Origin: Phallusia mammillata
Lineage: Eukaryota
DNA length: 64,000 bases
Direction: 5' to 3'
Assembly (NCBI GenBank): GCA_965637545.1
Contig: OZ281500.1
Coordinates: forward strand, 2,108,001-2,172,000
Part shown: one piece after another, positions 1 to 64,000 of the stretch
Numbering within the stretch: the first letter of the stretch is position 1
Layout: each line of letters starts with the position of its first letter
Made by a program: the position numbers and the translations under genes
Notes under the pieces: generated by a model
Database searches by the model: none
Told to the model about the DNA's origin: nothing
Seen by the model: only the letters and a program-made list of their open reading frames with translations

Positions 1-2273
1 GGGTAATAACACACTACCCAACACAATCGTTTTAATAACACCACACAGGGTGATAGCAGACGGGAAACTGGCACAAACACAGTGCTAGAACCCTAATTAA
101 AACTTCAGTTTAGAAGTGTGAAATATAAAGTTCTTGTTTTTGTTGGACTGCTTTTTGAACGTTAGCAGAAATGTATTATATTTTATATTTGCTGTTGTAG
201 TTTGAAGTCCACATGCACAAACTACCTAAAGGTTCGAAATCCGAAACCAACGCTGTCCTTTGTGAAAGGTTATGTTAACACTACCCGGTCATTGTACCAC
301 AAGCTCATGGCGTGCCCACCTTCAATAAACCACAGTGTTTGGTTAGTGGTCGGCTCGTGTTACAGTTTGCCTGCTTGCTGATTAGGGAATGGGGCCCAGA
401 AAATTTAGAAGTGCAGAAAATCTACTTAATATTTTGCCGATTTATAAACAAATTCTTAGCAATCAATTGACTTGACAAATGTTCTATTAGTATCTCTCAA
501 AGTGTTGCAGAAATTTTTCAATAATGTCGTAGTATCTCAAATGTCGCAACTCAGCAGATCGGTTGCTATGGTCACGGAACGAAGAAAATGCCTTCACGAT
601 TGCGTAACTCAACCTTTTCAGGAGTCCAAAGACCGATTTCAATCATGCAGATGCGGCCATTTTGTGCATGAAACACTAATTACGGCTACCAGGCTGTGAA
701 CCGTTGACGCCAGTTGTTGACAGGGCGTGACTTGGTCGGTAACGCCCACAACGCTGTCAGCCAATCAGAAACAGGAGAAGTTGTAGCTTCACAGTTGATC
801 ACTTACATTCAACTGGACATTGATTTACTGCTCGCAGAAAAAAAGCAGGACGCACGAAATGATACGTCTGCTGTTCACACAACGGTTTCTCATAAAAATA
901 TTTCAATCTACGAGGGTAACTAGGTCAGTGGCGCAGAGCATTTTATCTGTAAGTAAGCGCACCACATTTCCCTATATTAACCAACAGTTCCATTGAGAGA
1001 AAAAAACCAACAAGATATTTTAAATGAGTTCAGACATCCAAAGTTCTCAGACTTGGTAAACAATTAGACCAAAGGTGAAAAAAATCGTTTGTGTTTATTG
1101 CTTTTAAAAACATAAATTTACTTTTGCACGACAAATTTTTCGCTGCTGTCAATTTTCAAGTACGGACTTAAAAACGTTTGCATTTTGTTACCTGTCATTA
1201 AATAAAATAACTCTTTACCTTACAGGTTCTTTACCCAACAGGCTGCTACCATAAAAGTTGATTGTTCTCTGCGTTTGCTTTCGCATTAAATTCGTTTGAC
1301 ATGAAATAGTTTTGTAAAAACTAACCTGTCATGGAGTTTATGTGTGGTGAATATTCATTTTATTGAAGACGTTTAAAGGCGGATTGTCAGCATCCAGTTG
1401 CATGTGTTAAAGCTGGTTTTAAGTTATGCGTTCAGAGTGTGGGTTTTTGTTGCAAAAATCGTGACAAAATACTTAACTGGAAACAGAATTGTATTCCAGG
1501 CCTGGTTTTTCATGCCAGAATTATAACAGGCTTGATTCGGGCTTGCCAGTTCAAACAAATATGATTTGAACTGGGGTTGGAGCTTGTGCTTTCGCTTTCG
1601 GCCACAGCAGCTTTACCAAACCTGCAGGATTTGTAAATTTGTAGTGTATAGTGTATAAAACGAACAACATGATGCAGCATGAATAACCCCCCAAAAAGAA
1701 CATCAGACATCCGCACTAACCAACTTTCGTGCAGCTCCAGTGCAATCTATATGGGTCGCGTGTCGCAAGCTTGGCCTCACACCCGGCACTCGTTATTCAC
1801 GTGATGGTTTCACACCGACAAGTTGGGACTGATTCTTGGCCAAATGTTTGCCCACCACGCCCTCGGTTGATGCCACCCAGTGTTAGACTTGTCTTTTTCA
1901 TGCTTTGGCCACGCGGTTTCTGCGTGAGGAGGTGCGGCGTGGGTGTGTACCCGCCCTGTACCCGCCCCTTTTCTGCGTGAGGGGACATTTCTGGCGTTTT
2001 TGTCGGAATAATGAAACACTACCCTACACAATTGTTTTTATAACCCCACACAAGGTGATAACAAGGAAAAAACCTACTATTAGGTTCCGGGTAAGATATA
2101 AGCATATAAAATTCAATTGAACTAGAATAGAACTTAGTTTTAGATGTAAAATTTTTAAAAACTTACATCCTAAACCAACCCCTCTTCAACTGCTAAATAA
2201 ATAATTCAGCTTTTTGCGCCACCTGTGGAAAATTAGCTAAATGTAGGTCTCCAGTGAATGGTGTTAGTTAGTA

Positions 2274-2660
2274 TAGGCCTACCATACGTCCTCTTTTTGG
2301 AGGACATATCCTCCTTTTTGATAAAAACCAAGTTGTCCTCCGAGGACAAGAAAAGGTGCCCAAATGTCCTCCTTTTCAACGAATTTCTGATTTACCAACC
2401 CGTAAGTGACAATTATGCCTTTGAAAACATTAATCTTCAGCTTATTTTTTGAGAATACAGGTGGATTTTACATTTTTTTGAAAAAAATCAAGGTTATTTT
2501 TGTGTGGTGATGTGATTAACGTTAAACTTTATCCGAATTATAATTCAATACCTTTTAATTCTTTTTATTTTTTTATTTTTTTTTTGGGGGGGGGGGTATT
2601 TTTCATGTTCGCTTCAACAATTTGTCCTCCTTTTTTGGGGATGGAAATATGGTAGCCCTA
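2274..2660. mobile_element. hAT-type MITE (TAGG(G/C)CTACCATA termini) embedded in the array unit
   Basis: Left TAGGCCTACCATA, right TATGGTAGCCCTA; flanks AGTTAGTA/TGTTAGTA (7/8 TSD). Full copy also at 9600-9980, internally deleted copy at 6680-6785, right end only at ~12025-12054. Confidence 0.8.
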
Positions 2661-3437
2661 TGTTAGTAGCTCTATACCGATAACAGGCGGGAAACTGGCA
2701 CAAACACAGTGCTAGAACGTTAATTAAACTTTAGGTTAGAAGTGTGAAACATAAAGTTCTTGTTTTTGTTGGACTGCTTTTTGAACGTCAGCAGAAATGT
2801 ATTATTTTTTTACATTTGCCTTTGCAGTTAAAAACCAACACTGTCTTTTGTGAAAGGTTATGTTAACACCACCGTGTCATTGTACCACAAGCTCATGGCG
2901 TGCCCACCTTCAGAAACCACAGTGTTTGGTTAGTGGTCGACTCGTGCTGCAGTCAGCTTCCTTGCTGATAGGGGGCGGAGGTCAAACAAAGGTTTGCTGT
3001 GCCGAAAGTCGTTCGCTATATAGTGACCTCAATTGTCAACACAAAAATCTCATTCCCGTACAATTGGCGATTGCAGTTTTATTAATTTAGAAGTGCAGAA
3101 AATCAACTTAATATTTTGCCGATTTATAAACAAATTCTTAGCAATCAATTGACTTGACAAATGTTCTATTAGTATCTCTCAAAGTGTTGCAGAAATTTTT
3201 CAATAATGTCGTAGTATCTCAAATGTCGCAACTCTGATCGGTTGCTATGGTCACGGAACGAAGAAAATGCCTTCACGATTGCGTAACTCAACCTTTTCAG
3301 GAGTCCAAAGACCGATTTCAAATCATGCAGATGCGGCCATTTTGTGCATGAAACACTAATTACGGCTACCAGGCTGTGAACCGTTGACGCCAGTTGTTGA
3401 CAGGGCGTGACTTGGTCGGTAACGCCCACAACGCTGT

Positions 3438-4120
3438 TGCGGGGGCGAGGGTGCGCGTCCGTGCTCGCGTGTTATTGTTTGCTTGAAAGCTTGATACTTC
3501 TTCTGCTTCTCGTGGCTCGTATCGGTCGTCTGCAGTAGCGAGTAAGTTCATTATTACGATTCTCAACGCTTGCTGCATAGAGCCGACATGATCCACAAAA
3601 GATCAATTTAGTTCTTGTCTTTTATTCTGGTTACGCAACACACATCAAGTCTCATTTATCTCAAGGAAAGGATACGATGGAAAGAGAGAGATCAACGATA
3701 AAACATTGTCTTTTAAACTGATACTCGTTTTTCGTGCGATCATTCCAGAACAGTGCCTTCTTTTACTCACATCAGTTATTAGTTTGTTTTAAGTTAAACG
3801 CTTGCAAAGATTTGCAGCACTGCAATGGATTGCACAACTATTTCAAAACACCCGGTTTACGCAACAGCCTGTCTTATGGTCAGGCTGTTGGAAAATATCA
3901 GGAAGACGGGAACATGTAACAACGACACTGAATATGTGTTTCAACAGTTACTGAATCGTGAGAACACATGGAACAGTAAAGTTACACCGCTCGATACCAT
4001 ATGTCGCAAAAGCAGCATATACATTCCATGGAACGAAAAGTCATGGTTGCAAAGTTAAAATTTTTCATTACTTAATGCTTAGCCAAACCAAAGTGCCAAA
4101 ATGATGGCTTAAAAGCTACA
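3438..4120 (-). mobile_element. Probable solo LTR (Gypsy-like termini) inserted in array unit 2
   Basis: Absent from the other units. TG...CA ends (minus strand TGTAGC...CCCGCA), 4-bp TSD CTGT at 3434-3437 and 4121-4124, AATAAA on the minus strand near 3620. A partial second copy lies at 4726-5169. Confidence 0.65.
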
Positions 4121-4525
4121 CTGTCAACCAATCAGAAACAGGAGAAGTTGCAGCTTCACAGTTGATCACTTACATTCAACTGGACATTGATTTACTGCTC
4201 GCAGAAAAAAAGCAGGACGCACGAAATGATACGTACGTCTGCTGTTCACACAACGGTTTCTCATAAAAATATTTCAATCTACGAGGGTAACTAGGTCAGT
4301 GGCGCAGAGCATTTTATCTGTAAGTAAGCGCACCACATTTCCCTATATTAACCAACAGTTCCATTGAGAGAAAAAAACCAACAAGATATTTTAAATGAGT
4401 TCAGACATCCAAAGTTCTCAGACTTGGTAAACAATTAGACCAAAGGTGAAAAAAATCGTTTGTGTTTATTGCTTTTAAAAACATAAATTTACTTTTGCAC
4501 GACAAATTTTTCGCTGCTGTCAATT

Positions 4526-4725
4526 NNNNNNNNNNNNNNNNNNNNNNNNNNNNNNNNNNNNNNNNNNNNNNNNNNNNNNNNNNNNNNNNNNNNNNNNNNN
4601 NNNNNNNNNNNNNNNNNNNNNNNNNNNNNNNNNNNNNNNNNNNNNNNNNNNNNNNNNNNNNNNNNNNNNNNNNNNNNNNNNNNNNNNNNNNNNNNNNNNN
4701 NNNNNNNNNNNNNNNNNNNNNNNNN
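4526..4725. other. Assembly gap (200 N)
   Basis: Run of 200 N; flanks 3687-4525 and 4726-5574 are near-identical. Confidence 0.99.
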
Positions 4726-7700
4726 AGAGATCAACGATAAAACATTGTCTTTTAAACTGATACTCGTTTTTCGTGCGATCATTCCAGAACAGTGCCTTCT
4801 TTTACTCACATCAGTTATTAGTTTGTTTTAAGTTAAACGCTTGCAAAGATTTGCAGCACTGCAATGGATTGCACAACTATTTCAAAACACCCGGTTTACG
4901 CAACAGCCTGTCTTATGGTCAGGCTGTTGGAAAATATCAGGAAGACGGGAACATGTAACAACGACACTGAATATGTGTTTCAACAGTTACTGAATCGTGA
5001 GAACACATGGAACAGTAAAGTTACACCGCTCGATACCATATGTCGCAAAAGCAGCATATACATTCCATGGAACGAAAAGTCATGGTTGCAAAGTTAAAAT
5101 TTTTCATTACTTAATGCTTAGCCAAACCAAAGTGCCAAAATGATGGCTTAAAAGCACGTGACCGCTACACTGTCAACCAATCAGAAACAGGAGAAGTTGC
5201 AGCTTCACAGTTGATCACTTACATTCAACTGGACATTGATTTACTGCTCGCAGAAAAAAAGCAGGACGCACGAAATGATACGTACGTCTGCTGTTCACAC
5301 AACGGTTTCTCATAAAAATATTTCAATCTACGAGGGTAACTAGGTCAGTGGCGCAGAGCATTTTATCTGTAAGTAAGCGCACCACATTTCCCTATATTAA
5401 CCAACAGTTCCATTGAGAGAAAAAAACCAACAAGATATTTTAAATGAGTTCAGACATCCAAAGTTCTCAGACTTGGTAAACAATTAGACCAAAGGTGAAA
5501 AAAATCGTTTGTGTTTATTGCTTTTAAAAACATAAATTTACTTTTGCACGACAAATTTTTCGCTGCTGTCAATTTTCAAGTACGGACTTAAAAACGTTCG
5601 CATTTTGTTACCTGTCATTAAATAAAATAACTCTTTACCTTACAGGTTCTTTACCCAACAGGCTGCTACCATAAAAGTTGATTGTTCTCTGCGTTTGCTT
5701 TCGCATTAAATTCGTTTGACATGAAATAGTTTTGTAAAAACTAACCTGTCATGGAGTTTATGTGTGGTGAATATATTTTATTGAAGACGTTTAAAGGCGG
5801 ATTGTCAGCATCCAGTTGCATGTGTTAAAGCTGGTTTTAAGTTATGCGTTCAGAGTGTGGGTTTTTGTTGCAAAAATCGTGACAAAATACTTAACTGGAA
5901 ACAGAATTGTATTCCAGGCCTGGTTTTTCAGGCCAAATTAAAACAGGCTTGATTCGGGCTTGCCAGTTCAAACAAATATGATTTGAACTGGGGTTGAAGC
6001 TTGTGCTTTCGCTTTCGGCCACAGCAGCTTTACCAAACCTGCAGGATTTGTAAATTTGTAGTGTATAGTGTATAAAACGAACAACATGATGCAGCATGAA
6101 TAACCCCCCCAAAAAGAACATCAGACATCCGCACTAAGCAACTTTCTTGCAGCTCCAGTGCAATCTATATGGGTCGCGTGTCGCAAGCTTGGCCTCACAC
6201 CCGGCACTCGTTATTCACGTGATGGTTTCACACCGACAAGTTGGGACTGATTCTTGGCCAAATGTTTGCCCACCACGCCCTCGGTTGATGCCACCCAGTG
6301 TTAGACTTGTCTTTTTCATGCTTTGACCACGCGGTTTCTGCGTGAGGGGGTGCGGCGTGGGTGTGTACCCGCCCCTTTTCTGGGTGATGGGACATTTTTG
6401 CGTTTCTTTGTCGGGATAATGAAACAGTACCCTACACAATTGTTTTTATAACCCCACACACGGTGATAACAAGGAAAAATCTACTATTAGGGTCGCGGTA
6501 AAATATAAGCATATAAAATTCAATTGAACTAGAATAGAACTTAGTTTTAGATGTAAAATTTTAAAAACTTACATCCTAAACCAACCCCTCTTCAACTGCT
6601 AAATAAATAATTCAGCTTTTTGTGACACCTGTGGAAAATTAGCTAAATGTAGGTCTCCAGTGAATGGTGTTAGTTAGTATAGGCCTACCATACGTCCTCT
6701 TTTTGGAGGACATATCCTCAGGTATTTTTCATGTTTGCTTCAACAATTTGTCCTCCTTTTGGGGGATGGAAATATGGGAGCCCTGTGTTAGTAGCTCCAC
6801 CGAAACCAGGCGGGAAACTGGCACAAACACAGTGCTAGAACGTTAATTAAAACGTTGGTTTAGAAGTGTGAAACATAAAGTTCTTGTTTTTGTTGGACTG
6901 TTTTTTGAACGTTAACAGAAATGTCATATTTTTTTACATTTGCTTTTGTAGTTAAAAACCAACACTGTCCTTTGTGAAAGGTTATGTTAATACTAACCGG
7001 TCATTGTACCACAAGCTCATGGCGTGCCCACCTTCAATAAACCACAGTGTTTGGTTACTGGTCGATTCGTGCTGCAGTCAGCTTTCTTGCTAATTGAGGA
7101 ATGAGATCAAGAAAAGGTTTGCTGTGCCCAAAGTCGTTAGCAATATAGTGACCTAATCGTCAAACACAAAAATCTCATTCACTTACAATTGGCAATTGTA
7201 GTTTTATTAATTTAGAAGTACAGAAAATCAACTTAATATTTTGCCGATTTATAAACAAATTCTTAGCAATCAATTGACTTGACAAATGTTCTATTAGTAT
7301 CTCTCAAAGTGTTGCAGATATTTTTTAATAAAGTCGTAGTATCTCAAATGTCGCAACTCTGATCGGTTGCTATGGTCACGGAACGAAGAAAATGCCTTCA
7401 CGATTGCGTAACTCAACCTTTTCAGGAGTCCAGAGACCGATTTCAATCATGCAGATGCGGCCATTTTGCGCATGAAACACTAATTACGGCTACCAGGCTG
7501 TGAACCGTTGACGCCAGTTGTTGACAGGGCGTGACTTCGTCGGTAACGCCCACAACGCTGTCAACCAATCAGAAACAGGAGAAGTTGTAGCTTCACAGTT
7601 GATGCACGAAATGATACGTCTGCTGTTCACGCAACGGTTTCTCGTAAAAATATTTCAATATACGAGGGTGACTAGGTCAGTGGCGCAGAGCATTTTATCT

Positions 7701-8917
7701 GTAAGTAAGTGCACCACATTTCCCTATATTAACCAACAGTTCCAATTAGAGAAAAAAACCAACAAGATATTTTTAAATCAGTTGAGACATCCAAAGTTTT
7801 CAGACTTTTAGACCAAACGTGAAAAAAAATCGTTTGTGTTCATTGCTTTTAAAAACATAAATTTACTTTTGCACGACAAATTTTTCGCTGCTGTCAATTT
7901 TCAAGTACGGACTTAAAAACGTTTGCATTTTGTTACCTGTCATTAAATAAAATAACTCTTTACCTTACAGGTTCTTTACCCAACAGGCTGCTGCCATAAA
8001 AGTTGATTGTTCTCTGCGTTTACTTTCGCATTAAATTCGTTTGACATGAAATAGTTTCGTAAAAACTAACCTGTCATGGAGTTTATGTGTGGTGAATATA
8101 TTTTATTGAAGACGTTTAAAGGCGGATTGTCAGCATCCAGTGTTGCATGTGTTAAAGCTGGTTTTGAGTTATGCGTTCAGAGTGTGGGTTTTTGTTGCAA
8201 AAATCGTGACAAAATACTTGACTGGAAACAGAATCCCGGGCCTGGCTTTTCAGGCCTGAATTCAAACAGGCATGATTCGGGCTTGCCAGTTTAAACAAAT
8301 ATGATTTGAACCGGGGTTGAAGCTTGTGCTTTCGCTTTCAGCCACAGCAGCTTTACCAAAACTGCAGGATTTGTAAACTTGTAGTGCATAGTGTATAAAA
8401 CGAACAACATGATAAAGCATGAATAACCCCCAAAAGAAGAGCATCAGACATCCGCACTAAGCAACTTTCTTGCAGCTCCAGTGCAATCTATATGGGTAGT
8501 GTGTCGCAAGCTTGGCCTCACACCCGGCACTCGTTATTCACGTGATGGTTCCACACCGACAAGTTGGGACTGATTCTTGGCCAAATGTTTGCCCACCACG
8601 CCCTCGGTTGATGCCACCCAGTGTTAGACTTGTCTTTTTCATGCTTTTGCCACGCGTTTTCTGCGTGAGGGGGTGCGGCGTGGGTGTGTACCCGCCCTGT
8701 ACCCGCCCCTTTTCTGCGTGAGGGGAACATTTCTGCGGTGTTTCTGTGTCGGGATAATGAAACAGTACCCTACACAATTGTTTTTATAACCCCACACACG
8801 GTGAGAAGGAAAAATCTACTATTAGGGTCCGGGTAAGATATAAGCATATAAAATTCAATTGAACTAGAATAGAACTTAGTTTTAGATGTAAAATTTTTAA
8901 AAACTTACATCCTAAAC

Positions 8918-9493
8918 CAGGGGTAGGGAACCTTTTTGTTCATAAAGGCCACCAAACATTTTATCGACAGTCGTTTAGGCCGCACAGACTATTTCCCAGG
9001 CCAAGGACAGTGATGTTCAAACTTTTTAGATCACATTAGTGTCGTTTTGCTATCTCCTCGTAGAGCTGTAGGACATACGGTCCAATCTAATTAAAATTCC
9101 TTACTACATTTTCAACTTTAACTGAAACATTCAGGATATATTTAACCTGGAAATTCGCTTGTTTACAAATATCAATGATCTAAGAGCAGCTTGTGACATC
9201 ACAGACGTGTTTAAGACATTCCATTATGCGCAAACAATTGTTCTATTGCAACACAAGTAAGATTGTGGAACCTTGGGCTTTTGGTAGTCCTATCGCTTAT
9301 CGCTTTGTGTACCACACCAGAACTAATCAAGTAGAAATGTGAAATAAAGGTGAAAAAATACGTTTCTGTCCATTATTCAGCACCTGGTGCCGTAGTAATA
9401 TCAACATCATCAAATGTATTTTGACTTCGAAGGCCGCACTTAGAGCCCTAAAAGGCCGCATGCGGCCTTTATGCCGCAGGTTCCCCAGCCCTG
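8918..9493. mobile_element. hAT MITE (CAGGG termini) inserted only in array unit 3
   Basis: TIRs CAGGGTAGGGAACCT / AGGTTCCCCAGCCCTG; perfect 8-bp TSD TCCTAAAC; empty site in units 1 and 2. Confidence 0.92.
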
Positions 9494-9599
9494 TCCTAAA
9501 CCAACCCCTCTTCAACTGCTAAATAAATAATTCAGCTTTTTGCGCCACCTGTGGAAAATTAGCTAAATGTAGGTCTCCAGTGAATGGTGTTAGTTAGTA

Positions 9600-9980
9600 T
9601 AGGCCTACCATACGTCCTCTTTTTGGAGGACATATCCTCCTTTTTGATAAAAACCAAGTTGTCCTCCGAGGACAAGAAAAAGTGCCCAAATGTCCTCCTT
9701 TTCAACGAATTTCTGATTTACCAACCCGTAAATGACAATTATGCCTTTGAAAACATTAATCTTCAGCTTATTTTTTGAGAATACAGGTGGATTTTACATT
9801 TTTTTGAAAAAAAACAAGGTTATTTTTGTGTGGTGATGTGATTAACGTTAAACTTTATCCGAATTATTATTCAATACCTTTTAATTCTTTATTTTGTTTT
9901 ATTCTTTGGGAGGGGCGTGTTTTTCATGTTCGCTTTAACAATTTGTCCTCCTTTTGGGGGATAGAAATATGGTAGCCCTA
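9600..9980. mobile_element. hAT-type MITE, full copy of 2274-2660
   Basis: Same termini and near-identical internal sequence. Confidence 0.8.
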
Positions 9981-12900
9981 TGTTAGTAGCTCTACCGATA
10001 ACAGGCGGGAAACTGGCACAAACACAGTGCTAGAACGTTAATTAAAACTTCAGTTTGGAAGTGTGAAATATAAAGTTCTTGTTTTTGTTGGGCTGATTTT
10101 TGAACGTGAGCAGAAATGTCATATTTTTTATATTTGCCTCTGCAGTTATAAACCAACACTGTCTTTTGTGAAAGGTTATGCTAACACCGCCCGGTCATTG
10201 TACCACAAGCTCATGGCGTGCCCACCTTTAGTAAACCACCATGTTTGTTTAGTGGCCGGCTCGTGCTCCAGTAAGATTGCTTGCTGATAGGGGGCGGGGG
10301 TCAGAAAAGGTATGCTGTGCCGAAAGTTGTTAGCTATAACGACCTCATGGTCAAACACAAAAATCTCATTCCCTTATAATTGGCAATTGTAATTTTAATA
10401 ATTTGGTGGTGCTGAAAATCAATGTGTTGTTTTGCCGATTTTTCAACATGGCAAATGTTATATTAGTATATTTGTGTACAAATATATTATAATATTGTCG
10501 TAGTATCTCAAATATCGCAACTCAGCAGATCGGTTGCTATGGTCACGCAACGAAGAAACTGCCTTCACGATTGCGTAACTCAACCTTTTCAGGAGTCCAA
10601 AGACCGATTTCAATCATGCAGATGCGGCCATTTTGCGCATGAAACACTAATTACAGCTACCAGGCAGTGAACCGTTGACGCCGGTTGTTGACAGGGCGTG
10701 ACTGCGTCGGTAACGCCCACAACGCTGTCAACCAATCAGAAACAGGAGAAGTTGTAGCTTCACAGTTGATCAATTACATTCAACTGGACATTGATTTGCT
10801 GCTCGCAAAAAAAACAGGACGCACGAAATGATACGTCTACTGTTCACACAACGGTTTCTCATAAAAATATTTCAATCTACGAAGGTGACTAGGTCAGTGG
10901 CGCAGAGCATTTTATCTGTAAGTAAGTGCACCACATTTCCCTATATTAACCAACAGTTCCAATTAGAGAAAAAAACCAACAAGATATTTTTAAATCAGTT
11001 GAGACATCCAAAGTTTTCAGACTTTTAGACCAAACGTGAAAAAAAATCGTTTGTGTTCATTGCTTTTAAAAACATAAATTTACTTTTGCACGACAAATTT
11101 TTCGCTGCTGTCAATTTTCAAGTACGGACTTAAAAACGTTTGCATTTTGTTACCTGTCATTAAATAAAATAACTCTTTACCTTACAGGTTCTTTACCCAA
11201 CAGGCTGCTGCCATAAAAGTTGATTGTTCTCTGCGTTTACTTTCGCATTAAATTCGTTTGACATGAAATAGTTTCGTAAAAACTAACCTGTCATGGAGTT
11301 TATGTGTGGTGAATATATTTTATTGAAGACGTTTAAAGGCGGATTGTCAGCATCCAGTTGCATGTGTTAAAGCTGGTTTTAAGTTATGCGTTCAGAGTGT
11401 GGGTTTTTGTTGCAAAAATCGTGACAAAATCCTTAACTGGAAACAGAATTGTATTCCAAGCCTGGTTTTTCAGGCCTGAATTATGAAACAGGCTTGATTT
11501 GGGCTTGCCAGTTTAAACAAATATGATTTGAACCGGGGATGGAGCTTGTGCTTTCGCTTTCGGCCACAGCAGCTTTACCAAACCTGCAGGATTTGTAAAT
11601 TTGTAGTGTATAGTGTATAAAACGAACAACATGATGCAGCATGAATAACCCCCCCAAAAAGAACATCAGACATCCGCACTAAGCAACTTTCTTGCAGCTC
11701 CAGTGCAATCTATATGGGTCGCGTGTCGCAAGCTTGGCCTCACACCCGGCACTCGTTATTCACGTGATGGTTCCACACCGACAAGTTGGGGCTGATTCTT
11801 GGCCAAATGTTTGCCCACCACGCCCTCGGTTGATGCCACCCAGTGTTAGACTTGTATTTTTCATGCTTTGGCCACGCGGTTTCTGCGTGAGGAGGTGCGG
11901 CGTGGGTGTGTACCCGCCCCTTTTCTGGGTGATGGGACATTTTTGCGTTTCTTTGTCGGGATAATGAAACACTACCCTACACAATTGTTTTTATAATCCC
12001 ACACAATATAAATCCCACACAAGGCTTTTTGAGGATGGAAATATGCTAGCCCTATGTTAGTAGCTCTACCGATAACAGGCGGAAAACTGGCACAAACACA
12101 GTGCTAGAACGTTAATTAAAACTTTAGTTTAGAGGTGTGAAATACAAGGTTCTTGTTTTTGTTGGACTGCTTTTTGAACGTTAGCAGAAATGTCATATTT
12201 TTTTACATTTGCCTTTGTAGTTAAAAACCAACACTGTCCTTTGTGAAAGGTTATGTTAACACCACCCGGTCATTGTACCACAAGCTCACTTACATTTAAC
12301 TGGACATTGATTTACTACTTGCAGAAAAAAACGGGCAAAGAAAATTGATACGTCTCCTGTTTACACAACGGTTTCTTGTAAAAATGTTTCAATCTATTAG
12401 ATCGAAGGCCCAGAGCATCCACATTTCACATATTAACCATCAGTTCCACTGAGACCAAACAAAAAAAATACACTTCTTAATACACAGGTCAAAAAAGCAC
12501 TTTATAAAACCAGTGCCGAAAAAAATGCATAGAAAAAGAGTTCTTTGTTTAAACGCACGACCGCAAGTTTATATATTTCAGTGCACACATGCACGGCGTC
12601 ATAAACTTGTTCTCATCTCATAAAACCAAACATTAAAAACTTGCTGTTTAGCAAACATCGATGTACAATAACGTAAACGGTTTAAACCTATGTCATAAAT
12701 CTGAACCTATTTAAAATATAGACCAACAACTCGTAAACCGTTGTTCAAACAGTGGTTATAACTGCCTGCCTAATAATTGTGTCGAAACAATACAGCCTGT
12801 CAGTATTATGTAATGGGTTATAAAATCCATCGTCAAACTAGTTATGATACTGGGGTCGTTATTATCATGTTTGCGCTATATTCCTGTCATAAATGCACAA

Positions 12901-13176
12901 ATATTTTCTGACATCCCATGTTCGCTGGCTTGGTAAACAAATCGATATATAAGCTAAAGGTGTTTGGACAATAGAAATTTGTGTTTTATTCCATTTTTTA
13001 TCCAGTTAACATCGTTTGTGTTTTTTACTTTGTTTGACATGAAATAGTTTTGTAAAAACAAATCTCCCATAGAGCTTATGTGTGGTAAATCTATTTTATT
13101 GAAAACGTTTTAACGCGGATTATCTGCATTCAGTGTTGCATGTGCTAAAGCTTTCAAGTTTGAGAACACTATATAC

Positions 13177-13495
13177 CAGGGGCGGGCGACCTGCGGCCCG
13201 CGGGCCAAATGGAACCCTTCATTAAAGGTTGTGCGGCCCGCAGATACGCTTGGATTCCAAATGTACTGGCAAACGAGTCCAACTATTATACATTTTTGAG
13301 TATATTAATAAGCCCGGTGCTATTTTTCTGCGACCTGGCAATATATGGCGAGAATCAAATGAAAACTTTGCCTGTGGTTAAGCATATTTGGTAAGCAACT
13401 AAGTAAAATCACCTTGTGTTATACACAGGTGCGGCCCGCGATCTAATTTTGACAATTGTAATTGGCCCCACAGTAAAAAAGGTTGCCCACCCCTG
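13177..13495. mobile_element. hAT (Charlie/Buster-like) MITE
   Basis: CAGGGG...CCCCTG termini, subterminal CGGCCCGCG motifs, TSD CTATATAC/CTATACAC. Confidence 0.85.
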
Positions 13496-13698
13496 CTATA
13501 CACGGACTTAAAGAGTATTTAATGAACATAACTGCCAAAGAACTTTTGTACATACAACCTGCACTGATGATGACAACAGTGATTGTTGAAACGCCTGCAT
13601 AATGTATTCTATATACATAAGTTCTTTGGCAGTTATGTTTATGATTAAACTGTTTTATGTTATGGTGGCAAAATCCGTTCCAAAATACATGCTGTAAA

Positions 13699-14015
13699 TA
13701 GAGCTGTAACTCGGTCCAGGCCTTGCGGCCTTGAATTTGGAAAACACCGGCTTGATTTGGGCATGACTTTAAAATTTTTTATCACATTTTTACCAACTTT
13801 TAGGCCTGATTAGGGCTTTACCAGTTGGAAAAATAGGGTTTGAACCGGGTTTTGGGCATGTACTTCGCGATCGGGCACAGCTTAACCAAACTCGCAGGAT
13901 TTGTACACTCGTAGTATACGGTGTATAAAACCAACTTGAATACACCCCAAAATCGAAGAAACACAACTGGGAGAATTGTCAAGAATATGCACTGACCGAT
14001 ATTCTTGCAGCTCCA
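13699..14015. mobile_element. Possible old TIR element; left-truncated homologs occur in each array unit (e.g. ~1495-1740)
   Basis: Ends TAGAGCTGTAA / TTGCAGCTCCA are imperfect inverted repeats; no convincing TSD. Confidence 0.35.
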
Positions 14016-15514
14016 GTGCAATCTATATGGGTCGCATGTTGCCAGCTTGGCCTCACATTCAGTTAACGGTCGTAAACTATACGAGCTTACTTTGGAAACA
14101 GTAAAAATATTTGCGCAAGATAAAAGTTATAATCCTTGCGACGAACGCAGAAACTGGCAATGGCTTTTTAGAAAGTTCAGTTCACTTACAATATTTGTAT
14201 CTCGATTTAGTTTTTACGCGGCGATTTAGTTTATAAATGTTTTAAATATGTTGTAACTATTGACTTTGTTAACAACAGCTTAAGACGATAAAAGCACTCT
14301 TGGCAATAGTTTTTTTGTGCACACTTACAAAATACACTCTGATAATGAAAGTAATAAACCTTCTTTATTAGTGATTTCCTGTTTAATTTTACCTTGTAAA
14401 TGGTAATTGCCCCTAAGCAGTTTTGTGATTATGCACTAAGACTTTAACAAATTTTTGTGGTTCTTTGTTTCTTTCGTGGAACACATTAACTTAACTTGTG
14501 TTACGTTTGCAATACACGAATAAAAGTCGGTTTATGTTTGCAATACAATAAACTTGTATAATGCCTATTTTATCGTCAGTAAAGCCAAGTGCTATTAATA
14601 AGTTTTACGGCAATAATTCTTGTTTTGCATTGCAAACAGCGGATTTACAATGCTGAATCAGACTCTCAAATTCATGATCGAGGACATACTATGTTTCATG
14701 CCATAAGTGTTCCGCCCGTTTCGACATAGTTTACTAGGCTGTCTCGAGCTTGTCAAATTTTGCGGTTCTGATCATAATATTACATTAACAACGTGTGCAT
14801 AACATTTAGGAATGGTGTTAATCACGTACGGCTGGGTTGTCTCAAACGGTGCCAAGCGAAAGTACGAAAACACACGACTAAGTAAATATTATGAAGTGCC
14901 AAACCATGTTTTTGAAGCAAGTCATCACCCCCCTGGTGGATTTTGTTTGCTTTGTCAAATACACAGATGTATTTTGCATTAAAAACGCCGGCTCATCGAT
15001 CTTGTGCATATATTAGCGCAAGAGTGTATTGGGTTTGAGTTGGAACGAAGCGAAATTTTGTAACATTAGGGAAAACAGTCGGAAAGGTTAAAATAAGTCA
15101 AGACGTGCATTCTTGCTTTGTATAGCATCACATATTGTTGAGGTTTTTCCCGGCTACAATTAAGCTGCTTTAAGTGGGGAAGTTACCCTTCCTGTGGAAA
15201 ATTGGCAAAGCGGTATTGAGCCTAGAATTAGTATGTTTTATGTTGCCCCGTCAACTAGCATAATTATTAAGACATATCGTTTAGTCTTACCCAGACAAAA
15301 TATCAGTAGAATTTAATTGCGGACTGGCAACGTCGTTTTATGTACACTTCTGTGGTCATCCTTTCTGCCTACTTTGCACTTTCAAGATAAGTGCACAAAG
15401 CCTTTAGAAGAGTCGAAGTCCATAGGCAGACAATGCTCAAACATTCTATTAGAAGTTGAAGTCCATCACGTATTATATAGGTTTGTGGTTTTCTGCCGCG
15501 CTATTTTGCCACTC

Positions 15515-15732
15515 AGCACTCGTTATTCACGTGATGGTTCCACACCGACAATCTGGAGCTAATTCTTGTTTGGCCAAATGTTTGCCCACCACAGCTTGGG
15601 TTTATGCAACCAGTGTTAGACTTTTCTTTTCCATGCTTTGGTCACGCGTTTTCTGCGTGAAGGGGGCGTGGTGTAGGTGTGTACCCGTCCTGGATTTTTG
15701 CCTCTTTCGTCATTTGCTTAACGAGTATAAAA
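15515..15732 (+). promoter_or_regulatory. Putative proximal promoter of SLC34 gene 1
   Basis: CACGTG at 15528-15533, CACGCG at 15643, GC-rich boxes, TATAAAA at 15726-15732. The CACGCG-to-TATA spacing (83 bp) is mirrored upstream of gene 2 (85 bp). Confidence 0.6.
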
Positions 15733-16084
15733 TGCTCGTCAAAACCCATGTAATCGCCAGTTCAGGAAAGATTTAGGCAAAGGATTATTTAAAATTGTCA
15801 TTTAGGTTGTTTTTCTTCCTGCAAGTAAGAGACATCCTCGTATTAAAACAAAAACGGGGTTAATTTTCTCAAGTCAAATTCAGTCAGAAACATTCCGCGT
15901 AAATTTTATTCAACTTATGCATCGTATGGCAGGCAGTGAAAGGCCCAACACTTTATACATATAGTTTAACGATTAAAATATATTTTAGGCCCTACAGCAA
16001 AAAAACTCTTAATATTTTTCTTAAAATCATAGAATTATAAATTAAAAATAAAAATTCGCTGCGTAAATTTGCAAAACAACAGAA

Positions 16085-19000
16085 ATGGCTGATAGCGGGA
16101 AAAAGGATTTGGAAATGTCAATCTCCGACAGCAGTAAGTTATGCGCTTTTGAGTTCGATCATAAAAACTATCAAGTCATATAAATGTATTTGCAAATACG
16201 TAGGTTTGGATGAAATACCTTTGGACAAAGATGATGGTCCTGAAAACGACGATGCTTGGGCAATAAAATGGGACAAAGATGGTAAATGTTAAAATTTTGA
16301 ATTTTAACATTTAAGTTTTCTCTTTAAGTTAGCTGCAAATATTCCTTCTAAAGCAACGCAAAACTGGATAGAAAAATTTGCCAACATGTATATTTAATTT
16401 TCTGCAAGTTCGTTGTAATACAACAGCGGTATAAATCTATTTCGAACGAAATTCTTTAAGTATGAATCAGTGGTCAGCAACCGCCGAGCCGAGGCCCGGT
16501 CCTCGAGGAGTTCGTTAACGGGCCGTATACTTTTAAAGGTAGCCGGTCCGTGTTAAAAATGCACTTTTATAAAACGGTCCGCAGTGCATAGAAGCTTGCC
16601 GACCCGTGAAGTAAACGATCGGATATAAAGTGGCGCGGCCAGTACCGGACGGTGGAGATTTGGTACCGGGCAGCACAGAAACAGTAGGTAGCTTATTGTC
16701 CGTTGTACTTAAGGCCCCTAGGGGGAATAATCTATCACCCCTAGGTGGAAGTACCGTATTGCAACAACATAAACCCAGTGACTTACTAAATCAACGTGAT
16801 TGTGACCGATGAGTTACAAAACTGAAACTTTCGTCCTTTTTAGGCGGCTGCAATAATTTGCCTGGTTTAAACCGGTGCGTAGTGCGTAAAGGTTTGCCAC
16901 CGATGAAAATGCATTTTTGTATCACAGATGATTACGAGAAATGGAGCGACAAAACAACAAAAGAAAAAGTAAAAGCTGTTGCAATATCTTTAGTGAAGAT
17001 CACTGTGGTTCTGGGATGCTTATACGTCTTTATATGTTCCATAAGCATGCTTGGAGACTCGTTTCAAATTCTAGGTATGACTTCTATAATCTTAACTTAT
17101 TATTTCATAGAAATTTTATCCGTTTTTTTTCAACAGCTGGAAAGACGGCGGGTGAAATCTTCTCAAACGATTCGTTCCTTAGCAACCCGATCACTGGTCT
17201 CATCATCGGTATCCTGGTAACGGTTCTGGTTCAGAGCTCATCCACTTCCACATCCATTGTCATCACCATGGTTGCATCGGGAAGTAAGTGACATAGTGTA
17301 TAGGCCAGAACTAACTTAGGTCATCAAAAGTTGGTCAACGTTCATTACAAATGCAAATCATAATTTTGTAAATAATCAAATCACAAGAAACAAAAAATGT
17401 ACCTTGTAAATTCAAAGATTATAATGTAATGACCCATAGAGTCAACACTTTATTCACTAATTCGTAATTTTGCCATAACTTTAACCTGAGTTATATTCAA
17501 TTCAGTTTTGTCGGTGGAAAACGCGGTCTACATTATAATGGGCACCAATATCGGAACTTCAGTCACAAACACGATCGTCTCGTTGTCGCAATCCATGGAC
17601 AAACAAGAGTTTAGGAGGTAATTTTCAGTGAGTAATGTAAAGGGAATCCCGGACAAAATTTCTTGTCAACAGTTTGGCCGTTGTAACGACCTTTGTAAAC
17701 ACCAATGGCGTCCAAAAAGTCATATTTCCTTTATGATTGTGTGTGCGCATCTAATACGTACTAAAACTTCATCGTAGCTAAATCCAACTTTCGGGTCTAC
17801 GTAACTACGACTTTAATATGCATTTACGAATTTGCATCTGAAAGGCAGAGCAATCAACTACATTACATCCATTTTTAGTGGACCATGTTTTGTCTGCCTT
17901 AGTCATTGCGACTGACTTGCTGTGATTTAATTTTAAAGTTCTTTCTCCTTAACCGCTGTTTACTGCAGCCACCGCATTTTATTCGCAGCCGTGTCCTGTG
18001 TTTTTCGTGACGCTTAGCAACAATGCGTCACTGTGGTAAACGAGTTTATGTGCACGTAAACACATTTTTAATACATTACTTAATCCCGTATTTTTGTCCA
18101 AATAACCCTAAACCTTAACAGCGTAAAATGTTAAAAACAAGTGTTTCGAAACAGGGCATTTGCTGGTGCCACCGTGCACGACATCTTCAATCTGCTCTCA
18201 GTGCTTATACTCCTGCCTCTGGAAGTGGTCTCAGGTTACTTAGAAGTGATGACAAAAGCAATTATCACTTCTTTTCACATTCAAGGTGGCGCCGATGCAC
18301 CAGACATGCTCAAGGTACTAAGACTTAAGCTGTGAAATATGTGTGCAAGCAGTGGTGGCATTTAGCCGGTTCGCACCGGTTCTATAGAACCGTCTCACGA
18401 AATTTTACGAGTTTAGCGAACCGGTTAGCATTACTGGTTACTGTCAATGGACTTTTTGTAACAGAACCGGCTGAAAAATATGACTTTTGTGATATAACGG
18501 ACTGACAATAAAAATTGAATCCCACCACTGTGTGCAAGTAATGTGTGAACTGAATACTTACACGCGGCTGTCTTGTGCTCAGGTCATAACTGATCCATTG
18601 GTGAAGTCTATTGTGCAAATAAACAAGACTGTTATCACACTTGTAGCACAAGAGGTCCCCCTTGAGCCAGAATCGAGCATGATCAATGTAAGTGACAACG
18701 TAAAGTGACAAACCCTTCAAATATTAATTATGTTTTTCGTGGTTTTAGATTTGGTGCGAGTCAAGACCTGGTTACATTAACGTTACTGAATCTTACAACC
18801 AAACTATTGGCGTTACGAATTCTACAGCAGCTTACACAACCTCTGTGATGGAAATGACGACAATATACGAGCAAGAAGTTGTTGTTGGTGTAAGAAAATG
18901 TAGGTTTTTGCCTTTCCAACATACAATAAATAATAAAATATGCGCAAAATTAAGCTACAGTTTCGACCAATATACAGTGCACACTGTTTCGACCAATAAG

Positions 19001-21293
19001 ATCTCATCAGTGCAGACGGCTACACTAGCCACTATGGCCTATGTCTTATCACTAGTTACACTGATGAGACCTAATAGGTCGAACTGTTTGCAGCTTTTAC
19101 ATTTATTGGCATGATGGCGTTATATTTCTTTACGGGTTTGTCTACTGATACTAACGTTATGCTGGAGCAAAAGTCTTACATCTGTTTTTTTATTTAGGCA
19201 AGTCACCGGAAGATTTTCTTTTTGCTAACACTGGCCTCTCCGATGTCGAGGCGGGTGTGATCCTTTTGATAGTGTCTCTTATCATCCTTTGCACATGTCT
19301 TATTCTCATGGTAAAAGTTCTCAACTCTATGATGCAAGGCACTGTATCACGGGTTATTAAAAAGGTCATCAACACCAACTTTAGATACCCCTTCGGCTGG
19401 GTAACAGGTAAATTTGTAGTGTTTCTCGACATTAAAAATTATAATTATTTTTTTAATACTTCGGAGTGGGCGGCATCAGGGTTTGATAAACCAGGCATAA
19501 TCTATTGTTTGAGCTAGTTTTGTCACATATAATCCCAGAAAATGTGAATGCAAAAGTACAAAATATGCTGTTTGCTGCCGTGCTAATTGAAAAATCTACT
19601 AACACCATTCCCAACGTCAGCCGCACATTTAGCTAAATTTTGAAGTGCGCAAAGAGCTCGAATACCTATTCAAACGGGATTTCTCCAAAAATGCAGACAG
19701 TTAGTGTTGTTACTATAACCACTAAATGGTTGTTACTAGGGATGGGCCAAAACTGCAAGTGTTCTGTTTGGTCGAGCACCGAGCATCACTCTTTAATGCT
19801 CGGTGCTCGGCTGAGCACGCTCGGTGCATTATGACGTCACAAAAAAATCCCCTTTCTACGTTTTTGCTCTACAAGGCCTCTCACGTCACCGGCGGTGTTT
19901 TATTAAGCTGTACATGCCCTTTAAGTACGCGTTTTCCACCATCTAGTGCATTTGAAAAATCATTCGTTTTAGTTTATAGACTCCCTTTAGAACACTAGTT
20001 ACATATGTTAGCAGCGCACGAATATGCGAATTTAACGCTCGGGTCAGTTTGTGCAACTGCTCGGCCGAGCACCGAGCATTAAAAACAGCGATGCTCGGTA
20101 CCGAGTACTCGGGTTCTGGCTCGGTTCGGCCCATCCCTAGTTGTTACTATAACCACTAAATGGCGATGACTGCAGAGATTTTGGGCAATAAAATGCATTT
20201 ACGTTGTCAACGCTCTCTCTAGCACAGTGGTTATCAACCTTCCATTGACCGTGGCCCCCTAAAAGTAACTTTCGGGTCCGGTGGTTGCCTTTTATATTAC
20301 CCTATAAAACCTGTTGCCCCGACACACACTCAATTCTGCGCATTATAAAAGAAAAAAAGACTCATTGACTTTCGGTGAATGATTTTCTCCGAAATAAAGA
20401 TCGTGGCCCCTTGTGGGGGAGGGGGCAAGGGCGCTGGTTAAGAACCCCTGCTCTAGCACTTGTTTTTGACCAAACTTCACCAACAGTAATTAACTTAGCT
20501 ACTGCTTAACCTTGATTTATTGTAACCACTGATGTTCGCAGGTTATCTTGCAATGGTCGTTGGTGCTGGAATCACTTTCGTAGTGCAAAGCAGTTCGGTT
20601 TTCACCTCGACAATGACTCCTCTCGTTGGGATCGGAGTAATCAGTCTGAAGCGAATGTACCCTCTTACTTTGGGTTCCAACATCGGCACGACCACCACAA
20701 GTATATTAGCTGCTCTCGCCAGCGACCCGTCCAGGCTTGAGGACTCTTTACAAATTTCCCTGGTTCATTTGTTCTTCAACATAACCGGTATCCTTATCTG
20801 GTATCCGATTCCCTTTATGCGCATCCCCATCAGAGGAGCAAAGTTCCTTGGCAACACGACGGCTGAGTACCGATGGTTTGCTGTACTTTATCTCATCAGC
20901 GTCTTTTTCCTCATCCCAATTATCCTCCTGGCACTCTCGATTGCTGATCTCTGGGCTCTTCTCTCTGTGGTGATCTTGGTAGCTGTGATCGTGATCTTCA
21001 TCGTAGCAACCAATCTTCTTCAGACGCACAAACCACAGTGGCTTCCCGCATCAATGAGGACGTGGGAGTTTCTTCCCCTTCCGATGCGATCCCTTCAACC
21101 TTACGATCGCATCATGACCAAGTATCTTCTCTGCAAATGCTGCTGCAAGGGAGCAGTTGTGGATGCAGAAGATAAGGATGTGGAAAGTATTGAATCTTCT
21201 TCTGCTCAATCATCACCTCCTCCTTACTCAATAGATGGAGCAGATAACGAAGCGTTTACGCCTGAGGATAAAACTCACGTGACTGCTTTTTAG
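16085..21293 (+). CDS. SLC34A: Type II Na+/phosphate cotransporter (NaPi-II), paralog 1, ~636 aa, 10 exons
   Basis: Exons 16085-16133, 16204-16281, 16928-17074, 17137-17283, 17506-17617, 18155-18314, 18583-18687, 18749-18899, 19198-19407, 20542-21293; all GT-AG, frame consistent (1911 nt). Two QSSS repeats, [25 protein letters not shown]-terminal CKCCC and TAF. Confidence 0.96.
16468..16608. mobile_element. Short hAT-like MITE in SLC34-1 intron 2
   Basis: Imperfect TIRs CAGTGGTCAGCAA / TTGCCGACCCGTG; TSD not evident. Confidence 0.5.
18350..18530. mobile_element. hAT MITE (CAGTGGTGG family) in SLC34-1 intron 6
   Basis: TIRs CAGTGGTGG/CCACCACTG, perfect TSD TGTGCAAG; sister copy at 53715-53902. 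Confidence 0.9.
19737..20139. mobile_element. hAT MITE (TAGGGATGGG termini) in SLC34-1 intron 9
   Basis: TIRs TAGGGATGGGCC/GGCCCATCCCTA, perfect TSD GTTGTTAC, subterminal CTCGG/CCGAG repeats. Confidence 0.92.
20225..20450. mobile_element. hAT MITE in SLC34-1 intron 9
   Basis: CAGTGGTTATCAACC / GGTTAAGAACCCCTG termini, perfect TSD CTCTAGCA. Confidence 0.9.
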
Positions 21294-22199
21294 TACGATG
21301 AGGTTTGTGAGAATTGAATACAGATTGCACTTATGCTGCCAATAGAAGAGCCATCGAATCAAAATGGATCCAACAACTATGATGTTTAGCTGATGTACTA
21401 CTGATACATCGACACATAGTTAAGTGTCCACGACTTATTTGTACATACCGATCAATGCAAACAGGTCAAAACTGCTTGGAATGTTATTTAAATGAAGGCA
21501 AATGAATTTTATTGTCACTGTATTATGATTAAGTTCTAGTACTACGCAAATTTGTTTGAATAGTTTTTATTGTTTTATTTCATTGATATTTTGTGATTTT
21601 TTTCAATCTTCAAGTTCTCATTCAGTGTTTCTTTTTGTTAATTTTTAGTATTACATAAAAATTCTTGGTCTTTTGTTGCAGCAAATGTTTGAAAAAATGT
21701 AGATTTCATTTTCGGTGCGACAATGAACGTTAAACACTTCTTTCCGGGGCAAAAAGATTTTGTACAAGGGGAGATTTTTTTGGATTTTTTTAACTTTAGT
21801 CGTTTTGTTAACAAATTTCTAATCTTTATAGTAAACTCTAAACTATATATAAGTGATACTCCATACACGAACCATTTTTTCTTTTAAATTCCTTATTGTA
21901 CATTTTTGGACACTTTTTTGGACTCATTTATAAGTCTCCTAACTGTTATCTTGTTAGAAACAAGCAACAACCTGAAATCGAAAATCGTATACTGATATGC
22001 CAAATTAGATTTTAGTTACCAAAAAATTGCGAAAATGACCTAGTCCTAAAGTCATATCGAATCTGCCAAGAAACGTTAGATCAACATTTTAACAGCATCG
22101 ACGCTTTTGGACAGGAACCGCCATTTAAAACTTTGCACGAATGTTTGCACTACTCAGGCCAAAGTATCGGTCCGTAGTCAGCGGGATTTCGCAACTTCA

Positions 22200-22295
22200 G
22201 GATCACGCGTGTTCGGCGTGTGTGGGTGGGGCAGGGGCGTTACCGGGGACGTAGTAACAAGTTGGGTCCGTTCTTTGTGACTGTTGGGTATAAAA
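22200..22295 (+). promoter_or_regulatory. Putative proximal promoter of SLC34 gene 2
   Basis: TCACGCGTGTTCGGCGTG at 22203, GGGTGGGGCAGGGGCG box, TATAAAA at 22289-22295; ~450 bp before the ATG, as in gene 1. Confidence 0.6.
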
Positions 22296-22654
22296 CTGTT
22301 CCCCCACGGCTCAGTTTGCAACCAGAAAATTGCGAAAGTTGCTGAAATTATCAACTGGCAGTGAAGGGAATTTGTAGTAAGAATATTTTTTAAAATGTTC
22401 ACAATTAATATTTTGTGTAATATGTCATATGTGGTGAAGTATATGGTTCGATATGCTTAATGCCGAAATGAAGCGGAAATCTAGTCAAGTTTAGACAAGT
22501 TTCTGTAATGTTGTTTTGCAAACATACGAACGATATAAAATATGTTTTGTTTTTGAATAATTTTTTGTTTTGCTTTAATCAGAACCAACCCGGCATTACT
22601 AACTTAAACCTTAACCTAAAATTTACACTAATTTCTCAAAAACAAACAACAATA

Positions 22655-25600
22655 ATGGCCTGTGCAGAAAAAACTGATTTAAAAACTGGAATTAGCACAA
22701 AGGGTAAGTTTTTTTCGGGTTTCTGCGTTTTTTAATTTGCCACCACTAATTTTGCCAACTACTATAGGTTTTGACGACATTCCTTTGGAAATAGAAGAAA
22801 AACCTAAGGAAGAAGAAGATGCTTGGGCAATTAAGTGGGACCAAGACGGTAAACATGTGGTTTTAAGTTGCTTGTTGAGTTTGTCTTTTTGTCTGCGAAG
22901 TCACCAATATTGTATGAACATAAGGCTTCGTGCAAACAAGTGATAATAGGGTCATGTGTTTTGCTCCTACTGCAAGCTATTCTGTTGCAATCCATACCGT
23001 GGTTTGTGAAACATACAGTACCTAATTAATATCCATTTATTCGCTGGATTATGGATAGATGTTGTAGCTACAACCTTTTATTGTGTTTTTTTCCAGATGA
23101 TTATGAACCATGGAGCGAAAAAACTACCACAGAAAAAGTAAAATCGGTGCTGTTGACCTTGACCAAGGTCACCGTGGTGCTGGGATGCTTATACGTCTTT
23201 ATTTGTTCTATTAGCATGCTTGGAGACGCATTCCAAATTCTAGGTAAAAATGCAGCTACATACATACATAACTGTAAGATAATCTTTAGGCAGTGATCGA
23301 TACTTGGATCTCAAAACAAATGCAAAATATCAAGGAGTAGAGTTTGTTTTTTGAAAAATTATCAACATGGCAAAAGTGGTACATGCATTACAGCTGGAAA
23401 GACGGCGGGTGAAATCTTCTCAAACGATTCGTTCCTTAGCAATCCGATCACTGGCCTCATAATCGGTATCCTGGTAACGGTGCTGGTTCAGAGCTCATCC
23501 ACTTCCACATCCATTGTCATCACCATGGTTGCATCGGGAAGTAAGTGACGTCATTGCATATCGGTTTGAACAAAACAAAAACCGGCGGGGTCGCTATAAC
23601 GATGTAAAAATGCACTGCCATAATAGCGCATTAGTCACAGTTTTCTGAAATAAAATCCCACTTAAGTTCTGTTACAGTTCTGTTGCCAACCGCTAGTTTA
23701 TAACATTAAACTATTCGCAGTATTGTCGGTGGAAAACGCAGTCTACATTATAATGGGAACCAACATCGGAACTTCAGTTACAAACACGATCGTCTCGTTG
23801 TCGCAATCCATGGACAAGGAGCAGTTCAGAAGGTAATTTACCATAATAACCATCGAAATTGCCACACAAAATATTGGTTAAATCAAACCGCCTTATCTAT
23901 TCAGAGCTTTCGCCGGGGCAACCGTCCACGACATTTTCAATCTTCTCACTGTGTTGGTGTTTCTACCACTTGAGGTCGTATCAGGGTACCTTGTCGCTAT
24001 AACAGAAGCCATTATCACGTCTTTCCACATCCAGGGTGGCTCAGACGCTCCTGACATGCTCCAGGTAAAGCTGCTCTTAACCTCTGCAACTACACCAGAA
24101 AGCCTTTAAAATGTCGCTTCCATTTGCGTTCAGGTTATAACCGACCCCTTGGTGAAGTCTATCGTGCAAATCAATGAAACCGTGATCACATTAGTTGCTC
24201 AGATGGTGCCACTTGAGCCGGAATCAAGCATGATCAATGTAAGGACTCATATACAACATTATGACTTGTACATCGCGCTTTTATTACTGCAGGAATCAGC
24301 CTGTGTAACAGAGTGTTGACCGACGGATCTGTCTTCATTTATCAAATAAACAAAATACTCAAGAAGAGCGGCAGGCGATCAGAGTCAGTGTAAGAAAAGC
24401 GGCGATATTATACTGACGCTAATCGTCTGCCGCCCTGTTTGAGTAAATTCTGTGTATTATTTCAGTGAAAAGTATTTATTTACTGTTTTTGCTACCTCTA
24501 AATTAAAGCTCTTGGTAGATTTGGTGCGAGTCAAGACCAGGTTACATTAACGTCACTGAATCTTACAACCAAACTATTGGCATTACGAATTCTACAGCAG
24601 CTTACACAACCTCTGTGATGGAAATGACGACAATATACGAGCAAGAAGTCGTTGTTGGCGTAAGAAAATGTAGGTTATAGTGCTCACTTACGGGTGGTGT
24701 AGTCCAGGGGATCTCAACCTTTCTTGCTCTGCGATCTCATTTTAGAAAAGAAATTTCTACGTGACCCCTTGATGAGTATAGCCTATATACACGTGAATGA
24801 TGTTTAAACAATAAATTTACGCACGTATACCATTTATTGTGACAGGGACATAATAACGCATGGTGTTTCGCGACCCCAAAATTATATTGCGCGACCCCAA
24901 TTTAGATCGCGATCCACAGTTTGAGAAGCCCTGAGAAGACTATACTATAGTCCACCTATGTTATTCCTGTTTTCCTTTGATAAATCTGTATTGTAGATGA
25001 TAAAATTCGTCTTTTCACAGGCAAATCTCCCGATGATTTCCTATTTGCAAACACTGGTTTGTCGGATGTGGAGGCAGGAATAATTCTTCTCGTGGTGTCT
25101 CTAATTATCCTCTGCTCTTGCCTCCTAATCATGGTCAAAGTCTTAAACTCAATGATGCAGGGTAGTGTATCGAGGATCATCAAAAAAATTGTCAACACCA
25201 ATTTCAAGTACCCGTTTGGATGGGTTACAGGTTCGTTAAACAACCTCACGTATCAGACTCAAGTCAAAGTCTCAAATTCTAATGGTTTGTGTACATTTAG
25301 GTTACTTGGCTATGCTTGTTGGTGCTGGTATCACTTTTGTTGTGCAAAGCAGTTCGGTTTTCACTTCCACCCTTACTCCTCTCGTTGGGATCGGAGTAAT
25401 CAGCATTAACAGAATGTACCCGCTCTCATTGGGTTCCAACATCGGCACGACCACCACAAGTATATTAGCCGCTCTCGCCAGCGATCCGTCCAGATTGGAG
25501 GAATCTTTGCAAATTTCATTGGTTCATTTGTTTTTTAATATTTCCGGGATTTTACTTTGGTATCCTGTTCCCTTTATGCGCATCCCCATCAGAGGAGCAA

Positions 25601-26040
25601 AGTTCCTTGGCAACACGACGGCTGAGTACCGATGGTTTGCTGTACTTTATCTCATCAGCGTCTTTTTCGTCATCCCAATTATCCTCCTGGCACTCTCGAT
25701 TGCTGATCTCTGGGCTCTTCTTTCGGTCTTGATCCTTGTGGCTGTGATCGTGATCTTCATCGTAGCAACCAATCTTCTTCAGACGCACAAACCACAGTGG
25801 CTTCCCGCATCCATGAGGACGTGGGAGTTTCTTCCTCTTCCTTTGCGATCTCTCAAGCCGTACGATCGCATCATGACTAAGTATCTTCTCTGCAAATGCT
25901 GCTGCAAGGACGCCGTTGCCGACGATGACGTAGAAAGTGTTGAATCGTCAGTTTCTTCTTCACCGCCTTCTTACACCACGGCGGCGGCGGAAAACATGGC
26001 GTTTGATACCAGCGAGTTTACCAACACAACAGCGCTTTGA
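22655..26040 (+). CDS. SLC34A: Type II Na+/phosphate cotransporter (NaPi-II), paralog 2, ~633 aa, 10 exons
   Basis: Exons 22655-22703, 22768-22848, 23097-23243, 23394-23540, 23721-23832, 23905-24064, 24134-24238, 24519-24669, 25021-25230, 25301-26040 (1902 nt). Same exon phases and motifs as paralog 1; ends TTAL. Confidence 0.96.
24705..24933. mobile_element. hAT-like MITE in SLC34-2 intron 8
   Basis: CAGGGGATCTCAACCT / AGTTTGAGAAGCCCTG termini, GCGACCC subterminal motifs; TSD not matched. Confidence 0.65.
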
Positions 26041-29000
26041 TTTACTTTTGTTCAAGCCACGAAAACCTGAAATACCTGCACTGAGTTTCCTCAGCCAGTG
26101 AACTTGATGTGTTCGGTTTGGAAAGCCGAAACTTAGGCCTTCATAGTGGGATGCTTGTTTATCTAGTTATACCTTTTGCATTCATATGTTAACACTTGGT
26201 TTCTTTACGTTTGTAAGTTAGTTATTATTTGCGGTATAACGTTACTTTGACTCCAAAAGTGGACAGCATGGTGCCTACTTTACCAATACAGTCAAAAAAT
26301 CGTGAATGTGTTAGTGTGTGTAGCCTTTAGAAGTGCTAAACAAATGCTGCAATACCTTGTGGCTACGTGCTGTTAGGAACAACCTCAACAAAGGCGATCG
26401 AAAAAATTCGTTGCATAATTCTTATCTCCATATTTCCGTCACCACCTTATCTGTTCCGGTAAACACAGGCAGACGGCTGATGTGGGTAACAAATGATCCT
26501 TCTCATAGGGTTAACCAAACAGCTATGACTGGCAAAATGCTTTACCTTTTGACGCCGGGTTAATGTCGCTGTGGCCGCAACACGTTAAGAGAAGTTGCCG
26601 CTGTTATCGCGACACTTTGACCCATTTAAGCAAACAACACTTGAAGTGCTAATAATAAGCTGTTCCTGCAAGCTATGCTGTATTAACAGTTGTTTCCCTT
26701 CAAACAGATTTTTATTGTCAATTAACCGGAATTTTGACATCACGAGAGGCATCTTTATGACATATTGAACTTTGTACTTTACGTATGGGACGCCGAAACG
26801 TCGGGTAAATTACAATAAAAATATGCTTGAAGAGCAACGATTGTATAGTCGAATAACCGTTTAGATTAGAACGACAAATTACGAGCAAAAATTGAAACCT
26901 TTACCACCAACCTGCGAAAAAAAAGTAATTTTATTCCATAACGCAAGTAAGGTCTAGTTTTTCGCTGAACAAGTAGTAAATTGAACTTAGTTCTGGCCTA
27001 TTGTATTTTACAAATTTAGTACACAAATCTGATTTAGTCTATAACAATGTTGTAATATATAAACCAATATATTGTTGTGAAACATTTAAGATTGTTTGGA
27101 TCTCCTAATCGCCGATGACTAATGCAATTAAACAGCCCGATTCAAAGTACAGCGACCCGTCTAGTCAGGGGGCTGTGCAGGGTACACACAGTTGGTGAAT
27201 ATAACCACTAACAATAACTTGCTTGTATTTTAGTCGAATGTGAGCCAATAATTAACTGCGAATTGATGTCGACCTACTGACGCAACCGTGTTCGGACTTC
27301 AAACGGGATAAACATCGCTATGTGGGAAATACACATCACAAATGTGTACAACGGGTTCAAATTCTGTGCAGGGCAATTGGTCAGCTTACACAAACACTTC
27401 ATAACACATCATGGGTTAAAGTGCCCAGGACAAGATCATGAAATCAAGACCTCGACCAGTGCACGTATTTACTTCGATCCCCTTTTTTGCGTTATCGGTT
27501 TGCATGATGTTTAAAACAAGTCGGTCATCAAACTGTCCCATTTCTATAGTCTGATGCATTATACTTTAATATTTTTGTGGGGCTTGGTAAAATTAGTGGC
27601 TTCTATTAGTTTAACGTTAACCCATAAGGCTCCGCCGGATTGTAGCAATGATTGCACAAACAATGGAAAAGGGATTAGAACGCGCGACCTTGTAAACACA
27701 AAGCTGGCCAAAGCTGGTATTTGGCAACAAACATGAACAAAAAAGCAGTGATATTGTACTTGAAGAAAACAAACTTTGGTGTAAAATTTCCTTTGGTGTA
27801 ATGACCGGAAAGCACACGATGAAACGTTGGGGAATTGGAAAACTTTAAATGTTGATCCAAGCACAATTTACTTAAAGTGATAAATTTTACAGCTAAAAAA
27901 AAATATTGCCTTTGAACAAGTAGAAATGTAAAGTGCATTCCTGAGGCAAAACTCGCCCACATGAGGCAATTAGACGTAACAAGCGTTTTGTTTGATTCTT
28001 GCGGTTTGCAGTTAGGTTAGCAAAGTTCTACCCGGCGAATAACAGTTAAGTTTGGTGCACATTGGTATAATGAATCAGGCAGAAGTTTTGCATTAGGAGT
28101 AAATTATTTAACACATTCAAATTGCGAAACTTTTCCGTTTCCGTTTTCCGTTGTAAATTTCTCTCTCATTTTTTTTGTTACTTGGATATATCATGGGTAA
28201 CCAACATAAACTTGCAATTAAGGTTCGCTTTACCTCTGTGTGACAAATTGTTTTAAATCAACTGTTACAGGAATAGAAATAAAGAAAAAGTTATAAAGTA
28301 AGTTTTGATTTATAAGTAATTATTACCGGCATATAATTAATTTAAACTTTTTATATTCCCGGGTGGGTCGATTTTGTGCTGACCAATAATGACTGCATGC
28401 ACATATTATCGCTGTGAATATATTTCAGCCATAGTGCAGAATCCAGCCATGTTGCAGACCAACGATAGCGACTCGCATAAAATGAGCTTGAAACGCTTAT
28501 TACTTTTTCGTTCTGCGATTTACTCCAAGCGTTATAACGCTTTGAAAGCTGAATCGTGGGTTAACTACTTTTTTAAACTACGCTCTGATGCTCTGTAATG
28601 GTTTGAAGACAAAGTTTCGATTTGGAACCAACGTAAACCCCAGTCCATCATGGAATTACATTAACAATTTAAAAATCGCAAAACATTTGCTCATCTTTAT
28701 TACTTTTAAACCGAAGTATAAGTTTTGTAAGTCACGATAACAATGGTGTTTTTGCTCTTTAGCATCATTTAGCGGTTGTATTGACACTGTTCGATTTTTG
28801 GAAATCCCAAACATCAATATTTAAATGACACCTTTTGTTTCACAACAACAAACGAAACCTTTGAAATGTGGTAATTTGGATAGGACGCTCCCGGGGACGA
28901 ATCCCGATCAGTTTTTTTTTATGTCTTTATATGGGCCAGGCACGCCGGACCATTCGGCAAAGTTCCTGCCCCTACATTTGTATCTTTGTAGTAAGAGCGG

Positions 29001-29290
29001 GGAATTCATTCCAGTGCCTCTTGTGTCCCTTTATTGAATAAGCGCATTTAACCTTTTCGAACAAAACCGATACTTTTTGTTTTTGCGTTCTGGCCATTAA
29101 TTTTTGTGGTCGTCACTGTAAAGCTTTAATCATGCTTCTATTTTTTTTATGTCCCACACAACTGTACAAGTACTTTCTATTCTTACATTGCTACATAAAA
29201 CTAGTATTGCTTTACTAGGTTTAATGAAAAAGCCATGAAATATACGAATGTACGATACAGTTCCATTCAAACACGGCCGGAAAATAACTA

Positions 29291-29500
29291 ACACGGAGTT
29301 TCACGGAAATAATAAACACCACAGTGTTTCACAAAAAATTAAAGACACAGTGTTTTGCAACAATCAGCAACCACAGCGTTTTAGGAAATAATAAGCCCAG
29401 TATTTAAAAAAACAAGCAATGTCACAGTGTTTCCAAACATATTAAACGCCACAGCGTTTCACAAAAATAAAAGTCACAGTGTTTCACACAAAAAATAAAG
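29291..29500. repeat. ~26-bp degenerate minisatellite (8 copies, core CACAG(T/C)GTTT) immediately after the connexin-1 stop codon
   Basis: Cores near 29292, 29320, 29345, 29371, 29397, 29423, 29449 and 29474. Confidence 0.8.
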
Positions 29501-29504
29501 ATTT

Positions 29505-30962
29505 CTAAACAAGATCAGCCTCATCGGAATGTTGGGACACTGATTCCCTTTGTGTCTCCTCCGATGAGGATCCATCGTCTCCTCCTCCATCCGAATCACA
29601 TCCATCCGACTCCGAGAAGGATATCTTCCCCATCTTGTAGAGAGGAACGTACTGGGTCCTGGCTACTTTTCGGGGTCGGTTAAGAGACTGAGTCCCTGAT
29701 GGAACAAGAAAGCGGGTACGAACTCCTGAGGACTTTCTCCTGCGAGGTTCGATCTTCTCATGCGCCTCCTGCCATCTCTTCTTGGCGGGTGCAGCATCTT
29801 TTGTTTCTGGAGCACGTTCCTGTTGCATCTTAGGTGGCTCTTCTACCGGTTTTGGTGCAGGAGGTTGCGGTGCCTGCTTGGGACTTGTATCAACCGGCAA
29901 ACTGGATACAATAGTTGGGGATGAAACAGCCGGTTTCAGTTGTGTTGATTCAACAGCTGCTTGTGGGCCATAATAACCCGATGTTGGTGGATAATACTCG
30001 GTAGTTGGGACCGGTTTCTTGTAATCTGGATTCTCTTCATCTTTCTTTCTCTTCTTCTTGCCGAACCCGATCGCGCCTTTAGCGATAAGATGAATCATCT
30101 CGATAATGCACAGAATCAAACACAGCACACCAAGGGTGTTCATGTACCTGAGGAAAATCGTCTTTTCCCACGGCCTGGAAACCCAACAAGGAACATAGGC
30201 ATTATCGTTGCCAGGCAACATATGCTGACCGCAAGCCCAGCGCACACTGTCGCCTCCACAACGATAAAGTTGAGGAACTCGAATCCAGAAGAGATCGAAG
30301 ATAGAACCGACTCGCCTCCCGTCGGACACGATTCGGCCGTCGTTAGGCACATTCGGGTACTCAGCGAACCGGAACAGGTCGTAGGCGAGAACTAGGAACA
30401 CTATCTCAACTATGATCCTCACTATCACAGAGCAGAAGTAAGCAAGTCTTATGCCTCGTGTTAATGTTATTTCCTCAAGTTTATCTTTGTTATAAACGTC
30501 CTTGTGTTTCTGTTTTCCAATTCTTCGTTTCTTCCGCTGTAAGCGTTGAGCGAGAGTACTACCTGGGACGTTGCTAAGCACATGATCCCAGCGGTCCTGA
30601 GCCGCAGCAGAAGCTTCTTCTTCTTCTTTCGCTTTTGCTTCTAGTATTTTTAACTTCTCAACTTTGGCGTTGACGTACACTGTGTAGAAATGGAATATCA
30701 CAGCGGGCGTGGCAAGAGCAAGGATCTGAAACGACCAGAACCGTATGTGGGAGATCTTAGCGAACTTGTCGTAGCAAACGTTTTCGCAGCCGATCACTTT
30801 TGTGCTGCATCGAAACGCTGACTGTTCGTCGCTGTAAACTTGTGAGCCGATTGATGCGACGACGATCATACGAAACAGAAAGACACAGAGATACCATAGT
30901 TGCCCACTCAAAGTGCTGTACAGATTAACCTGCTCGGAGATTGTTTTAAACACGTCCCACAT
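29505..30962 (-). CDS. Connexin (gap-junction protein), 485 aa, single coding exon
   Basis: Four TM segments; E1 C-X6-C-X3-C (CSTKVIGCENVC), DEQSAF, SHIRFW, CWVSRPWEKTIF; long Pro/Ser/acidic tail. Confidence 0.95.
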   Translation of the reverse strand: MWDVFKTISEQVNLYSTLSGQLWYLCVFLFRMIVVASIGSQVYSDEQSAFRCSTKVIGCENVCYDKFAKISHIRFWSFQILALATPAVIFHFYTVYVNAKVEKLKILEAKAKEEEEASAAAQDRWDHVLSNVPGSTLAQRLQRKKRRIGKQKHKDVYNKDKLEEITLTRGIRLAYFCSVIVRIIVEIVFLVLAYDLFRFAEYPNVPNDGRIVSDGRRVGSIFDLFWIRVPQLYRCGGDSVRWACGQHMLPGNDNAYVPCWVSRPWEKTIFLRYMNTLGVLCLILCIIEMIHLIAKGAIGFGKKKRKKDEENPDYKKPVPTTEYYPPTSGYYGPQAAVESTQLKPAVSSPTIVSSLPVDTSPKQAPQPPAPKPVEEPPKMQQERAPETKDAAPAKKRWQEAHEKIEPRRRKSSGVRTRFLVPSGTQSLNRPRKVARTQYVPLYKMGKISFSESDGCDSDGGGDDGSSSEETQRESVSQHSDEADLV

Positions 30963-31321
30963 CTTCCCTAATCCCTACGTGATGCAACTTCCTAAAACGC
31001 AAGAGTCGTTTATTATAAAATATAACTTATCATAAATAAAAGTTGTTTCCGCTGCTACTTGTGTTTGCTTGTAAGTCAAAATACCTCACTAAAATCCAAC
31101 ATTTTTCTACGCTCCGGTTTTCTTTTCTTTTAGTTAATAATACTGAGTAAATATGCGCAAAAAAGTTTAATTTTTTATATCAACGTGATTTAATATTTAA
31201 CTTCCACACACGGTTCTGTAGCCATTACAATCATCAGGAACGATTAGGTCGCTATTAAACAATGGCAACAAACAACACAGAGGTCGAATCGCGTCACCTC
31301 TGTTACGCAATACAAAGCCCA

Positions 31322-31333
31322 GGTCACGTGACC
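31322..31333. promoter_or_regulatory. Palindromic E-box GGTCACGTGACC (bHLH-ZIP/CLEAR-type) upstream of connexin 1
   Basis: Perfect 12-bp palindrome ~360 bp 5' of the ATG; function untested. Confidence 0.35.
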
Positions 31334-32031
31334 CTTGTTTGGAATTTAGCCAAGAAGCGAGGAATTCTATTATGGTGAAAACTCGACGCTTCGCCGGGGG
31401 GTTTAATTGTCGCCTGTGACGAAACAATGATATTGAGACGGGATCAGGATTCGTGTTCGAGTAATCGAGAGTTTATCGCCACGAAATCGCGAAATCGATT
31501 GTTTAACATTCTCATTACTTTGTTTGTTTCATAAAGACGAGATGTTACGTATGTTCATCACATTATGCCGCAGATTACACGACAACTTACGTGGATAATT
31601 TTGCAAAAGTGAAACATCTTCTGTTTTGAGCTGAACACAATAATTCTGTGACAAAAATTGGGGTTCACTCAAGGTCGTTTTATGTGGTTTGGGAAAATGT
31701 TGTTTTTTTTCGGCTCGTCCACACCCGGGTGCGAATTTTAAACAGCTTTTTTGGCGTAAAAGTCAAACTCTTTACTTCATTTGCTTAGGTGCTTAAATTT
31801 TAGTAACGCATGTGTTTTTTATGTATCAGTCATTGGATTTCAACTTGAATTTCCTCTTATGACACGAATACTTGACAGAAAAACAGTTAAACGATTACGC
31901 GGTGTCTTGTACACATACACATCAGAACTGAATAACAGCAATTCACTTTATTTTGCCGAAACCTATCATCTCTACTTTTTACTTTAATCAATAAGATATT
32001 GCAATTTGTTCAGTTCACAAGATTGTGCTTT

Positions 32032-33281
32032 TCACCCGTGGTATTTTCTTCGTCCTTTGGTTCTTAATGACGATTTCGTCCTGTTCAATTCCTTTGGTTC
32101 TTGGACCACTGAAGAACACCGCAGTCGCACAAATTGTTGGTTGTGACGTGAAATATAACTTTTCTTTAATTTTCTTTTCCTGCGTCGGGCGACGCAAAAT
32201 TTTATTACGAAGTACGTGGACTCAAAAAACGCCAGGAGCAAGCAGATCTGGTAGAAAAACAACAAAATTATTGATAAAATCACGAAATAAAAAAAACTAT
32301 GTTCTATATTGTTTCAATGTAATCAACCGGTTATGTTAGGGTTTTATACGTAGGAGATTTCAAATTCTGCCGACAGAAAATCAGCAGTTGTAGAAATTGA
32401 CTCTGTATTTTAAGAATTGAAATCTGTCCCGTTATACAACTGAAACAGGCTTTGTCCAATTGTGGGCTCATATTAAAATAACATTACATCGTGTTTTGAT
32501 GGCTTACCATGCTCATAATGCTCATGTATCGCAGAAACACGGTCTTCTCCCACGGCCTCGAGACCCAACATGGAACAAAACTGTTTTCCCCGTTCAACAG
32601 ATGCTGCTCACATGCCAAGTTTACATCGTCTCCTCTGCAAGCGTAAAAACGGGGAACCTCCGCCCAAAGTACATCCCACAAGATAAACTGTCTCGGTAAA
32701 TTAGATTGCTGGGTTTTTACTTTTCCAAACAACTCATATGCGAGGTAAAGAAAAGTCAGTTCGACGAGAAAGCGAAATACCGATGCTACGAAGTAGGCAA
32801 GCTCAATACGTTTTGTCAGCACAATTTCTTTTGGACCATAGTCGGTGTAAATGGTTTTTCTTTTGTAGACTTTTCCACGCCTGGAGCTGGTGGGTTTGCA
32901 GCGTGTCCTGCTGTTTGATCTTGATTTTCTGCCGTTTCCCAATCTCGATTTGAGGCCATTTCTGTCGGGGCCGAACTCTGAGAACTGTCCTTTTTCGTGA
33001 AGCGCGAAAAGATGGAACAAAACCACAGGAAAATTGAGGCCAAGAAGTTGGAAAGCCCAGAAACGTAGGTGGGATATCTTGGAGAATTGGTCAAAACAAA
33101 CTGTCTGACATCCAAGTGCAACCGTGCTGCATTTAAACTGACTTTGTTCGTCGTTGTAAACAGCTCCACCTATCGACATCACCGCAACAAATCGGAATAT
33201 GTAGACGAACACGTACCAAAGTTTACCAGCAATAGTGCTATGTAGGGTTGCTTCCTCAGAAAAGCTTGACAAGCCCCACAT
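32032..33281 (-). CDS. Connexin, ~329 aa, two coding exons
   Basis: Exon 1 33281-32508 (donor GTAAGC), exon 2 32247-32032 (acceptor CAG). Splicing gives RYMSIMSM|ICLLLAFFE, aligning with connexin-1 RYMNTLGVLCLILCIIE. E1 is CSTVALGCQTVC. Confidence 0.92.
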
Positions 33282-35285
33282 GGCAAAGGTTAGTGGTTCA
33301 AATCATGCGATAAAACTCTGTAAAATATAATTTTTCTTTACGGTAACATAGGACACAAGAGTTGTAAGCGGATCCAAAATTCAAACCCGAATCCAGGCCG
33401 AACCAGAATCGTTTAAAAAAGTGGTATAAGCACGCAAATTTGATTGACATGCCTTATAACACTTGAATTACCTAAAGTTTCGATAGTAAGCTTGTATCTA
33501 TAACGTCCTAACACTAAACTGATTTAAAAAAACACCTGTCGAGGTAATAAAGCTCCTGCTTTCTGCTTCGCACTGCCGTGCCTTGGTCCGCAATCTGGTA
33601 ATGTATTTTTAATACCTCATTATATGTCAGGTCGCGAGCCCATGCCATATCTCTTTGCTTGGTAAAACAATAACACATGTTCTTCGATGTTATAGGGTTA
33701 AGTGATATGCGATATCGGTATAGGTAGTAAAGGGCAAACAAAAACAAAGAAACATTTCCTAAACACCTTCCTCATTGCTATTTTTGAGTTAACGGTTATT
33801 TGGTGTTATTTTTACATTTTGTGGCCAAGCGAAATATTTTTGTGCTTTAAGTACGGTCAACATGGCATTTTCTCAACTTAACAAAATTGCACAAGCCTTT
33901 AAGGGTCCAAACTCCTTTAATCTGCTAAACCAGTTTTAGCGCCAACGATGGTCAAGGTATTTAACTATTGTTTGTGCCGGTTTTAAACAAAGAAGTAATT
34001 TACCGGTTCGTCATTTTTTTAATGCACAAGATTAATCTAAAATCAGAATGTTATCGCTCGGATTAAAAACAAATCAACTCGAAAGATTAAACAAATTTAC
34101 CGCCGCAGTTTGCTTTTTGTACTTTTTTTGTTATTGAGTATAAGTATCAGCAAAGACACCAAAAAACATGGGTTATCAAATCAAGTGTCATGTTATTTGA
34201 ATAATTCTTGAACTGTACTAGATATGTTCTGCCGTATCGCAACCGATACAGCCGGTTGTATGTGACGATGGATAAACGCACGACAAAACCCGTCTAAACG
34301 GAAACATCTGAAAGGCGCTTTTTCAGAACGTTTCGCATGACTGATTGGTGTTACTTTGTGGCCTCACACAGGTGAAATGCTTTGTTAATACGAAAAAAAA
34401 ACGAATACGAAAGACAAAGGTTCATGAGTGGCTGGCCAGTAAAATTTTAAGCTAAGCCTTATTTAGACCCGAATTTCGTGGGAATTGCAGCACAAATGAT
34501 GAGTGTAAAATCTCTGGAAGACGTCTCTGGACCTTGTTCGAACATTAGTCATGTCAAGATGTCCGTCATTTGTATGAAACATAGAGAAATAAGATGATTT
34601 TCCCGGAATCCAGCTACAATTTTGTTCACCCGACACATCAAACACTTTGTACATAACATATAGCTCTATGGCAAAGAAAAACTTTCTCTACAAAGTGCCC
34701 TCCGCACCAATGTCGTGTTAAGTTCGCCTACCTCCTGAGCGGGACAGTTGAAAGGAAATCTAATGAGCGCAAACACTGAAACATCCCGCAAAATTGTTAC
34801 GTAACAATAGGGTTTCCTGTCGACACAATAAGCTCGATGACGAGAGAAAACATTTCGAATTTCGTTTATCGAGACAGTTGGCGAACTAATTTGTAACAAG
34901 AACTCCTTGTCGAAAAAGGGACATGTCACTCAATACGTACGAGAAATGAGAAGTTCTGTTGTTGTTTTACCCTGGGCTGGGCTAGTCTGACTTCTCAGAC
35001 GACCAAGCAGATATATTTGAGTCAGATATTGTTGGAGATGGGTTTTAAGGCTAAATAACTTCAGCTTAATCAGCAGCAAAAAAAAGCAAGACCTAATTTT
35101 GAAATTCAAACCCAGAAATCACAGTACATCAGGCCTATTGAAGGCGTAACACCAAATCAGCCAGTCGCCAAGCAGTCCCACATACGACCTACTCAGACGC
35201 TTCAGGGCTAATCCCAGTGTTGAAACTATGTTCATCTTAACCAGAAGTGTTGGTGTTTGTTATTTTGCAGTTTTAAAGTGAAAAG

Positions 35286-37220
35286 ATGAAACTGGTGACA
35301 CTACTGGTTCTGTTATTATCCGTTTTGGTCGTTGGAACTCAAGCACGCCGCGCAAAATCGAGAAATGGGGCAATAAACAACAGATCCCCAAGCGAGTTTC
35401 GGGGTGTAAGTTTGGTTGCAAGGCTTGACGAAGCGGGACAAGTTTTGGAACAACGAGAAACAACCGAAAACACTGTTAACGCCCTTGATCATGTCAATGG
35501 GCCACGTGATGATACTCAACCCAAACGATCACGTCCTAAACAAAAAGGTAGGTAAATGTTTGTTTTTTGATTCAAATCATCGTGTTTGAATTGAAATTTT
35601 ATCAAGTCAGTCACATCAGTAACATAAATACTCTTAAACCACTCAAACACATACCTATTCGTGGGTTTAAAATAAAGCTTTTCCAACCTTACAGATTAGG
35701 TAACAATAGCTCAGAAAATTACTAAATTACCACAAACAAAAGATTTTGGTTCCTATTAAAAATTTAAATTCTGAACTTTTCCGTGACATATTCGCAGGCA
35801 AAAAACACCACCATCGTAAAGAGAAGTTGGCCGAAGCAGAAGATGCAGAACGGCGGGTTCGGGATGGTTCATGGTTCTACTGCGATAACAATCAAGTCCC
35901 GAGGGCAGTGGAAGATGTTATGGACGAGGGAAGAGACAGAGGACTGATGTGCAGCCGAGAATATCCAACACACACCTGCTGTGCTGAGAACGACCTCACC
36001 ATCGAACTGATCAGCTCTAGGGTAGGTTGATTGTTCACATGAATTAGTGTAAGGTTTAACGAATTGATTTTGCTCACTGAAAAAATCGCAACAGAAGTAA
36101 TTGGTGCTTATGGTAAGATAAGGTGTAAATCCATACTGGGATCAGAAGCGTCTATGGCAGTGATTCCCAAACTATGCGCAGCGGCACACTTGAGATGTCA
36201 TTAGGTGTGCCGCAAAAAATATTGAAATTAAAATCAATCAAGTAGAGTAGTAGTACCAGGTGCTTAGACCACTATAGGCCAACATGCTCCACGTCTCTGA
36301 GATGTTCAACTAGGCTATTTAACTATGAGAGTGACCTGTATAGCGGCTTTATGACCTCATAGTTACTGCCTTTGTCAGCTAATTTGCTGTGCCATTTTAA
36401 ACTGTTGTTCATGAGGAAATGTTCAAAGCGCGCCAAATAATTTTTGTTTTTTTCTAAAATGCGCCTTACAAGAAAAAAGTTTGGGAACCACTGGTCTATG
36501 TTTATGCAAACCAGCGATCACGGCACACTCATATAGAAATTGTAGTACACCAGGCCTAATAAAGGCGTTATATCGCATCTTGTCAAGATGTTACGTAAAA
36601 GGGACACATGTTTTTAAGCGTTTTTAAAACCATTCGTCCTATCAAACTTGCAAAGTTAGATTTTGCTCATAAACGTAAATAATAATAAAAATATTTTATA
36701 CAACTGCTTTTGCACAAATTTACATGCGTAATGAAAGTGTCGTTTTATGTATTATACCTCTTAGTAGCCTACACTGATTTTCAAATTGACCGCTTTATTA
36801 GATTGTGGAACAAATCTCTGATCTCCACTGTGCTCGGATGATGATGAAGTTAAGATGCGCTCACTGTTCTCCAAGATCGTGGTGGCTCTTCCACGCCCCG
36901 GATCGAGTACGAGACGCTCATCCCCGAAGCATGCCTATCCTGTGCCCCAAGTTTTGCCGCAAGTTTCACGATGCTTGCAGAAATTCAGTGGCAGGTACGG
37001 ACGCGTTTTGTCACTAGATCGGACAAGATAGTTAAATCAAAATCACACTGGTTTTCTTTACTACAGACAATAAAATTTGCCTGTTGATAAATTCTTCAAC
37101 TTGCTTAAAATATTCTGTAATTTAGGTTTGAACAATGACAACTATTGCGATTATCATACCACAAGAGCAGATGGACCGTGTTTCCCAGATTACGAAATAA
37201 GAAGAGGAACAATCGACTAA
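35286..37220 (+). CDS. Secreted protein, 257 aa: signal peptide + basic linker + HHIP-type N-terminal cysteine-rich (folate-receptor-like) domain only
   Basis: Exons 35286-35547, 35798-36021, 36802-36994, 37126-37220 (774 nt). Twelve Cys in HHIP-N spacing (CSREYPTHTCC, CARMMMKLRCAHCSP, CPKFCRKFHDAC, CDYHTTRADGPCFPDY). AATAAA at 37527-37532. Confidence 0.85.
36158..36493. mobile_element. hAT MITE in intron 2 of the HHIP-like gene
   Basis: CAGTGATTCCCAAACT / AGTTTGGGAACCACTG termini; TSD GTCTATGG/GTCTATGT. Confidence 0.88.
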
Positions 37221-37992
37221 ACGGGATGTTACTGATGTTTATTATTCATAAAGTTCTTATTCGCCTTACTTTGCCTGATGTTACCTTCGCAATTATTGAT
37301 TTACATATTTTTTTAAGATGCCTTTATTTATTGTGTGTACAAAATGTAGCAACCTACAGGCATCTAAATTGCTGAAAAACTGATCAATAGCAAAATATTC
37401 TGCTTTATTTGAAGCAGCAATTCCAAACCCTAAACAATTGGGGGCTGAAAGTGCACTCCAGAACTAAATGAACAAAATGTACATCGTTATGTTGCATTTT
37501 ACTGTACATTATTTATTTGTTTGCAAAATAAACTTCCATTTGTAGCATACAGGTTGTTGTTGTATGATTATCGTTTTCACGATTTTAACAACGAACTAGA
37601 AACTATTGTACAAATTTCAGTGAAAAAACATCCTACATTTAATTTAAACGAAAAAAAAGTAAGGTTATTTTTAGTCATTCAGGATTACTTGATTTGAAAA
37701 CGATAGGCTTGCAGACATACAGTAGGGTCAGGATTTTCCCTGACATGTCAGGGAATTTAGTGTTTAAATCTGCGTCAGGGAGAAATGTTAAAATGTACTA
37801 AAAAGTCAGGAATTATATATAAAAATATATATATTTACTATGAAATTAATGTACCAACGGAGAAAGTTTCTAGTAGTTAGCTACAACCGCTTCTATACCA
37901 TGAAACGTAAAGAGGTAAACTGGCGGCGCGCAGTTTAACAAACAAGGTTACTGTTTACTGAACAATACCTGTTTGTTACTAGTTGTCTAACG

Positions 37993-38460
37993 CAGGGGTC
38001 CGCAAATGGTGGGTCGCGACCCAAATTTGGGTCGCGAGACCTTCCAGTCTGGGTCGCAAAATATCTTAAATTTTATGAATATAAGCATCGCATCTACAGT
38101 ATTAATGAACTTTCAGCTTTTTCAGCCTAATTATTATTATTGCATTGTTACATATGACTACGTAACTGCTACATACAGTCTATGTAACAATGCAATAAGT
38201 TAAGCGTACCTGCCCAAGTAGTCATGCTTTTCTGTTACCATTTTGCAGAATAAATACGTTCGTTTACCTACTGTTTAATGTGCTGAGTTTCGCTTTATTT
38301 TGTGCAAGAAAATAGCAACTGAAAAAGCATAATAGCAGTTAGTATTGATATCTAGTTGCTTAGTGTTTTCCACAAACCTACATGCTAACAAAATGCTTGG
38401 GTCGTGATAATTTAGAGCAATTTTTTTAGGGTCGCGCCAAAAAGTAATTGCGGACCCCTG
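37993..38460. mobile_element. hAT MITE
   Basis: CAGGGGTCCGCAA / TTGCGGACCCCTG termini; perfect TSD GTCTAACG. Confidence 0.92.
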
Positions 38461-39453
38461 GTCTAACGATACGCGTTAAACACACAAATAAAAATCCGCG
38501 TCTCAAGAAAACACAGCATTTGATGCTACGCTCTGGAACGTGGGAAATTTCATTTGCTTTAACTGTGTATCCAATACGTAAGGAACCAACTGACAACAAA
38601 AAGTCAAATGTCGTGGGACATAAAAACGTTTTTACAGCGGCATTTTATTTCAAATTTGAAAAGGTCTTTGTGGCTCCCATTGTTTGTTTGTTTTTTCTGT
38701 GTGAAATTGTTCCGAATGGTATTTGAGTGGTAAAGGTTGGCGACCCCATGGCAAAACCGTTCAGAAAAAATAACGAAAAAGTTTGAGAAAAACTGGGTTA
38801 ACGCAACCGAGATTGTCAGGGATTGTGTACTGTAACGATTATGTACCATAAAATATGGCAACCCTAACATACAGGCCCATCCATAGATTTAAAAAAAAGT
38901 AAATAAACAAAACAAACTTTAATTTTTAAATCTTTTTGAAAATAATTGGCTTACCTATGCTTAGTTTTGCGGACTCTAAATAAAAAACAAATGACGAAAT
39001 TATGGAGAAAAACATTTTGCTTCACGGTTGAGCGATATAGGTAATATCACGTGACTTACAGTGATCAACAACAAAGTCATGGAATACACTGAGTTTGTTG
39101 TGAAAAAAGGGTTTCGTTGGTGGTCTAGGTTTGTCTCTTTGAATGGCTGTAACCTCTGGTTATTTCAGTGTATGTTGCAACTGTTTACAGGAACTCGCAG
39201 GTTTTTATCCATAATCGTTCATTTTTGTTGCTATTCTTAAGATCGCTTGCAGACATTTGCTGCAATACCAAAATGGATTAACTTTGCAAATTGATGTTTT
39301 TGTGTTTGCTTGTAAAACCGGTTAAAACTCTTTACTTTCAGTTCAAACGTGCATTGTAGTGGTTAGCTTGTTACATATCCTAATAATCCTACTTAACAAA
39401 TTACAATACCTCTGCATTTAAGAATTAACTTTTAAGTTGTAAAATAGTGTTTA

Positions 39454-39945
39454 CAATAGATGGAAGTTCAGAAAAACATTTAGTCGTTCACCCTTTGGTA
39501 TTTAAGATATATATATTTCGCTATTACGGCATTGTCAGTATCTACGAACAAGCAGAAGGATTCCTAAAAAATAAATGAAACCAGTATGGGTAAATATCTA
39601 CGGTTCCGAGGAACCACAATGGTGTTTCCTGTTTAGGCGGGTTTCATTTGGCCAGCAGAACCTGTGGGTTCAACTACCGTCTTATGCAACCGGACGTACC
39701 CCGCCAGGCTCGTGTGGTCGGTTGCGATCCTACAGCAGAAAACACCCAGAAAACGGATTTCAATGAACATTCAAATAGCATGACACTTGACTTCATACCC
39801 ACGTTTTTTTTTCGGGAACTGTGATGATAAAGTGACAATGCAAATAAAATCTTGACTTGACTTGATGCTGTAATAGCGAAATATATATATCTTGAAAACA
39901 AAAGGGTGAATGACTAAATGTTTTTTTCTGAACTTACATCTATTG
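39454..39945. mobile_element. Fold-back element with ~80-bp inverted arms, superfamily unknown
   Basis: 39454-~39535 (CAATAGATGGAAGTTCAGAAAAACATTTAGTC...) is the near-exact reverse complement of ~39862-39945; no TSD found. Confidence 0.6.
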
Positions 39946-40181
39946 CTACAAGGCTGTTTAGTCTTTATCCACCAAGCAACGGACTGGGTGATTCCAGCTT
40001 TAAGTTTCAATTATGAGTAAAGTGTTTACAAATGACAGATATAAATGACTTTAGCTCAGACTGGAGTTGTGATTGTTTTACTTTAACAAAGTAGTATTAA
40101 CAGCTCACTTTACTTAGTTTTCCTGCTGTGTTGTTTAAAATGATCTAATTTGTTTTTTGTAGATGTAAGACAAAAACAAAC

Positions 40182-43100
40182 ATGGCACAGCCCAATAGCA
40201 TAGCTCTTCCTGTCAAAAGGACTTATTTTCTTGAATATATGGGCAGTTTGAAAGTCCATCGGCTGTACATTAAGTCAATGTTGCATTGGATTGTTGCCGA
40301 GGTGAAATATCGAAGACACCCAACTTTTTCCTCCATAACAATTGAACAAAGCAAAATCGTGGCAAAAAAGGAGGAAAAGATGTTAATTGACGTGGCGGCA
40401 CCTGACACTGTTCTCTCTAATGGCAATGACGCTGACAATATATCTGGTTTTTCGGATCCTCTTGCACCGCTGGGAAATGGTTTGGACAAGAACTCAAATC
40501 CACCTGACTGTCTCCCACTTGAAAGTTCTCTTGATCAAGTTGTGGAGATTATCTCACCAAATGAACTGGAGAAATACTGTGTTGGAATTTTGAAAAGTCC
40601 AAGTCAGTATGATGGTCCATATACTTGCCATGTGTTTCATGATAAAGACAAGATGCTGGTATGTATATCCATTCATAGTTACTGATTGGAAATAATCACT
40701 GGAGATATATACTTTACGACTTATTTTCTTTGTTTTTTGTGTTTGTGGTCTGTTTGCACTTTTCCATGACAATAAAAATGTATGCGGCATAATTATGTGT
40801 GGCCACAGTGAGCACAGTGAATGTTGCTTACGATGGTACTTAGTGTAACCAGGGAGCTTTTGCATGTGCTGAGACATAAAATTTAGAGCGGACATCTTAT
40901 CTCATTCCTTGTTTTCTTACAGATCAAAGAGGTGTCAGATACGATGAGCAAATGTCTCACTTGGCACAGAAAAACTTCACCTCAAGTTTGTGGCAATGGG
41001 TCAGACCAGGAATTTGACTGTGTCAAGTATGTGCTCTTCATCACTTATTTACTAAACTGTTTAGTTATGTATAGAAAACAAACACAATAAAGCAGATTTC
41101 ATACCTGTAATATCATAAGCATTTCGAATGATTTTGGTCCTAAAAATAACGATCAAAGTGAACAAAAAAAAATTAAAAATAAAAGTTGGAATATAATTTT
41201 TAAAAAGTTTGGAAAATTATCTCAAAATAAATCAAAGACAAATGCATTTTTTATGTTTACGCGCTTAACACTGTCATTGCTGCCTCCTTAAATGTAAAAT
41301 TAGTGAAGGACTGTCATGATTTATTTTTAATGTCACATGGCTAACTGAGACAACTAACAAGTATTGATTTCACATCAGGTTTGAGGTGATGATGTTGGGC
41401 AAAATTCAAGTCAAGCAAGAATATCCTCCGCCATCGTTCATTGATGAAGCCGTGGACAAATATCACTCCCTTGAACAGGAACACATCATGGAAAAGAAAG
41501 GGGTAACTTTATTGCTTGACTAATTGAAAAATATGCACTGTGGAAATTTTGGTTTATTACCCAAAGTAAAAACAAATAGTAAATGTTTGAAGCATTTGAC
41601 GACATTCTAACACAGAGCTGTGCATGTACCCTCGTGTGGTGCTAGATCTGTTTCTAGGAGTTCGAAACCTGTTTCTAGGGGTGCAAGACCTGTTTTTAAG
41701 GTTGTGAGGGTATTGATTTTTGGGACTTGAGAACAATAGTATTTTTCTTGAAAATACAAAAGATATTTATGAAGTATTAAAAAGCTAAGAACCACGGTTC
41801 TTTTATTCCAAGGCAAATAAATCACGTATAGCTGGACTAGGCCCATTGTATTCTAGCATATATTCCTCAAAATGTAATCTGACTCCTGTTGCACCACATT
41901 GTGCGTAACAAGGGGAAGTACGAACACTGTTGCTTTGTAACTTCCAAGTTCCTGTTATTTTGAAACTGAAGATCACTCATCATACACTTTTCAAGTTTTC
42001 CTGCCTTGCAATTTTTTATGTATAAAAGAAAAGCAAAAAAATTCTAATTCGATCATCTTTAAATTTGATTGTATCAGATGTCATTTGATTAGAATGGCAG
42101 CATAGGTTTGTCTCAGCTTAACCATTGGGAGGTCTTTGTGGTTTGGCCTGTCAGGATTTAAACATACCCTGTGGGCTTAGGTTATCAAGTGAACAGAGAG
42201 TGCTTTAATAATTGGGCTCCGTTAGTGCGTATTTGACAGTGTTCAAAATCAATGCCCTTCACTGTTTGCCACAAACTATTACAAGGAATCAAAAGAAACA
42301 AACCAGATTTTTTTATTGTTTTATGAATGTAAACTTTTTCCCATGTACACAAGTTAAGTGACAAAAAATGTTTTAGTCTTTGGATCTTCCCGATTCACCT
42401 TTTCAAAGTGTTTCTTTTCAAAATGGACATGAACCTGTGGGTATTGCTTCTTCCTTGATGGACGGATCACTAAACGGAGCATCTGAATTAATCAGAAGAA
42501 ACAGTTCGTAAGCAAAAACTGCCTGGTACCAAATATATTAGTCATAAACAACCCTAAATATGTCATTTGTAGGTTTGTATGTCTGTAATATGCATGTAGC
42601 ATTATAAGCTTCTTTTTCAAATGGAGTACAAGTTTGTAGCTTTTATCTAAATGTTTTTTTTATATTTTTTCTTGGTTTAATGAGTAAATAGCTGCCCAAA
42701 AAGATGTAAAAAGCAACATGCTTTATTATTCAAATGTTATCTTGTTTTTTTTTATGTAAAAATTATATTTTTTACTGTAGTTGTTACATGTTAAATGGTA
42801 TGTTTAATTTATGAAGTGAGTTATGTAACTAAAATCATGGAAAAAACTCCTAAAAAAGTTTTCTGTTTTTTCCAACGATCATTTTCAAGTGCATTCTTTT
42901 GGTTTTAGGTCATTTTTGCCATCCGAGCTTCCGCCAGTCGATCGCCAACGCTGCAGTTCCATCGACACGCCGTCTTCAGCAGCCATGAGACAGAGACTAA
43001 AAGGTCGACAGCGGCACTGTAGTGAGCCCAGTGCTACGTCACGTCTCGGATTTGATAAAAACAAAATCAGATTACTACAGGTATGTGGATGAACAAGACA

Positions 43101-46100
43101 AATCAATATTTCCATTGTATTGTAGAACTGGTTGGGTCCCTCCGGTTTTGTGTGCCATGTGTTATAAATTCTTTTGTACAAATTTTTGCAAAAAATATAA
43201 CAAACATTACAGTATAAATAGCAAATGTCTGAAACACTTTATGAAACAGGATTTTTTGGTTTTCTTGCAGATTGGAAGGCAATCAGTTGTTTTAATTTGC
43301 CCTGACCAATCTGCACGAAGAATTGAAGTTCAATTTACGGATATTGTTCGGTGCTCAAAGGTAATCATAATATCAGTGTTATCAAATATGCCTTTTTAAA
43401 AGGTTATGGCTGTAGATGGTAGGAATAGATAGATTTTCTGCAAGTTTTAAACTTTTCAGCAGTTGGACTTTTATGATCAATATAGCTGGTAAAATTAACT
43501 TGATTCATTCATTTAAAAACTTCACAATTGCTTGTGTCATCATTCAAAAAAATATATATATAAATAAAATTTGTCACTTTTAACAAAACAGGTCAGTACA
43601 TTATTGTGGGAAAATTATGGGAAGTTGTTGTTAATGTAACTAACCGTAGTTCCAGTAATTATTGGATCTAAATAGGTTTATATAAGTTTAAGCGTTATAA
43701 AATATTGCTGCAATCTATTATCGATTTCAAGCAGCTCTTATCTTGTACCAGGGTCAAAAATACAAAGACCATTTTGGAATCTTTGCCAAAGACCATCACA
43801 CGAACCAGAGAAATGATGACTTCAAGTTTCGGTGCTACTTGTTCAAGTGTTCTGATGAGAATGTGGTAAGCACTATCACCTGATGAAGTGGTTACAATAG
43901 GATTAATGTTAAATTGTCACAAAAGTTCTTTTTTTCATGATTGGCTTATTTGCATAGTAATACCCATGCTTACTTTATCTGTGTATATTATGAGCAATGC
44001 ATAAAGGGATAAAAACTGTTTTGGCCATTTTTTGGTCTAACACAGGTTTGTTCGTTTGGCCAAGAAGGACTTTAGACTTTAATTGAAACAAAAATCTTGT
44101 TTATCAAAAATATGGAAAATATTTTAACACTAAAAGTTGATGTAGATTTGAAAGAAATTATTTTGGGTTAATTGCATTTTTCTATTCTATATATATTATA
44201 CATTTTTAGTGTGATGAAATAATGTTGGCAATGAAGCAATCGTGCAGTATGTGTGCATACGGACCAGACCCATTAAAATCCTACCACACCCTGTGCAAGA
44301 AGATAAACCTTATCTCTGGCGCCACCTCTGGTCAAGTGTGGGTCGAGCATGCAATGACCATAGCAGCGAAATTCATCACTGAACATCTGGTAGATGTAGA
44401 ACAGAAGAAAACTAGAAACAAAATAGATGTAGGTTTTTGTGATTTTATTGTCACAATCAATTTGTTGATGTTTTGTTTTGTTTGTAGGATTGCTGCATAA
44501 GCCGTCATGTGGAAACAAAGTATGAACAGCTTGTTGTGATAATGACTGTTTTGAGGTGTTTGTATCTCGACAAACAACAGGAGCATGACATCAAGTTAAA
44601 ACAGGTAAGATAGCAGTTACAAATCTTCCCCATTACCGCAATTTCAAAATATGCTTGTTATGCCAACTTGTAACAGATTGATTTTGCCTAATTAGTTTCT
44701 ATATTTTGTCTTTTTAGCTTAAGGATCCCAATGCATCCAATGTTGTTTCGAAGAGGTTAAATTTCTTCAAAAGCAGAGCCAAGAAATCTCTGAGCAGCTT
44801 TGAATCTTTTTTTGAGAAGGTTTGTGGCGTTTCAAATTTGCCAAAATTAACCTTGTATCACAGACAAGCATATTATGTTTTTGCAATTTTGCATTTTCAG
44901 GGTTTCCAGAGAATGCATGAATTACAGCATGAAGCAGAACACCACATTCCAAGTCCTATTGAAAAACTCAAGTTCTTTGGGGTAACAGTAAAAACTAATT
45001 AACTCTAAATTTCCACATCAGTGAACAAGTGTTTTCAAGACACGCCCCTCTTCAAAATAGCAAACAAATAACTTTGGTCAGCTTTTCCAACTAAAACTTC
45101 AAATGCTATGAAGACAGATGGCTATGTGGTATACTCATACAAAACACGCCTGTCTAGAGAACCACTAACTTTATATAAGCATTTCGCTGCTATAACCATC
45201 TTTTAACATCCAGGAGAATCCACGTTCTTTGTCTCCTGGGTCGTCAAGTTTGAAAAGTCGTAACAGATCAGGAAGTCCACATTCAGGGACTGAACTTTCT
45301 CCATTACCTGGTTCAACAACTGCTAATAACCCTGAATTGGGAAGGCCAAGGTGTGGAGCTCACAGATGTTGTTAAAACTCAGACAACAATCTTTCACATT
45401 CATGCTTTTATGATGTCACAAATATGTCATTTGTATTTGTTTATTTGTCACACTTATATTTAAAACTGTAGTTAGTAACTTTGTTTTTGAAAAAAATGCA
45501 TTTCTTTGAACAAACTTTTGACTTTAGGCAAAAATATGTTTCCAATTAAATGTCTTTGAAACTTTTGCTGGTACATTTTTGCTTTACTTTATTTATTACC
45601 TGACATACAATTTTACTAAAATCTATTCCATTACTTTGACATTGTAAGAACGTTTAAAAACCACAAAAGCAGACAATATTCATTAATATATTTCTACATT
45701 ACACAGATCGAACACAGTTGGTGCAGTTGATCAAAGCTCGATCATTGCACGACGAAAGTTGAATATGAACGAGGAAAAACCGTCGGAAACAATTCCTGCT
45801 CAAAGTCCAGTAAAGCTGAAGCCACTTAATGCTGCTCTCAGTGCATCAAACTCGAGTCTTAAAAGGTAACAACTTTAAAATGTAAAACTTTCTGGGATAA
45901 GTGATTATTAATTATTTTTTAAGCAACGTGTTATTGCCATTACTGGTATTAAAGTGGACACTATACCAACTACAATGTTTTTACTACAAAGAGTGGTCTT
46001 ATTTTTTTGCTTTCTTAGGGTCTTGTCTGTGCATTTTTGCAATGGTTCAGTCTGATATTTTGGCATTTGAACTGGCAAGATATGGGTTTTAAATAAGGGC

Positions 46101-49100
46101 TGTTACGGTAGATTATAATTCAAGTAGTGCAGGACGATGTGAATAGTGACAGCATGAACAGTCATCACTAGGGCAATTATTTTTTGACCTAAAAAACGAA
46201 AAATTTTGACCTTAAAAAACTTTTTTTTGACAAAATTTTGACCTATGAAGAATTCAAGTAGTTAAATTGCGCATTATCGTTCAAAAAGTTAAAATATGGC
46301 TAGGCTAATCTAACTAGAGCGAAAGAATGTGCAAAAGTCTAACAGAAGGGCAAAAATCTTAACATAGACCTAACCTATTCTGAAAAGGGAATGAGCTAAT
46401 TAAAAATCACTGCCAAAAAACTGCAGCTAAGACACAATGAAAATTATTCAATACATTTGTATGAATGAAAGATACATGAAGTATCTAAAGCAAAACCGAA
46501 GCAAGAGCTGCACCTAACCTGCAGCTGCCGTAAAGTGACTTGGGACCTACCAAAATTTTGCACGTTTTGAGGTGTGTTGAGCATCATGCCATATCAACCT
46601 AATTGTTTCACTCACTTGATGTGATTCACAATAATTGGGGCAATGGGCCAATTACAACAGTATAAAGTAGGCTACAAGGTGTAAAACGAATAGTTTGCTG
46701 GCAGTGCAACCTCTACAACACCACGACAATGCAGTTTGTAAACAATTTTAACTTAGTAAAAAATTTTGACTTTGTAAACAATTTTGACAATTTTTGACCT
46801 ATTCTAAAAATTTTGACTTTTTGACTTTTTTTGACAAGTCAAAAAATATTTGCCCTAGTCATCACCAAATTGTTCAGGTCAATTTATAAATAAATTAGAA
46901 AAAAGTCTAATTTTTAGCAAGGAGACACTACATAAATCTGATTTTTTATTATCAACTGTAATTTGTAAACAAATAAAACATTGGTGATATAAGAACATGT
47001 GATTCAGTTGTGAAATCGAAAAAAGGTTGTGCACCCCTGCTTTAGTCCTAAACGCTCTATTCACTGTTTGTTTCTAAACATCAGCAAATATGAGCAAATT
47101 TTGATGTCATAGCTAAGTATATGGTGATGTCTTTATTTCCCCTTTTTTCCTAATAATCAGAAATAGTTTTTCGTCACCTTATCTGAGACATATGACGCCA
47201 CACCTGCTTGAAGATGTCCAGGAATCCCCTTCTGAGGGGGTTAACCAGGTTAAATTAACCCCGTCCCGATTTTCACTGTCACGTCTGTTTGGCATTGGTG
47301 AAAGAAAAGAATCTCCAAGCAAAGATTTGCACAAAAACAAATGTCCTGAGGCAAAATCTATTGAACTGGTTGATGTTTCACGAAAATCTGTGAAACATGA
47401 TCATGAAAACATGTTCCGACCTATTCACGGGCCAGAATCTCATGAATCAGATGATGAAGATGATCATGGAATATTTTTTGTGGCCAACTCATCCAAAAAA
47501 GTCCCAGCAGTTGCCCCTGATGCTGTTGAAAAACAATTGGCCTTTGACACATTGTCTGCTAAATCTGATGTGAATGGCAATTCGATGACTGATGAAGACA
47601 GAGTGGAAAAATATGCTGGACGTCCAATGTGGTATGAGGAGCCTGAAGATTGCGATGCTTCGCATGATGAAGCTGCCTTAAAAACGGGGTAAAGCAGTTA
47701 CAAGCTTTGGAAGACACTTAATCCTGTTGATTAAACATGATTACGTGTGCTGTAGTGTTTGTTTTGTTTGTTTGGTTGCATGGAGTCTGTAATTAATTAG
47801 GTAATTTACTAAGCTTGGTAACATTTTGATAAATTAATCCTGTGCAAATGGATTCATGTTCTTGTGAACTTTTGGTTGAAGTTTTCTGTCTTTTTCTCTG
47901 TTCTATTTCATTCTTAATTGTGTTGTTTTGCCATGGAACCTTTAAAGAAATTTATCTTTTCTATTGTCTGTGTGTTAAGTTTTTCTCTCTACATTTTTGA
48001 ATGATTTTTTATTTGATTTGCCAAAAAACTGAATCAATTATCATGTTTTTTTATTACAAACTTGTACGGGATTCTTAAAAAAGCATTTCTAACCTCAGCA
48101 TTAAAAGTTCCACTTTTCCGAATCAAGTTTATTAGCTGTGTTGCTGTTTTATATTTTGTTTGGAGTTTGTGTCATGGTCTGTTCTTGTGTGTTAAGTTTC
48201 ACAAACATTGCACTTGTTAGAGTTTTGTAAACCTTGCAAAACTATCTCACCTGCTGACATGGCATTGTGATTTACACTCGATTTGAGTTGGAACTCTACA
48301 GTAAATTGCTTATTTGCTGCCCAAACGCTTTCATTTAACCTTACCAGCAGTTTATGCAACATTTTGCAGTAATAAGCTAACTCTGTGCACTTTAAATTCT
48401 ATCTGAAAAAAGACAAAACATACTTAGATTTTCTGTGTAGCTGTTTCCGCACCCCTACATGGTGGCCAACACTTTCTTAGGAACTGCTTGCCTGCTGTAT
48501 TAAATGTGATGTCTCAAATACATTTCAATATGATTTCCATGTTTTGTAGCATCTCTTCAGAGTCTACACCAACTCAGTCTCGATCTACGTCCCCCTCATT
48601 GGATATACCGGAACAGAAACCAGCGGTGGGCTCATCCACTGGAAAGAAGATGTCATTCCATCAGGAGATTTTCATGAGAGTGTCTGGATCATCTCAAAAA
48701 AAGAAGAAAAACACTTGTAAGTCTTTGTCTGTATAGAAGACTTGGTATAACTCTTTTCAGTAATGTACAGCCTGTGGTAATGATTTGTTTACTTGTGTGT
48801 GTAAGCAAGTCCAGAGTCAAAACTTGTAACACAAGTCTTTGTGGACACATATCTTGACTTGAGATAACTTCCAGTCAATGTGAGAAAGTATGCTTAAATC
48901 AAAACCCACAACATTTTGGAAGTGGCCAAACAATCATTGGCACTAAGCCATTTAAATATAGCTTGGATTTGGTAATTATGTCCAACACATGAAGATAGAT
49001 TGTGCACAGTATATCTTGTAGTGCATCTGTTACTGTCACTTATGTCCACAAGAATAACTTGACCTGGCTCACAACAAAACTGTGTACCACTTTATTCTTT

Positions 49101-52100
49101 ACATGTCAAGTATATGTTATACATTTACACTCTAACATAAAAATACATCCTGAAATTTTAGACTTTCCTCATTCAAGCTTTTGCTTTTCACAGACTCGAC
49201 AGCTTCCCCAGCTCTGCAGAACCACATGAAGCCCCTGGTATCTCTGCAAACTCCTGATGATGTTCGATATGCTTGGAGGCGAGCTATCAGGGATCAGATG
49301 ATGTTAAACCGAATTAGAAACATAAAAACAACAGGTGAGGGTAAAAAACTCATTCAGTTTTGATCCTCGTCAAAACTGTATGTAAAAATATGTATCGTAC
49401 TCTTCTGTGGCTTGCAATTCTTCTGTGGATTTTGACATTGATTATGTCAGTGCATAGAAATGGAACTGCCATAGTGCAGTATTCCAGCTATAAGACCAAA
49501 TACTGTTCCATATCTCAAATATATAACTGCACCGAGCTATTTGTATTGATGACCCAAAAGAATCAAGTATTATGTTTGGTTGAACATTGCATGTTGCCTT
49601 ATTATGGTAGCATTCACTACTATAAGCTTTGTTATGCTGGTTGCATGCTAAACCTTTGTCTTGTAGACAATGCCGTTCCACTGGAAAACACATCTGTAAA
49701 ACTGAACTACAAGGAAATTGAACCTGCCTGTCCTGAGATGGACAAAGTTTGGGCTGAACTTCTTGCAACTGAAGGACGCAAGAACTGCAGAATGGATCTT
49801 ACTGTGTTACATGCTGCTGTCAAACGTGGTAGGTTCAAAGTCATATGCTAATATGATGTGTTATGCCTTTAAAGTTGTTGAGAAAATATGTTTGATGGAT
49901 TAGTGTTTGTCTATTTGTGTGAAAGGTGGTCTGTTAACACTGGTCAGTATAAGCTGTAGAACAATGGTTTTTTACCTAGAAATAATTACCTACAAAGGTG
50001 TAAATTGAAGTTTTTAAGACTAAATAGATTACCTATTTTAATTTTATGACATCACCCTTTTGTTAAATTAAAGGTCATGAACCATGGTTTGATGTTTTCT
50101 TGTTTTTTTAAAGGAAGGGCAAACACTGCAAGCATTTGATTAGTTAAGCACTGAGCATCTCCTGTTAATGTGATTACCTGTTACAAAATGATTCATTGTA
50201 TTAATCTATCCTGACATAAACTATTAAATATGTGGACAGTAGAAACAGAAAAATGAACTTTGTCTGTTTCATGTAAAGGGGTTTCGAAGAACATGCGTGG
50301 AGAAGTTTGGTCGTTGCTTCACGAGCAATGGAAGATGAGATGTACGTGCAGTAATCGAGCTCCGTTCACTCACACTCCAACTGTTACTGCACAGTACGGC
50401 GATCTCTTGAAAAATCTCACACCCCATCAACATGCAATTCTTATTGATCTTGGTAATAGTCTATTTGTTTTGGTAATATGAAATAGTTTTATTATGGGTC
50501 CCCTTCCCTGAAGGGGACACATATTGATTTTACTCGAATTGTTTGTTTGTTTTTCTTCCTTTTTTTTTTCTTCCCAAAGTTTGTCCGACTCGTTTTTCCA
50601 TCAAATGTTTGATGGATTTGGCTGAAATTTACACAGATGGTAGATATAGTTATGTAGATGTGCATCCCACTTTGTTTTTGTTGATAACCCCAGTATTTAC
50701 CACCGCTCGCCCCCTAAAATGGGTATTTTTACCCAAAGTTTGTCCGACTTGTTTTTCCATCAATTGTTTGATGGATTTGGCTGAGATTTACACAGACGGT
50801 AGATATATTCATGTAGATGTGCATCCCACTTTGTTTTTGTTGATAACCCCAGTATTTACCCCGCTAGCCCCTAAAATGGGTGAGTTTTTAAACAGTGTCA
50901 GAATTGGCTGAAATTTGGATTTCTTGCATAGTATGCCATTTATAGGTGTCGATTGTTGTGTTCAACCCTGTAGTCCTAGCGTTTACCCCACAAGCCCCTA
51001 AAGTGTAAAACGTATTTGTATGTTACTGGGCACCACAAACGAAAGATTAGTGTTACAAGGGCAACCAGTTGTATGTTGCTCGTTGGTGGGTTGCTTGGTG
51101 GTCGTTTTTGCGCCATGGCAGTTAGGGGCTTGTTAACAGCCCTATGACGTCAGAAACATTAACGGTTGTTGCTCAAAACACCTCTAGTGGTCGAAATTTT
51201 AAACATTGGCGGATTGGGCTGAAATTTTGCAGTACTATTGATTGAGTCATTGTGGTTTTTATATATTTTTTAATTTGTGTGTCGAACCCAATTAGTTACC
51301 CTACTAGCCCCCTAAAATGGGTCAGTTTTTTAAAACGTTAAGTAGGACATACTTCAAACAATATCTGGGGTGAATCTAATTTTATAGTTTGTATTCTACA
51401 TAGTATTATTATTTAAGCCCAGTGCCGATCACTGTGTTTTACCTTACAACACCTGACTTTCTCATGGTTATCTCTTGAATTGCGTTATTTTCAACTTTGC
51501 ATGTGTGGGGACCCATGAGTTTTTGCCTGCAGAAACGACTCAAGTTATAAAAGACGGTGACTAATATGGGACCTAATACAAAATAAGCATAGGAAATATA
51601 TTTATGTTTTAAAATAGCTTATAGTGTATATGCAAGGGCAATATGTGCTAAGCCACCCTTCTAGTTTTATGTATGTCAAAAGTTTGCAGGAATGTGATTT
51701 CTTTATATTAATCCAATGCGCTTTGCCTTGAAAGTGCCCAAATTCTTTTGTTTGCATTATTTGGTTGTTGGGTCACAAGCAAACATGCCGATGCAAATAA
51801 CCTTATGTGCCCAAGATTCTGGATAAACACCATTATTTTTTCAGCTAAATATTTCAAACACTTAGTTAATATTAACAAACCATTTGAATGTTATTTGTTC
51901 AGTTCTGTTAGCAATTGATACTTGTCAATACTGCTCTGTTTTCTGTGTTATTTGAAGTCACTATTGTTCACACAAATACCTTTTGTTTTTAAGCAATGTT
52001 GAGCAAATGCAAACTTCCATTTTTAACTCATACATGCAGAAATGTGCCATTTCTCTGACATTGTCAATTAATTTGTGCTGTGTAAAATATTAAGCATAAC

Positions 52101-54829
52101 ATTAATTGTTTTATTTCACAGGTCGTACATTTCCCACTCACCCCTATTTCAACCAACAGCTCCGTAGTGGCCAATTAGATTTGTTTAATCTACTTAAAGC
52201 CTATTCATTGGTTGATCCTGACGTTGGATATTGTCAAGGGCTCAGTTTTGTGGCAGGGATCATTCTTATGCATGTAAGTAGCGCTAGTGATCGGAAAAGG
52301 ATGTTATAACTTGATTAATCACTGCCCAGCTTATAAAGATGTGTACTGTGAGAAAATCATTCAACACTTGCCCTTTTCACAAAATATTTCAGTTTAAAAC
52401 AGCTATTGGGACTGTTTGTGTGGTATTTGTGGTAGAGCATACAGTATTCATATTCAAACATTTAACTTTCACACCAAATGCTCTGCTTGGTCCCATCTCA
52501 AACGTCACAAGTGCAGTTTTGTTTTATTCGAAAAGTTATTACTGCATGTAAATGCCTAATATATTTTTCTTCCAGATGAGCTCAACGGAAAATGCTTTCA
52601 AGATGTTGTGTCACCTGATGACGGCTGTCGGGTGTCGCTCCCTGTTTCTTCCTGACATGGCTGCCCTCCGTGTTTCCGTCTACCAACTTTCCCGACTTCT
52701 ACATGACTTCCACAGGTAGATTCACCTTTGCACTGATTCGATCCTAACATCAGCTATTAATAAAACATCTGCTTTCAAATGTGTTCACCATATTTGGACT
52801 ATCTCTGGCTGTTATGTGTTTGAAACAAGCAATTTTTATTTTTATTGATTGACAAATACAAAGCATATTCACACTTTTCCACCCAAAAAATCTATAAGTT
52901 AATTATGTTTTATTTGTAAATTTAATATGTACATGGCATATTGATCTTTTTAACACCAAATAAAAATATCTGTAAACCCAAATTAAGGTTCCAGTGTTAT
53001 GTTGTAAGTATTATGTATATTTTTTGTAGGGATCTTTATGATCATTTTGAAGCGAATGATGTCTCACTGATGCTGTTTTCCACCCCATGGTTTCTTACCA
53101 TGTTTGCTTCCGTCCTTTCATTTGGTTTCACTGCCAGAATTTTTGGTAAGTTTTAAGGGTGCCATGTCTTGCAGCGATATACTGCAAAGGGTCCATGTTG
53201 ACCAAATCTACTGTTTATTAGTGATTTCTTAAAAGTCAAAGTTATTGTATATATATGGGCAATGAAAAAAAAATTTTCCAAACGAAACAGGATAAACAAA
53301 GACTCATTACTGGCAATTCTTTAAATTTAAACTAACCATTTGCAGTTTTAAATCAACTCCTTCTGTAGTTTTCCATCTTTGAAACAACCAGTTCTTCTTT
53401 AGCATGATGTAGTTGTTTGTATTTTTTGGTGTAGATCTACTTTTTTTGGAAGGAAAATCTGCCTTGTTTAAAGCAGCATTGTGTCTTCTTAATCACCACA
53501 AACACAAGATTTTAAAGGAAGACACCTTTGAAGGAATTGTCTGTTACTTGAAAAACCAACTGCCCAACATGGAAACTAGTGAAGTCCAAGAAATCTTAAA
53601 GGAGGTTTGCACAGTTATGCTGTAAAATATTCTGCTACGGTAAAAAATATCCAGGTAGTATTGTATGCTAATAGCAAGTAAGGTCCACCTGCTGCACTTT
53701 GAATAGGTAAAAACCAGTGGTGGGATTCAGCCAGTTTCGCACCGGTTCTATAGAACCGTCTCACCAAATTTTATGTGATCAGCGAACCGGTTAGCATTAA
53801 TGGTTACTGTCAATGGAAATATGACTTTTTGTAACAGAACCGGTTGAAAAATATGACTTTTGTGATAGAACCGGCTGACAAAAAAAGTTAATCCCACCAC
53901 TGTCTTAAACGTAGCTGTTTGTGTTTGTAAGCGTTATAAATTTACATTGTAACTGTAGTTCACTATGTACAGTTTTTTGACCTTGATATTGGTGAAAAAC
54001 TGCAAATATATGAAGTGGAATATGCTGTTCTTGAGGATGGCGAAATATTTGGTACATTGGATACTGGTAATTCCCCTGTCAGCGTTACCAAGGAGATGGA
54101 ACACAAAATCACTAGACTGGAACATGTCAATCAAACTGTCACAAAGTATAATTTGGAACTAGCTGAGCAATTGGAGGTAAACTACAAAAAACAACACTTG
54201 TATTTTAGCCTTGTTTACTAGTCTACCTGACAATGAAACACAAGCTATGATTTTTTAAATTAATGATAGCATAGTGATTAATTAATCATTTTAAAGATGA
54301 TTTGCAACATTATTGTATTGTGTACCACTGAATTTATTAACACACAAGAACAAATGGTTGTCAAGCATACATGTATTTTGCCATTTAGCTCAAACGATAA
54401 ATTTATGATTGCAATCTGCAAAAACGAATAATTTTGTGGCACCCTTGTCACCAGTGGTAAAAGTATGCCCCTTGTTATGTAAGTTTGCAGTACACATTAT
54501 ATCTCGAAGAATTACACACATAATAAACCTTGGTTAAATTGTACCCATTTGAACTCAAAAAATTATTCAGATTAGCCAAAAAACAAGATTAATCAATGTT
54601 GATTTTTTAGTTCAAGCCAATACATAGCATCTCATGTTTTGTCAGAATTGGATGAAGATCTGATTTAACTGGGGTTTACTCTTTTTTATAAACACAGGCT
54701 GCAAAGATGCAGATTAAAAGTCTCCAACAAGGCCTGACTGATATGGTGGCAATTGATGAGAAGAAAAGTATGGAACTTGAGACAATCAGGCACGAAAACC
54801 AAGTTCTCAAGCGAAGTTGTGAAATGTAG
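40182..54829 (+). CDS. TBC1D1/4: TBC1D1/TBC1D4 (AS160)-family Rab-GAP, ~1370 aa, 24 exons
   Basis: Exons 40182-40658, 40923-41026, 41379-41502, 42377-42507, 42909-43080, 43271-43360, 43752-43865, 44210-44428, 44488-44604, 44718-44819, 44901-44981, 45214-45350, 45707-45865, 47161-47688, 48550-48716, 49194-49334, 49667-49828, 50279-50452, 52122-52273, 52576-52715, 53030-53145, 53435-53604, 53973-54176, 54698-54829 (4113 nt). Two PTB-like regions (LHWIVAEV; FEVMMLGKI...PPSFIDE), TBC domain with IDLGRTF (Arg finger) and YCQG (Gln finger), C-terminal coiled coil. Confidence 0.93.
46169..46857. mobile_element. Non-autonomous hAT element in a TBC1D intron
   Basis: TAGGGCAA...TTGCCCTA termini, subterminal TTTTGAC arrays at both ends, perfect TSD GTCATCAC. 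Confidence 0.92.
50489..51665 (+). mobile_element. Helentron/HINE (DINE-1-like) non-autonomous element
   Basis: T-rich junctions, 5' hairpin GTCCCCTTC/GAAGGGGAC, sub-TIRs CACATATTG (50518) / CAATATGTG (51639), TTTG microsatellite, two ~159-bp internal tandem repeats (50573, 50732), 3' stem ending CTAGTT. Confidence 0.65.
53715..53902. mobile_element. hAT MITE, same family as 18350-18530
   Basis: CAGTGGTGGGATT / AATCCCACCACTG termini and shared internal sequence. Confidence 0.85.
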
Positions 54830-55910
54830 TTGTGATTTTGAAGCACCTTTTTTGTTTTTAAGTGGTCGCTTTGTTTTATTCCTGTCAACCTTTTGTGCTC
54901 TTTTTTACGAGATTTGCCAATGTTTGTGTTTTGATCGTGCAATGTTTCTTTTATCGCCGGAACCCTGGAATAACCATTTTGAGATGGTTGATTGTATACT
55001 TCATAACTTTTTTTTATTATTGCATCAGCATGGTTTGTAAAGTTAGTGTCTGAATTCCCCTTTTAGGCCACTTTTTAGTTTTTGAGTTAAATTACAAAAT
55101 GGAAAAAACAAACATAATGCTAGAACAAAATTGTACAAACACATAATAATTAAGTTGCATAATTGAATGGTACTTTTTTAGTTTCACCGCCAAAAAATTG
55201 TGTAGTACAGACACATTACAATAAAAGGCCAAAAATTTTCCACAGTATTTTATACAACAAATTATGATAATTTCAAAAATTTGGTGCTCTTTTGTTGCAA
55301 ACTGTACGCACAAGTGAAAATGGCCTTATTTGGCAACTGTACTGTGCTTATTGTTGTAGCTGTAAACCCAAAAAGTCAACTCGTAATTATGCTTGAAGGT
55401 TACCTAAAGGGTAAATCATGTTTTTGTGGTGATTTATTACCAAGTTAATGTTATTTAAGCTTTCTTGATAATGTTTAAGTAATCCCTATTAGTATGTGAA
55501 AATTAATTTTTTGTCAAACTTAAATTTTTTCACAAATTATTGTTGTAAAGTTGTAAATCTTTTTTGCCTGTTTTTTTACCACTTCATCCTTCCAAACATA
55601 TTCATTTACCTCTGACTATTTTGTGGCAAGAAGTTTTTTTCTGTACCTTCCAATTTATCACTGTTAAAACAACACCTAAAACACAACACACTGTTGACAA
55701 AAAGGGAGTTGTCACCCTTACTAACATTAAAACTACTCAGTTAAAACAACCAAGTGTTGCAAACTTCCAAATGTCAAAGTGTCTAACTTTTTTAACATCG
55801 GCAAATGTGAAGCATTAGCAAAAATATGTGTTGACTGTAATGTGAACATCAAATAATCTAAATTTAACTGAACAATTTGGTGGTTGATATTGTGCCATCA
55901 GTGTTGAAAC

Positions 55911-56312
55911 TAGTGATGGGACAAGTACCCGGTACTCGGTATCGAACGATTCCAGTGGTATCGCGATACTCGTACTCGGTATCGAAATATTTTGTCTCGG
56001 TTTTCGATACCAACGTGCTAGTAATAAAGGCCGATTTACACCATAAGATTACGGGCAACTTTATGCCATCATTTGCTTCCGACAGCACAAAATTGGAAAA
56101 AAGTTCTGCCAGTTTACGTATATCTTTTTTGCTATCACGTGGAGATTACATTTTTCGGCATGTGTGTGTGTGCCCCCCGACCATGGCAGATAAATTAGCC
56201 AATGATATACAACTAAGTACAACACTACATTTAAGTACTCGGTATCGAAGGTATATACATGTGGTGCTCGGTATCAGTACTCTCTTCAAAACCTGGTATC
56301 GTCCCATCACTA
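55911..56312. mobile_element. hAT MITE (TAGTGATGGG termini)
   Basis: TIRs TAGTGATGGGAC/GTCCCATCACTA; TSD GTTGAAAC/GTTGAAAT; CTCGGTATC subterminal repeats. Confidence 0.9.
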
Positions 56313-59277
56313 GTTGAAATTTAAACTTTTTCTACTTCATAGGGTATAAAGTTCTTCTTTTGGTTGTCATTATCAATACCCGGCCAAATGTGCTTTGATT
56401 TTGGTGCTGTTTCCAAAACACCGAATATGTGTTTTACTTTGTATGAGAAGCTCTATGTTAAATATGGTAGTATTTTTTATGTAAAATCATTTTGTGAAAA
56501 TTGGAACATAATAGCCATGTAACAGTTTTCTAATCAGGTTGTGGCACCCTATGTTTTGCATTTATGTACACAGATAAATGTCCCTCAAGTCTTATTAGCA
56601 ACAAGATAATATGTTTCGGTGGAAATTTATTTGTATTCCCCCCAAAAAAATTGCACTTAAAACTGTGCTTTAAGTTTCATAGGATTAACTGTGCAAAATG
56701 TGTCTGAAAAATAGGTATGTTCTTCAGCAATTATGCAATAACTCAGTAACATCAAATGTCCTTTGCCCAACGCTCATTAATTCCAGTGTAAATACATGGA
56801 CTCCAAACATAACACAAAACCATTGTTGTTGTATAAAACTGCCCTTAAATTTGTTGAAATAAATGCAATGGTTGCACATTATAGGTACTGCCTTCACTGT
56901 AGTTTGCACACTAAAAGGTGCTGTAATAATTTCGATACAACAATTATGTCACTACCATCCATCTATCATGTGCGTTGCCTTTTTGTGACCCAAGCAACGA
57001 AAGTAAATAGTGTGCCTGTAGAACTAGATGAAAATTGAAGTAAAAATCATTTTTTTATTGTGAACATGCTTTTGATGTTTTGAAACATGATTGTTGTAAA
57101 TAAAATGTGTCCTGCTTAACTGCATACTTTAGCATTGTGTCCAACTTTGCATTCTATACTTGTGACAATCCAAACTTTTTGCTTGGTAGGTTTATGCAGT
57201 TGTAACTTTCGTAAAATGAGCTGTTGTCTGTTATATTGGTGGCAACAGACTCGTTTGTTTGCAGAATTGACTTGTTATGCACTGACATACAGATGGAGAT
57301 AATAACCGTTCCAATATACTATGCTTTCTTGTGGCTACTCAGAATATTTTTGTAACTAATGCTAAAGAATAATGTTATCTTGACCATTTTTTTTGTGAAT
57401 GACATATTTTTTGTAGTAATCATTTGAATTCATTGGAAATAGCAATTTGTTTTATGCATGGACATTCTGAACAGCTCCAATTTAACATTCATTCACCTTG
57501 AGTTGTTCTAGAGGACACAATTCTAGTATCTGCTGAACTCTTTTATTTGAAACCCAATCGCACGAAGATGGTGACCAGAAAAACCTCTACCGGCACAAAT
57601 TTAAATAGTATCAATGTGATACAGCACCATGTACATTTCACCTTATGCAACAAAACACTTGCATCCCAATTTATGGCACATTCAAGAAGTAGCTTCTGGC
57701 TTTAGTTGATATATAGGAAATTGAAAGTTTAGAAAAAATGTCACCCAAAACAGAGGGGGAAAATTCAGTAGCTTAAATGCAGACAAGCATTACACTGGCA
57801 ATATCAGTGCAAATTTGCACTTTTTAACACCTCTGAAACAGGTTATGAAATGAAGTATTTCATCGATGTTCCACTGTGTTAAATAGTTTGCAATTTTGTC
57901 GGAAATCAGCATTTAAAAACACCAGTTACACTATAAAAAGTTTGAAAATTTAAATATTCCTAAACAGTTAGCACTTGATTTTGATAAGTAAAATACCTAA
58001 ACACAAACTATAAGTTGAACTTTTTTATGTTGCTTTTTCCAAAGCGATACTTTACAAGAGTTGATGTCATTGTCATGTTTCGTGTGATATAGAGGTAAGC
58101 ACAAGCCAAAAAGCAACATATACAACAGATAAATAAATACAACGCTTGCAATAGGCCGATTTTATGTTTAGCAGTCAGTTCATCGGCGCATAGCAAAATT
58201 TATAATACCAAGTGTTCAACACATTTAAACATACAGAAAAGCCTTGATAGCATAATTGTTACAAATTCGTCACAAACAACCAAATTGTTTTCAAATATAA
58301 TACTTAAAGCCATTTGAGATGTGTTTGATTGTACAAGATTGATTTTTTATAAATATTTATGTGATACAACTAATGTTTTAATTTAAATTGGCGACTGTGT
58401 ATTGGCACTATTTGAAAAGTAAATGATATCTTTGACCTGCACAAATTAAACTTAAAAACTTTTATTGGATGTGTGCAAGGCTCATTTTTAAGCATTACAA
58501 GCAATGGACAACAAAGACAATAGGTATAGCAGATGCAAGCTCCACAAAGCGCTATGGTCGTCAAATTTTGTTTAAGGTTTGTAGTGAACAAACAGATCCA
58601 CCTTAATTCAACCCAAAAATTTTTGGAAGTAAAAACTTTAAACAAAAATCCACACACACAAAGTATTTGGGGTTTAACAAGAATTTCTATCACCATTTAG
58701 TGAAACACTCCGGAAATGATACATTTGTTTCCCATCAACTAAAGACTTAACATTCATCGCATTTTACTGCACACATTTGTTTTGATCAAAAACATTTTGT
58801 GTTTTGTTTTACATTGGACCTTTTTGCTATACATCTAGGGAGTTTTGTCAGCCGGATAATATGGTGAATAGTATATATTGGTCCTTGTATCACAGCTAGA
58901 AAAATAAATGTTTCAGTTGGTATATTGTCAAATTGTGCATATATGTTTGTCCCACATTTGTACACAGAAATCAGAAAGCTTAAGTCGTAATTGTAAGTTG
59001 GACCTGAAATACATACAACATAAGCTCACATGGGCAACAGTTTCAAAAGTGACAAAGTTGCACGCACATAAGTGAACCAATCTCAAAACCTACATCTTCA
59101 CAAAAAGTGTCCTTGTAGCTCAAAAATGTAATGGCTTGTACTTCTTTCAAACAAACACAATAACTCTTAAATGTGGATGGTGTTGTGCTTTCATTTTTGG
59201 CTGGAGCGGAATAGAGGACTTGAAGTCGTCACTGGTATGTACACAATATGAAAGAAACTTTTAAATGCTGTCTGGCT

Positions 59278-61827
59278 TTACTCGATGACCTTGAGAACCT
59301 TGCCAATGGCGATAGTACGACCTTCATCTCGCAGCGTAAAACGACCCATTTGGGCAAAGTCTTTGAAACTTTCAATACAAACTGGTCCTTGGGTTTGTAG
59401 TCGGGCTATAACAGTTTGATCCTGGCAAATAATAGCAAAATAATTAAACAATGCATTTGTAGAAAAAAAGACTAACACAACATACAACAATCCTTGTTAC
59501 AGACCAAACTACAAACCACCAGTTTCACACATAATAATCTATCAAAAGGATTTTTTCTGTACTGAGTAGTGAGGTTTCTACCAATTAAAGCATTTTGATG
59601 ATAAAAAATTGTAACTTTAAGACAAAATATGCAACAATAAACCCACAAATATGTCTGTTTAATGTGGTGTAACATGAGATGCTACGTCGTATTGAACAAC
59701 ATTGGATTTGGGCGATCTTATGGATTGAATTTGTCGAGTACATGTATGCATGCACAGTTACATTACAATACTCACTTGTTTAACAAATCTAGTTTTCTTT
59801 TTCTCTCCAGTTTTGCGATCAAGAAGATAAAGCAGTTGTTTTATTACCACTTCCTCAATGCATCTGCAAATACAAGAAAATTAATCTACCAGTATATACA
59901 TACAACTTCACATCTTTATCACATATTTAATTGAAAATTGCTGCAAGTGTAAAAATAGCTAAAAATGTCTTCTTACGTGTGAATATGCAGGATTGCACTG
60001 TATCCTGCGCAGATGATTGATTTGTACTCGATTATTGCGATTTGGGCATCAAAAAGTGTTCCAGTGCAACAGAGATCGCCTGGTGAACACAGCACAAATC
60101 CCTGACAAAAATATAAAAAGTATTAATTTGTTGCTATAATATCCTCAATTTGATTTGACTAAAGAAATACACAAATTTTGCCACCTGTGTTTTTTACAGT
60201 TACATATAATATTATTTACAAAAACCCTATGAGAAAATACAAACCTTTGAAATTTCATCTTCTTCAACAGAGTCTAGTCGAATTTTGACATTTTCCCCAG
60301 CCTGAGCAGTTTCAGTGTCAACTTCATCAGACTGAATTGCAAGCACTACAACAATATATGCACACATATAAGTATGGCAGAAGTAGCAAAACATAAGTAA
60401 ATTAGTCTTTGGGTAATTGTGAAATAAATCAGTGTCGGTTTAAATAAAAATCTATGTTAGCTTCTGATGGGAACAAAGTTAAATTCACTTACTACAGGTC
60501 ACTTCTCGGTAAAATATATCATAAAACAACTAAATCCTCTGATAAAGAAATGAAACCTACCTTTTACTTTCTTTTTGTTTGGCTGCAAAATTAGGCTTTG
60601 GCCCTTTAGGATTTTTCCAGACTCAATTTTACCAATGATAATAACACCCATGTCCTTGTACTTGTCCACAATGGGCAGTCTTACTGGGCCAGTTCCTGAC
60701 CTGGAAACTGTTGGAAGATTATCTAAATATGGAATAAGTGGAAGGTCTGTGTACCAGGGGTGCTTTGAGTATTCTGGTTCCATTAGATTGGTTCCCGTTA
60801 AACCAGAACATGGCATAAAGTGAACGTCTTTCTTTGGGTTAAATCCAACTTTTTTAAGAAAGGGTGTAAGTTTTTCTTTGCATTCCTCATACCGTTCCTG
60901 CCTCCAGTTAACAGTCGGATCATCCATTTTGTTTATGAGCACAATCAGTCGTTGAACTCCAGCTGTTTTAGCCAGCATCGCATGTTCACGAGTTTGACCG
61001 CCTCGCTCAAAACCAGTCTCGAATTCCCCTCTTCTCGCTGATATTACCAGGACAGCAATATCTGCTTGTGATGCGCCTCCGATCATATTTGGCACAAAAC
61101 TTCTGTGACCAGGTGCATCGAGGATTGTAAAATGTTTAGTTTCAGTTTCAAAATATGCTCTGCCCACTTCAACAGTTTTTCCCTTGTCCCTCTCCTCCTG
61201 GTTTGTGTCCAGTGCCCAGGAAAGATACCAAGTTTCGCGGTTCTTTTCCTTCGCCTCTCGTTCATACTTTTCCAGTGTACGTTTATCAACCATCCCAGTA
61301 AGGTACATTATTTGGCCGCCAATAGTGGACTTACCAGCATCAACATGTCCAATAAAAACTACATTCAAATGGTCTTCTTTCATTCCAGGTTCAGGCTCAG
61401 TCTCTTGGGAAATAGGAGGGGTTGATCTTTCGTTGGTGGCTCTTTTCAATTCCTGAGAGGAAGATTTTGGAAGGGGTACTTCCTCTGCTGGAACAACTTC
61501 TTCATTTTGTTCATTATCTACTTTTAAATCTTCCTTGGCATCTGTTTTTACTTCTTGTAGCTGGACTTCTGTATTCTCTTCTTTTTCCATCATCTGTTCG
61601 TTGACATTGTCCCCTTGTGGCGTAATATTGGTTGTTGAAATGTTGGGAACACTTTTAAGAGCGTCTGCTGGTGTTTGTTGTTTGGAAATTGGTACAAACG
61701 CAGCAGCATTTACATTAGGGACAAATGGCTTAGCATCAATATTAAGGTATGTTAAAGATGATGCCACATTACCAGCATCTCCACTTGTATCATCCCACTC
61801 ATCTGGAACTTCTTTTCCATTCATCAT
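59278..61827 (-). CDS. GSPT1: Eukaryotic peptide chain release factor GTP-binding subunit eRF3, ~574 aa, 5 exons
   Basis: Exons 61827-60561, 60345-60245, 60101-59977, 59863-59776, 59421-59278 (1725 nt). Overlapping PAM2 motifs LNIDAKPFVPNVNAAAFVP, GHVDAGKST, DAPGH, NKMD, C-terminal GRFTLRDEGRTIAIGKV. Confidence 0.97.
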
Positions 61828-62084
61828 TTTTAGTGGCTTGTTTTTTTTGCCGGTAAGACAAGGGCACTTACAGCAAATGCAAGTGTGAGGTTGAAAACCA
61901 AATATTTAAATTATTCTCCAGTGACAGTGTTATCTTAAGACATTCAAGTTTTCTATTTTGGAACATTCTGCACCGAAACATTGATATTAACAAGACCAAA
62001 AAGTAGTTTATTTGGCACAGGCAGTTAATCACTTGTTTTCAGTTTCACACATTAAACTGCTCACATGAAATCAAGTATTTATAG

Positions 62085-62661
62085 CAGTGGTTCTCAAACT
62101 CGGTTTTCGGGGCCGCATGCGGCTCTTAACTACATATATTGCGGCTCGCACCAGCCCTCAGAAAACCACCAAACATTGCTATTTTAGCTTTCAAAGTAAT
62201 AATCTTTATTGATTTTCTCAGGGTTTTGTTTTTTTGCTGCTCCCTACACACTTAAAAAAAGGGTCACGTCTAAAACTGCGGGCCCGCTTGGCCCAGCACT
62301 TGGCCCGCCTCATGCAAGTATAAAAACTGCGGGCCGGCTTGATAAAGCCGATTTCGACAAGATCTGAACGGCAAGCAATGGATGTAGTGGGCCCGCAGTT
62401 TTTCCTTGCGATAGACGCGACAAGCACAGGATATAGTGGGCCCGCGGTTTTTTGATACGAGAGGTGGGCCAAGCACTGGATATATAGTGGGGCTACAGTT
62501 TTTATACTTGCAAGAAGCGGGCCCGCAGTTTTCCAATTGCATGAGGCGGGCCAAGTGCTGGGCCAAGCGGACCAAGTGATCCAAGCGGGCCCGCAGTTTT
62601 AGACGTGACGGTTAAAAAAATACTATTTGGCCCCAACAATCAAAAAGTTTGAGAACCACTG
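62085..62661. mobile_element. hAT MITE carrying a nested element
   Basis: CAGTGGTTCTCAAACT / AGTTTGAGAACCACTG termini; perfect TSD ATTTATAG. Confidence 0.92.
62261..62611. mobile_element. Nested MULE-like MITE
   Basis: Long TIRs GTCACGTCTAAAACTGCGGGCCCGCTTGG; 9-bp TSD TTAAAAAAA on both sides. Confidence 0.8.
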
Positions 62662-63418
62662 ATTTATAGTAATTTGGTAGTACATACAAGTAACGCAACT
62701 AACAAAGTAAATAAGCGAAGAAATAAGCAAATTAAACAGACAAAAACACTACATCGTTTGCGCAAATTGAATGATGATGTTAGCTTGGAAATACGAGCGA
62801 ATTTTTTCCAAAACATATTCGCGAACTTTAAGCTTTTCTCTCAGTTTTTGTACATTAAATATTTGTATTTATCAAAACATATAGCCAATATTAACGCAAA
62901 CAAAAGCCTGACACTAGTAACGTTCATCTTCACGTGTCAATCTAACGTGCGGAGATTTGCGCAATGTACGTCACACATTTATCCGCATCTACACAACCAT
63001 TTAAATGGAAATAATAGAGCTGTAATCAACCGGACATAAGAAACAGTTTGTTACCGGCGAAATTGAGTTAAATTGTGTTTTTCTGCGGATTGTGACTAAA
63101 TTTGCGGCATTTTTCCTTTCAGAATGTTGTATCCTACTGTTCATGTTTAGTGTTAAATACTGTTGCCAGAAACCAGTTTAGTTGGTTTGAGATACTAAAT
63201 GTAACTAATGTTTCAAGACTTATGTGTTTATCGCTATGAATTGTGTCCTCGAAATCCATTTTGCAAAACTCCTCACGCCGCCCATGTGCTTGGCGGAAAC
63301 GTTGTATCTATAATACTCTCCAACCATTTGACAGATAAACATTCTATCTACTTTACATGTAAAATTCACAACTGTTTATTTGGAAAGAAGTCTATAACCG
63401 TTTTTTTTATTTTACACC

Positions 63419-63498
63419 GACGTACTTTTATACGATTGTAAGCCGCGGCTTTGACGTTTTTGCCCTTTTGTGCGGCTTACAACCGAGTAAATACGGTA
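63419..63498. mobile_element. Small Tc1/mariner(pogo)-like MITE remnant
   Basis: Imperfect inverted ends ...TACGATTGTAAGCCGC / GCGGCTTACAACCGAGTAAATACGGTA. Confidence 0.4.
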
Positions 63499-63594
63499 TT
63501 CGATTTTTATAAGGATACATGCACTTGACTACGTGTTAACTAAAAGAGTGTAAACTGTACATCAATGGATTTACATCAAAGGGCTGTGCAGTCT

Positions 63595-63926
63595 TTAGGT
63601 CATGACCATATGCGAGGCATTTTCGCGCTTTCGTCGGACACACGCATACACGGCAGTACATAGATTCAAAAACGACACAAAGAATGAGGTCCAACCTAAA
63701 TAGATGGAATATGCAAAATCCACTACAGAATCTTGTTCTATTTTAGTGAGTTCTTTGTAGAAAGCCTCCTCGTCGATTGTGCCTGGGAAGGGTTCGTTAC
63801 GTTTTGAGCGAATGCCAATCGTTATGATTCCGTGCTGAAACTGATCGAAGAAAAGCATAGGGCTGCCGTGTTTTGCATCGACAAACAACACAGTATACAC
63901 CAACATGCCCACAAAAAGACACATCA
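63595..63926 (-). CDS. Terminal exon of a claudin/PMP22/EMP-superfamily tetraspan protein (5' part outside the window)
   Basis: Acceptor TTTTTATCTGCAG; TM3 (VMCLFVGMLVYTVLF), loop, TM4 with FAYSIYLGW motif, short basic tail, stop at 63595. Confidence 0.7.
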
Positions 63927-64000
63927 CTGCAGATAAAAAAATGTTTGCAGGTTAATATTTTCTATTACTCAAGCTTTTCCATGTTGATGGTTATTTGAAT

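What the first reader, a model, noticed from the sequence alone, without database searches (positions are those of the whole stretch)
1..15732. Tandem amplification of the SLC34 upstream regulatory region without the gene
Seen: the ~2.6 kb unit is colinear with the DNA upstream of SLC34 gene 1, including a ~175-bp block that best matches 15515-15690. That block carries CACGTG (1798, 6216, 8539, 11761, 15528), CACGCG and several GCGTG/GC boxes. Homology stops just before the gene's TATA (15726), so each unit holds the upstream elements but no TATA or exon. Inference: at least five copies of a phosphate-transporter cis-regulatory module form an enhancer array that could raise or tune expression by copy number rather than gene dosage. 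Seawater Pi is scarce, so a selective rationale is plausible but untested.
Basis: partly seen in the sequence, partly recalled or inferred. Interest (0 to 1): 0.78.

Follow-up and report, generated by a model that had tools for sequence, protein, structure and literature searches.

The report
Repeated upstream DNA before SLC34 gene
The stretch of non-coding DNA just upstream of a sea-squirt phosphate-transporter gene has been copied head to tail at least four extra times without the gene; the copies are real and found only here, but nothing in the sequence yet shows that they boost the gene.

Summary
Window 52-12288 is a head-to-tail array of four non-coding units (2.07-3.2 kb). A fifth, older copy (12025-15692) ends 34 bp before the TATA of SLC34 gene 1. 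The unit core and its ~180-bp GC-rich block occur nowhere else in the 240-Mb genome: the block has exactly five copies, all here. All five CACGTG positions are exact.

Corrections:
- The assembly gap sits between two copies of the same 839 bp (zero substitutions, one 10-bp indel). This is probably an unmerged contig overlap, so it adds no unit.
- Unit length varies because of later transposon insertions and deletions.
- A TATAA pentamer lies about 75 bp after each array block.

There are no exon remnants and no protein or RNA family matches in the units.

The enhancer-array reading remains untested. CACGTG is not enriched. The block varies no less than its neighbours among units. The identity pattern fits gene conversion.

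A second, unrelated non-coding array lies upstream of another SLC34 gene, and a third SLC34 cluster is a whole-gene array.

This is a new member of a known kind, a non-coding tandem duplication next to a gene. This scan had not noted it before.

The parts
52..2631 (+). Array unit A (2580 bp), the leftmost unit. The array's left edge lies at about 34-52.
   Evidence: Self-BLAST. No similarity to the 20 kb upstream of the window.
2632..4525 (+). Array unit B, left part, up to the gap.
3437..4117 (.). A 680-bp insertion found only in unit B. Its first 250 bp (3437-3686) belong to a dispersed element with copies 93-100% identical elsewhere in the genome.
   Evidence: flanked by an imperfect short duplication.
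4526..4725 (.). Assembly gap (200 N). It was not filled or looked up.
4726..5574 (+). Redundant copy of 3687-4525: zero substitutions and one 10-bp indel at 5154-5163. Probably an unmerged contig overlap.
5575..6755 (+). Array unit B, right part. With the redundancy removed, unit B is about 3075-3085 bp.
6756..9950 (+). Array unit D (3195 bp).
8918..9493 (.). A 576-bp MITE inserted in unit D after the duplication. It has terminal inverted repeats starting CAGGG and an 8-bp target-site duplication TCCTAAAC (8910-8917 and 9494-9501); unit A keeps the empty site. The features are hAT-like. Dozens of copies exist genome-wide, up to 97% identical.
9951..12024 (+). Array unit E (2074 bp). Most of its junction transposon is deleted.
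2077..2660 (.). Old dispersed element (about 80-83% identical to genomic copies) sitting exactly at the unit-to-unit junction. The same element lies at 6484-6784 (with an internal deletion) and at 8819-8917 plus 9494-9980. A 45-bp tail remains at 12025-12070.
12025..15692 (+). Proximal, older copy P. It is colinear with unit positions 1-1958 in patches of 72-93% identity.
13169..13650 (.). Dispersed transposon inserted in P (87-89% identical to many genomic copies).
14058..15509 (+). A 1452-bp segment of P that is unique in the genome and absent from the units. It was probably deleted in the unit lineage.
1780..1958 (+). GC-rich block, copy in unit A (GC 56% against 39% in the flanks). Holds CACGTG at 1798, CACGCG and GCGTG boxes.
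6198..6374 (+). GC-rich block, copy in unit B (CACGTG at 6216).
8521..8699 (+). GC-rich block, copy in unit D (CACGTG at 8539).
11743..11919 (+). GC-rich block, copy in unit E (CACGTG at 11761).
15510..15692 (+). GC-rich block, native promoter-proximal copy (CACGTG 15528, CACGCG 15643, a GC/GT box about 15661-15670). It is 84-85% identical to the array copies.
15726..15732 (+). TATAAAA of SLC34 gene 1. A putative non-coding first exon follows. This is inferred from the sequence, with no RNA evidence.
16085..21293 (+). SLC34 gene 1, coding part from ATG at 16085. It has about 10 exons, with Na_Pi_cotrans domain matches at 17169-17282 and 20541-20801. Exons were searched one by one and were not joined.
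22644..26037 (+). SLC34 gene 2, a tandem paralogue. Its upstream DNA has no similarity to the unit.

Best explanation
This is a locus-specific tandem segmental duplication of the 5' flanking DNA of SLC34 gene 1.

Origin. A segment running from about 3.7 kb upstream to 34 bp before the TATA box was duplicated once, long ago. That event left the diverged proximal copy P. It also left a junction holding about 118 bp of array-specific sequence of unknown origin plus a transposon.

Expansion. The distal copy then grew to at least four units by unequal crossing-over. Gene conversion keeps its 1.5-kb core homogeneous, while transposons and deletions accumulate around the junctions.

What the units can and cannot do. 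They carry the promoter-proximal GC-rich cluster of E-box and GC-box motifs but no core promoter and no exon. They could influence gene 1 only from a distance, 3.8 to 13.7 kb upstream.

Shown and inferred. The structure, its restriction to this locus and its history are shown. Any effect on transcription is inferred. My reading is that the array is most likely a neutral or weakly modulating by-product of the recombination-prone SLC34 clusters. I put the chance that it is a selected enhancer array at roughly one in four.
For: - Head-to-tail units with a shared junction element.
- The core and the block are found only here in 240 Mb, and nothing similar lies in the 20 kb upstream.
- P is colinear with the unit, and homology ends 34 bp before the TATA.
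- No exon remnants and no Pfam, Rfam or tRNA matches.
- Events after the duplication: a MITE with a clean 8-bp target-site duplication in unit D and an empty site in unit A, a 680-bp insertion in unit B, and junction deletions in the B/D and E/P junctions.
- Concerted evolution: the core is 96-99.5% identical against 85-94% for the edges. Informative sites mostly group the units as (A,B)(D,E), with conflicting sites as well.
- No sign of constraint specific to the block (p = 0.17), and no CACGTG enrichment.
- Other SLC34 loci on the same chromosome are also tandemly rearranged: an unrelated non-coding array at C7:3.816-3.827 Mb, and a whole-gene array with an 8.5-kb period at 99.8% identity at C7:13.53 Mb.
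Against: - No read-level, expression or chromatin evidence could be obtained.
- Between P and the array the block is the best-kept long patch (84% against 72-82% for the others). It is GC-rich (50-56% against 38%). Both are what a functional promoter-proximal module would show.
- Two independent non-coding arrays lie upstream of SLC34 genes, whereas 90 kb of control DNA holds no kb-scale array. That could reflect selection rather than instability.
- The copy number across the gap is uncertain.
Confidence: 0.6

Rival explanations
1. One reading: the units are working enhancer or promoter-proximal modules. Their copy number raises or tunes SLC34 gene 1 transcription, perhaps in response to phosphate through bHLH-ZIP factors on CACGTG, and the array was kept by selection.
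For: - Each unit keeps the GC-rich motif cluster intact, with runs of 23-24 invariant bases across all five copies.
- The block is the best-conserved long patch between P and the array.
- CACGTG is the TFE3-bound phosphate-response element of mammalian NaPi-IIa and the Pho4 site in yeast (PMC6326012).
- There are precedents for amplified non-coding DNA changing expression (PMC2685452, PMC8328317).
- A second, independent non-coding array lies upstream of another SLC34 gene.
- SLC34 is expanded to about ten or more genes in this genome.
Against: - There is no functional data.
- CACGTG is at chance frequency.
- At 84% identity, invariant runs of 23-24 bases are not unusual (my estimate: about 0.5 expected).
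- The block is no more constrained than the rest of the core among the units.
- The identity pattern fits gene conversion.
- No other SLC34 promoter shares the block.
Confidence: 0.25
2. Each unit is a cryptic or alternative promoter. It would make an upstream non-coding RNA, or a variable first exon spliced to the common SLC34 exons, as in the Pcdh and UGT1A gene clusters.
For: A TATAA pentamer lies about 75 bp after the block in all four units, followed by a GT that could serve as a splice donor.
Against: - The units show no similarity to the gene's TATA, start region or any exon.
- They hold no conserved ORF and no family match.
- The TATAA-to-GT spacing would leave almost no exon.
- TATAA is a frequent chance word in DNA that is 60% A+T.
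Confidence: 0.07
3. The array is largely an assembly artefact, made by haplotype copies or repeat mis-assembly placed in tandem.
For: A scaffold gap lies inside the array, and its flanks are the same 839 bp written twice.
Against: - The right part of B, then D, E, P and the gene are contiguous within one gap-free stretch.
- The units differ from each other by 1-14% and carry different private transposon insertions and deletions. Two haplotypes cannot produce that.
Confidence: 0.05
4. The unit is an ordinary transposable element or satellite.
For: Pieces inside the units are dispersed elements: 2077-2660, 3437-3686 and 8918-9493.
Against: The 1.5-kb core, the block and the unit's first segment have no copy outside this locus. 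The unit has no terminal repeats, target-site duplication or coding capacity of its own.
Confidence: 0.03

Closest known systems
Pea-comb allele of chicken SOX5 (3.2-kb non-coding unit amplified from 2 to about 30 copies; PMC2685452)
   Same: A kilobase-scale, GC-rich, non-coding unit with transposon fragments is repeated head to tail next to its presumed target gene. No coding sequence is amplified.
   Different: The chicken array is intronic, has about 30 copies, and has a proven link to ectopic expression and a phenotype. Here the array is upstream, has four units or more, and no phenotype, expression or polymorphism data exist.
Multi-allelic 12-kb CNV holding an enhancer of cattle GC (PMC8328317)
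   Same: The copy number of a non-coding regulatory segment is proposed to scale the expression of the neighbouring gene.
   Different: The cattle case rests on eQTL, functional-genomics and selection-sweep data. None of these is available here.
Tandem promoter or enhancer repeats upstream of fungal CYP51 genes (papers found, e.g. PMC5146965 for the 34/46-bp repeats of Aspergillus fumigatus cyp51A)
   Same: A promoter-proximal element is duplicated in tandem upstream of the gene it regulates.
   Different: The fungal units are tens to about 126 bp long, lie within the promoter, and were selected by fungicides. Here the units are 2-3 kb long and lie 3.8-13.7 kb away.
Phosphate-response element of mammalian NaPi-IIa (CACGTG bound by TFE3; reviewed in PMC6326012)
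   Same: A CACGTG E-box lies in the promoter-proximal region of an SLC34 gene, about 200 bp before the TATA.
   Different: Only the hexamer is shared. It occurs at chance frequency in this window, and neither binding nor phosphate response has been tested.
Ordinary tandem segmental duplications in gene clusters, evolving in concert by unequal crossing-over and gene conversion
   Same: Direct repeats with a shared junction, mosaic identity, sites that support conflicting groupings, and neighbouring tandem paralogues.
   Different: The duplicated segment stops just short of the core promoter, so no gene or pseudogene copy is made.

Membership tests
Locus-specific tandem segmental duplication | Head-to-tail direct copies with a common junction | tested here: met
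   four units plus P, and every junction carries the same old transposon or its remnant.
Locus-specific tandem segmental duplication | Unit sequence absent from the rest of the genome | tested here: met
   the core, the block and the first segment match only C7:2108052-2123690.
Locus-specific tandem segmental duplication | Copy number confirmed by reads that span or cover the array | not testable with these tools
Transposable element or satellite | Many dispersed copies, or long homogeneous arrays at several loci | tested here: not met
   Only the embedded pieces 2077-2660, 3437-3686 and 8918-9493 are dispersed.
Transposable element or satellite | Terminal repeats with a target-site duplication at the unit ends, or coding capacity | tested here: not met
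   The MITE inside unit D has these features, but the unit itself does not.
Regulatory copy-number array (Pea-comb or GC-CNV type) | Amplified segment is non-coding and lies next to a candidate target gene | tested here: met
Regulatory copy-number array (Pea-comb or GC-CNV type) | Segment is an active regulatory element (open chromatin, reporter activity) | not testable with these tools
   No chromatin or reporter data can be reached. ATAC-seq data for Phallusia embryos exist (bioRxiv 10.1101/371005), if the species lead is right.
Regulatory copy-number array (Pea-comb or GC-CNV type) | Copy number changes the target gene's expression | not testable with these tools
   No RNA reads or population data.
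Regulatory copy-number array (Pea-comb or GC-CNV type) | Sequence signature of constraint on the proposed module | tested here: inconclusive
   Among the units, block against the rest of the core gives p = 0.17. Between P and the units, the block is 84% identical against 72-82% for the other patches. Gene conversion confounds both comparisons.
Variable first-exon array (Pcdh or UGT1A type) | Each unit holds a promoter and a first exon related to the gene's own | tested here: not met
   No similarity past 15692 and no exon matches in 1-16000.
CACGTG phosphate-response element (TFE3 or Pho4 type) | CACGTG core in the promoter-proximal region | tested here: met
   15528 in P, plus one per unit.
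CACGTG phosphate-response element (TFE3 or Pho4 type) | Motif more frequent than chance, or shared by paralogous promoters | tested here: not met
   13 found against 11 +/- 3.5 expected. No other SLC34 locus has the block.
CACGTG phosphate-response element (TFE3 or Pho4 type) | Phosphate-dependent transactivation | not testable with these tools
   Needs an experiment.

The most novel reading that the evidence does not exclude
In this sea squirt, SLC34 phosphate-transporter output is raised by amplifying cis-regulatory DNA as well as by gene duplication. On this reading, the promoter-proximal module of gene 1 was multiplied into a working, copy-number-variable enhancer array. An independent array arose upstream of a second SLC34 gene, so regulatory dosage would be a recurrent route of adaptation at this gene family.
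Probability: 0.2. Interest if true: 0.65.

Novelty: new member of a known kind. Interest (0 to 1): 0.33.

Why it matters
If the units are active, this would be a natural allelic series for asking how enhancer copy number scales transcription, in an animal where reporter electroporation is routine. It would also show a nutrient-transporter family being tuned through both gene dosage and regulatory dosage. If the units are inert, the locus is still a clean example of how unequal crossing-over, gene conversion and transposon insertion shape non-coding DNA beside a tandem gene cluster. It also flags a redundant contig join in the assembly.

Tried and rejected
- TRF found nothing because its period limit is 500 bp. 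Self-BLAST was needed.
- Whole-unit genome searches were swamped by embedded transposons, so I repeated them with TE-free pieces.
- RNA genes: Rfam at gathering threshold and at E = 0.1, and tRNA scans, gave nothing. The one sub-threshold hit to a baculovirus element is chance.
- Coding potential: ten unit ORFs of 66-106 aa had no Pfam match. Gene 1 exons had no translated or nucleotide match in 1-16000.
- Homology through the TATA: the MAFFT alignment suggested TATAAAA aligned with TAATGAAA, but local alignment scored no better than shuffles, so I rejected it.
- Block shared with other SLC34 promoters: none found.
- Relationship between the two non-coding arrays: none, apart from a shared TE fragment.
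- CpG observed/expected in the block (0.71-0.85) equals the background (0.80), so it says nothing about methylation.
- Read evidence: the first sequencing-run run was one base too long.
I used a 90-kb baseline from DNA already in hand instead.
- The big protein searches were not used, because the SLC34 identity rests on Pfam matches and the claim does not depend on them.
- The exons of the spliced gene model were not joined.


Full report
**Where the window lies.** The window is G000:C7:2108001-2172000 of a 240-Mb, 312-contig sea-squirt assembly. Another note of this scan names the species as Phallusia mammillata. I did not test that.

**Gap test (done first).** The only N run is 4526-4725.
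- The 839 bp to its left (3687-4525) and the 849 bp to its right (4726-5574) are identical apart from a single 10-bp indel at 5154-5163.
- The match runs exactly up to both gap edges.
- Genuine units differ from each other by 1-14%. Zero substitutions therefore means the same DNA is written twice, as a dovetail overlap of two contig ends, or less likely a very recent duplicate.
- Both flanks carry a 680-bp insertion private to unit B, which places them in the same unit.
- I did not fill or look up the N. For unit comparisons I left out 4526-5574.

- Self-BLAST and the repeat finder give direct repeats at E = 0.
- The units are A 52-2631, B 2632-6755 (about 3.08 kb once the redundancy is removed), D 6756-9950 and E 9951-12024.
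- P, 12025-15692, is colinear with unit positions 1-1958, in patches of 72-93% identity.
- The array does not continue upstream. Nothing in the 20 kb before the window resembles it.
- The ~180-bp block (15510-15692) matches one site in each unit at 84-85%. It has exactly five copies in the genome, all at this locus.
- Homology ends at 15692, 34 bp before TATAAAA (15726-15732). Alignment of the next 200 bp scores no better than shuffled sequence.

**What the unit is made of.**
- The core (unit positions about 403-1958), the block and the first segment are found only here. This is therefore not a dispersed element or a satellite.
- Dispersed elements are embedded as passengers:
  - an old one sits exactly at every unit junction (2077-2660 and its counterparts), partly deleted at two junctions;
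  - a 576-bp MITE sits in unit D only (8918-9493). It has CAGGG termini and an 8-bp target-site duplication, unit A keeps the empty site, and other genomic copies are up to 97% identical;
  - a 680-bp insertion sits in unit B only;
  - another transposon sits in P (13169-13650).
- P also holds 1452 bp of unique DNA (14058-15509) that the units lack. It was probably deleted in the unit lineage.
- The units contain no SLC34 exon remnant, no Pfam-matching ORF, and no Rfam family or tRNA.

**The genes.**
- Gene 1 starts at ATG 16085 and has Na_Pi_cotrans matches at 17169-17282 and 20541-20801.
- Gene 2 (22644-26037) is a tandem paralogue whose upstream DNA does not resemble the unit.
- I searched the exons one by one by reference.

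**History.**
- P differs from the units far more (16-28% in the alignable patches) than the units differ from each other. An old first duplication was therefore followed by a more recent expansion of the distal copy.
- Among the units the 1.5-kb core is 96-99.5% identical (A against B: 99%+). The edges beside the junction transposon are only 85-94% identical.
- Informative sites mostly group the units as (A,B)(D,E), but some sites support conflicting groupings.
- A tenfold difference in divergence within one unit pair is too large for selection on scattered binding sites. It is what gene conversion or recent unequal exchange produces.

**Is there sequence evidence for function?** Little.
- Among the units the block varies no less than the rest of the core (7/168 against 90/1278 variable sites, p = 0.17).
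- CACGTG occurs 13 times in the window against 11 +/- 3.5 expected. Five of those are one site copied by descent, and a sixth lies in the gap redundancy.
- CpG content equals the background.
- No other SLC34 locus has the block.
- In favour: the block is GC-rich (50-56% against 38%), and it is the best-kept long patch between P and the units. It also has the layout of a promoter-proximal region, with an E-box about 200 bp and a GC/GT box about 60 bp before the TATA. I read those motif identities from the sequence and from general knowledge.

**Context found along the way.** SLC34 is expanded on this chromosome.
- Between two divergently oriented SLC34 genes at C7:3.81-3.83 Mb lies a second locus-specific non-coding array: about three units, 74-96% identical, at 3,815,824-3,826,921. 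It is unrelated in sequence to this one.
- At C7:13.53-13.59 Mb the whole gene is repeated with an 8.5-kb period at 99.8% identity.
- In 90 kb of neighbouring control DNA I found only short-period minisatellites and no kb-scale array.
- This fits either recombination-prone clusters or repeated selection for more SLC34 output.

**Literature.**
- CACGTG is the TFE3-bound phosphate-response element of mammalian NaPi-IIa and resembles the yeast Pho4 site (PMC6326012).
- Amplified non-coding DNA changes expression at chicken SOX5 (a 3.2-kb unit, about 30 copies; PMC2685452) and at cattle GC (a 12-kb enhancer CNV; PMC8328317).

**Verdict.** The structural reading is supported and the regulatory reading is open.
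- About 0.6: a recombination by-product that is neutral or weakly modulating.
- About 0.25: a working, selected enhancer array.
- The remainder: cryptic promoters, assembly inflation, or a transposable element.

Noticed in passing
L039:5824 to L040:6921 (G000:C7:3815824-3826921): A second locus-specific non-coding direct-repeat array (about three units of 3.4-5 kb, 74-96% identical) lies between two divergently oriented SLC34 genes. It is unrelated in sequence to the window's array.
   Followed up: partly
L043-L047 (G000:C7:13535154-13586000): A whole-gene SLC34 tandem array with an 8.5-kb period. Neighbouring copies are 99.8% identical over 11.3 kb, there are at least five or six copies, and some lack individual exons in the exon-by-exon search.
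   Followed up: partly
window 8918-9493, and L001-L010: A 576-bp MITE family with CAGGG termini and 8-bp target-site duplications (hAT-like). It has dozens of copies, some 93-97% identical, so it was active recently.
   Followed up: partly
window 3437-3686, and L026, L027, L030: A ~247-bp dispersed element with many genomic copies 93-100% identical, which makes it a very young family.
   Followed up: no
window 17133-17292 vs 23390-23549, and 18746-18906 vs 24516-24676: Two exons of SLC34 genes 1 and 2 are 97% identical at the DNA level, while other exons are 80-87% identical and the introns do not align. This suggests exon-scale gene conversion between the paralogues.
   Followed up: no
window 5154-5163: The only difference between the two gap flanks is a 10-bp indel, and it contains a CACGTG. 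It may be a haplotype difference that stopped the two contigs from being merged.
   Followed up: no
window 50567-50881, and L031:7125-8417: Short-period (about 159 bp) minisatellites at 90-93% identity. These were the only local direct repeats in the control DNA.
   Followed up: no
window 18347-18531 vs 53712-53903, and L038:5178-5327: A short element with an open frame occurs in an intron of SLC34 gene 1, again at 53.7 kb in the window, and again near the second SLC34 cluster. It is probably a transposon fragment.
   Followed up: no

What the first reader, a model, noticed from the sequence alone, without database searches (positions are those of the whole stretch)
35286..37532. Stand-alone HHIP N-terminal cysteine-rich domain: a Hedgehog-interacting-protein relative lacking the Hedgehog-binding propeller
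Seen: signal peptide, Arg/Lys/His-rich linker (RRAKSR; PKRSRPKQKGKKHHHRK), then a 12-Cys domain and a stop followed by AATAAA. No propeller or EGF exons lie in the ~3 kb before TBC1D. The 64 residues of exon 3 align without gaps to human HHIP IFSVTNNTEC...CRGHIP as I recall it (Cys at 10, 19, 22, 48, 52, 59), and DGPCFPDY matches DGGLCFPDF. Known: HHIP binds Hh through its beta-propeller, while the N-terminal CRD is folate-receptor/NPC1-like, binds glycosaminoglycans and has a proposed sterol pocket. Inference: a secreted GAG-tethered sterol/lipid-binding protein that could carry or sequester cholesterol-modified Hh or free sterol, a mode of Hh modulation I do not know to be described.
Basis: partly seen in the sequence, partly recalled or inferred. 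Interest (0 to 1): 0.8.

Follow-up and report, generated by a model that had tools for sequence, protein, structure and literature searches.

The report
Sea-squirt HHIP gene without its propeller
This sea squirt, like three other ascidians, expresses a short secreted protein that is the N-terminal cysteine-rich half of the Hedgehog antagonist HHIP, without the propeller that grips Hedgehog, so HHIP is not vertebrate-only and its N-terminal half can persist alone.

Summary
A four-exon GT-AG gene (35286-37220, + strand) encodes a 257-aa protein: signal peptide, basic linker, then a 12-Cys domain. RNA contigs from four runs in two studies carry all three splice joints and run past the stop. No joint leads to further exons.

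The domain is HHIP-N type, not folate-receptor type:
- The only solved-structure match is human HHIP-N (7PGK, E 3.6e-10 for exon 3; 3e-23 for an ortholog profile).
- All 12 cysteines align with HHIP-N's six disulphides.
- Scores are 51-79 bits to HHIP and 11-28 bits to HHIPL1/2.
- A domain tree joins it to amphioxus and vertebrate HHIP (97/99 support).
- Both introns flanking exon 3 sit at the HHIP positions and phases.

Ciona, Clavelina and Styela have 240-268-aa orthologs ending in the same RGTID-stop, each beside a connexin gene. The genome's only propeller gene is a complete HHIPL1-like gene on another chromosome, so the propeller was lost rather than split off.

NCBI already names these models "hedgehog-interacting protein-like". 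I found no paper on them. Binding of glycosaminoglycans, sterols or Hedgehog's cholesterol is inferred and untested. The verdict is a new architectural variant of a known family, of moderate interest.

The parts
35052..35285 (+). 5' untranslated region as far as RNA contigs reach (unspliced to 35052)
   Evidence: table 8: X2 record 4 starts at 35052, X1 record 1 at 35061
35286..35547 (+). Exon 1 (coding): start codon, hydrophobic signal peptide (MKLVTLLVLLLSVLVVGTQA), low-complexity linker, start of the basic cluster; ends in phase 1
   Evidence: joint 35547|35798 in 4 runs. Signal peptide judged by eye, no predictor available
35798..36021 (+). Exon 2: rest of the basic cluster (KKHHHRK...RRVRD), then Cys1-Cys4 (the counterpart of the HHIP-N N-terminal sub-domain, with the CC pair)
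   Evidence: joint 36021|36802 in 4 runs
36802..36994 (+). Exon 3: Cys5-Cys10, the best conserved core (CAHCSPRSWWLFHAPD ... ILCPKFCRKFHDAC); homologous exon with the same boundaries and phases in amphioxus and vertebrate HHIP
   Evidence: Pfam Folate_rec 29.8 bits; 7pgk_A E 3.6e-10; intron positions
37126..37220 (+). Exon 4 coding part: Cys11, Cys12 (GPCFPDY), conserved tail RRGTID and TAA stop
   Evidence: joint 36994|37126 in 4 runs; the same tail in Ciona, Clavelina and Styela
37221..37285 (+). 3' untranslated region as far as RNA contigs reach; holds CATAAA at 37247-37252 (possible proximal poly(A) signal, inferred)
   Evidence: table 8: contigs end at 37262, 37280, 37285; sequence
37528..37533 (+).
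   Evidence: depth 0 in bins 37461-37657
29505..33281 (-). Two connexin genes on the opposite strand, head-to-head with the CRD gene: conserved neighbours that mark orthology across ascidians (context, not part of the gene)
   Evidence: Pfam Connexin 1.8e-59 and 7.7e-47; the same arrangement in Ciona, Clavelina, Styela

Best explanation
This is the ascidian ortholog of Hedgehog-interacting protein (HHIP). It has lost the beta-propeller, the EGF repeats and the C-terminal anchor, and it ends at a conserved stop 12 codons after the last cysteine of the N-terminal domain.

Shown:
- The gene is transcribed and spliced as predicted.
- It encodes signal peptide, basic linker and a 12-Cys HHIP-N-type domain.
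- It is conserved with this architecture in three ascidian orders.
- It belongs to the HHIP clade, not to HHIPL or folate receptors.

Inferred mechanism: the protein is secreted and held on heparan-sulphate proteoglycans by the Lys/Arg-rich stretch before Cys1. Its pocket-type cysteine-rich domain binds a sterol, most plausibly the cholesterol adduct of the animal's two Hedgehog ligands. It would then act as a low-affinity, lipid-directed modulator (shield or carrier) of Hedgehog without clamping Hedgehog's zinc site. I put identity and architecture at about 0.9 and the Hedgehog/sterol mechanism at about 0.3. The figure given is for the whole statement.
For: Gene and transcript: model; three joints in 4 runs of 2 studies; contigs run through the stop.

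HHIP-N identity:
- Only PDB sequence match is 7pgk/7pgl, E 3.6e-10 for exon 3.
- A profile of the three ascidian orthologs gives E 3e-23 over chain residues 4-149, with no folate receptor, Juno or riboflavin-binding protein at E<=10.
- The 12 Cys align one-to-one. Spacing is 23,9,1,23,9,3,26,4,7,13,11, against 30,9,1,25,9,3,26,4,7,16,11 in a mammalian HHIP (shrew, P0077) and 29,9,1,23,9,3,27,4,7,17,11 in amphioxus. Human HHIP-N has six disulphides from 12 Cys (PMC8660895).
- phmmer of the spliced protein gives 79 bits to amphioxus HHIP-like, 51-74 to vertebrate HHIP and 11-28 to HHIPL1/2.
- In the tree, the HHIP clade including the ascidian proteins separates from HHIPL at 97/99.
- Intron positions and phases around exon 3 are identical in four ascidians, amphioxus and a non-human vertebrate contig.
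- The AlphaFold model of the Ciona ortholog (pLDDT 71) matches 7pgk/7pgl best by Foldseek (E 6.5e-6 and 7.8e-5, TM by target 0.62-0.70). Juno, SMO and FOLR1 have E>1.

Conservation: orthologs of 240, 246 and 268 aa all end in RGTID-stop (RRGTID in three, KRGTID in Styela). They are 56-58% identical over the domain and lie next to connexin genes.

Loss, not fission: the only propeller locus in the genome (C2) is HHIPL1-like, with its own CRD and an SRCR domain.

Mechanism by homology: human HHIP-N binds GAG and PEG-cholesterol (KD 23 uM) and adds to Hedgehog inhibition (PMC8660895). There are 14-17 Lys/Arg in the 45 residues before Cys1 in all four ascidians. The genome has two Hedgehog genes, each with a Hint module.
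Against: No binding or signalling data exist for any of these proteins. The GAG-contacting residues of human HHIP (Arg47, Arg51, Arg54, within the Cys1-Cys2 loop) have no basic counterparts here. The loop is shorter, with net charge -3 here and in Styela, -1 in Ciona and +2 in Clavelina. GAG binding would therefore have to use a different segment. Amphioxus HHIP-like has no basic cluster at all.

HHIP-N's affinity for cholesterol is weak, and HHIP-N has not been shown to inhibit on its own (PMC8660895). The structure model is of the Ciona ortholog, not of this protein, and is only moderately confident, with low pLDDT in the putative pocket loops. Tissue and stage of expression are unknown because run labels are coded.
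Confidence: 0.5

Rival explanations
1. Same protein and same descent from HHIP, but its present function has nothing to do with Hedgehog. Once freed from the propeller, the pocket-type cysteine-rich domain binds another small lipophilic ligand, a free sterol or a protein partner in the extracellular matrix.
For: Pocket-type CRDs of this superfamily bind very different ligands: folate, riboflavin, cholesterol (PMC8660895). The high-affinity Hedgehog site of HHIP is in the lost propeller. The GAG-binding loop is remodelled. Strong conservation of CSPRSWWLFHAPD among ascidians differs in several positions from vertebrate CSPHSQSLFHSPE.
Against: The closest characterised domain binds PEG-cholesterol and contributes to Hedgehog inhibition. 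The animal keeps two cholesterol-processing Hedgehog genes. No alternative ligand is suggested by any search.
Confidence: 0.35
2. The short form is only one isoform. A longer transcript skips the stop and joins propeller and EGF exons further away.
For: Contigs cannot show all isoforms, and rare variants are dropped (caveats).
Against: All four runs' contigs read straight through the stop into the 3' UTR. No GSDH or HHIP-propeller match exists on this chromosome, and the only one in the genome belongs to a complete HHIPL1-like gene. NCBI models in three other ascidians stop at the same RGTID, and their downstream neighbours all differ.
Confidence: 0.03
3. It is a folate-receptor/retbindin-type vitamin-binding protein that only superficially resembles HHIP.
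For: Pfam files it under Folate_rec (29.8 bits for exon 3, 25.7-32.4 for orthologs). The genome has many Folate_rec genes.
Against: There is no folate receptor, Juno or riboflavin-binding protein among PDB sequence hits at E<=10, while HHIP-N scores 3e-23. Foldseek gives Juno/FOLR1 E>1. tblastn of the protein against two of the genome's Folate_rec loci finds nothing significant. All 31 hits of the exhaustive search that carry names are HHIP.
Confidence: 0.03
4. It is a decaying remnant of HHIP, transcribed but without function.
For: It is a truncated gene, and tunicates are known for gene loss (general knowledge).
Against: The reading frame is intact, with all 12 Cys and the C-terminal tail invariant. 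Identity is 56-58% over the domain across ascidian orders that separated hundreds of millions of years ago. Exon structure and neighbourhood are conserved.
Confidence: 0.03

Closest known systems
Vertebrate HHIP (Hedgehog-interacting protein), N-terminal domain HHIP-N (PDB 7PGK/7PGL; PMC8660895)
   Same: It has a signal peptide followed by a 12-Cys bipartite domain with the same cysteine order and near-identical spacing. Identity is 29-32% over the domain. The same two intron positions flank the core exon. A basic region lies near Cys1. The predicted fold matches HHIP-N best.
   Different: It has no beta-propeller (the zinc-site Hedgehog binder), no EGF repeats and no C-terminal helix. The Cys1-Cys2 loop that carries the GAG-contacting arginines is shorter and mostly not basic (net -3 to +2 across the four ascidians), and the basic cluster lies upstream of Cys1. 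The stop comes 12 codons after Cys12.
Amphioxus 'hedgehog-interacting protein-like' (XP_019621383, 792 aa; P0004)
   Same: It is the closest non-tunicate relative of the domain (79 bits; 34% over the domain, 41% in exon 3). The intron positions are the same. It is sister to, or mixed with, the ascidian proteins in the tree (96/96).
   Different: It is full length: CRD, long acidic/basic linker, GSDH propeller with an HHIP-type acidic loop (FDGLSDF), EGF repeats and a Kunitz domain. It has no basic cluster before Cys1.
HHIPL1/HHIPL2 (HHIP-like proteins; includes this genome's gene at C2:25.196-25.204 Mb)
   Same: They belong to the same superfamily, with an N-terminal 12-Cys Folate_rec-type domain.
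   Different: The scores are much weaker (11-28 bits). They form a separate clade (97/99). Their CRD is encoded almost entirely by one exon. It is always joined to a propeller, and to SRCR in HHIPL1.
Folate receptors, Juno, retbindin, riboflavin-binding protein
   Same: They share the Pfam family (Folate_rec) and the pocket-type CRD fold class. Like this protein, they are stand-alone CRD proteins.
   Different: There is no detectable pairwise sequence similarity (no PDB hit at E<=10), and the N-terminal sub-domain disulphides differ. They are anchored by GPI or secreted as vitamin carriers.
Secreted Frizzled-related proteins (analogy only, from general knowledge)
   Same: They are secreted, heparin-binding proteins built around a CRD taken from a receptor or antagonist of a lipid-modified morphogen. 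The CRD can bind the morphogen's lipid.
   Different: They have a different CRD class (groove-type), act on a different morphogen (Wnt) and share no homology beyond the broad CRD superfamily.

Membership tests
HHIP (HHIP-N domain) | Twelve cysteines in the HHIP-N order (C, C, CC, C, CxxC, C, CxxxC, C, C, C) able to form the six disulphides of 7PGK | tested here: met
   Alignment and spacing; disulphide map from PMC8660895. The pairing itself was not verified experimentally.
HHIP (HHIP-N domain) | Sequence closer to HHIP than to HHIPL1/2 or folate receptors | tested here: met
   51-79 bits against 11-28 bits; tree 97/99; PDB search returns only HHIP-N
HHIP (HHIP-N domain) | Gene structure: core exon bounded by a phase-0 intron before I/L and a phase-1 intron in a Gly codon | tested here: met
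   Same in this gene, Ciona, Clavelina, Styela, amphioxus and a non-human vertebrate genomic contig. The HHIPL CRD at C2 lies mostly in one exon.
HHIP (full-length protein) | Six-bladed GSDH-type beta-propeller with the acidic loop that coordinates Hedgehog's zinc | tested here: not met
   Absent from the transcript, the window and the chromosome. The genome's only propeller is HHIPL-type with GDGGKAGDPWGN in place of the HHIP loop.
HHIP (full-length protein) | Two EGF repeats and a C-terminal membrane-associating helix | tested here: not met
   The protein ends RRGTID-stop 12 residues after Cys12. There are no EGF hits in the window.
HHIP (HHIP-N domain) | Glycosaminoglycan binding through a basic surface | tested here: inconclusive
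   There are 14-17 K/R in the 45 residues before Cys1 in all four ascidians, but the loop homologous to the human GAG site is shortened and mostly not basic. Binding is not testable here.
HHIP (HHIP-N domain) | Binding of cholesterol / the Hedgehog cholesterol adduct | not testable with these tools
   Known only for human HHIP-N (ITC, KD 23 uM; PMC8660895)
Folate receptor family (Pfam PF03024) | Match to the Pfam model at or above the gathering score | tested here: inconclusive
   Exon 3 alone scores 29.8 bits, equal to the cut-off. Orthologs score 32.4, 28.9 and 25.7 bits. The match covers model positions 1-116 of 172 only.
Folate receptor / retbindin / Juno subfamily | Specific similarity to FOLR-type proteins | tested here: not met
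   No FOLR, Juno or RfBP hit at E<=10; Foldseek E>1
HHIPL1/HHIPL2 | HPQCLD-type CRD joined to a propeller | tested here: not met
   Separate clade. The true HHIPL1-like gene of this genome is on C2.

The most novel reading that the evidence does not exclude
The ascidian HHIP-N-only protein is a working extracellular Hedgehog modulator that acts purely through the ligand's cholesterol adduct and proteoglycan tethering. That would show HHIP-N to be an autonomous functional module. Together with the full-length amphioxus gene, it would show that HHIP arose at the base of chordates rather than in vertebrates, and that tunicates kept only the lipid-directed half.
Probability: 0.25. Interest if true: 0.7.

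Novelty: new variant of a known kind. Interest (0 to 1): 0.5.

Why it matters
HHIP is described as a vertebrate-specific Hedgehog antagonist (PMC8660895). The role of its N-terminal domain was proposed only in 2021 and rests on in-vitro work with the human protein.

A natural N-terminal-only HHIP, conserved across ascidians, has two uses. First, together with the full-length amphioxus gene, it moves the origin of HHIP to the chordate stem. Second, it offers a ready-made test of what HHIP-N does without the propeller, in an animal (Ciona) where knock-outs, reporters and in situ hybridisation are routine.

If the protein binds cholesteroylated Hedgehog, it would be a lipid-directed secreted modulator comparable in logic to sFRPs for Wnt. 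If it does not, it is an example of a morphogen antagonist's domain re-used for something else.

Tried and rejected
1. Gene fission. I tested whether the genome's propeller gene on C2 is the missing half of HHIP, and rejected this. That gene has its own HPQCLD-type CRD, a GDGGKAGDP-type propeller and an SRCR domain. It scores 643 and 505 bits with HHIPL1/2 against 212-231 with HHIP.

2. tblastn of the spliced protein against 40 kb around the C2 gene and against two Folate_rec loci (C7:19.98 Mb, C4:18.70 Mb) found nothing significant.

3. Pfam on exons 1, 2 and 4 alone found nothing meaningful. A PDB search with exon 2 alone found nothing.

4. The spliced 257-aa protein has no reference and I did not type it into remote tools. 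Remote searches therefore used exon 3 by reference or the orthologs P0001/P0003/P0065. The structure model is of the Ciona ortholog, not of this protein. Full-length comparisons of this protein were done only in local scripts.

5. The word-index search with the Ciona ortholog returned just three ascidian proteins. This genome's own protein is not in that collection or is withheld.

6. Six literature searches (one located the HHIP-N structure paper; five paired Hhip or hedgehog-interacting protein with Ciona, amphioxus, tunicate, ascidian or urochordate) found no paper on a tunicate or amphioxus HHIP. The library lacks most subscription journals, so absence is not proven.

7. No FOLR, RTBDN or Juno sequences were fetched, so the tree has HHIPL as its only outgroup.

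8. No complex prediction was run, because I do not claim a protein-protein contact.

9. Earlier scan notes hold nothing on HHIP.
Full report
**1. What is in the sequence**

Reading 34800-38200 and splicing by script gives a clean four-exon gene on the + strand:

| Exon | Coordinates |
|---|---|
| 1 | 35286-35547 |
| 2 | 35798-36021 |
| 3 | 36802-36994 |
| 4 | 37126-37220 |

- Every intron is GT..AG.
- The CDS is 774 nt and encodes 257 residues.
- The product has a hydrophobic N-terminal signal sequence and a low-complexity linker that becomes very basic (PKRSRPKQKGKKHHHRK).
- A 12-cysteine domain follows, and the protein ends RRGTID-stop.
- The window has 38% G+C and one 200-N gap at 4526-4725, far from the gene.

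**2. Is the gene real and is that its whole product**

I laid contigs of four RNA-type runs from two studies on 34900-40800.

- All four runs show exactly the three predicted joints.
- Single contigs cover the whole CDS, for example a 1051-nt contig from 35052 to 37262. All contigs that reach exon 4 read through the stop into contiguous genomic sequence, ending at 37262, 37280 and 37285.
- No joint leaves the gene for downstream exons.
- The runs are only guessed to be RNA, but intron-less contigs can only come from spliced RNA.
- A CATAAA at 37247-37252 lies 10-33 nt before the contig ends. The used poly(A) site is therefore probably proximal. This is an inference, since contigs cannot prove ends.
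- The next gene downstream starts at 40161 with a loose end ...ATTCTATTTGAATA. From general knowledge, this is the ascidian spliced leader, so the animal is a tunicate. TBC-domain exons at window 52121-53147 belong to that downstream region.

**3. What the domain is**

*Family and structure searches.*
- Exon 3 alone reaches the Pfam Folate_rec gathering score (29.8 bits).
- Against all PDB sequences it hits only human HHIP-N (7pgk_A), with E 3.6e-10 and 57 residues without a gap.
- A profile of three orthologs hits HHIP-N at E 3e-23 over residues 4-149 of the chain. No folate receptor, Juno or riboflavin-binding protein appears at E<=10.

*Exhaustive protein search.* A HMMER search of 1.84 billion representative proteins with exon 3 gave 31 hits:
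- The best are two ascidian proteins of 240 and 246 aa, plus a 75-aa fragment.
- Next comes a 792-aa amphioxus protein.
- The rest are vertebrate HHIP. Every named hit is HHIP or "hedgehog-interacting protein-like".

*Scores for the spliced protein* (local phmmer):

| Target | Bits |
|---|---|
| Ascidian orthologs | 218-234 |
| Amphioxus HHIP-like | 79 |
| Vertebrate HHIP | 51-74 |
| HHIPL1/2 | 11-28 |

*Cysteine pattern.* All 12 cysteines align one-to-one with those that form the six disulphides of HHIP-N (C39-78, C69-112, C79-115, C103-152, C141-179, C145-168; PMC8660895). Spacing between successive cysteines:

| Protein | Spacing |
|---|---|
| This protein | 23, 9, 1, 23, 9, 3, 26, 4, 7, 13, 11 |
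| Mammalian HHIP (shrew, P0077) | 30, 9, 1, 25, 9, 3, 26, 4, 7, 16, 11 |
| Amphioxus HHIP-like | 29, 9, 1, 23, 9, 3, 27, 4, 7, 17, 11 |

*Tree.* A maximum-likelihood tree of the domain (18 rows, 149 columns) separates ascidian + amphioxus + vertebrate HHIP from HHIPL with 97/99 support. Ascidians and amphioxus group together at 96/96, although their long branches make the inner order unsafe.

*Predicted fold.* An AlphaFold model of the Ciona ortholog has mean pLDDT 71, and the putative pocket loops are of low confidence. It matches 7pgk and 7pgl best by Foldseek (E 6.5e-6 and 7.8e-5, TM by target 0.62-0.70). Juno, Smoothened CRD and FOLR1 follow only at E>1.

**4. Gene-structure evidence for orthology**

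- The 64-65-codon core exon is bounded by a phase-0 intron just before an Ile/Leu and by a phase-1 intron inside a Gly codon.
- These boundaries are the same in this gene, Ciona, Clavelina, Styela and the amphioxus gene. A non-human vertebrate genomic contig shows them too...cag|ATA CTT TCT... and ...CCA G|gtaaaa.
- The HHIPL-type domain of this genome's C2 gene is instead encoded almost wholly by one exon.
- In amphioxus the exon homologous to exon 4 runs on into the linker. In ascidians it meets a stop 12 codons after Cys12.

**5. Conservation of the short architecture**

| Species | Accession | Length |
|---|---|---|
| Ciona intestinalis | XP_002127824 | 240 aa |
| Clavelina lepadiformis | XP_076813562 | 246 aa |
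| Styela clava | LOC120339533 | 268 aa |

- All three have the same layout: signal peptide, variable linker, 14-17 Lys/Arg in the 45 residues before Cys1, the 12-Cys domain, and the tail ...CFPD..(R/K)RGTID-stop.
- Identity to this protein is 56-58% over the domain and 59-70% in exon 3.
- In all four species the gene lies head-to-head with one or two connexin genes. In Ciona, SLC34-type genes lie beyond them, as in this window (earlier notes s1-382321, s1-382254).
- The downstream neighbours differ in every species, and none is a propeller gene.
- The truncation therefore predates the split of the three ascidian orders and has been kept under purifying selection.

**6. Where the propeller went**

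- A Pfam GSDH scan and a scan with the amphioxus HHIP propeller find one propeller locus in the 240-Mb assembly, at C2:25.197-25.203 Mb.
- That gene has its own HPQCLD-type cysteine-rich domain, a GDGGKAGDPWGN-type propeller and a C-terminal SRCR domain.
- It scores 643 and 505 bits with HHIPL1/HHIPL2 against 212-231 with HHIP. It is a complete HHIPL1-like gene, not the other half of HHIP.
- HHIPL, amphioxus HHIP-like and vertebrate HHIP all join the domain to a propeller. The simplest history is loss of the propeller, EGF repeats and anchor in the ascidian (possibly tunicate) lineage.

**7. How it most likely works**

*Shown:* a transcribed, conserved gene for a small protein with a signal peptide and an HHIP-N-type domain. 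Secretion itself is inferred from the signal peptide and the lack of any anchor.

*Known for the human domain (PMC8660895):*
- HHIP-N binds GAGs through basic residues around residues 47-58.
- It has a pocket-type CRD.
- It binds PEG-cholesterol with KD 23 uM.
- It increases inhibition by HHIP.

*Inferred here:* the protein is tethered to proteoglycans by the pre-Cys1 basic stretch. It binds a sterol, most plausibly the cholesterol on the products of the two Hedgehog genes. Both genes carry Hint modules (compare note s1-399251).

*Weak points:*
- The loop that carries the human GAG contacts is 7-10 residues shorter and mostly not basic here (net -3 to +2 across the four ascidians), and amphioxus lacks a basic cluster.
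- HHIP-N has not been shown to act alone.
- Nothing is known about expression pattern.

I put identity and architecture at about 0.9 and the Hedgehog/sterol mechanism at about 0.3. A non-Hedgehog ligand is the main rival.

**8. Novelty**

- The gene models exist in NCBI under an automatic name.
- Five full-text searches pairing HHIP with tunicate, ascidian, Ciona or amphioxus terms found no paper that discusses them.
- The 2021 structural paper, located by a separate search, calls HHIP vertebrate-specific.
- The finding is a new architectural variant of a known family. It carries an evolutionary corollary (a chordate origin of HHIP) and has practical value as a natural HHIP-N-only experiment.

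**9. Limits**

- The spliced protein could not be sent to remote tools by reference. Remote evidence therefore rests on exon 3 and on orthologs.
- No folate-receptor sequences were included in the tree.
- Run metadata are coded, so tissue and stage are unknown.

Noticed in passing
window 40161 (+): RNA contigs of the downstream gene carry a non-genomic leader ...GGGATTCTATTTGAATA immediately before 40161. This is the ascidian spliced leader, so that gene is SL trans-spliced. Its TBC-domain exons lie at 52121-53147. The CRD gene itself shows no leader; its contigs run unspliced back to 35052.
   Followed up: partly
G000:C2:25196157-25203774 (+) (L013-L016, L020): This is a complete HHIPL1-like gene: an HPQCLD-type cysteine-rich domain (mostly one exon), a GSDH propeller and a C-terminal SRCR domain. 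The Pfam Folate_rec genome scan missed its CRD, which was found only by tblastn with HHIPL1/2.
   Followed up: partly
G000:C4:24069654-24190000: A dense tandem array of Folate_rec-type exons on both strands. It includes three hits with identical scores spaced about 11.8 kb apart (24069654, 24081540, 24093385), which points to recent tandem duplication. Several copies have in-frame stops.
   Followed up: no
window 35548-35797: This species has an extra phase-1 intron inside the basic linker (between PKQK and KKHHH). Clavelina and Styela lack it; there a single exon covers everything up to the first CRD intron.
   Followed up: partly
P0004 (amphioxus), P0072/P0073/P0078 (horn shark HHIP isoforms): Amphioxus HHIP-like and some shark HHIP isoforms end in a Kunitz/BPTI domain, which the mammalian HHIP entries in the same hit list lack. 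The ancestral chordate HHIP may have carried a protease-inhibitor domain.
   Followed up: no
window 36157-36672 (intron 2) and 39631-39857: Short RNA contigs of high depth with loose ends on both sides and 95-99% identity. They are most likely transcribed repeats from other copies in the genome, not exons of this gene.
   Followed up: no
P0007, P0011 (stingray), P0039, P0040 (cetacean, zebu): Vertebrate databases also hold 195-235-aa CRD-only 'HHIP-like' models. One shares a 90% cluster with a 698-aa manta HHIP, so these look like truncated isoform or fragment models rather than separate genes.
   Followed up: no
G000:C4:11971852-11974966 (-) and C4:19007673-19015262 (-): Two Hedgehog genes, each with HH_signal and Hint exons, lie on the same chromosome about 7 Mb apart.
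   Followed up: partly
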